DNA of 26,536 bases, taken from the NCBI GenBank assembly GCA_014729455.1, contig WJJW01000284.1:1-26536 (forward strand), in the 5' to 3' direction. Below the pieces are notes generated by a model. That model did no database searches, was not told the DNA's origin, and saw nothing but the letters and a program-made list of their open reading frames with translations. Below are positions 1-26,536 of this stretch, one piece after another. The stretch comes from Candidatus Eiseniibacteriota bacterium. GTDB lineage: Bacteria > Eisenbacteria > RBG-16-71-46 > CAIMUX01 > VGJL01. Made by a program: the position numbers and the translations under genes. How positions within the stretch are numbered: the stretch's first letter is position 1; each line of letters begins with the position of its first letter.

Positions 1-1790
1 ATCCTGCGCTCGTCGATCTTCCCGTCCGGCCCGGGGGTCTCCTCCTCCCCTTCTCCGGCCGTCGTGAAGAGGTCGAGCCCGAGGATCTCGAGGAACGTGT
101 TCTCGCCGATCCGGTCCGGCGTCGTGATCCCGCCGTACACCCCGCGGTAGCGGATCCGGACGTCGAGCCCCTCCGCCGAGAGGTTGCTCCCCAGATCGTA
201 GATGTTGCGCAGCTCGAGGTGCCGGGTCGCGGAGAAGACGCCTTCGCGCAGATCGAGCGGGTTCGTCCCGCCCATCTCCGCCGCGGGACGGATCAGCTTG
301 AGGACGAGCGTGTCGGGTTGCGTCCCGAGGAAGCCGCCGATCTGCCGGGGCGTTCCCTGCACGTCCTGGTAGTCGTACCGGACGGCGAGCGCCTTCGTCA
401 TCTGGCCGTCGAGGACCTGACGGTCGCTGAGGATCAGGACCGGGTACCCCGTGTAGACGTCGGTCTGGACGATGTAGTCCTCATTGGCGACGAGCTGATT
501 GAAGTCGCCCGTGGCCTGCAGCGAGTCGGGCGGAAGGTCGTCCCGGTCCCCCTCCAGCGTGACGATGGCCGGGATCGTGAGCTGATCGTTGTTGTTGGCC
601 CCGTCTCGGTCGTCGACCCAGACCTCGACGCTGGCGACGTCGAGCTCGTTGATCGGCGAGCCGTTCGGGTCGGTCAGGAAGAAGAACTTCCCGCCGCGAT
701 ACCGCCAGTCCGGGATCTCGATCGTCCGCAGCTCCGCTCCCTTGGTGATCGACTTGGTCTCGTTCTTCCCCTCCTGCTTGCTGAGGATCCCGACGACCTC
801 CACGTCGCCCACGAGCGCCTGGGCGTTGATCCCGAAGAGCCCCTCGTGCCGGCCGCTGTAGGAGACGTACTGCGTACCCGGCAGCCGGAGGCTCGTGTTC
901 CCGAGCTCGACCCTCTGGAGGATCTCGTCCTCGTATCCGGTGTAGTGGATCTGGATCCGGTTCGCGAGAGGGGTGGAGGCCTGGCTCGATTGGTCCACGT
1001 CCACGGAGACCTTGTCCCCGATGTTCCCGGTCAGCTTCAGATTCAGCTCCTGCTTCATGTCGAGCTGGGGGAATTTCGACTGCTGGCGCTGGAACTCGGT
1101 CACGGGACGATCCGGGTACCACCGGCTGGTTCCGCTGAACGAGATCCGCTCGCTTCCGGTCACCTGGAGATTCGGTTTGCCGGAGCCGACGATGCTGCGG
1201 ATCGCCCCCGGCATCTCGACCGGGAGCGCCAGCTTCGGCAGCACCCCTTCCCGCGCCCCCCCCTCCTCGATCGTGAGCAGGGTCCGCTCCGCCTCCTCCA
1301 CCCAGAGCTTGCGGAAGCTCCGCCGGGTGAGACGCTCGAGGTAGATCTCCTGCGGCACCTCCGGGATCGGGTGGACCGGGGTCCCCTGGTAGACCATCCC
1401 GGGCTCGATGAGGGCCGAGTCGATCGACGCCAGGACCTGCGGCTCGGCGTAGCGGCGCCCGGGCTCCGGAAGGGTCGCCGGCGGAATCAGCCCCAGGGCG
1501 AGGCTGTCCTGGAGATAGAGGAAGTCCTCGTACCGGCTGGAAATGAGCCCCAGGGAGTCCTCGGCGGCCCGGAACGGCTCCGGGAGGAATCCCCCGTCCC
1601 GGGGAACGGCCCGGGCGCGGTAGCGGAGGACCATGCGGTAGAGGAACAGCCCGTCGTCCGGCGCCCCCTCCGGAGCGTACTCCCAGAGCCCGTAAAACGG
1701 CTCCGTCTCCTCGTCCGCGATCAGCGAAGCGGGAAGACAGAGCCCCAGCAAGAGGAAGATCTTGATCAGCCGGGACTTGCAGAAGGACAC
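1..1790 (-). CDS. sprA: SprA/Sov-like T9SS outer-membrane translocon, N-terminal part only (3' end runs off the window)
   Basis: Not in the ORF track; translated by hand in register with the antisense ORF 219..1931. Open from GTG at 1790 to the edge. Signal-peptide-like start MSFCKSRLIKIFLLLGLCLPASLIA, then SprA-like blocks NLQVTGSERISFSG, FPQLDMKQELNLKLTGNIGDKVSVDVDQ, YTGYEDEILQRVELGNTSLRLP..GLFGI, LELRNIYDLG, ILGLD..PDGKID. Start codon tentative. Confidence 0.85.
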   Translation of the reverse strand, partial: MSFCKSRLIKIFLLLGLCLPASLIADEETEPFYGLWEYAPEGAPDDGLFLYRMVLRYRARAVPRDGGFLPEPFRAAEDSLGLISSRYEDFLYLQDSLALGLIPPATLPEPGRRYAEPQVLASIDSALIEPGMVYQGTPVHPIPEVPQEIYLERLTRRSFRKLWVEEAERTLLTIEEGGAREGVLPKLALPVEMPGAIRSIVGSGKPNLQVTGSERISFSGTSRWYPDRPVTEFQRQQSKFPQLDMKQELNLKLTGNIGDKVSVDVDQSSQASTPLANRIQIHYTGYEDEILQRVELGNTSLRLPGTQYVSYSGRHEGLFGINAQALVGDVEVVGILSKQEGKNETKSITKGAELRTIEIPDWRYRGGKFFFLTDPNGSPINELDVASVEVWVDDRDGANNNDQLTIPAIVTLEGDRDDLPPDSLQATGDFNQLVANEDYIVQTDVYTGYPVLILSDRQVLDGQMTKALAVRYDYQDVQGTPRQIGGFLGTQPDTLVLKLIRPAAEMGGTNPLDLREGVFSATRHLELRNIYDLGSNLSAEGLDVRIRYRGVYGGITTPDRIGENTFLEILGLDLFTTAGEGEEETPGPDGKIDERR

Positions 1791-1927
1791 GAATCGCTCA
1801 TCATTGTGTTGGATGCTGGGTTCGGGCTCCTCCCGAGACCCTCTCTGGCGGTATATACTCCGGCCTTTGCTGCCGGGTCCCCGGGGCCTGGAGGCGAAGC
1901 ACGAGCCAATTGCACACGGAGGTCTGG

Positions 1928-3340
1928 GTGACGTCAAGACGGCTGGTCCCCTGGGGAATCCTTCCCCGGTATCTCGCGCGCCAGCTCTTCCGGCCGTTTC
2001 TGATCGGGTTCTGCGTGGTCACCTTCCTGCTGAGCCTCGACTTCCTCCTCGACTACCTCGACCTGTTCCTCGGCAAGGGGATCCCGTTTCCGACCGTCGC
2101 CCGCCTCTTCGTCCTCGGCCTCGGATGGATGGTCGCCCTCTCCGTCCCCTGCGGGGTCCTGGTGGCCATTCTGATGTCCTTCGGCCAAATGAGCCAGGAC
2201 AATGAAATCACCGCCCTCCGGGCGAGCGGGGTCAACCCGTTCCACACGATGCTGCCCGCCTTGTTCCTCTCCGTCCTGGCGGCCGTCGGACTGACCCTCT
2301 TCAACAACTACGCGCTGCCCGAGACGAACTACGCCTTCGCCAATCTGGTCGCCCAGATCCACCGGATCCGCCCGACCGCGCAGATCCAAGAAGGGGTCTT
2401 CGTCGACGATTATGCCGGCTACGACCTGTTCATCCGCCGGCTGGACGACCGGACCGGCGAGATGCGAGGCATCCTGATCATCGACGCCTCCGAGAACCGG
2501 AAGTCGCCCCGCACCATCCTCGCCCGCAGCGGCCGCCTGCGCTACCTTTCCGGCCAGAACGCGATCTCGATGAGGCTGGTCGACGGGGAGATCCACGAGG
2601 CCGATCCGGGGGCCGCGGACGGACGGTACCGGATCCTCGAGTTCGAGGAGCAGACCATGGTCCTCGAGGGATCCGGCAACGCCCTCGACCGGGCGATCCA
2701 CCGCAGCCGGGGGCAGCGGGAGATGTCGGTCTCCGACATGAAGGCGAAGATCACCGCGCTGGAGGACGAGCTGCGCGACTTCCAGGCCCAGGTGGACAGC
2801 TCGCTGGCCTCCCTCGGCGTCCAGGATCCGGCGGAGATCCCGTCGCTGGCGGCGGAGAGGGACCGGCCCTCCGGGCTGCGCGGCCTGGTCGCGTGGGTCC
2901 GCGGCCTCTTCGGCAGCGATCCGGAACCGACCCCCGAACCGGCGGAGGTCGACTTCGACCGGCGGCGGAAGATCGAGGAGCTCCGCGTCCGGCTCGTCCA
3001 GACCGAGAGCGTCACGAAGCGGATCGACCAGTACCGCGTCGAGATCCAGAAGAAGTTCTCGATCCCCTTCGCCTGCATCGTTTTCGTCCTGGTCGGCGCC
3101 CCGCTCGGGATGAAGGCGCGACGCGGAGGGGTCACGATCGGGTTCCTATCCGTCGCCTTCTTCCTCTTCTACTACCTCTGCCTGATCGGGGGCGAGCAGC
3201 TCGCCGACCGGGGACACGTCGCCCCTTGGATCGCGATGTGGCTGCCGAACCTGATCCTCGGAGTCGCGGGCGCCGCCCTGACCTACCGGCTCGGCACCTC
3301 GGGATTCAGCATCGCCAGCCGGCGGAAGGCGAAGGCATGA
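1928..3340 (+). CDS. lptF: LptF/LptG-family LPS export ABC permease (LptF-like), long form
   Basis: ILPRYLARQLFRPF start, three N-terminal TM helices, ALRASGVNP motif, periplasmic region, EIQKKFSIPFACIVFVLVGAPLG and three C-terminal TM helices. GTG at 1928 preferred over TTG at 1910 because GGAGGT lies at 1918-1923. Confidence 0.9.
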   Translation: MTSRRLVPWGILPRYLARQLFRPFLIGFCVVTFLLSLDFLLDYLDLFLGKGIPFPTVARLFVLGLGWMVALSVPCGVLVAILMSFGQMSQDNEITALRASGVNPFHTMLPALFLSVLAAVGLTLFNNYALPETNYAFANLVAQIHRIRPTAQIQEGVFVDDYAGYDLFIRRLDDRTGEMRGILIIDASENRKSPRTILARSGRLRYLSGQNAISMRLVDGEIHEADPGAADGRYRILEFEEQTMVLEGSGNALDRAIHRSRGQREMSVSDMKAKITALEDELRDFQAQVDSSLASLGVQDPAEIPSLAAERDRPSGLRGLVAWVRGLFGSDPEPTPEPAEVDFDRRRKIEELRVRLVQTESVTKRIDQYRVEIQKKFSIPFACIVFVLVGAPLGMKARRGGVTIGFLSVAFFLFYYLCLIGGEQLADRGHVAPWIAMWLPNLILGVAGAALTYRLGTSGFSIASRRKAKA

Positions 3341-4416
3341 GACGGCTCGACCGCTACGTGCTGCGGGACTTCCTCCTGTACTGCCTCATGGGGATCCTCC
3401 TGTTCGTCGGGATCTACCTCATCGTCGACGTCTTCGAGAAGATCGACAAGTTCGTGGACAACGAGGCGGCCGTCGCCACCGTGGTGCGCTACTACCTCTG
3501 GAGCCTGCCGACGATCCTGATCCAGGTCTGTCCGCTCGCGCTCCTCCTCGCCTCGATCCTCTCGCTCGGCCAGCTCCGCCGGTTCAACGAGCTGACCGCG
3601 ATGCAGGGGGCGGGCGTCTCGCCGGTGCGGATCGCCCTGCCGCTCCTGATCGGCGCGCTTCTGATCTCCGCCGCCGCGTACGGGGTCGGCGAGCTGCTCG
3701 TCCCCGGCTCGTACCGGGCCCAGCAGCGGATCATGAAGGTGGAGATCAAGGGTCAAGAGCCGGAGGAGTTCGCGGGACGGCTGAACATCCGCTATCTCGG
3801 CCAGGGCGGGAACTTCTACATGGTGGAGTACTTCGACGGGGCGACCGGCTCGCTGCGCAACGTCTCCGTGCAGGAGCTGGCGGGCAAGGAGATCCTCCGC
3901 CGGATCGACGCGGCGGCGGGCCGATTCGAACGGGACGTCTGGCTCTTCGAGAACGGACATCTGCGGATGTTCCGCGACAGCGTCGAGACCGCGATCCGCT
4001 TCGAGCGGTTCGCCACCTCGAGGCTGCGCGAGATCCCCTCCGATTTCACCCAGCCGAAGGAGGATCCGTTCCGGATGAGCATGGCCGATCTCGCCCGCTA
4101 CGCCGAGCGGGTGCGGGAGAGCGGAGGCCGGGACATGAAGCTGAGAACCGACTACCACCTCCGGGCCTCGTTCCCCCTGTCGAACCTGATCATGGTGCTG
4201 CTGGGAGCGAGCCTCTCGCTGCGGATCGTCCGCGGCGGAAACGTGGCCGTCGGGATCGGGGTCACGATCTTCATCGGCTTCGCCTACTACGCCTGCCTGC
4301 GGGCGGGGCAGGCCCTCGGCTACAGCGGCACGATCCCTCCGATCCTCGCCGCCTGGATCGGCAATCTCCTCTTCGGAGCGCTCGGATCCGTGTTCTTCTG
4401 GAAGGTGACGCGCTAG
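3337..4416 (+). CDS. lptG: LptF/LptG-family LPS export ABC permease (LptG-like), 359 aa
   Basis: MRRLDRYVLRDF start, NELTAMQGAGVSPVR, LRASFPLSNLIMVLLG, AAWIGNLLF. ATG at 3337 overlaps the lptF stop (ATGA). The ORF-track extension to 2893 is in-frame junk. Confidence 0.92.
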   Translation: MRRLDRYVLRDFLLYCLMGILLFVGIYLIVDVFEKIDKFVDNEAAVATVVRYYLWSLPTILIQVCPLALLLASILSLGQLRRFNELTAMQGAGVSPVRIALPLLIGALLISAAAYGVGELLVPGSYRAQQRIMKVEIKGQEPEEFAGRLNIRYLGQGGNFYMVEYFDGATGSLRNVSVQELAGKEILRRIDAAAGRFERDVWLFENGHLRMFRDSVETAIRFERFATSRLREIPSDFTQPKEDPFRMSMADLARYAERVRESGGRDMKLRTDYHLRASFPLSNLIMVLLGASLSLRIVRGGNVAVGIGVTIFIGFAYYACLRAGQALGYSGTIPPILAAWIGNLLFGALGSVFFWKVTR

Positions 4417-4420
4417 GAGA

Positions 4421-4437
4421 CCCGGACGTGCGCCGGG
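4421..4437. terminator. Short GC hairpin between convergent lptG and accC, possibly a terminator
   Basis: CCCGG-acgtgcg-CCGGG in the 28-nt gap between the convergent stops; no U-tract on either side. Confidence 0.2.
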
Positions 4438-4444
4438 CCTGTAG

Positions 4445-5824
4445 CTACACGGCCCCGCGGGTCTCCGGAGGCACCTCCCGCGCCGCCTGGTACCGATCCA
4501 GGAAGCCGGTATCGTAGCGTCCCCCGCGAAAGTCGAGGTGGGAGAAGACCTCGAGGTGGAACGGGATCGTCGTCGCCACCCCGTCCACGCGGGCTTCCTG
4601 GAGGGCCCGTTGCATCCGGTGCAGCGCCTCATCCCGGTCGCGGCCGTGGACGATCAGCTTCGCGACCATGGAGTCATAATGGGGGGAGATCACCGAGCCG
4701 GCAACGATGTGGCTGTCGATCCGAACGCCCGGCCCTCCGGAAAGATGGAAGTACGAGACCTCCCCGGGCGAGGGACGGAATCCCTTCTGGGGATCCTCCG
4801 CGTTGATCCGGCACTCGATCGAGTGCCCCGTGAAGCGGACCTCATCCTGCTTGATCGGGAGCTTCTCGCCGGCGGCGATCTCGATCTGGAGCTTGACGAG
4901 ATCGATCCCCGTGACCAGCTCGGTGACGGGATGCTCGACCTGGAGCCGGGTGTTCATCTCCATGAAGTAGAACTCGCCGGTCTTCTCCTCGAAGAGGAAC
5001 TCGATCGTCCCCAGGCTGTGATAGCCGATCCGCTTCGCCCCCTGCGCGGCGGCCTGTCCCATCCGCTTGCGGATCGAGGGGTTCAGAGCCGGGCTCGGCG
5101 CTTCCTCGATCAGCTTCTGGTGCCGACGCTGGATCGAGCAGTCGCGCTCGCCCAGGTGGATCACGTGACCGTGCCGATCGGCGACGACCTGGATCTCGAT
5201 GTGACGGGGCTGCTGGAGGAATCGCTCCATGTAGAGGGCACCGCTGTTGAAGGCGGCTTCCGCCTCCGCCTGGGCCATCGCGTAGAGCCGCTCGAGATCC
5301 TCGGGGCGGTGGACGACCCGCATCCCCTTCCCGCCACCGCCGTCCTTCGCCTTGACGATGACCGGATACCCGATCTCCTGCGCGGTCTTCTCCGCCTCCT
5401 TGACGTCCTTCAGAACGCCCGCGCTCCCCTTGAGGATCGGAACCCCCGCCTTGCGCATCTTCGCCCGCGCGACCGCCTTGTCCCCCATCTCGCGGATCGC
5501 GCGTGAGGGCGGGCCGATGAAGACGAGCCCGCTCGACTCGCAGGCTTCGGCGAACTGGGCGTTCTCGGCGAGGAACCCGTAGCCGGGATGGATCGCGTCG
5601 ACGTTGGTGATCTGCGCCGCCGACATGATCCGCGGGATGTTCAGGTAGCTGTCCCGGCTCCGGGGCGGCCCGATGCAGACCGACTCGTCGGCGGTCTCGA
5701 CCGGGAGGCTGTCGGCGTCCGCCTCGGAGTAGACGGCCACCGTCGCGATCCCGAGCTCCCGACAGGCGCGGATGATCCGGAGAGCGATCTCCCCCCGGTT
5801 GGCGATGAGGACCTTGCGGATCAT
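4445..5824 (-). CDS. accC: Acetyl-CoA carboxylase biotin carboxylase subunit, 459 aa
   Basis: [71 protein letters not shown]. Start trimmed from 5935 to ATG at 5824. Confidence 0.97.
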
Positions 5825-5832
5825 CGGGCGGC

Positions 5833-7020
5833 TCAGTACCGCACCATCCCGGGCGGGGTCTGGTCGCCGGGCCGGGCCTCTTCGGAGCCCTCGGCCCCCT
5901 CTTCCGCGCCTTCCCCGGTCTCGAAGATCGCCCACTTCGCGTCGCTCGACGACTGGATCCCGCGAACCCGAAGCTCGAACTCGGTCGGGCTCGTCGAGGC
6001 GGCCACCGCCTCCTCCAGCGTGATGAGGCCGCGCCGGTACAGCTTCATCAGAGACTGATCGAACGTCTGCATCCCGTACTGGGTGACCCCCTCATGGATC
6101 ACCTGCTTGATCAGCATCGTCTTCTCCGGGTCGAGGAGGTACTCCTGGATCGTCGGCGTCGTGACCATCACCTCGACCGCCGGGACGCGCCCGACCCCGT
6201 CCGAGCGGGGGATCAGCCGCTGGCTGATCACCGCCTGGAGCGTGCTCGAGAGGAGATAGCGCACCTCGTCGTGCTGGTGCGGCGGGTAGAAGGAGATGAT
6301 CCGGTTGACGGTCTGGGCGGCGTCGATGGTGTGGAGCGTGGAGAGGACCAGGTGGCCGGTGTCGGCGGCCATCAGCGCGACCGACATCGTGTCCCGATCC
6401 CGGATCTCCCCGAGCAGGATGACGTCGGGATCCTGCCGGAGAATGTGCTTCAGCGCGTGCGAGAACGTCTCGGTGTCGAGTCCGACCTCCCGCTGGCTGA
6501 TCATGCTCTTGTCGTCCCGATGGATGAACTCGATCGGATCCTCGATCGTGATGATGTTCCGCGGGTGGGTCCGGTTGATCGAGTCGATCATCGCCGCGAG
6601 GGTGGTCGACTTGCCGCTGCCGACGGTCCCGGTCACGAGCACGAGTCCGCGGGGCCGGAGCGCGAGCTGCTCGACGACCGGCGGGAGGTTCAGGTCCTCG
6701 ATCGCCGGGACCCCGAGCGGCACGTGCCGGATCGCCATCGCGATCGTCCCCCGCTGATAGTAGAAGTTGGACCGGAACCGGGCGAACCCCTGGACGCCGA
6801 ACGCGAAATCGATCTCGCGATCCCGGAGGAATTCCTCTTTCTGCTCCGCGGTCAGGATCCGGTCCAGCTCCCGTTCCATATCTTTCGTGGTGACCGGCGG
6901 GTGGTCGTCCAGCCCGACCAGCTCCCCGTCGACCCGCAAGGTCGGCCGGGTGCCGACCTTCAGATGGAGGTCCGATGCGCGGCGCTCGATCATCGCTTCG
7001 AGGATCTTGCGGAGTTCCAT
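5833..7020 (-). CDS. pilT: PilT/PilU-family type IV pilus ATPase
   Basis: ASDLHLKVG, Walker [55 protein letters not shown] at 7020 follows GAGGTG; GTG at 7026 is an alternative. The canonical PilT AIRNLIRE helix is not conserved, so PilT versus PilU is unresolved. Confidence 0.92.
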
Positions 7021-7030
7021 TCCCACCTCG

Positions 7031-7543
7031 CTAGTCGGGCTTCACCAGAAACAGCGCCTGGTTGAACTCGACCGGTTGTCCGTTCTCGATCAGGATCCGC
7101 TCGACCGTTCCCCGAACCTCCGATTCGATCTCGTTCATCAGCTTCATCGCTTCGACGATGCAGACGACCTGCCCCACCTCGACCCTCTGGTTCACCTCGA
7201 CGTACGGAGGGGAGGTCGGGGACGGGGCCCGGTAGAACGTGCCGACCATCGGCGAGTTGATCGCGACCAGCCCCTCCTCCCGCTCGGACGGAGCGGAGGG
7301 CTCGCCGGCGGGGACGGCGGCTGGATTCGGGGAAGCGTCGGGGGAAGGTTGCGGCGCCGGCGCGGAGGAGACCGGCGGATGCGGGGGCGGGGAAGAGAGG
7401 ACGTAGGTCCGCCCGTCGGAGCCGGACCCGTCTCCGGCCTGCTTCAGGATCCGGACCTTCGTCCAGAGCCGTCGGACCTCGAGCTCTCCGATCTCGCTCT
7501 CCTCCACCAGCTTGATCAACCGTCTGATCTCCTCGACGCGCAT
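7031..7543 (-). CDS. accB: Biotin carboxyl carrier protein of acetyl-CoA carboxylase
   Basis: IRRLIKLVEESEIGELE N-terminus, Pro/Ala/Ser linker, INSPMVGTFYRAPSP, biotinylation motif EAMKLMNEI; purine-rich SD upstream. Confidence 0.97.
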   Translation of the reverse strand: MRVEEIRRLIKLVEESEIGELEVRRLWTKVRILKQAGDGSGSDGRTYVLSSPPPHPPVSSAPAPQPSPDASPNPAAVPAGEPSAPSEREEGLVAINSPMVGTFYRAPSPTSPPYVEVNQRVEVGQVVCIVEAMKLMNEIESEVRGTVERILIENGQPVEFNQALFLVKPD

Positions 7544-7559
7544 GCCCCCTCCCTTTCCT

Positions 7560-8015
7560 CTAATCCCTCTCCGGACCGTCCGGCGCGGTGATCTCCACCA
7601 GCGCCCGGAGGCCGAGACGGTAGCCGACTTCGCCGAGGCCGGAGATCGTTCCCCGGCAGACCGGCGCGACGAGGTCCCGATGTCGGATCTCCTCCCGGGC
7701 CATCGGATTGGAGAGATGGACCTCGATCACCGGGTACGCGACCGCGGCGATGGCGTCCCGGAGCGCTACGCTCGTGTGCGTCCACCCCCCTGGATTGAGC
7801 AGGGCTCCGCGCACCCGCCCGCGCGCCCCGTGGAGTCGATCGATCATCTCCCCCTCGTGGTTCGTCTGGTGGAACTCCACCGCGACCCCCAGCCGGTCCG
7901 CCTCTTCGGTGATCGAGGCTTCCAGCTCCTCCAGGGATCGGTTGCCGTAGACCTCCGGCTCCCGGGTGCCGAGGAGGTTGAGATTCGGACCGTTGAGAAT
8001 CAGGATCGGTTTCAT
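7560..8015 (-). CDS. aroQ: Type II 3-dehydroquinate dehydratase
   Basis: LILNGPNLNLLGTREPEVYG, QTNHEGEMID, LNPGGWTHTSVALRDA, EVHLSN..RE. Confidence 0.97.
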   Translation of the reverse strand: MKPILILNGPNLNLLGTREPEVYGNRSLEELEASITEEADRLGVAVEFHQTNHEGEMIDRLHGARGRVRGALLNPGGWTHTSVALRDAIAAVAYPVIEVHLSNPMAREEIRHRDLVAPVCRGTISGLGEVGYRLGLRALVEITAPDGPERD

Positions 8016-8018
8016 CGG

Positions 8019-9104
8019 TCAGGCCAGGACGTAGGACGCCGCCTCGCGAATCGAGGCCATCGGAACACGCCGGTGGACGCTAACATCGCCTATATTCCCT
8101 GTCAACACGAAGCGGATCCCGTCCGCCCGCGTCTTCTTGTCGAAGCGGATCCAGGGCTCCACCTCCTCCCAGGTGCAGCCCCGCGCTCGGGTCGGCAGCC
8201 GGTGGCGCTCGAGAAGACGCTCCACCCGATCGCGGAGCCCCTCCGGCGCGAGCCCCATCTGGTGGGAGAGCTGGCAGGCGGCGACCAGGCCGACGGCGAC
8301 CGCCTCTCCGTGCCGGATCTCCCCGAACCCGCGGCTCGCCTCCAGGGCGTGACCGAGCGTGTGGCCCAGGTTCAGAACCTGACGCAGGCCGGCTTCCCGC
8401 TCGTCCTCCTCCACGATCCGGGCCTTGACCGCGATCGCCCGGGCGATCATCTCCTCGAGGACGGGTTCCTCTCTCCTCCAGATCGGCTCGACCCGCTCTT
8501 CCAACAACGCAAAAAGGGCCGGATCGCCGATCAGCCCGGCCTTCACGACCTCCGCCAGTCCATTGGCCAGCTCCTCGTCCGGAAGGGTGGAGAGGAACTC
8601 GGGCGCCGCCAGGACCAGCCGCGGCTGGTGGAACGCGCCCACCAGGTTCTTCGCGCCCGCATAGTCGATCCCGACCTTCCCGCCGACGCTCGAGTCGACC
8701 ATCGCCAGGAGACTGGTCGGGATCTGGATGAAGGCGACGCCGCGCAGGTAGGTCGCCGCCGCGAATCCGGCGAGATCCCCCGCCACGCCTCCGCCGAGGG
8801 CGAGAATCCAGCCGTCCCGGCGAATCTCGACCTCGAGGCAGGCGTCGTACAGACCCAGCAACGTCTCCCAACGCTTCGACTTCTCTCCCGCCGGGAACAG
8901 GGACGTCCGGGTCGCGAGCCCCCGCCGCCGGAACCCCTCCCCCACCCGGTCCGCCCAGAGCGGCCCGACCCGATCGTCGCTCACCAGCAGCCCCTGCCCT
9001 TCCGATCCGATCTCCGGCAGCTCGATCCCGTTCCACTCGCGGAGAGGAGAGAGCAGGACGCGATAGGAGCGCTCCCCCAGATCGACGGCGATCTCGCGGC
9101 TCAT
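8019..9104 (-). CDS. aroB: 3-dehydroquinate synthase
   Basis: GEKSK, ALGGGVAGDLAGFAAATYLRG, PTSLLAMVDSSVGGK, EVVKAG, LNLGHTLGHALE, HGEAVAVG, DKK; GGAGG upstream. Confidence 0.97.
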   Translation of the reverse strand: MSREIAVDLGERSYRVLLSPLREWNGIELPEIGSEGQGLLVSDDRVGPLWADRVGEGFRRRGLATRTSLFPAGEKSKRWETLLGLYDACLEVEIRRDGWILALGGGVAGDLAGFAAATYLRGVAFIQIPTSLLAMVDSSVGGKVGIDYAGAKNLVGAFHQPRLVLAAPEFLSTLPDEELANGLAEVVKAGLIGDPALFALLEERVEPIWRREEPVLEEMIARAIAVKARIVEEDEREAGLRQVLNLGHTLGHALEASRGFGEIRHGEAVAVGLVAACQLSHQMGLAPEGLRDRVERLLERHRLPTRARGCTWEEVEPWIRFDKKTRADGIRFVLTGNIGDVSVHRRVPMASIREAASYVLA

Positions 9105-9235
9105 CGAGCCTCCGGTTCAGAGGACCTGCGGTGGGGCGGCGGCAGGGCGCGGCGGATGGATCCGCTCCGGCGGACGTGCCGGAGAAGGGAGCGTGGGGGA
9201 CGACCGGGGAGGAGACACGGGGCCGCCATGTCGGG

Positions 9236-9264
9236 ACGCTAGCACCGGGGTGATCGGGAGTCCA
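9236..9264 (-). promoter_or_regulatory. Putative sigma70 promoter for the aroB-aroQ-accB-pilT-accC operon
   Basis: Minus strand TGGACT (9264-9259), 17-nt spacer, extended -10 TGc-TAGCGT (9241-9236). Confidence 0.4.
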
Positions 9265-9270
9265 GTGCCG

Positions 9271-10482
9271 CTAACGGTAGGCCGTGGCCAGGTGCCGGAG
9301 AAGCTGCAGCTCCCGCTGCAGATCCTCGATCCGGCGTTCCAGCCGCCGTTCCCGGCCGCCGACCTGGCGCCTCTGGCCCTCCTTCCAGATCGCGTGGCCG
9401 CGGTCGCCGAGCCGGACCTCGAGGCTCCGGGACCTTCCGTTCCGTTCCAGCTCGATCCGGACGCTCCGGCCGGGCCCCGTCGCGGCGACCCGGGAGGTCA
9501 GCTCGTCCCAGCCGTCCAGTTCCTCGCCCGCGAACGCGGTCAGGCGATCCTCGGGCTGGATCCCCGCGAAGCCGGCCGGGCTCGCCTGGATCACCTCGGC
9601 GATGACCACCCCGCCGCCCGCGTCGGCGTCGGGATCGGGAAGACGCGCGCGCACACCGAGGAACCCCTCGCGACCGGCCAACCCGTCTCGGATCGAGTCG
9701 ACGCGGGCGGCGATCAGCGCCACCGGGACGACCCAGGCCGCATCGCCCGGGCGGGAGGCCCGCATGCAGTACTCCACCGGCCCTTTGCCGGACCGGGTGG
9801 CGAGCAGCAGGCTCTCCTGTCCTTCTCCGAGCAGGATGCCGATCCAGCGCCCCGCACCGTCGAGGGCCGCCGAACCCGCCATTCTCGGATCGAAGCTGGT
9901 GGCGAGGCGGGCTCTCCAGAACGGCTCGGTCGGGATCCGTCCGAGGATCCGGCTCACCGACAGGTGCGGCTCCCTTCGGTCTTCCTCGTAGCCGACGAGG
10001 AGCGTCCAGCTGCGGGGTGCGAGGGGATCCGGCGCGCCGCGGGGGATCGGCACGAGGTCGGCCGGATCACGCATCCGGATCACGCTCAACCCGATCTCCG
10101 GATCCTGCCCGAGATAGTCGGCCGGGTGCGGCTGTCCCGAACCGACCCGGACGTGCAGGCTGTCTCCCGGCTGGGCGAGATCGGCGACGGTGACGATCGT
10201 GCCATTCCGATCCCAAACGACTCCCGTGCCCTGGATCCGGAGCGCGGCGAGCGAATCGACCTTCCAGGGCGGGGGATCGTTCCAGTGAGCGCTCCACGGC
10301 CGGCGGACGTCGATCCGCACGATCCCCGGCTCGCTGGCGCGTAGGATCTCGTCGATCCGCTCGGTGAGGTCGTCCCCGACGGAGGGACGCGGAGCCAGAC
10401 CGACGAGTAGAAGACACAAGACCCCCGCCAGGAAAGGCCGGGGATGCCTAGAAGACGATGGTGACCCGGGAGTTCGGATCAC
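9271..10482 (-). CDS. Exported HtrA/DegS-like trypsin-fold plus PDZ protein with degenerate catalytic triad (pseudoprotease) and C-terminal coiled coil, 403 aa
   Basis: GTG at 10482 follows AGGAGG; hydrophobic signal FLAGVLCLLLVGLA. HtrA-like scaffold QGTGVVWDRNGTIVTVADL, GQDPEIGLSVIR, FDPRMAGSAALDGAGRWIGI; PDZ motifs GFLGV and SPAGFAGIQPED; tail ERRLERRIEDLQRELQLL. The ORF-track start at 11049 is rejected. Confidence 0.8.
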   Translation of the reverse strand: MIRTPGSPSSSRHPRPFLAGVLCLLLVGLAPRPSVGDDLTERIDEILRASEPGIVRIDVRRPWSAHWNDPPPWKVDSLAALRIQGTGVVWDRNGTIVTVADLAQPGDSLHVRVGSGQPHPADYLGQDPEIGLSVIRMRDPADLVPIPRGAPDPLAPRSWTLLVGYEEDRREPHLSVSRILGRIPTEPFWRARLATSFDPRMAGSAALDGAGRWIGILLGEGQESLLLATRSGKGPVEYCMRASRPGDAAWVVPVALIAARVDSIRDGLAGREGFLGVRARLPDPDADAGGGVVIAEVIQASPAGFAGIQPEDRLTAFAGEELDGWDELTSRVAATGPGRSVRIELERNGRSRSLEVRLGDRGHAIWKEGQRRQVGGRERRLERRIEDLQRELQLLRHLATAYR

Positions 10483-11128
10483 GAGGCCTCCTGTTCTGGT
10501 CGGCGGTCCCCACCTGGCGCCCGAGCGCGTCCTGGCTGTAGGCGGATCCCCAATCGAGATCCTCGGTGGGGGAAGGTTCCCCGTCGACGGGCTCCTCGGA
10601 CTCCAGCCTCTGGAGCATCTCGTCGACGAGATCCTCGAACTGGCCCGCTGCCGGCGCTTCGTCGGTCGCCGCAAGCGTCGCTTCCCCCCGAGCCGCTTCC
10701 GGCCGCGCCGTCTCGGGCGCCGGCGTCCGTTCCGCGACCGGAACCGGATCGGGCGTCCGCAGAGCGAGCATCGCTCCTCCCACTCCGATGGCGAGGCCGA
10801 GAACGAGCGCGGCTCCGGCGAGCCGAGGCGTCGCGATCCAGCCGGTCGGAAGAAGCGACCGGAATCGTTCGATCCAGCTCGGCTCCGGCGGACGGATCCC
10901 CTCGGCCTGATACCGGCGAACGGAGAGGAGCACGTCCTCGAGGAACCCTTCGGTCGGAGGGACTTCGGGAAGGTCGCGAACCCACTGGAGGTTCCGTTCC
11001 ACCTTCGCCAGCTCGGCGGAGCAGCGGCTGCAACGATCGAGATGATCATCCAAGCGACGCTCTTCTGCGAAGCTGAGTCTCCCGTCGAGACGGGAGGAGA
11101 AAAGGTCGCGTGCGCTCTTACAGTTCAT
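10448..11128 (-). CDS. Zinc-binding (zf-HC2/ZAS) transmembrane anti-sigma factor
   Basis: MNCKSARDLFSSRLDG..HLDRCSRC (HxxxCxxC), one TM segment LAGAALVLGLAIGVGGAMLAL, acidic extracytoplasmic tail; start overlaps the sigma gene stop. Confidence 0.9.
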   Translation of the reverse strand: MNCKSARDLFSSRLDGRLSFAEERRLDDHLDRCSRCSAELAKVERNLQWVRDLPEVPPTEGFLEDVLLSVRRYQAEGIRPPEPSWIERFRSLLPTGWIATPRLAGAALVLGLAIGVGGAMLALRTPDPVPVAERTPAPETARPEAARGEATLAATDEAPAAGQFEDLVDEMLQRLESEEPVDGEPSPTEDLDWGSAYSQDALGRQVGTADQNRRPRDPNSRVTIVF

Positions 11129-11747
11129 CGGCGGTCCCCTCTATTGCTGGATCGAGAATTTCTTTCAGGGCCAGGCGAGCCCGGTTGATGCGTGACCGAA
11201 CCGTTCCTCCGGGGATCTTGAGCACGTCCCCGATCTCCTCGTAGGAGAGCTGCTGGATGTCGCGGAGCACGATCACTTCCCGGAACTTGGGCGGAAGCTG
11301 GTCGATCGCCTTCGTGACCTTCTCCTCGACGTCGCGTCGGCGGTAGAGCCGCTCCGGACCCGGTTTGGCATCCGCGATGAACCCTCCCGAATCCCCGGTC
11401 GCTTCCAGGAGTTTGTCGAGGGAGACCATCCCCCGTGCGCGGACCCGGCGCCGGATCTCGTTCTTCGCGAGGTTCATCGCGATCGTGTAGAGCCATGTGC
11501 TGAACTTCCCGCTCGGTCGGTACCGCTCCCGGTGGATGAACACCCGCAGGAACGTCTCCTGCGCGATTTCCTGGGCGCGGTCCCGATCGCTGATCAGGCG
11601 GGACACCACGTTGATGACCCGACCCTGGTAACGCGATACCAATGCGGAGAACGCCTCCTCGGCGCCGCGGACGATCTCCTCCATCAGCTCCTCGTCGGAG
11701 AGCGAAGCGTAGTCTCGGGCGGACGAGCGGTCGTCCCGACCAACCAT
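11118..11747 (-). CDS. ECF sigma-70 family sigma factor (RpoE/SigW-like)
   Basis: SDEELM..AFSALVSRY, AQEIAQETFLRVF, KFSTWLYTIAMNLAKNEIRRR, LRDIQQLSYEEIGDVL.IPGGTVRSRINRAR; GAGGAG SD. Confidence 0.95.
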   Translation of the reverse strand: MVGRDDRSSARDYASLSDEELMEEIVRGAEEAFSALVSRYQGRVINVVSRLISDRDRAQEIAQETFLRVFIHRERYRPSGKFSTWLYTIAMNLAKNEIRRRVRARGMVSLDKLLEATGDSGGFIADAKPGPERLYRRRDVEEKVTKAIDQLPPKFREVIVLRDIQQLSYEEIGDVLKIPGGTVRSRINRARLALKEILDPAIEGTADEL

Positions 11748-11768
11748 GCGTTCTCCTCTATCGGGGGC

Positions 11769-11797
11769 TTGTACCCCGCGTCCTCATCGAGGGTTCC
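11769..11797 (-). promoter_or_regulatory. Candidate ECF-type autoregulatory promoter upstream of the sigma gene
   Basis: Minus strand GGAAC (11797-11793), 18 nt, GTACAA (11774-11769), upstream of the sigma SD. Resembles the generic ECF GGAAC...GT consensus, but the spacer is about one base long. Confidence 0.25.
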
Positions 11798-13472
11798 CGG
11801 AGTCGGCGGGGCTCTTCCCCTCCCAGAGCTGCAGCAGCTCCCGGGTCTCCCGGTCCGCGGGAGCGGTACGGAGCCGATTCCGCAGCAGCCGGACCCCGGC
11901 CTCGACCTTCCCCGCCGATCGGTACGCCCGGGCCAGATGCATGAGGATCTCCGGCTCGTCCGGGTCAAGATCGCGCGCCCGTTCGAGTTGCGTCACCGCC
12001 TCTTCGTGCCGGCCGAGCTGGTAGAGGACCCACCCGTAGCTGTCCACATAGGCGGCCGTCTCCGGTTCCAGCTCCGCCGCCCGGCGGGTCCACTCCAGGG
12101 CCTCCTCCAGCGCCACGCCGTTCGTCGCGCACATGTAACCAGCGTAGTTCAGGGCCATTGCGTCATCCGGATGCGCCTCGATCAGGCGGCGCAGCCAGAC
12201 CAGCGCGGCCTCGGTCCGTCCTTGACGGTCCTCGAGGACGGCCAGGCGGAAGAGGATCTCCCGATCCGTCTCGTTCCCTTCCAGGATCTTCTCGAGCTGC
12301 GTCCGGGCGCCGTCGCCGTCCCCCTGCTCGTCGAGGAGGATCGCGGCGAGCAGGCGGGCCTGCCGGTTCTCGGGATCCAGCCGGTGGACCGTCTTCAATG
12401 CGGCCAAGGACTCCTCCGTCCTCCCGAGCCGTGCCAGCGAGCGGGCGTAGTACCAAACAGCCTTCGGGCTCTCCGGCTCCGCCGCTGCCATCTCCTCGGC
12501 CACGCGGAGGGCGGCCTCCACGCTGTCCGCGCGGCTCAGGGCCCTCCAGAGCCAGTCGCCCGAGTCCTGCAGGTCGGGATCGAGGCGGCGCGCTCGACGG
12601 AAGAGAGCGATCGCTTCGCGCAACCGCTCCTGGCCGAACCGGACCACCCCGAGCTGCATCGGCACCCGCGGATCGCTCGGATCGTCGATCATCAGCCGCT
12701 CGAGATCCGGGATCGCCTCCTCCTGGCGGTTGAGCAGGATCAGGATCCGCGTGAGTTCGCGCCGCAGGTCGGTCCGGTGCGGCACCGCCTCCAGCGCCCG
12801 CCGGCAAGCCGATGCGGTCACGCGGGAGGGACCGAGCCTCCAGCAGAGGGCCAGCAGGTGATCCGCCGCACCCGGGTAGCCGGGAGCCTGCACCAGCGCC
12901 GCCAGATAGTCCTCCAGCGCTTCCTGGGGACGGCCCAGCCGGGTCCGGAGCGTTCCCCGCCGCATCAGCAGGTACGGGCTCTCCGGCTCGATCCCGCCCT
13001 CGCTCGGCTCCACCAGCCGGCACGCCTCTTCGAGCTTTCCGATCGACTCCAGCGCGAGCAGGAGGTTCACCCGATGGCTCCGTTCCTCCGGGGCGAGCTC
13101 CATCGCGCGGCGCAACGGCTCCAGCGCTTCGGAGGACCGGGAAAGCTGCAGCAGGGCCTGCCCGAGGACCGCATGGCTCTCCGCCTCTTCGGGAGCGAGA
13201 CGGATCGCTTCGCGGGCGGGCTCGAGCGCCTCCTTCGGACGGCGCGCCTCGAGCAGCACGCGGGCCAGCTCCCGCGAAACGTCCGGAGCGTCGGGATCGA
13301 GCGTTCGGGCGGCTCTCAGCTCCTGGGCGGCCTCCTCCAGACGTCCCTCCTCCGCGAGCTGGATCCCTCGGAGGAAGCGATCCCAGGCTTCCGGCCCCTC
13401 TCCCTCGGCCGGAGCGCCCGACAGGAGCAGGGGGACCCCGACGGCGAACAGAACGGTGAACAACCTCTTCAC
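11784..13472 (-). CDS. Exported multi-TPR protein, 562 aa
   Basis: GTG after AAGGAG; signal peptide MKRLFTVLFAVGVPLLLSGAPA; many TPR-like helical repeats with ...LDP/LAP/LEP turns. C-terminal block ALNYAGY..EEALEWTRRAAELEP..AAYVDSYGWVLYQLG is typical of a widespread envelope TPR family (Pseudomonas LbcA-like, from memory). Confidence 0.9.
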   Translation of the reverse strand: MKRLFTVLFAVGVPLLLSGAPAEGEGPEAWDRFLRGIQLAEEGRLEEAAQELRAARTLDPDAPDVSRELARVLLEARRPKEALEPAREAIRLAPEEAESHAVLGQALLQLSRSSEALEPLRRAMELAPEERSHRVNLLLALESIGKLEEACRLVEPSEGGIEPESPYLLMRRGTLRTRLGRPQEALEDYLAALVQAPGYPGAADHLLALCWRLGPSRVTASACRRALEAVPHRTDLRRELTRILILLNRQEEAIPDLERLMIDDPSDPRVPMQLGVVRFGQERLREAIALFRRARRLDPDLQDSGDWLWRALSRADSVEAALRVAEEMAAAEPESPKAVWYYARSLARLGRTEESLAALKTVHRLDPENRQARLLAAILLDEQGDGDGARTQLEKILEGNETDREILFRLAVLEDRQGRTEAALVWLRRLIEAHPDDAMALNYAGYMCATNGVALEEALEWTRRAAELEPETAAYVDSYGWVLYQLGRHEEAVTQLERARDLDPDEPEILMHLARAYRSAGKVEAGVRLLRNRLRTAPADRETRELLQLWEGKSPADSGNPR

Positions 13473-13503
13473 ATCGATCTCCTTGCGGCGGAACGTACGC
13501 GCG

Positions 13504-13512
13504 ATCCTAGCA
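13504..13512 (-). promoter_or_regulatory. Putative extended -10 promoter for the TPR-sigma-anti-sigma-PDZ unit
   Basis: Minus strand TGc-TAGGAT about 30 nt upstream of the TPR start; no convincing -35. Confidence 0.3.
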
Positions 13513-13532
13513 CAGCGGCCGCGGGAGCCTTT

Positions 13533-13562
13533 TTGACAGGGTGATGAACCGGCTCCTATACT
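13533..13562 (+). promoter_or_regulatory. Near-consensus sigma70 promoter for the lipoprotein-FadL operon
   Basis: TTGACA (13533-13538), 18 nt, TATACT (13557-13562), followed by SD AAAGGAG at 13584-13590. Confidence 0.7.
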
Positions 13563-13600
13563 CCGGTGTAGACCCGTTCGGGGAAAGGAGCAAGCCGCTC

Positions 13601-14074
13601 ATGCATCGAATTCGTCCCATCCTGCTCGTGTTCGTCCTCGCCGCACTCGCCGGGGGGGGCTGCTATACCATGCTCCGGCACCCCGCGACCCACGACATGG
13701 TCGACGTCCACGGGACGCAGCGTCCCTGCGCCGACTGCCACGTGGACGAGGACCTGTACGGGTACACCGAGGCGTACGGATCCTCCTGGTATTCCTATTA
13801 TCCGGCTCCGTGGGCCTCGTATTACGGGAACCCCTGGTGGTACGACGACTACTGGTACTACCGGCCCGGCGACGACGCGCCGGTCCTCCCCCCGGCCCGG
13901 GAGGGGCGCAACGTCTGGAGCCGCAGCGGCGGCGGCCCGGGTTTCATCCCGTATCAGGGCAACCCGAGCCCCGATTCGCCTCCGTCGGGGAAGGAGGAGA
14001 GATCCCGCTCCGACGACGAGGACGAGAAGCCGGAAAAGAAGAAAGAGAAGAAGAGGAACCTCTGGGGTCGATGA
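13601..14074 (+). CDS. Small lipoprotein with a single CxxCH motif, Tyr/Trp-rich tract and charged disordered tail, 157 aa; function unknown
   Basis: ATG at 13601 follows AAAGGAG (the ORF-track start at 13541 lies inside the promoter). Lipoprotein signal MHRIRPILLVFVLAALAGGG-C, CADCH at residues 43-47, then YGYTEAYGSSWYSYYPAPWASYYGNPWWYDDYWYY. Confidence 0.85.
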   Translation: MHRIRPILLVFVLAALAGGGCYTMLRHPATHDMVDVHGTQRPCADCHVDEDLYGYTEAYGSSWYSYYPAPWASYYGNPWWYDDYWYYRPGDDAPVLPPAREGRNVWSRSGGGPGFIPYQGNPSPDSPPSGKEERSRSDDEDEKPEKKKEKKRNLWGR

Positions 14075-14117
14075 GACCGGGCGGGCCGCGCCCCCCGAGC
14101 GATCGAAGGAGGCGACG

Positions 14118-15428
14118 GTGTTGAAACGACGGACGAGGGGCCGGTCCCCGTGGAGGGGGCCGGGTTTCTGTTTGCTGATGGTGATGCTCCTGGCTGGGCT
14201 CGCCCCGGACGCAGCGCGCGCCCAGGGAGAGACGCAGAACCTCCCCGAGATCCCCCTGACCCACCGGACACCGGTCGCCGCGCGCTACGCCGGGATGGGC
14301 GGCGCGTCGCTGACCATCGCGGACGATCATTCCGCCTGTCTGGCCAACCCCGCGACGCTCGGCCTGGTGCGTGGGATCGAGCTCGCCGCCGGATTCTCGC
14401 ACCAGGATGCGGACCGGGAGGTCCGGTACCTGGGCAGCCCCACCCGAGCGGAGTACGGCAAGACCCGCTTCGCCGATCTCGGCTTCGCCTACCCGTTCCC
14501 GACGTACCGGGGGCGGTTCGTCATCGGCTTCCAGTACGGCAGAATCAGCAGCCTCGATTCGGACTTCTACCAGCGGAGCCCCGCGTCGAGCGATCAGCCG
14601 TTCGAGGAGGAAGGGATCTACGAGACGGGGGGGCTCGGCGCCTACGCCGTGTCCGCGGCTCTCCAGGTCAGCCCGAACGTGACCCTCGGCGCCTCCGGGA
14701 TCATCCTGAGCGGCGACAGCTTCCGGGAACGGACCTACCGCTATGACGCGTCGGGCGGGGGGTTCTCCGACCTCTACGAGACGACCGATGTCGACATCAG
14801 CGGCCTGACGGGATCGGTCGGCGCCCTGGTCGAGCTCGACCCCGCGATCCGCTTCGGCCTCCTCATCCGGTTCCCCGAATCGCTCGACTTCGACGGGATC
14901 CTCTACGAGGAGATCGACGGCGAGGACTCGGCGGAGTTCAGCATCACCGATGAGATCGACCTGCCGTTCCGACTGGGCGCCGGACTGGCGCTGGCTCGCC
15001 AGAACCTGATCGTCTCCGCCGACGCCCTCTTCACCGACTGGACGCAGGTCCGCTTCGCCGGTCCCGTCCGAACCGTCGACCGGGAGAACGCCTACCGGGA
15101 GACCGTCGACCTCCACTTCGGGGCCGAGTACCTCATCCCGTTCTCGACTCCGGTGCGGATCCGCGCGGGGTACGCGCTGCAGCCGCTCGCCTACCGCCTG
15201 CTGCTGACCGACGTCCAGGCACGTCGCTACGAGGAGGCCCGGTTCGACCGGGACCGCTACGCGTATACCTTCGGCCTCGGCGCTCTGCTCGGCGAATCGC
15301 TGACCCTGGATCTCGCCTATCAGCACGGTGGATACGAGAGAAGCGCTTCCCATCCGACCGGGCTGCGGTACCGGGAGGAGGTCACCGATCGACGCGTTCT
15401 GGCGACGCTCACGCTACGCGTGAACTGA
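14118..15428 (+). CDS. FadL/OmpP1/PorV-superfamily outer-membrane beta-barrel
   Basis: AAGGAGG SD, signal peptide ending AARA, N-terminal hatch motif AARYAGMGGASLTIADDHSACLANPATL, alternating beta-strands, RIRAGY, YTFGLG..LDLAY. Start could be GTG 14118 or TTG 14121. Confidence 0.85.
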   Translation: MLKRRTRGRSPWRGPGFCLLMVMLLAGLAPDAARAQGETQNLPEIPLTHRTPVAARYAGMGGASLTIADDHSACLANPATLGLVRGIELAAGFSHQDADREVRYLGSPTRAEYGKTRFADLGFAYPFPTYRGRFVIGFQYGRISSLDSDFYQRSPASSDQPFEEEGIYETGGLGAYAVSAALQVSPNVTLGASGIILSGDSFRERTYRYDASGGGFSDLYETTDVDISGLTGSVGALVELDPAIRFGLLIRFPESLDFDGILYEEIDGEDSAEFSITDEIDLPFRLGAGLALARQNLIVSADALFTDWTQVRFAGPVRTVDRENAYRETVDLHFGAEYLIPFSTPVRIRAGYALQPLAYRLLLTDVQARRYEEARFDRDRYAYTFGLGALLGESLTLDLAYQHGGYERSASHPTGLRYREEVTDRRVLATLTLRVN

Positions 15429-15443
15429 TCGGTCTCGATCCCG

Positions 15444-16277
15444 TCAGGAGCCGGCGTCCTCTTCCGGCGGCGGGGCCGGCTGCGGATCGGGATTTCGATT
15501 GAGGATCGGGTCGGTTCGGTCTTCGAGGCGCAGCCGCTCCAGGGCGTCCCCCGCCGCGTTCTGCTCCGCCTCCTTCTTGTTCCGGCCCTGCCCCTTGCCG
15601 AGCAGCGACCCGCGGACCGACACGTCGACCGTGAACAGCTTCATGTGATCCGGACCGATCTCGCTCACCACCCGATAGCGGGGGTGGGTCTTGTGCTTCG
15701 CCTGGACATACTCCTGCAGGAGGCTCTTGAAGTTGAGGTGGGCCCGATCCTCCAGGATCGTCGTCGCGGTCGCGAGCAGGTGCGTCTCGACGAAGCGCCG
15801 CGCCCTGCGGATCCCGCGATCGAGGTAGATCGCGCCGACGACGGCCTCGAAGGAGTCTGCGAGGATGGACGCCCGCTCCGCTCCGCCGGAGTCGCGCTCG
15901 CTGTCGCTGAGGAGGACGAACTCGCCGAGCCCCATCTGCTCGGCACGCGTTGCGAGCACTCCCTTGCTGACCAGGAGGGATTTCTTCTTCGTCAGCTCCC
16001 CTTCGCGATCGAGCGGAAAGCTGCGGTAGAGGTGCTCGATGACGATCAGCTCCAGAACCGAATCGCCCAGGAACTCGAGGCGTTCGTTCGAGCGGTTCGG
16101 ATCGCCCCCGTTGCTCCCGAGGAACGAGCGGTGGGTCAACGCCTGTTCCAGGATCCCCCGGTCGCCGAAACGGATCCCCGTCCGGCGTTCGAAGGCGGAG
16201 AGCGCATCCCGGATCGCCTGCTGCTTGACCTGCTTTTCTGAAGGCGGCTTCCGTCGCCAGATCCATGGAAACCGCAT
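15444..16277 (-). CDS. rnc: Ribonuclease III
   Basis: QALTHRSF, NERLEFLGDSVL, LADSFEAVVGAIYLDRG, dsRBD NFKSLLQEYVQ..GPDH..GQGRNKKEAEQNAA. Confidence 0.97.
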   Translation of the reverse strand: MRFPWIWRRKPPSEKQVKQQAIRDALSAFERRTGIRFGDRGILEQALTHRSFLGSNGGDPNRSNERLEFLGDSVLELIVIEHLYRSFPLDREGELTKKKSLLVSKGVLATRAEQMGLGEFVLLSDSERDSGGAERASILADSFEAVVGAIYLDRGIRRARRFVETHLLATATTILEDRAHLNFKSLLQEYVQAKHKTHPRYRVVSEIGPDHMKLFTVDVSVRGSLLGKGQGRNKKEAEQNAAGDALERLRLEDRTDPILNRNPDPQPAPPPEEDAGS

Positions 16278-16327
16278 CGCGCCTCTCCCGCCGATCGCGT
16301 GACCGCCCGCGGACGCCGCCAGCTACA

Positions 16328-17578
16328 TCAGCCGGTTCCGTCCTCGACCTTCCGAAGCGCGAGGCTCACGTTGTGGCCCCCGAAGCCGAGCGAATTGGTC
16401 AGGGCACCGTGGACGGGCCTTCGCTCCGCTTTGTTCGGAACGTAGTTGAGGTCGCAGTCGGGATCGGGATTCTCGTAGTTGATCGTCGGAGGGATGACTC
16501 CCTCTATCATGGTCAGGACCGTCGCGATCAGCTCGACGCCCCCCGCCGCGCCGAGCAGGTGCCCGGTCATCGACTTCGTGGAGCTCACCGCGAGTCGGTC
16601 CGCATGGTCCCCGAACACCGATCGGATCGCCACCGTCTCGTACTTGTCGTTCAGAGGGGTCGAGGTCCCATGCGCGTTGATGTAGTCGATCTCCTCCGGA
16701 TTCATTCCGGCGCCCGAGAGCGCGAGCTTCATGGCCCGAGCGGCTCCCTCGCCCGCCGGAGCCGGAGCGGTGATGTGGTGCGCGTCGGCCGTGGAGCCGT
16801 ATCCGACGATCTCCGCCAGCACCTTCGCGCCACGCGCCCGCGCGCTCTCGAGCTGCTCCAGGACGACGATCCCGGCCCCCTCGGCCATCACGAACCCGTC
16901 TCGCTCCTTGTCGAACGGACGGCTGGCCCTCCCCGGTTCGTCGTTCCGGCTCGAGAGCGCCCGCATGTTCGAGAATCCCGCCAGAGAGAGCGGCATGATC
17001 GGCGCCTCGCTCCCCCCCGCGAGAACGACGTCCAGATCCCCGTCCCGGATCAGACGGAACCCCTCTCCGATCGCGTGGGCGCCGGAGGAACAGGCCGAGA
17101 CCGTCGCGAAGTTGCTCCCTTTCGCCCCGTACTCGATCGAAAGCTGCCCGGAGGCCATGTCGACGATCATCATCGGGACGAAGAAGGGGCTCACACGCGC
17201 GGGCCCCTTCTTGAACAGGATCCGCTGCTGCTGCTCGAAGGTCGTGATTCCGCCGATGCCCGAGCCGACGATCACCCCGAACCGCTCCCCGTCGACCTCC
17301 TCGACGTTCAAACCGGAGCTGTGGACCGCCTCCCGACCGGCCACGATGGCGTACTGGACGAACGGATCGGTCCGCTTCGCCTCCTTCGGTTCCATGTGGT
17401 CGGTCGGCTGGAATCCCTTCAGCTCACCGGCGAACCGGACGTCCTGATCGGACGTGTCGAACCGGGTGATCGGCGCGATCCCCCCTCGTCCCTCGACGAG
17501 GGAGTTCCAAAAGCTCCCGACGGAGAGGCCGATCGGGGTCAGCGCCCCCATGCCGGTGACAACGACTCGATTGGGCAT
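16328..17578 (-). CDS. fabF: 3-oxoacyl-ACP synthase II
   Basis: [21 protein letters not shown] (catalytic Cys), [38 protein letters not shown]. Confidence 0.97.
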
Positions 17579-17594
17579 GCTCGTACTCCAGGGT

Positions 17595-17840
17595 CTAGTT
17601 CTTCGCCTCGAGATGCTCCTTCAAGTACTGGATGGCGTCCTTGACCCGCTCCATCTTCTCTGCGGCTTCGTCGGGGATCTCGATCTCGAACGCCTCCTCG
17701 AGCGCCATGACCAGCTCGACGGTATCGAGCGAATCGGCGCCGAGGTCGTCGATGAACGAAGCCTCGGGGGTCACCTTCTCCGGAGCCACCCCAAGCTGCT
17801 CGACGATGATGTCACGGATCTTCTGTTCGTAGTTTTCCAT
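17595..17840 (-). CDS. acpP: Acyl carrier protein, 81 aa
   Basis: [33 protein letters not shown] phosphopantetheine site; ATG at 17840 after GGAGGA (trimmed from 17876). Confidence 0.97.
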
Positions 17841-17872
17841 CGATCCATCCTCCCGGGGACCATCATTCCCCA

Positions 17873-18652
17873 TCACGACATCGACATTCCGCCATCCACC
17901 GCAAGAACCTGCCCCGTGACATACCTCGCCTCGTCGGAGGCGAGATACGAAACGGCGTGCGCCACGTCCTCCGGTTGCCCGAAGTAGCGCAGGGGGATGT
18001 TTCCCCGCAGCGCCTCCTGGGCCTCCTGCGGCAGAGCCTCGGTCATCGAGGTCTCAATGAACCCCGGGGCCACGGCGTTCACCGTGATCCCCCGTTCGGC
18101 CAGCTCCTTGGCCACCGACTTCGTGAATCCGATCAAGCCCGCCTTGGCCGCCGTGTAGTTCGCCTGGCCCTTGTTGCCCGTCAGGCCGACGACCGAGGTG
18201 ACGTTGATGATCCTCCCCCAACGCGCCTTCATCATCCCTCTGGCGAACCCCTTCGTGCACAAGAAGGCGCCGCGAAGGTTGATTCCGAGCACCGTGTCCC
18301 ATTCTTCCGGGCGCATCCGGAGGACCAGGTTGTCCCGCGTGACCCCCGCGTTGTTGACGAGGATCTGGACCGGTCCCATCTCCTCGGTGACCCGTCCGGC
18401 CAGCGCCTCCACCTGTTCCGGCTCGGAGACGTCGCAGCGAACGTGGAGACAACGGCGCCCGAGCGCAAGGATCTCCCGGACCGCGGGCCCGTCGTCCTCC
18501 CCGGACCGATCGACGAGCACGAGGTCGTTGCCGTCGCGGGCGAGACGCAGCGCGATGCCCCGTCCGATCCCCCGGCTTCCCCCGGTGCCCAGCGCGATCC
18601 GGGCGGGCTCGGGATCCCGACCCGACCGGCCCTGGTTCGCGGGATCGCTCAT
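17873..18652 (-). CDS. fabG: 3-oxoacyl-ACP reductase, 259 aa
   Basis: [53 protein letters not shown] at 18652 overlaps the fabD stop (ATGA); the extension to 19042 is junk. Confidence 0.96.
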
Positions 18653-19581
18653 GGCTCCCCTCCTGCGTCGAAACGTTCGATCTCCTCCGCCTTCCCGACC
18701 GTGGCGGTCGTCGCCCCGCGATCCGTCGCCCGAACGAGACCGGACAGCACGCGTCCCGAGCCGATCTCGACGAATCGTTCGAAGCCGTCCTTCCGCATCC
18801 GCCGGATCGTCTCCTCCCATCGCACGGGCGAGAGGAGCTGGCGGGCGAGGCTCTCTCGGATCTCCGCCGACTCCCGCGTCGGACCGGCGCTCTCGTTCGC
18901 GTAGACGGGCACCTGTGCGGGAGAGATCGTCGACGCGTCGAGGGCTTCCCGCAGCCCGCGGGCCGCCGCCTCCATCAACGGAGAGTGGAACGCCCCCGCG
19001 ACGACGAGTCCGATCACCCTCTTCGCGCCCGCCTCCTTGCACTTCGTCATCGCCCGCTCCACCGCGTCGACCTCGCCGGAGATCACGATCTGGCCCGGCG
19101 AGTTCACGTTCGCCGGAACGACGACCCCGTCGACCTCATCGAGAGCGCTCCGGATCTCCTCGTGAGAGAGGCCGAGCACCGCCGCCATCGTTCCCGGACG
19201 CTCGCGACCGGCCTGGTGCATCAGCTCCCCGCGACGCCGCACCAGCCGAAGGCCGTCCTCGAAGCGGAGACTCCCCGCCGCGACGTAGGCGGTGTACTCG
19301 CCCAGGCTGTGTCCCGCAGCGGCCTGGAACGACAGCGGGGCGCGCGCCTCGAGCGCACGGAGAACGGCGATGCTGTGGACGAACAGGGCCGGCTGGGTGT
19401 TCCGCGTCTCCCGGAGCTCCTCCTCGGGGCCCTCGAAGCAGATCCGGGAGAGGGGGGCGTCGAGGACCCGATCCGCCGTCTCGAAGACTTCCCGCGCCTC
19501 CGGATACCGGTCGACGAGGTCCCGCCCCATGCCGACCTGCTGCGAGCCTTGTCCTGGGAAGAGGAACGCCGTCTTCACCAC
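18649..19581 (-). CDS. fabD: Malonyl-CoA:ACP transacylase
   Basis: FLFPGQGSQ..GMG, TRNTQPALF, GHSLGEY, ANVNSPGQIVISG, GAFHSPLM; start GTG 19581 or 19578. Confidence 0.97.
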   Translation of the reverse strand: MVKTAFLFPGQGSQQVGMGRDLVDRYPEAREVFETADRVLDAPLSRICFEGPEEELRETRNTQPALFVHSIAVLRALEARAPLSFQAAAGHSLGEYTAYVAAGSLRFEDGLRLVRRRGELMHQAGRERPGTMAAVLGLSHEEIRSALDEVDGVVVPANVNSPGQIVISGEVDAVERAMTKCKEAGAKRVIGLVVAGAFHSPLMEAAARGLREALDASTISPAQVPVYANESAGPTRESAEIRESLARQLLSPVRWEETIRRMRKDGFERFVEIGSGRVLSGLVRATDRGATTATVGKAEEIERFDAGGEP

Positions 19582-19597
19582 CGCCCGGTCCCCCCGT

Positions 19598-20605
19598 CTA
19601 CCAACGGACCACCGCCGCGCCCCACGTCAATCCCCCGCCGAAGCCCACGAGCGCGACGAGGTCTCCGCTGTGGAGCCGGCCGGCCTTCCGCGCCTCGTCC
19701 AGCGCGATCGGGATCGAAGCTGCGCTGGTATTACCATACTTCTGGATGTTGGTGAATACCTTTTCCGGCGAGATGCCGAGCCGCTTCGCGGTCGCTTCGA
19801 TGATCCGGAGGTTCGCCTGATGCGTGACGAGCAGGTCGACGTCCTGCGCGCCGTATCCCGCCAGCCCGAGCGCCTTCACGCACTCGTCCGCCATCGTCCG
19901 CACCCCCATCTTGAACACCTCGTTGCCTCTCATGTGGATGCAATGGAGATGGTTGCGGACCGTCTCCTCGGAGGCCGGGAGCTTGCTTCCGCCGGCCGGC
20001 TGCTCGATCAAGGAGCCGAAGTTCCCGTCGGCGCCGAGGGTCAGCGAGAGGATCCCGTGCTCTTCGTCCCCCGGTTGGAGGATCGCCGCGCCCGCGCCGT
20101 CGGCAAGGAGGATGCAGGTCGTGCGATCCGACCAGTTCGTGACGCGGGAGAGAAGCTCCGCGCCGACCACGAGCACCGTGTTCGCTCGCCAGGAGGCGAT
20201 CATCCCTTGGGCCACGCTCAACGAATAGAGGAAGCCGGAGCAAGCCGCGCTGACGTCGAAAGCGAACGCGCGCTTCGCCCCGAGCTTCGACTGCAGCGTG
20301 CAGCCCATCGAGGGGAACACCTGGTCCGGGGTGACGGTCGCGCAGATGATCCCGTCCAGATCCTCGGCGCCGACCCCGGCCTCCTCCATCGCCGTCTTCG
20401 CCGCCGGGAGGGCGAGGTCGCTCGTGACCAGCCCCTCCGGGGCGATGCGGCGTTCCCGGATCCCCGTCCGCGTGACGATCCACTCGTCGGAGGTGTCGAC
20501 GATCTTCTCCAGATCCGCGTTCGTCAGAACGGGATCCGGAACCGCCGAACCGGTGCCCGCGAAACGGACCGGCCTAACCGAGGACTTGTCGCTCTGGACG
20601 TTCAC
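19598..20605 (-). CDS. fabH: 3-oxoacyl-ACP synthase III
   Basis: DTSDEWIVTRTGIRERR, AACSGF, HQANLRII, YGNTSAASIP, GFGGGLTWG. GTG after GAGGAG overlaps the plsX 3' end by 32 nt. Confidence 0.97.
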   Translation of the reverse strand: MNVQSDKSSVRPVRFAGTGSAVPDPVLTNADLEKIVDTSDEWIVTRTGIRERRIAPEGLVTSDLALPAAKTAMEEAGVGAEDLDGIICATVTPDQVFPSMGCTLQSKLGAKRAFAFDVSAACSGFLYSLSVAQGMIASWRANTVLVVGAELLSRVTNWSDRTTCILLADGAGAAILQPGDEEHGILSLTLGADGNFGSLIEQPAGGSKLPASEETVRNHLHCIHMRGNEVFKMGVRTMADECVKALGLAGYGAQDVDLLVTHQANLRIIEATAKRLGISPEKVFTNIQKYGNTSAASIPIALDEARKAGRLHSGDLVALVGFGGGLTWGAAVVRW

Positions 20606-21626
20606 GATCCAGCTCCTCTTTGATCTGGTTGTTGACCTTCTTCCGGCTCGATTCGGCCGCGACCCGGATCGCGTTCTTGATCGCCAGGGGGGACGAGCTC
20701 CCGTGGCTGATCACGCAAACGCCGTTGACGCCGAGGAGCGGCGCGCCGCCGTACTCCTCGTAGTTCAGCTTCGACTTCAGACGCCGGAAGACCGGCTTGA
20801 GCAGCAACGCGCCGACGCGGAACTTGAGATTGGTCTCCATCTCCCGCCGGACCGTCTGCATGAACATCCCCACGACGCTCTCGGCGAATTTCAGGATGAC
20901 GTTGCCGGTGAACCCGTCGCAGACCACGATGTCGGCGGTCCCCTTCAGGATGTCCCGTCCTTCCACGTTGCCGATGAAGTTGAGATGGGGCCGCGCCTCG
21001 CTCAGCAGCTTGTACGCCTGGACCGCGACCTCGGAGCCCTTGGAATCCTCCTCGCCGATGTTCAGCAGCCCGACCCGCGGCTCGGGCACCTGGAAGATCT
21101 CGTGTGCATAGACCCCCCCCATCACGGCGTACTGGTAGAGATGATTCGCCTTCGAGTCCGAATTCGCTCCCGCGTCGAGGAGGATCGTGTGCCCGGTCCG
21201 TGTCGGGACGATGACGGCGATCGCCGGTCTCTGGATCCCCGGGATGCGGCCCAGCGTCAGGAGCGCGGAGGTGACGACCGCGCCCGTGTTGCCGGAGCTG
21301 ACGACCGCCTCCGCTTTGCCCCTCCGCAGGAGCTGTGTCGCGACCACGATGCTCGACCCCTGCTTTCGCCGGAACGAGAAGGCGGCCGACTCGGAGCTCG
21401 AGACGTACTCGGCGGCGTGCTCCACCGAGATCCCCAGCTCCTCCGCCTCGGCCCGGTCGAGGTGCCGGTAGATCCGCTCCTCGTCCCCGACGAGGACGAT
21501 CCGGAGCGTCCCGTTGAGTTCCCGGGCAGCCTGGATCGCGCCCTGGACCTCCACCATCGGGGCGGAGTCGCCGCCCATGGCGTCCAGGGCCACCCGGATG
21601 GGGCGGGTTACGGGAGCCAGATTCAA
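20574..21626 (-). CDS. plsX: Phosphate acyltransferase PlsX
   Basis: IRVALDAMGGD, SSGNTGA, RPAIA, LDAGAN, GLLNIGEE..KG, GNVEGRD, VCDGFTGNVILK, GGAPLLGV; TTG after GGAGG. Confidence 0.97.
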   Translation of the reverse strand: MNLAPVTRPIRVALDAMGGDSAPMVEVQGAIQAARELNGTLRIVLVGDEERIYRHLDRAEAEELGISVEHAAEYVSSSESAAFSFRRKQGSSIVVATQLLRRGKAEAVVSSGNTGAVVTSALLTLGRIPGIQRPAIAVIVPTRTGHTILLDAGANSDSKANHLYQYAVMGGVYAHEIFQVPEPRVGLLNIGEEDSKGSEVAVQAYKLLSEARPHLNFIGNVEGRDILKGTADIVVCDGFTGNVILKFAESVVGMFMQTVRREMETNLKFRVGALLLKPVFRRLKSKLNYEEYGGAPLLGVNGVCVISHGSSSPLAIKNAIRVAAESSRKKVNNQIKEELDRERPERQVLG

Positions 21627-21676
21627 CGCGCCTCCCGGCTGCCTGTGGTCCGATCGATCACCGATGCGTGGGTCCC

Positions 21677-21850
21677 CTACTTCGGCTGGATCAGCTCATC
21701 CCGGTAGTGACCGCAGGACGGGCAGACACGATGCGGCCGGCGTGCCGCCCCGCAGCTGGGACAACGGTTGATGGAGGGCGGGCTCAGCTTCCAGTTCGCC
21801 CGGCGCTTCTTCCGGCGCGTGCTCGAGTGTCTTCTCTTCGGTAGGGCCAT
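21677..21850 (-). CDS. rpmF: 50S ribosomal protein L32, zinc-ribbon (C+) form, 57 aa
   Basis: MALPKRRHSSTRRKKRRA..CPSCG..RPHRVCPSCGHY; start trimmed from 22147 to ATG 21850. Confidence 0.96.
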   Translation of the reverse strand: MALPKRRHSSTRRKKRRANWKLSPPSINRCPSCGAARRPHRVCPSCGHYRDELIQPK

Positions 21851-21911
21851 GGGGCTTGGTTCCTCTTCTTCCCTAGCGGTTTCCGTTGTTCCGGCCGTCT
21901 TTGCGGCTCGC

Positions 21912-22484
21912 TCATCCTTCCCCGCGCTCTCCATCCTGCCGGGGACGGTCGTCCTCCAGGATCGAACGCAGGGCCTCCCAGGGGCCGGCCGTCCCTTGGG
22001 GAGGGCAGGCGCAGTCTCCCAGATTTCTGTCATTTCCGCAACGCGGACACAACCCCTTGCAGTGCGGCCGGCAGAGGGGATGGCCGGGGATCTCGAGGAG
22101 GAGCGTCTCTCGGATCTCCCCGCCCAGGTCCAGAACCCGACCATCATAGTACACCAGCCCCTCTTCGGGGGCGTCCCCCTCGGCCGTCGCCCCTTCCCGA
22201 TCCCGCCTCCGCTTGCAATAGACCCGGATCTCCGGTTCGAGAACCGCCTCCAACTCCGCCAGGCAGCGGACGCAGCGCTGCCGGAGGCGGACCGCCAGCC
22301 GGCCCTGGACCTCCACGTTCGTGTGCGAGCGGATGAACCGCCCCTCCAGGACGATCGGCCCGAGGACCTCTCCGTCGTCTTCGGGAAGGTCGATCTCGTC
22401 CGCCCGCCCCTCGAGACGGCGCAGGTTCATCCCTTCGTTCAGGGTCTCCAGGGCGATGGAAAACGGGGTGCGCTCCTCGGACAT
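21912..22484 (-). CDS. yceD: YceD/DUF177 family metal-binding protein
   Basis: CVRCL, LDLGGEIRETLLLEIP, LCRPHCKGLCPRCG.DRNLGDCAC, PWEALR; canonical position upstream of rpmF. Confidence 0.93.
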   Translation of the reverse strand: MSEERTPFSIALETLNEGMNLRRLEGRADEIDLPEDDGEVLGPIVLEGRFIRSHTNVEVQGRLAVRLRQRCVRCLAELEAVLEPEIRVYCKRRRDREGATAEGDAPEEGLVYYDGRVLDLGGEIRETLLLEIPGHPLCRPHCKGLCPRCGNDRNLGDCACPPQGTAGPWEALRSILEDDRPRQDGERGEG

Positions 22485-22492
22485 CCCTTTCC

Positions 22493-22918
22493 CTACCGAG
22501 GCTCCGGTCGCAGCGCCAGGTTCAGATCGAACCAGGCGATCTCGTTTTCGGCGGTCTCGGGCGCATCGGAGCGGTGGACGGAGTTCTTCTCGATGTTCAG
22601 GCCGAACTCCTTGCGGATCGTTCCCTCCTCCGCGTTCGCCGGATCGGTCGCGCCGACGATCTTCTCGAGCCGATCGATCGCATCCTCCCCCTCGAGGACG
22701 GCGGCGACGATCGGGCCGCCCGCCATGAACGCGACGAGGGAGTCGAGAAACGGCTTCCCCTCGTGGACCTTGTAGAAGTCGCGCGCCTGCTCGGGCGTGA
22801 GCCGCACCATGCGCAGGCGGAGGATCCGCAACCCCGCCTCCTCGACGCGGGAGAGGATCCTCCCGGTCAAGCTCCGCTCCACCGCGTCCGGCTTGATCAT
22901 CATCAGCGTCTGCTGCAC
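22493..22918 (-). CDS. ndk: Nucleoside diphosphate kinase
   Basis: TLMMIKPDAV, FYKVHEGKPF, GATDP..A..GTIR, NSVHRSD; GTG after GGGGAG. Confidence 0.96.
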   Translation of the reverse strand: MQQTLMMIKPDAVERSLTGRILSRVEEAGLRILRLRMVRLTPEQARDFYKVHEGKPFLDSLVAFMAGGPIVAAVLEGEDAIDRLEKIVGATDPANAEEGTIRKEFGLNIEKNSVHRSDAPETAENEIAWFDLNLALRPEPR

Positions 22919-22976
22919 CGTAGCTCCCCTTCCTGCAACGTTCGTTCCCGGCGACCGGCTCCTCGACGCTCCGGGC

Positions 22977-23849
22977 TCACAGCCCCAGCGCCTCCTTCAT
23001 CAGCGGCCCGACCTCGGACGGGATCTTCGCCACGGGGATCCCCGCGGCGCTGAGCGCCTTGATCTTCTCCGCCGCCGTCCCGCTTCCGCCCGAGATGATC
23101 GCGCCGGCGTGCCCCATCCGCTTGCCGGGAGGGGCGGTCTGTCCGGCGATGAACCCGACGACCGGCTTGCTCATCTTCGATTTCACGAACTCGGCGGCCT
23201 CCTCTTCGGCCGAGCCGCCGATCTCGCCGATCATGACCACCGCCTTCGTCTCCGGGTCGGCCTCGAAGAGCGAGAGCACGTCGATGAAGTTGGTCCCGAT
23301 GATCGGGTCCCCGCCGATCCCGATGCAGGTCGACTGCCCGATCCCGGTCTTCGTGAGCTGGTAGACCATCTCGTAGGTCAGCGTGCCGCTGCGGGAAACG
23401 ACGCCGACCGGCCCCTGCTTGTGGATCTCCCCCGGCATGATCCCGACCTTGCACTTGCCCGGCGAGATCAACCCGGGGCAGTTCGGGCCGACCAGCCGGG
23501 TTCCGAGTCGGTTGAGGGTCTGCAAGACCTCGACCATCGACAGCGCGGGGATCCCCTCGGTGATCGCCACGACCAGGCGGACGCCGGCGTAGGCGGCCTC
23601 GAGGATCGCGTCCTTCGCGAACGCGGGCGGCACGTAGACGACCGACGTGTCGGCTCCCGTCTCGCGAACCGCGTCGGCCACGGTGTTGTAGACCGGAACC
23701 TGGTCGACCCGCTCACCGGCCTTTCCGGGGGTGACCCCCGCGACCAGATTCGTCCCGTAGGCCTTCATCGCGCGGGAGTGGAACGCCCCGTCCCTGCCGG
23801 TGATCCCCTGGACCACGACGCGGCTCTTCTCGTCGATCAGAATGCTCAT
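22977..23849 (-). CDS. sucD: Succinyl-CoA synthetase alpha subunit, 290 aa
   Basis: [62 protein letters not shown]; ATG 23849 after GGAGG. Confidence 0.98.
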
Positions 23850-23865
23850 CCTCGTCCTCCTCCCC

Positions 23866-24999
23866 CTAGCGGGCCAGCTCGACGGCCCGCTGCACCGCCT
23901 CATCCATCGTTTCCGCCGGGGTGAGGCCCTCGACCGAGCCCAGGATCTGCCGCGCTTCCTCCTCGTTCGTCCCGGTCAACCGGGCGACGATCGGCAGCTT
24001 GACCTTCGTCGCCGAGAGCGCCCGGATGAGTCCGTTGGCGACGTCGTCGCACCGGGTGATCCCCCCGAAGATGTTGAATAGGATCACCTTGACGTTCTGG
24101 TCCTCCGTGATGATCCGGATCGCGGTGATCACCTTGTCCGGGCTGGAGGATCCGCCGATGTCGAGGAAGTTCGCGGGGCTCCCGCCGAAGTGCTTCACGA
24201 GGTCCATCGTCGCCATCGCGAGCCCGGCGCCGTTGACGACGCAGCCGATCGCCCCGTCCAGCTTGATGTACGACAGCCCCATCTCCCGCGCCGCCGCCTC
24301 GTTCGCCGACTCCGCGCTCGAGTCCCGCATCGCCTCGAGGTCGTGATGGTGGAACAGGGCGCTGTCGTCGAGGTTGATCTTCGCGTCGATCGCGATCATC
24401 TCGCCGCCGGGCGTGCGGATCAGCGGGTTGATCTCGGCCAGCGATCCGTCCACCTGCGCGAAGCAGCGGCAGAGCTTGATCAGGATCGACGCGATCTGCT
24501 TGGCGAAGTGCGGTTCCGGCTCGATCCCGTACGCGAGCTGGCGGGCCTGGAACGGGTAGAGGCCGGTGGACGGGTCGAAGTGCTCCCGGAGGATCGCTCC
24601 GGGGTTCGTCTTCGCGACCTCCTCGATGTCGATGCCTCCCTCGCGGGAGACCATGACCAGCGGGCGTCCCGCCGCCCGGTCGAGGACGACGCCGAGGTAG
24701 TACTCGTGCGAGATGTCCACGGCCGGGGTCACCAGGACCTTCCGCACCACGTGTCCCTTGATCTCCATCCCGAGGATCTTCTCGGCGAGCCCGGCCGCCT
24801 CCTCGGGGTTGTGGGCGAGCTTGACGCCGCCCGCCTTGCCCCGGCCTCCGGTATGGACCTGCGCCTTCACGACGACGCGGGTCCCGAACCGCGCGGCGAT
24901 GTCCCGGACCTGCTCGACCGTCGTCGCCACCGTTCCTTCCGGCACCGGGATCCCGGCGTTGCGGAAGATCTCCTTCGCCTGATACTCGTGAATGTTCAT
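23866..24999 (-). CDS. sucC: Succinyl-CoA synthetase beta subunit, 377 aa
   Basis: [71 protein letters not shown]; ATG 24999 after GAGGTG. Confidence 0.98.
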
Positions 25000-25006
25000 C
25001 GTCCCC

Positions 25007-26347
25007 TCACCTCCCGGTCCCCCTGCGGAGGAACTCCTCCAGCACATCGGTCAAGCCCGGCCGTCCGATCTCCTGCAGCTCGTAGGTCACCCGCACCGAC
25101 GGCTTCTCGAGCTTCAGGATCCGGCGGACGTCGATCGGCGTTCCGATCACGACCAGATCGCACGGGGTGCGGTTGATCGTCTCCTGCAGGTCCGCCATCT
25201 GCTTCTCGCCGTACCCCATCGCCGGCAGCAGCGTTCCGATCTCCGGATACTTGCGGAACGTCGCTTCCATGTCTCCGACGAGATACGGCCGCGGATCGAC
25301 GATCTCCGCCGCGCCGTACTTGCGCGCGGCGACCGTCCCCGCCCCGAAGGTCATCCCGCCGTGGGTCAGGGTCGGTCCGTCTTCGATCACCAGCACCCGC
25401 TTCCCGCGGATCTTCTCCCCCTCCTCGACGAAGAGCGGGCTCGCCGCGTCGACGACCACGGCCGACGGGACCGCCTCCCGCACGTTGCGGCGGACCTCCT
25501 CGATCCCCTCCAGGCTCGCCGACTCGACCTTGTTGATCACGACCACGTCGGCGCCGAGCAGATTCGTGTGCCCGGGATGGAACCGCGTCTCGTGGCCCGG
25601 TCGCAGCGGATCGACCACGACGATCTGCAGATCCGGACGGTAGAACGAGGTATCGTTGTTCCCCCCGTCCCAGAGGACGATGTCCGCCTCCTTCTCCGCT
25701 TCGCGGAGGATCTTCTCGTAGTCGACCCCGGCATAGACGATCGTTCCGTTCTTGATGTGCGGCTCGTACTCCTCCATCTCCTCGATGGTGCAGTCGTGGC
25801 GCTTCAGGTCCTCGATCGTCTCGAACCGCTGCACCCCCTGCTTGACCAGATCGCCGTACGGCATCGGATGCCGGATCGCGACGGTCTTCTTGCCCATCTC
25901 CCGGAGGATCGTGCAGATCCGTCGCGTCGTCTGACTCTTGCCGCATCCGGTGCGCGCCGCCAGGACCGCGAGGACCGGCTTCTCGGAGGCGATCTCGGTC
26001 GCCTCCTGGCCGAGCAGCCGGAAGTCGGCGCCGAGGGCGAGCACCTTCGAGGCCAGACCCATCACATACTCGTGCGACACGTCGCTGTAGGAGAAGACCG
26101 CCTCCGCGGCCCCCTCCTCGCGAATCAACCGGGCGAGATCCTCCTCCGGGACGATCGGGATCCCGTCCGGGTAGAGCCGTCCCGCCAGCTCCGGCGGGTA
26201 CCGCCGGTCTTCGATGCCGGGAATCTGGGTGGCGGTGAATGCCACCACCTCCACCCCGTCCCGCTCGCGGAAGGCGACGTTGAAATTGTGAAAATCCCGG
26301 CCGCCGGCGCCGAGGATGACGATCTTCCTGCGGGTGTCCGCTGCCAT
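25007..26347 (-). CDS. COG2403-type P-loop enzyme, probably arginine synthetase (ArcE-like; such proteins are often annotated as GTPase or cyclic 2,3-diphosphoglycerate synthase), 446 aa
   Basis: ILGAGGRDFHNFN, VAFTATQIP.IE.RRYPPELAG.LYP.GIPI, P-loop RTGCGKSQT, RHPMPYGDL, EEMEEYEPHI, WDGGNND, EDGPTLTHGGM, LPAMGY. ATG 26347 after GGAGGGAG. The assignment to ArcE rests on recalled family motifs, not a search. Confidence 0.75.
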   Translation of the reverse strand: MAADTRRKIVILGAGGRDFHNFNVAFRERDGVEVVAFTATQIPGIEDRRYPPELAGRLYPDGIPIVPEEDLARLIREEGAAEAVFSYSDVSHEYVMGLASKVLALGADFRLLGQEATEIASEKPVLAVLAARTGCGKSQTTRRICTILREMGKKTVAIRHPMPYGDLVKQGVQRFETIEDLKRHDCTIEEMEEYEPHIKNGTIVYAGVDYEKILREAEKEADIVLWDGGNNDTSFYRPDLQIVVVDPLRPGHETRFHPGHTNLLGADVVVINKVESASLEGIEEVRRNVREAVPSAVVVDAASPLFVEEGEKIRGKRVLVIEDGPTLTHGGMTFGAGTVAARKYGAAEIVDPRPYLVGDMEATFRKYPEIGTLLPAMGYGEKQMADLQETINRTPCDLVVIGTPIDVRRILKLEKPSVRVTYELQEIGRPGLTDVLEEFLRRGTGR

Positions 26348-26408
26348 GCTCCCCTCCCTCCCCATGATCCGAACGCTGGGATCCACCCAAGCGACAGCAC
26401 GAACCTTG

Positions 26409-26437
26409 ACCGTAGGTGCCGCGTCGGACCCTGTCAA
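26409..26437 (-). promoter_or_regulatory. sigma70 promoter heading the arcE-like-sucCD-ndk operon
   Basis: Minus strand TTGACA (26437-26432), 17 nt, TACGGT (26414-26409), about 60 nt upstream of ATG 26347. Confidence 0.6.
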
Positions 26438-26536
26438 GACGAAAGTGGCTTGTTTTGCTATAGGTTACGGATGCGGCGGATCAGTTCGCTCGTCGAGCGT
26501 CCCGTCCGATACCGGACGATTTCGAGGCTCCCCCCC

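Follow-up and report, generated by a model that had tools for sequence, protein, structure and literature searches.

The locus lies in a window of 26,536 nt (the whole stretch of DNA that was analysed) from the genome of an uncultured member of the Eisenbacteria. It carries a stress-sigma operon encoding an ECF sigma factor, a ZAS anti-sigma factor and a dead DegS-like protein with an HtrA fold and a PDZ domain, and a gene for a TPR protein is found upstream of these (Table 1). All four ORFs are co-oriented on the minus strand, where an earlier note made from the bare sequence had placed them. The spacing given in that note was reproduced as well, with the sigma and anti-sigma frames overlapping by 11 nt, the anti-sigma and HtrA-like frames overlapping by 35 nt, and the TPR and sigma genes separated by 36 nt. 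A GTG serves as the start codon of the HtrA-like gene and is preceded, at a distance of 4 nt, by AGGAGG.

The sigma, anti-sigma and dead HtrA genes are adjacent and on the same strand in 39 of 40 Eisenbacteria genomes, which span the sampled class, and also in six KSB1/Zhuqueibacterota-type loci. Across all of these loci the three frames overlap or abut. The order of the three genes, whose conservation the earlier note had wanted checked, is thus kept in both groups.

Table 1. Features of the locus, with positions in the window.
Feature	Position	Strand	Basis
DegS-like HtrA pseudoprotease, 403 aa: N-terminal hydrophobic anchor, triad-less trypsin fold, one PDZ, long C-terminal helix	9271..10482	-	Trypsin_2 + PDZ_2
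C-terminal helix of pseudoprotease, ~42 residues (361-402), not seen in DegS	9277..9402	-	AF2 helix, pLDDT 85-98
PDZ domain, residues about 270-358, including carboxylate-binding loop G273-F-L-G-V277 (9652-9666)	9409..9675	-	PDZ_2, PDZ_6
A202 at catalytic Ser position	9877..9879	-	Alignment; flanking G203 invariant
G131 at catalytic Asp position	10090..10092	-	Alignment; 20 orthologues have G, H, N, S or Q
D101 at catalytic His position	10180..10182	-	Alignment; no His in 20 orthologues
Single-pass ZAS (class I) anti-sigma factor, 226 aa	10448..11128	-	zf-HC2
Anti-sigma C-terminal tail V-T-I-V-F-COOH, candidate PDZ ligand	10451..10465	-	Conservation across 44 distinct tails
Predicted transmembrane helix of anti-sigma, residues 101-122	10763..10828	-	Hydrophobic stretch + AF2 helix
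H29-x3-C33-x2-C36 zinc motif of anti-sigma domain	11021..11044	-	Invariant in 33/33 aligned orthologues
ECF (group 4) sigma factor, 209 aa	11118..11747	-	Sigma70_r2 + Sigma70_r4_2
ECF-type promoter GGAAC-N16-GGGTA, 24 nt upstream of sigma ATG, overlapping TPR stop codon	11772..11797	-	Sequence + conservation
Secreted TPR protein, 562 aa, upstream neighbour	11784..13472	-	TPR families only (Pfam)

The operon begins at a conserved ECF promoter

By Pfam, the sigma factor contains Sigma70_r2 (residues 36–103) and Sigma70_r4_2 (residues 142–194) and only these two domains, as in ECF group 4. It scored 103 bits against TIGR02937 (cut-off 42.9), while the best NCBIfam models for named ECF equivalogs were not reached (RpoE_Sigma70, 144 bits versus a cut-off of 236; SigW, 139 versus 209). 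Identity among orthologues is 60–83% across the order and 50–58% across the class. The overlap with a zf-HC2 gene and a candidate autoregulatory, AAC-containing −35 box upstream are also typical of ECF sigma factors.

The two promoter boxes, GGAAC at 11797–11793 and GGGTA at 11776–11772, are separated by 16 nt. Of the 40 orthologous loci, at least 35 have the pattern GGAAC-N15/16-G(G/T)GT(A/T) 20–30 nt ahead of sigma, and the spacer sequences of these loci are unrelated to each other. Because both boxes recur at the same spacing and distance around unrelated spacers, the promoter is far from what chance would give and, on this footprint, the conserved ECF promoter directly upstream of sigma is real. 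The earlier note had described a weak GGAAC-N18-GTAC promoter here; the site itself stands, and reading it two bases further along gives the N18-GTAC count.

In that note the TPR gene was the first member of a four-gene module, a grouping that the comparison of loci did not support. The gene lies upstream of the ECF promoter, and the promoter motif was found upstream of the TPR gene in 0 of 26 orthologues. It was detected in 28 of 39 Eisenbacteria loci and not in the other 11, with whole families among those where it was not detected; nor was it detected in the KSB1-type loci, although sigma, anti-sigma and pseudoprotease are kept there. For these reasons the TPR protein, which reached no NCBIfam equivalog, is probably a neighbour separate from the module, as far as gene content and promoter position indicate.

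The anti-sigma factor ends in an invariant phenylalanine

The anti-sigma domain matched PF13490 (zf-HC2) with E = 5e-9, and C3, H29, C33 and C36 are invariant in all 33 aligned orthologues. The AF2 model has a confident helical N-terminal domain (residues 3–75, pLDDT above 90), and beyond the helix at residues 101–122 it is mostly coil (pLDDT 45–69). This periplasmic region of about 100 residues is barely alignable among orthologues, except for the C-terminal Phe.

The C-terminus reads RVTIVF. When 44 distinct Eisenbacteria tails were compared, position 0 was F in every one, position −1 was T, V or I in 42, position −2 was I, V, M or L in 40, and position −3 was Y or F in 19, giving the consensus V-Y-I-T-F. 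Apart from its N-terminal Cys/His zinc ligands, F226 is the sole invariant residue of the anti-sigma factor. The hydrophobic C-terminus to which the earlier note had drawn attention is therefore the strongest conserved feature of the protein outside the zinc site. The anti-sigma factors of the KSB1-type relatives end in [VI]-Y.

In its residues the tail resembles the Y-x-F peptides bound by the PDZ domains of DegS and AlgW. According to PDB titles and PMC8545111, the ligands of these domains are C-termini of the form Y-x-F or W-V-F, belonging to outer-membrane proteins or to MucE. In the Bacteroidota loci that hold the nearest sigma relatives, no PDZ gene was found downstream, and the downstream ORFs do not have a Phi-x-F/Y ending. 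In this comparison the aromatic tail was found only where the pseudoprotease gene follows, a co-occurrence that is phylogenetically confounded because it rests on two or three clades. As a separate observation on the local outer-membrane proteins, a Phe ending is not universal among them, the neighbouring FadL-like barrel ending in ...RVN.

The HtrA-like protein has lost its triad and kept its PDZ domain

The HtrA fold was modelled by AF2 as a monomer with pLDDT 87, and a Foldseek search with this model returned DegQ, DegP, Deg1, DegS and AlgW at probability 1.0. The positions of the triad were set by alignment to DegQ, DegP and DegS together with 39 orthologues. D101, G131 and A202 replace the triad, so this HtrA-derived protein should not be filed as a protease. 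In 20 orthologues read directly, His and Asp were found at their triad positions in none, and Ser was kept in two. Variants within the dead clade include DGA, DGC, EGC, RHG, SNS and SGS, among others. The description of this protein in the earlier note, as a dead HtrA-PDZ, thus extends to the clade.

Among the 150 best representative matches, about 110 have a non-canonical triad, and the dead forms account for no fewer than 100 sequence clusters. A tree of 102 proteins requires only two changes of the dead or live label.

Conservation of the trypsin-fold core is good in the alignment, and AF2 models it with confidence. Within the PDZ domain, L275, G276, S301, P302, A303, G311 and D312 show little or no variation among orthologues; the carboxylate-binding loop has the x-Phi-G-Phi pattern, with L275 nearly invariant and G276 invariant. 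This conservation of loop and core residues makes the PDZ domain the best-conserved part of the pseudoprotease. The additional helix at the C-terminus can be aligned across all orthologues, as well as in the KSB1-type relatives, and is specific to the dead clade.

Predicted targets and proteases encoded elsewhere

Strict matches to the promoter number only 12 in the 3.1-Mb genome, no higher than the ~18 that composition predicts by a rough estimate, and the regulon calls consequently rest on footprinting in five related, non-independent genomes. In the sister genomes the motif was found upstream of orthologues of tolA-like/tolB/pal/cpoB (5/5), the PorV-like gene (4/5), moxR (4/5) and the DegP-like gene (4/4), and other candidates were at chance level (1/5, 0/3 and 1/5). 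The presence of the motif at tolA-tolB-pal-cpoB, the PorV-like porin, moxR and the live DegP-like gene points to an envelope-related regulon.

RseP is represented by one gene on contig C374, whose Peptidase_M50 product has both an HELGH motif and a PDZ domain. Three HtrAs with intact His-Asp-Ser are encoded elsewhere in the genome, as is one S41 peptidase, and none of these has a link to the anti-sigma factor of the operon; on contig C270 there is an HtrA with a TM anchor, a single PDZ domain and an intact triad. No live HtrA gene was found inside the operon in the Eisenbacteria loci. A search for RseB gave no PF03888 (MucB_RseB) match in this 75.7%-complete genome. The hydrophobic C-terminus of the anti-sigma factor could also serve another PDZ protein, such as RseP, a live HtrA or the S41 peptidase.

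A proposed shielding model and its alternatives

In the explanation we favour, the operon is an autoregulated envelope-stress system of the sigma-E type, in which its own ECF promoter drives sigma, the ZAS anti-sigma factor and a DegS-derived pseudoprotease. The anti-sigma factor would keep sigma at the inner membrane; its periplasmic tail of about 100 residues, mostly coil, ends in a beta-strand-like V-Y-I-T-F-COOH of the type bound by DegS-type PDZ domains. The membrane-anchored pseudoprotease would be unable to cleave this tail, and its PDZ domain would most likely hold it and thereby conceal it from the proteases that initiate regulated intramembrane proteolysis (whether a live HtrA, the S41 protease or, acting directly, RseP). 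As unassembled outer-membrane proteins whose C-termini likewise end in Phe accumulate, they would compete for the PDZ domain; the tail would then be released, the anti-sigma factor degraded and sigma freed. Free sigma would drive its own operon together with tolA-tolB-pal-cpoB, the PorV-like porin, moxR-DUF58 and the live DegP-like protease. We infer the binding of the tail by the PDZ domain, the competition by outer-membrane proteins and the identity of the acting protease, and the sequence itself does not tell a shield from an adaptor or presenter. We give this explanation, taken as a whole, an even chance of being correct. A bolder form, in which a dead DegS descendant holds a mimic of an outer-membrane-protein C-terminus on the anti-sigma factor, outer-membrane proteins displace it, and the freed tail directly licenses RseP or tail-specific proteolysis, would amount to protease-free sensing and an ancient alternative wiring of sigma-E in several uncultured phyla; we regard it as a tentative proposal, somewhat short of even odds.

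The pseudoprotease could instead be an effector of the response, a protease-dead HtrA holdase or chaperone for outer-membrane proteins, with the tail read by a live DegS-like HtrA, RseP or S41. DegP can act as a chaperone independently of its protease activity, htrA/degP is a common member of sigma-E-type regulons, the live DegP-like gene here carries the promoter motif, and the genome encodes candidates for each of these readers, including the anchored single-PDZ HtrA. We nevertheless consider an effector role unlikely, since it leaves unexplained why the pseudoprotease and anti-sigma frames always overlap or abut, and why the aromatic tail is found only where the pseudoprotease gene follows. 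The same binding could also work in the opposite direction: as a positive adaptor, the pseudoprotease would capture the tail and present it to a live HtrA (possibly in mixed trimers) or to RseP, and would be needed for activation rather than repression. Degenerate HtrA protease domains can act as oligomerisation modules, as is reported of plant DEG7 (PMC3194040), and the conserved trypsin core and the three live HtrAs would suit such a role; however, hetero-oligomers are without support, the Eisenbacteria operon has no live HtrA, and the additional C-terminal helix is peculiar to the dead clade, which together make a positive adaptor distinctly unlikely.

The TPR protein and the pseudoprotease could also act jointly on the anti-sigma factor as an adaptor pair, comparable to NlpI-Prc; this reading corresponds to the four-gene module of the earlier note. 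In NlpI-Prc a TPR protein is known to partner a PDZ protease, and the TPR gene here is co-oriented and 36 nt from sigma, with orthologues detected in 28 of 39 Eisenbacteria loci. The position of that gene upstream of the conserved promoter, the lack of the motif ahead of its orthologues (0 of 26), and the loci that keep the other three genes where it was not detected make such a pair improbable. That the HtrA-like protein still cleaves the anti-sigma factor as DegS does, by means of non-canonical residues, is harder still to credit: some orthologues have Ser kept or Cys at the nucleophile position, but all three triad positions vary freely in the clade, His is absent from all the orthologues read directly, and the orthologue alignment has no alternative invariant polar constellation in the protease domain.

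The shielding model bears on how envelope stress can be sensed. The textbook system, DegS-RseA-sigma-E, opens with a proteolytic cut that is gated by a PDZ domain. In the present case an entire clade of DegS-like proteins without catalysis stays tied to a sigma/anti-sigma pair, and the anti-sigma factor itself carries the candidate PDZ ligand, so that the sensing of stress may depend on binding and competition instead of cleavage. If the binding holds, the same parts would be wired as a competition or shielding sensor, with a pseudoenzyme in place of the RseB of E. coli. It would also provide, through the predicted Tol-Pal, PorV, MoxR and DegP regulon, a first handle on envelope homeostasis in the Eisenbacteria and KSB1-type bacteria, groups that to our knowledge have no cultured members.

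Comparison with known systems

The gene order of ECF sigma factor, anti-sigma factor and HtrA-family gene is that of M. tuberculosis sigE-rseA-htrA (Rv1221-Rv1223). The HtrA of that cluster is catalytically active, whereas the one here is dead, and the organism and envelope type differ. HtrA-family trypsin folds that have lost catalysis and are kept for binding or oligomerisation are represented by MamO of the magnetosome and by plant DEG7, but these serve biomineralisation and photosystem repair and have no link to a sigma/anti-sigma pair.

The E. coli system of RpoE, RseA, RseB, DegS (site-1) and RseP (site-2) is similar in its parts: a single-pass anti-sigma factor that sequesters an ECF sigma factor, an HtrA fold that is anchored in the membrane and has one PDZ domain, a Phi-x-F C-terminal peptide as the likely PDZ ligand, RseP, and a predicted regulon with a DegP-like protease and outer-membrane integrity genes. 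In contrast to E. coli, the DegS-like protein here is without the catalytic triad, is encoded inside the operon and has an additional C-terminal helix, the Phi-x-F peptide is on the anti-sigma factor itself and not only on outer-membrane proteins, and the anti-sigma factor is of the ZAS rather than the RseA type, with no RseB homologue found in the incomplete genome. In the P. aeruginosa AlgU-MucA-MucB/AlgW/MucE system, an HtrA-type PDZ domain reads an aromatic C-terminus (WVF of MucE) on a dedicated signalling protein, as may the PDZ domain here with its candidate ligand; AlgW, however, is active and MucE is a separate small protein, while in the present operon it is the anti-sigma factor that carries the motif, and the HtrA has no activity to be expected of it. 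In its proposed role the pseudoprotease would resemble RseB and MucB, periplasmic partners without catalysis that guard the anti-sigma factor until they are displaced by a stress ligand. The two are not homologous: RseB uses a LolA-like fold on an internal segment of RseA, whereas the HtrA/PDZ fold here would bind the extreme C-terminus.

Operon organisation and conservation

The four co-oriented genes described in the earlier note were all found as ORFs on the minus strand, and the spacings reported for them, overlaps of 11 nt and 35 nt and a gap of 36 nt, are exact on the window ORFs. As contig C196, the window belongs to a metagenome-assembled genome of 3.1 Mb that is 75.7% complete. The sigma factor reached no NCBIfam equivalog cut-off.

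Positions of the features discussed. Plain numbers are window positions; C-numbers are contigs of G000, the genome of the window, and L-numbers are fetched loci.
Feature	Location	Strand	Annotation
TPR protein gene	11784-13472	-	Pfam/NCBIfam: TPR repeats only
ECF promoter GGAAC-N16-GGGTA	11797-11772	-	Overlaps TPR stop codon
ECF sigma gene	11118-11747	-	Sigma70_r2 + r4; ECF superfamily
Anti-sigma gene	10448-11128	-	zf-HC2
HtrA-like (pseudoprotease) gene	9271-10482	-	Trypsin_2 + PDZ_2; GTG start, AGGAGG 4 nt upstream
C-terminal helix of pseudoprotease	9277-9402	-	
aroB-aroQ	7031-9104	-	
Tyr/Trp-rich membrane protein and barrel genes	13541-15428	+	
TonB_2-domain (TolA-like) gene heading tolB-pal-cpoB	G000 C125 (L204:1293-4767)		Motif upstream in 5/5 sister genomes
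PorV-like outer-membrane protein gene	G000 C101 (L206:1092-2084)		Motif upstream in 4/5 sister genomes
moxR-DUF58	G000 C224 (L205:265-2180)		Motif upstream in 4/5 sister genomes
Two-PDZ DegP-like HtrA gene, intact triad	G000 C390 (L155:1123-2649)		Motif upstream in 4/4 sister genomes
DUF4837 lipoprotein gene	L043:909-1958, L054:807-1817, L062:832-1881, L072:7346-8425, L168:5442-6473		
Sigma gene of genome G089	L042:4653-5239		
Second periplasmic motif of anti-sigma	Alignment A3 columns about 345-365 (L039, L044, L046-L052, L054-L057, L066-L072, L169)		

Of 201 genomes sampled from the phylum, 153 had a pseudoprotease match at E ≤ 1e-10, and the best locus was taken from 40 of these 153 for comparison of gene order. 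The order sigma, anti-sigma, HtrA-like was kept in 39 of the 40 fetched loci, usually with aroB-aroQ next; the sole exception, L065, is a paralogue. The same gene context surrounded independent representatives recovered by a profile search. The 40-sequence pseudoprotease alignment has no sufficiently conserved stretch, and related loci beyond the phylum were searched with the sigma alignment. The closest sigma relatives there, at 40-48% identity, fell into two groups. KSB1/Zhuqueibacterota-type contigs share the gene order, encoding the sigma, an anti-sigma with a [VI]-Y end and an HtrA-like protein that lacks His and Asp and carries the same C-terminal helix. At the Bacteroidota loci (Rhodothermales, Balneolales), neither a PDZ gene downstream of the sigma nor a Phi-x-F/Y ending (Phi, hydrophobic) on downstream ORFs was found.

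In nearly all Eisenbacteria loci, the module is followed by the aroB-aroQ pair, with efp and accB behind it in some relatives. The pseudoprotease gene is separated from aroB by a gap of 33 to 260 nt, or of about 1 kb at loci with a DUF4837 gene, and aroB-aroQ may be transcribed together with the module. The DUF4837 gene, which encodes a lipoprotein of about 340 aa, occupies this gap in many Eisenbacteria families; it is missing there in the window's family and was not found by tblastn in the 75.7%-complete genome. Its product may belong to the module as a fourth component that varies between lineages. In another genome, G089, the sigma gene is matched as two segments that abut at a single position but in different frames, the result of a frameshift or of misassembly.

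Promoter and predicted regulon

The promoter candidate before the sigma gene, previously considered weak, proved to be widely shared: the same boxes, with 15-16 nt spacing and about 20-30 nt to the start codon, recur, around unrelated spacers, at no fewer than 35 of the 40 orthologous loci, and the rest have near variants of the motif (CTGTA, AGGTA).

The TPR protein, which the earlier note had included in the module, fared differently. Its gene is located upstream of the ECF promoter and had the motif upstream at none of 26 loci. A copy was detected at 28 of the 39 Eisenbacteria loci and at none of the KSB1-type loci; the gene's membership of the module is thus not supported. A consensus scan found no sigma-70 promoter for this gene. 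Transcription from a putative TPR promoter may read through into the module, since a scan of the window found no terminator between any of the four genes. Two genes are transcribed divergently from the TPR gene, one for a Tyr/Trp-rich membrane protein of 177 aa that matches no Pfam family, the other for a FadL/Toluene_X-like barrel. Both keep their place in most of the Eisenbacteria loci examined, with a convergent rnc gene next.

Strict matches to the promoter pattern number 12 genome-wide, no more than base composition predicts (a rough estimate of about 18), so single motif matches mean little. Footprinting was therefore used: orthologues in five genomes of the same family were inspected for the motif upstream; these genomes are kin, and the resulting counts are not to be read as statistics. 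With gene identities assigned from Pfam, the retained candidates (see table) give a predicted regulon which, like that of sigma-E, would serve the integrity and quality control of the outer membrane. Footprinting rejected the lipoprotein MsrB (motif in 1/5 sister genomes), a lipoprotein on contig C289 (0/3) and a small secreted PDZ protein (1/5). Upstream of the DegP-like HtrA gene, conservation extends over the entire block GGAACATTTGC...GGGTTCTCCA, and a sigma-70-like TAnACT box immediately precedes the block. A sigma-54 reading of this block was rejected on its wrong GG-to-GC spacing.

The HtrA-like protein

Alignment to the solved structures of DegQ, DegP and DegS, with numbering checked, showed D101 in place of the catalytic His, G131 in place of Asp and A202 in place of Ser, bearing out the earlier description of this protein as dead. 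Confidently modelled by AlphaFold2 from 40 orthologues (pLDDT 87), the protein has an HtrA protease domain, a single PDZ domain and, in addition, a C-terminal helix (361-402), and Foldseek matched the model to DegQ, DegP, Deg1, DegS and AlgW at probability 1.0 with about 20% identity. Neither His nor Asp was present at the triad positions in any of 20 directly read orthologues, and Ser was kept in two. A family profile was then searched against 1.84 billion representatives and the 150 best matches scored: the triad was non-canonical (DGA, DGC, EGC, RHG, SNS, SGS and others) in about 110 of them and HDS in 40. On a FastTree phylogeny of the 102 single-PDZ matches, the dead/live label required only two changes, compared with a mean of 25 for shuffled labels, which points to an ancient loss of catalysis, one or two times, with the caveats that a profile built from dead members biases the sample and that FastTree is approximate. 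Unlike the triad positions, the PDZ core and carboxylate-binding loop (G273-F-L-G-V277) form the best-conserved part of the protein.

The C-terminal helix, of about 42 residues, is confidently predicted and has heptad-like charged and Leu spacing. It was not seen in DegS, occurs in the KSB1-type relatives too, and may mediate oligomerisation.

The anti-sigma tail

In an alignment of 33 anti-sigma orthologues, in which column identity averages 23%, only M1, C3, H29, C33, C36 and F226 are invariant. The earlier note asked whether the TIVF tail is conserved; over 44 distinct Eisenbacteria tails the C-terminal residue (position 0) is F in all 44, position -1 is T, V or I in 42, position -2 is hydrophobic (I, V, M or L) in 40, and position -3 is Y or F in 19. 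By its sequence, the tail appears to be a Phi-x-Phi-COOH ligand and falls in one class with the Y-x-F peptides present in DegS co-crystals, according to structure entry titles, and with the peptides bound to AlgW (PMC8545111). In the AF2 model, a confident cytoplasmic helical domain and a helix at 101-122 are followed by about 100 periplasmic residues, mostly coil and of low confidence. Co-folding of pseudoprotease 40-403 with anti-sigma 125-226 gave a score of 0.00 with controls not run, a result that counts neither way on binding.

A second periplasmic motif, E-[FY]-[VI]-L-[ED]-P-[FY], lies 25-35 residues before the anti-sigma C-terminus in most lineages; the window's family has a D-W-G...G-R-Q-V-G segment in its place. 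This motif may provide another point of contact, with the degenerate substrate cleft as one candidate partner.

Discussion

These comparisons describe what reads as an autoregulated operon of a sigma factor, an anti-sigma and a dead DegS-like protein. The anti-sigma bears a conserved PDZ ligand-like tail, the PDZ groove motif of the pseudoprotease appears intact, and the predicted regulon is of the envelope type. Elsewhere in the genome are RseP, three live HtrAs and one S41 peptidase; RseB had no match in the 75.7%-complete genome. In the model that we prefer, and to which we give about an even chance, the PDZ domain of the pseudoprotease would hold the anti-sigma tail and so shield the anti-sigma, Phe-ending C-termini of unassembled outer-membrane proteins would compete for this domain, and the freed anti-sigma would be degraded via RseP, whether or not a site-1 cut came first.

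The other readings assign the pseudoprotease different tasks. It may be a holdase effector, the tail being read by another PDZ protein, which we consider unlikely. That it hands the tail over to a live protease, for which the three live HtrAs are at hand, seems to us rather improbable. Its pairing with the TPR protein as an adaptor is doubtful in the extreme, given the position and patchy detection of the TPR gene. Least credible is retained non-canonical catalysis: the residues at the triad positions vary freely among orthologues, and no alternative invariant polar constellation was present in the protease domain of the orthologue alignment.

Literature searches on HtrA pseudoproteases paired with an anti-sigma, or on Eisenbacteria sigma factors, found nothing on the module, and the main text of the ECF reclassification (Casas-Pastor 2021, PMC7826278) does not mention HtrA, PDZ, trypsin, DegS or DegP. 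The module would act like sigma-E/RseA/DegS/RseP and AlgU/MucA/AlgW/MucE, and the nearest functional analogue of the pseudoprotease would be the non-homologous RseB. In contrast to the sigma-E and AlgU systems, its HtrA component fails the triad test and is encoded inside the operon, and the candidate PDZ ligand sits on the anti-sigma itself.

Follow-up and report, generated by a model that had tools for sequence, protein, structure and literature searches.

A lipoprotein with a single CxxCH motif and a FadL-superfamily barrel form a conserved gene pair across the FCB group

In an uncultured Eisenbacteria genome, within the stretch of 26,536 nucleotides that we analysed (the window), a gene for a small outer-membrane lipoprotein of an uncharacterised family (157 aa; positions 13601-14074, forward strand) is followed by a gene for a beta-barrel outer-membrane protein of the FadL superfamily (436 aa; 14118-15428, forward strand), whose clade we call the pair-barrel clade. 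The two genes occur together across phyla and, on balance, we favour the reading that they encode a cognate barrel-lipoprotein module of the outer membrane, spread over the FCB group, with a bis-His haem c as an accessory. Our search of the literature found no description of this lipoprotein-barrel pair.

Both genes, and their convergent end at rnc, are located where an earlier note on this DNA had placed them. They are separated by an intergenic gap of 43 nt and are therefore separate genes, not the one polypeptide of the Cyc2 type. The stop codon of the barrel gene (15426-15428) lies 15 nt from that of rnc (RNase III; 15444-16277, reverse strand; Ribonucleas_3_3 at 5e-38 plus a dsrm domain), which bounds the two-gene unit. 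The promoter noticed earlier ahead of this unit is a predicted sigma-70-like site, TTGACA-18-TATACT (13533-13562, forward strand), that matches 11 of 12 consensus positions and is the single such site in 13300-15700, where shuffled sequences would yield 0.1. The description of the unit as exactly two genes holds for the unit itself, but overlooks a conserved neighbour, the divergent gene for a periplasmic TPR protein (562 aa; 11784-13472, reverse strand), which matches multiple TPR families; 43 of 80 loci have a homologous divergent gene upstream of the pair, and their flanks are of two different kinds. Also divergent from the pair here, besides the TPR gene, are genes for an ECF sigma factor, a ZAS anti-sigma factor (zf-HC2) and a Trypsin_2-PDZ protein.

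The barrel gene is directly downstream of the lipoprotein gene, on the same strand, in all 19 complete loci from the class to which the window belongs and in approximately 63 of the 80 loci across phyla. In eight genomes our first search missed the lipoprotein, and in seven of them a diverged version was found just upstream of the barrel. Of the 48 class genomes that encode a pair-clade barrel, 47 encode the lipoprotein as well; 12 other genomes of the class have neither. The linkage suspected from the single locus is thus kept across genomes and phyla, although it is not universal: a FadL-type barrel is absent from the loci of KSB1, Calditrichota, Zhuqueibacter and some other MAGs, and in KSB1 and Calditrichota the lipoprotein is paired instead with a small barrel. 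These loci led us to reject the stricter proposal that the lipoprotein always lies beside the barrel. A search of proteins of 358-2000 aa for a fusion of lipoprotein and barrel found none, which is weak evidence.

The FadL/OmpP1-type fold assigned to the barrel from its sequence is borne out by the AF2 model (pLDDT 87), which shows a FadL-type barrel with an N-terminal hatch. Structural comparisons gave Z scores of 36-37 to FadL, TbuX and CymD, 35-36 to BamG and 27 to PorV, with an rmsd of 2.7-3.0 A over 330-357 residues to FadL, TodX, TbuX and CymD, and the NPA motif of the hatch (N77, P78, A79) is invariant. The barrel nevertheless differs from these transporters in scoring below the Pfam gathering threshold for Toluene_X (PF03349; 22.5 versus 29.7 bits), even if many close homologues carry a precomputed PF03349 match, in its phylogenetic position and in having a dedicated lipoprotein partner, which they lack. 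Its best NCBIfam match is BamG (NF053685), at 63.4 bits for a cut-off of 250. Single-sequence searches of the PDB with the barrel found nothing; a profile was required, and its best match was BamG (9hiv_F, 1.4e-16). Foldseek likewise ranked FjBamG and BtBamG first, and VIA-align indicated no preference for BamG over the FadL transporters. In phylogenetic trees, the pair barrels form their own clade within the FadL superfamily (SH-aLRT 99), apart from BamG, FadL and PorV, which answers the question of affiliation raised in the earlier note: they are neither BamG nor PorV. Identity with PorV was rejected from the score against PorV/PorQ (NF033709; 31 bits, cut-off 90), the Z score of 27 and the presence in the window's genome of eight other PorV/PorQ-family genes above the cut-off; what the barrel shares with these T9SS proteins is membership of the FadL superfamily within the FCB group.

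A signal peptide and a lipobox, of which Cys21 is the last residue, mark the lipoprotein and are kept in all homologues; no Pfam or NCBIfam model matches the protein. Its family includes 523 cluster representatives at E<=1e-3, from Eisenbacteria, Latescibacterota, Krumholzibacteria, Ignavibacteria, KSB1, Calditrichota and Zixibacteria. Among the carriers are MAGs related to Ignavibacterium, Melioribacter and Caldithrix. Matches in the ESM Atlas were unnamed clusters alone, from Zixibacteria and Krumholzibacteria. Folded alone by AF2, the protein appears mostly disordered, in a model of low confidence (pLDDT 57.6). Profile searches of the PDB with the lipoprotein alignment retrieved only sub-threshold matches (E>=0.28), to CxxCH segments of multihaem cytochromes, and revealed no detectable similarity to PDB chains, including the BAM entries and BamH.

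Conservation in the lipoprotein is concentrated in fewer than 90 residues, from 21 to 108. This portion starts with the lipidated Cys21 in a near-invariant N-terminal peptide, C-Y-T-x-L-x-H-P (residues 21-28; 13661-13684, forward strand), a candidate docking element; G20, C21, T23, L25, H27 and P28 are invariant in 20 sequences. Further on lies a block rich in Tyr and Trp (residues 52-87; 13754-13861, forward strand), with the core Y-Y-x-x-P-W-W-Y-D-D-Y-W, of which Y74, Y75, W79 and W80 do not vary among 20 sequences. Homologues lacking CxxCH retain this block too, which indicates that its role is independent of the haem motif. The conserved portion ends with the first of two G/K-R-x-x-W-x-R motifs, GRNVWSR (residues 102-108; 13904-13924, forward strand), where R103 is found in at least 90% of 20 sequences and W106 in all of them, and which is again kept in the CxxCH-less forms. 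The second copy, KRNLWGR (residues 151-157; 14051-14071, forward strand), follows a Lys/Glu-rich tail at the extreme C-terminus; K-R-x-L-W-G-R is conserved here among the lipoproteins, with R-R in some lineages.

A small lipoprotein encoded next to a FadL-type barrel recalls BamG and BamH. In the Bacteroidota BAM complex, a groove of the FadL-type barrel BamG accommodates the lipidated, conserved N-terminus of BamH, and the paralogues BamG2 and BamH2 are encoded in a putative operon (PMC12611786, PMC12578637). Like BamG-BamH (PDB 9HIV/9HJ3, 9HJM, 9N2D), our pair belongs to the FCB group and joins a FadL-fold barrel to a lipoprotein whose lipidated N-terminus could dock on it. There may also be a likeness at the start of the barrel: FadL residue 1 aligns to residue 46 of our model and the mature N-terminus is predicted near residue 36, which would give an extension of about 10 residues, modelled with low confidence (pLDDT <50); the N-terminus of BamG is described as about 10 residues longer than that of FadL, passing through the lateral opening (PMC12578637). 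The pair might accordingly be a BAM-type accessory, a BamG paralogue with a BamH-like lipoprotein acting in the assembly of outer-membrane proteins or surface lipoproteins, with CxxCH as a structural or regulatory extra. The first rank of BamG in NCBIfam, PDB profile and Foldseek searches, the BamG2-BamH2 operon as a precedent, the frequent TPR neighbour and the persistence of the module core without CxxCH all agree with this. We consider it unlikely, however, because the BamG score is far under the 250-bit cut-off, VIA-align does not prefer BamG over FadL transporters, and the lipoprotein resembles neither BamH nor any PDB chain; BamH is a large protein with a carbohydrate-binding fold, whereas the lipoprotein has 157 residues and is mostly disordered, Tyr/Trp-rich and equipped with CxxCH. 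Moreover, of five carrier genomes searched, four (from Ignavibacteria, Kryptonium and a MAG with the label Cytophagia) encode a BamG (228-274 bits) as a separate gene, and in Eisenbacteria there is a distinct clade of barrels whose N-terminus is BamG-like. The narrower idea that the barrel is the Eisenbacterial BamG orthologue was rejected on account of its separate clade and of the canonical BamG that the same genomes encode at another locus.

The single c-type haem attachment motif of the lipoprotein, CADCH (residues 43-47; 13727-13741, forward strand), lies 22 residues past the lipidated Cys21, as first noticed in the sequence, and the stretch HPATHDMVDVH, proposed as a source of a distal ligand, occupies residues 27-37. 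C43, C46 and H47 are invariant in 20 sequences, and each of the first 20 loci has exactly one CxxCH. In the set of 80 loci, which was chosen by the N-terminal peptide of the lipoprotein alone, without regard to CxxCH, the motif is present in 78, at 19-37 residues past the lipid Cys, which is far beyond chance given this manner of selection; it also occurs, exactly once in each, in 148 of the 150 top cluster representatives. Conservation of the motif, well supported in these sets, is nonetheless incomplete in the window's class, where a barrel-anchored census found CxxCH in 35 of 47 lipoproteins and its absence from the other 12. We thus rejected the claim that CxxCH is always present, and whatever the motif does must be dispensable. 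At least three families, whose genomes retain cytochrome c assembly genes, have lost CxxCH, and its repeated loss while the pair persists indicates that haem cannot be the core of the module, which in turn weakens the reading of the pair as a split Cyc2-like conduit.

A histidine six residues after the lipid Cys, His27 in our sequence, accompanies the motif: it is found in 180 of 181 CxxCH forms versus 5 of 14 CxxCH-less forms, counts that are not phylogenetically independent. From this pattern in the alignment, His27 is a candidate distal haem ligand, and the coupling is equally compatible with haem and with a Cys2His2 metal site.

Genes for cytochrome c maturation, the presence of which had been proposed as a check on haem attachment, were readily found in relatives, but not in the window's own assembly. 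Matches to Cytochrom_C_asm (PF01578) occur in five of five genomes of the same family, 61 of 61 of the class and five of five carriers from other phyla. All five same-family genomes contain CcmF, CcmE and CcmC-like proteins; for CcmF and CcmE this was confirmed in one of the five. The assembly of the window's genome, which is 75.7% complete, yielded no maturation genes, and tblastn with the CcmF and CcmC of relatives was negative. Its sole PF01578 match is directly upstream of hemA, which we take to be a HemX-like arrangement, and was consequently not counted as a maturation gene. ResB (System II) was not found in this genome, and relatives showed only a marginal match, inside the CcmF frame. 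On the other hand, CxxCH occurs two or more times in at least 22 ORFs of this genome, and up to 26 times in one ORF. As every genome examined has cytochrome c assembly genes, comparing the distribution of carriers and of these genes is uninformative about dependence on haem. Of the grounds for refutation that the earlier note listed, those open to computation (motif conservation, linkage and maturation genes) did not overturn its proposal, which we regard as supported in part.

In a reading without haem, CxxC(H) together with His27 would make up a redox-switch disulfide or a metal site, by which the lipoprotein would sense outer-membrane or oxidative-folding stress in the manner of NlpE or RcsF, and it could signal to the adjacent operon of ECF sigma factor, anti-sigma factor and dead HtrA. 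NlpE relies on a CxxC motif, and barrels hold the lipoprotein RcsF; like them, our protein would be a small lipoprotein of the outer membrane whose Cys residues matter for its function, and it adjoins a stress-sigma operon. Its disorder and long tail could allow it to span the periplasm, and His+6 and CxxCH were lost together in several lineages. Sigma/anti-sigma neighbours, which are divergent from the pair in the window, were found in about 29 of the 80 loci. Nevertheless, this linkage is confined to a subset of loci, many pair loci are in a DUF4837/HU/S49 context without any sigma operon, and the promoter of the unit looks sigma-70-like and not ECF-like. The lipoprotein has no sequence or fold similarity to RcsF or NlpE; all CxxCH forms examined retain the His that directly follows the second Cys, a feature typical of haem c and not of CxxC switches, and cytochrome c assembly proteins are present in every carrier examined. 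We therefore judge a non-haem sensor improbable.

The opposite extreme would be a split porin-cytochrome conduit, with the monohaem lipoprotein plugging or threading the barrel and moving electrons through the outer membrane for Fe(II) oxidation or extracellular reduction. In fused Cyc2, a single CxxCH close to the N-terminus is joined to a barrel. The lipoprotein similarly has its single motif near the N-terminus and adjoins a barrel gene, so that, as in Cyc2 and the MtrAB/PCC conduits, there is a genetic link between a CxxCH polypeptide and a barrel of the outer membrane. The organism is also rich in multihaem cytochromes, and charge might conceivably be relayed by the Tyr/Trp block. The pair differs from those systems in being split and in that its barrel is not an open porin but a plugged FadL fold, with hatch and NPA motif. 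Its haem motif is dispensable, having been lost from at least three families that keep the pair and still have cytochrome c assembly proteins, and its neighbours are housekeeping or envelope genes (rnc, fabF, ECF sigma, HU, SppA), not respiratory ones. Nor did the lipoprotein alignment reveal an acidic surface-export signal after the lipid Cys. For these reasons such a conduit seems to us quite improbable, and we do not think that the pair is dedicated to electron transfer across the outer membrane. Least probable of all is that an ordinary FadL-type transporter of hydrophobic substrates simply lies beside an unrelated lipoprotein, adjacency and motif having no joint function, since the FadL hallmarks of the barrel (Z 36-37 to FadL, TodX and TbuX) and the labelling of its homologues in source databases as long-chain fatty acid transport proteins have to be set against an adjacency conserved across several phyla in two rearranged contexts and the near-perfect co-occurrence of both genes within the class.

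We thus return to a cognate barrel-lipoprotein module with an accessory haem. The lipoprotein, largely unstructured alone, would fold against the barrel through its C-Y-T-x-L-x-H-P peptide and its Tyr/Trp block, in a docking resembling that of BamH, whose conserved lipidated N-terminus sits in the groove of BamG. CADCH would bear one covalent c-type haem, here and in about three quarters of the carriers in the class, with His27 probably as its sixth ligand and thus with bis-His ligation. This haem would lie at most some 25 residues from the lipid anchor, probably at the interface of membrane and barrel on the periplasmic side. It would be an accessory, lost several times from a pair that keeps its aromatic block and its two R-x-x-W-x-R motifs. 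With low certainty, we suggest for the barrel a role as an envelope channel of the FadL kind or as an assembly factor, to which the haem may add redox chemistry or sensing at the periplasmic face.

Pairs of a FadL-family barrel and a lipoprotein have been a recognised theme only since 2025, with BamG-BamH. The pair described here is a second one, phylogenetically distinct and widespread in uncultured FCB phyla, and close to its lipid anchor the lipoprotein has what seems to be a minimal haem c site. If it binds haem, this protein of 157 residues would be a very small membrane-anchored cytochrome; in the literature, we found no redox cofactor on a FadL-type barrel. The natural haem-less variants offer a ready comparison between the role of the module core and that of the redox site. 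Because no Pfam or NCBIfam model covers the lipoprotein family, hundreds of genes are labelled as hypothetical or misannotated as fatty-acid transporters.

Going one step further, we tentatively propose, as a possibility that we hold with clearly less confidence than the module itself, that the pair forms the core of a machine in the outer membrane, hitherto undescribed and found in the FCB group alone, which a TPR protein or another small barrel sometimes joins. In this machine a bis-His haem c would be placed at the membrane interface by the lipid anchor and by the Tyr/Trp block docked on the FadL-type barrel. If this were true, the outer membrane would gain a redox-active site of its own, which could oxidise or reduce a lipid-soluble molecule at the lateral gate, or report the redox state of the envelope.

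The unit comprises a lipoprotein gene (13601-14074, + strand; 157 aa, with a signal peptide and a lipobox) and, in the same direction, a barrel gene (14118-15428, +; 436 aa), and its end is separated by 15 nt from the stop codon of rnc, which is transcribed convergently. A single sigma-70-like promoter, TTGACA-18-TATACT (13533-13562), precedes the unit; it matches the consensus at 11 of 12 positions, and 0.1 such sites are expected by chance. The earlier note had described this two-gene region accurately, and its coordinates, motifs, promoter and convergence at rnc were all confirmed. A terminator-like hairpin with a T-run at 14141-14163 (+), within the signal-peptide coding region of the barrel, is probably a chance occurrence, with 0.8 such sites expected in the region. 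The window has a G+C content of 66–72% and comes from a metagenome-assembled genome (MAG) of 508 contigs, 75.7% complete. Housekeeping genes surround the unit (1910-3340, 4445-5935, 5833-7026, 8019-9104 and 16328-20605), including an LptF/G permease, a biotin carboxylase, a T2SSE/PilT-like ATPase, a 3-dehydroquinate synthase and a fatty-acid synthesis cluster with a predicted fabF-like frame, a short-chain reductase and fabH.

Profile matches of the barrel were all below threshold (Toluene_X/FadL, 22.5 bits; BamG, 63 versus a cut-off of 250; PorV_fam, 31 versus 90). Its AF2 model, from a 30-sequence alignment, was confident (pLDDT 87), and Foldseek retrieved with it the BamG proteins of F. johnsoniae and B. 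thetaiotaomicron at the top, followed by FadL. In VIA-align comparisons, FadL, TbuX and CymD (Z 36–37) were tied with BamG (Z 35–36), and PorV scored lower (Z 27). The best hit of a PDB profile search was chain F of BtBAM (1.4e-16; chain identity taken from the data-availability statement of the paper), with further matches to FadL-family transporters (ca. 1e-10), FjBamG (1e-4) and PorV (3.5e-4). Residue 1 of FadL aligns to residue 46 of the model, past the predicted start of the mature protein near residue 36, leaving an N-terminal extension of ca. 10 residues, modelled with low confidence, such as that reported for BamG. The NPA hatch motif of the barrel is invariant.

The earlier note had proposed a comparison of this barrel with FadL, PorV and BamG by phylogeny, which set it apart from all three. 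In a maximum-likelihood tree of 55 barrels (a quick LG+G4 search, with several long branches flagged), the 34 pair barrels formed one clade (SH-aLRT 99), and a second clade (99) comprised canonical BamG and the BamG-like genes of Eisenbacteria; neither E. coli FadL nor any of the window genome's eight PorV/PorQ-family genes fell in these two. Separate BamG-like genes exist in Eisenbacteria, with an N-terminus resembling that of canonical BamG, and a search with the BamG model found a separate gene at 228–274 bits in four of five other lipoprotein-carrying genomes (from Ignavibacteria, Kryptonium and a MAG labelled Cytophagia), where the located pair barrels reached just 49–68 bits. The tree and these separate genes thus define the window barrel as a member of a distinct FadL-superfamily clade. 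The window's genome contains a second FadL-superfamily barrel (locus L103, G000:C190:3588-4715), which reaches 45 bits with the BamG model and 99 bits with the pair-barrel profile; its branch in the tree is long and belongs to none of the named clades.

The lipoprotein has a lipobox ending at Cys21, His27-Pro28, a CADCH motif (residues 43-47), a Tyr/Trp-rich block (residues 52-87) and a low-complexity Lys/Glu tail, and was disordered when modelled alone. Its family had no match in Pfam, NCBIfam or PDB sequences, and all its ESM Atlas clusters are unnamed. A word-based search retrieved just four relatives; a profile search detected the lipoprotein in 40 of the 61 genomes of the taxonomic class, and a pattern scan in which each species was represented by a single genome yielded 80 loci, extending beyond Eisenbacteria to Latescibacterota, Krumholzibacteriia, Ignavibacteria, Kryptonium, KSB1, Calditrichaeota, Zhuqueibacter and others, with Zixibacteria added by ESM Atlas. 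An exhaustive search with the lipoprotein profile gave 523 cluster representatives at E ≤ 1e-3, the best 150 of which are all shorter than 300 aa.

Among 20 class sequences, G20, C21, T23, L25, H27, P28, C43, C46 and H47 are invariant, as are Y74, Y75, W79, W80 and W106. The CxxCH motif stressed in the earlier note is likewise widely conserved: exactly one occurs in 78 of the 80 cross-phylum loci, 20–37 residues past the lipid Cys, and in 148 of the best 150 of the 523 representatives. The 80 loci are an independent test of the motif, because they were picked by the N-terminal peptide alone. Nevertheless, both samples are biased toward CxxCH forms, from which the profile was built, and we therefore made a census that started from the barrel instead. 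In 48 of the 61 class genomes there was a pair-clade barrel with a score of 250 bits or more, and the DNA upstream of it, inspected in eight of the nine genomes where the lipoprotein was initially missed, encoded a diverged homologue in seven; the census was completed by inspection of the remaining 20 earlier lipoprotein matches. Of the 47 lipoproteins counted, 35 contain CxxCH; the other 12 lack it and are spread over three taxonomic families (f2, f8 and f13). Since f2 and f8 also have CxxCH-bearing members, the motif was lost no fewer than three times, and the unrelated sequence types make further losses probable. The CxxCH-less forms retain G-C-Y-T, the aromatic block, both R-x-x-W-x-R motifs and the adjoining barrel, and all 12 genomes retain Cytochrom_C_asm (PF01578) genes.

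Two particular variants were noted. One Eisenbacterial lineage (loci L049 and L055; also L163 and L172) has a Ser-rich stretch in place of the CxxCH segment and retains H-P, the aromatic block, the C-terminal A-W-G-R and the adjoining barrel. In an Ignavibacteria MAG with 29% G+C, two tandem lipoproteins of the family precede the barrel (L073:2909-3955 and L073:3986-4585); the first begins with G-C-Y-T-Q-I, is extremely Tyr-rich and lacks CxxCH, and the second contains it.

His at position +6 from the lipid Cys occurs in 180 of 181 CxxCH-bearing sequences, being shifted by two residues in the exception, versus just 5 of 14 without CxxCH (Fisher's test, p = 2e-11, to be read as a pattern rather than a probability because the sequences are related). 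This coupling indicates that His27 and CxxCH serve one site. A Cys2His2 metal site would fit it equally well; the simplest reading is that His27 would be the distal axial ligand of a bis-His haem, and from the positions of both elements such a putative haem would lie within ca. 25 residues of the lipid anchor.

With respect to cytochrome c maturation, which the earlier note had proposed to check, the genes were found in relatives but CcmF, CcmC and ResB were not recognisable in the window's own incomplete assembly. Its single PF01578 match lies directly upstream of hemA, for glutamyl-tRNA reductase (locus L001, G000:C316:7863-11483), an arrangement that we take to be HemX-like, rather than CcsA or CcmC, and we therefore left it out of the maturation genes; the long ORF listed at this locus reads through both genes. 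PF01578 matches of CcmF and CcmC size were found in all five same-family genomes, one of which (G003) has a CcmF (CcmF_C, 224 bits) and an adjoining CcmE confirmed by Pfam; PF01578 also had a match in each of the 61 class genomes and in five carriers from other phyla. In the window's genome, no fewer than 22 ORFs each contain multiple CxxCH motifs (two or more; 26, 19, 16, 13 and 10 in individual ORFs), and the organism is rich in multihaem cytochromes; such ORFs occur on contigs C398, C153, C508, C362 and C269, with three together on C398. Beyond a CxxCH motif that is accessible in the periplasm, System I requires little else of the proteins to which it attaches haem. Attachment of haem to the lipoprotein is fairly probable in our estimation.

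Linkage between the two genes, a further point on which the earlier note had called for comparison, extended well beyond the window: the barrel is encoded after the lipoprotein, in the same orientation, in all 19 complete class loci and in ca. 63 of the 80 cross-phylum loci, counts that are not independent across relatives. Nine loci with ample flanking DNA had no pair barrel (KSB1, Calditrichaeota, Zhuqueibacter, the Cytophagia-labelled MAG and two unclassified MAGs), where, as in most of these genomes, which are MAGs, absence means "not found"; the Cytophagia-labelled MAG has a pair-clade barrel at a different locus, and in the five barrel-less loci with a long ORF just downstream, this ORF is of ca. 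800 aa. Directly upstream of the lipoprotein, four loci (L035:3215-3988, L085:3216-3968, L084:1442-2266 and L067:3129-3977; from one Calditrichaeota, one KSB1, one Ignavibacterium and the Cytophagia-labelled MAG) encode a protein of ca. 250–280 aa, weakly YjbH-like and with an aromatic terminus (Y-F-E-F or similar), which is probably a small barrel. A gene cluster sharing its position and strand appears in 16 of the 80 loci, the Ignavibacterium locus also retains a FadL-type barrel downstream, and the window's genome yielded no homologue of the small protein.

In 43 of the 80 loci, the pair has a divergent TPR gene upstream, in two contexts: anti-sigma/ECF sigma/TPR, the pair, convergent rnc and a gene matching the window's fabF in position and size; or DUF4837/TPR, the pair, HU and an S49 peptidase. 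Its presence in both identifies the TPR gene as the neighbour that survives rearrangement. In the window, the divergent operon (- strand) encodes this periplasmic TPR protein (11784-13472), an ECF sigma factor (11118-11747), a zf-HC2 anti-sigma factor (10448-11128) and a Trypsin_2-PDZ protein (within 9271-13472). The Arg-rich N-terminal part of the long ORF at 9271-11049 resembles an out-of-frame artefact, and the true protease-like gene probably begins near a hydrophobic segment at ca. residue 205.

Full-text literature searches on FadL with CXXCH, cytochrome, lipoprotein or porin-cytochrome found nothing relevant, and the two 2025 BAM papers describe no haem-motif partner (PMC12611786, PMC12578637). 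In the same papers, the conserved lipidated N-terminus of BamH sits in a groove of BamG, and by analogy the N-terminal peptide and aromatic block of our lipoprotein, which apart from its haem motif contains three conserved elements, would dock on the barrel. The lipid Cys is not followed by acidic residues, which places the lipoprotein outside the Bacteroidota surface-export rule and speaks for an orientation to the periplasm, if the rule carries over to these phyla.

Together, our results establish a conserved outer-membrane pair of a dedicated FadL-fold barrel and a small lipoprotein. Because the motif was lost repeatedly while everything else was retained, the sequence comparisons show the putative haem as an accessory and not as the purpose of the module, and the same losses count against a Cyc2-like conduit. 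The core role of the pair may be that of an envelope channel, an assembly factor or a sensor, possibilities that our data do not separate.
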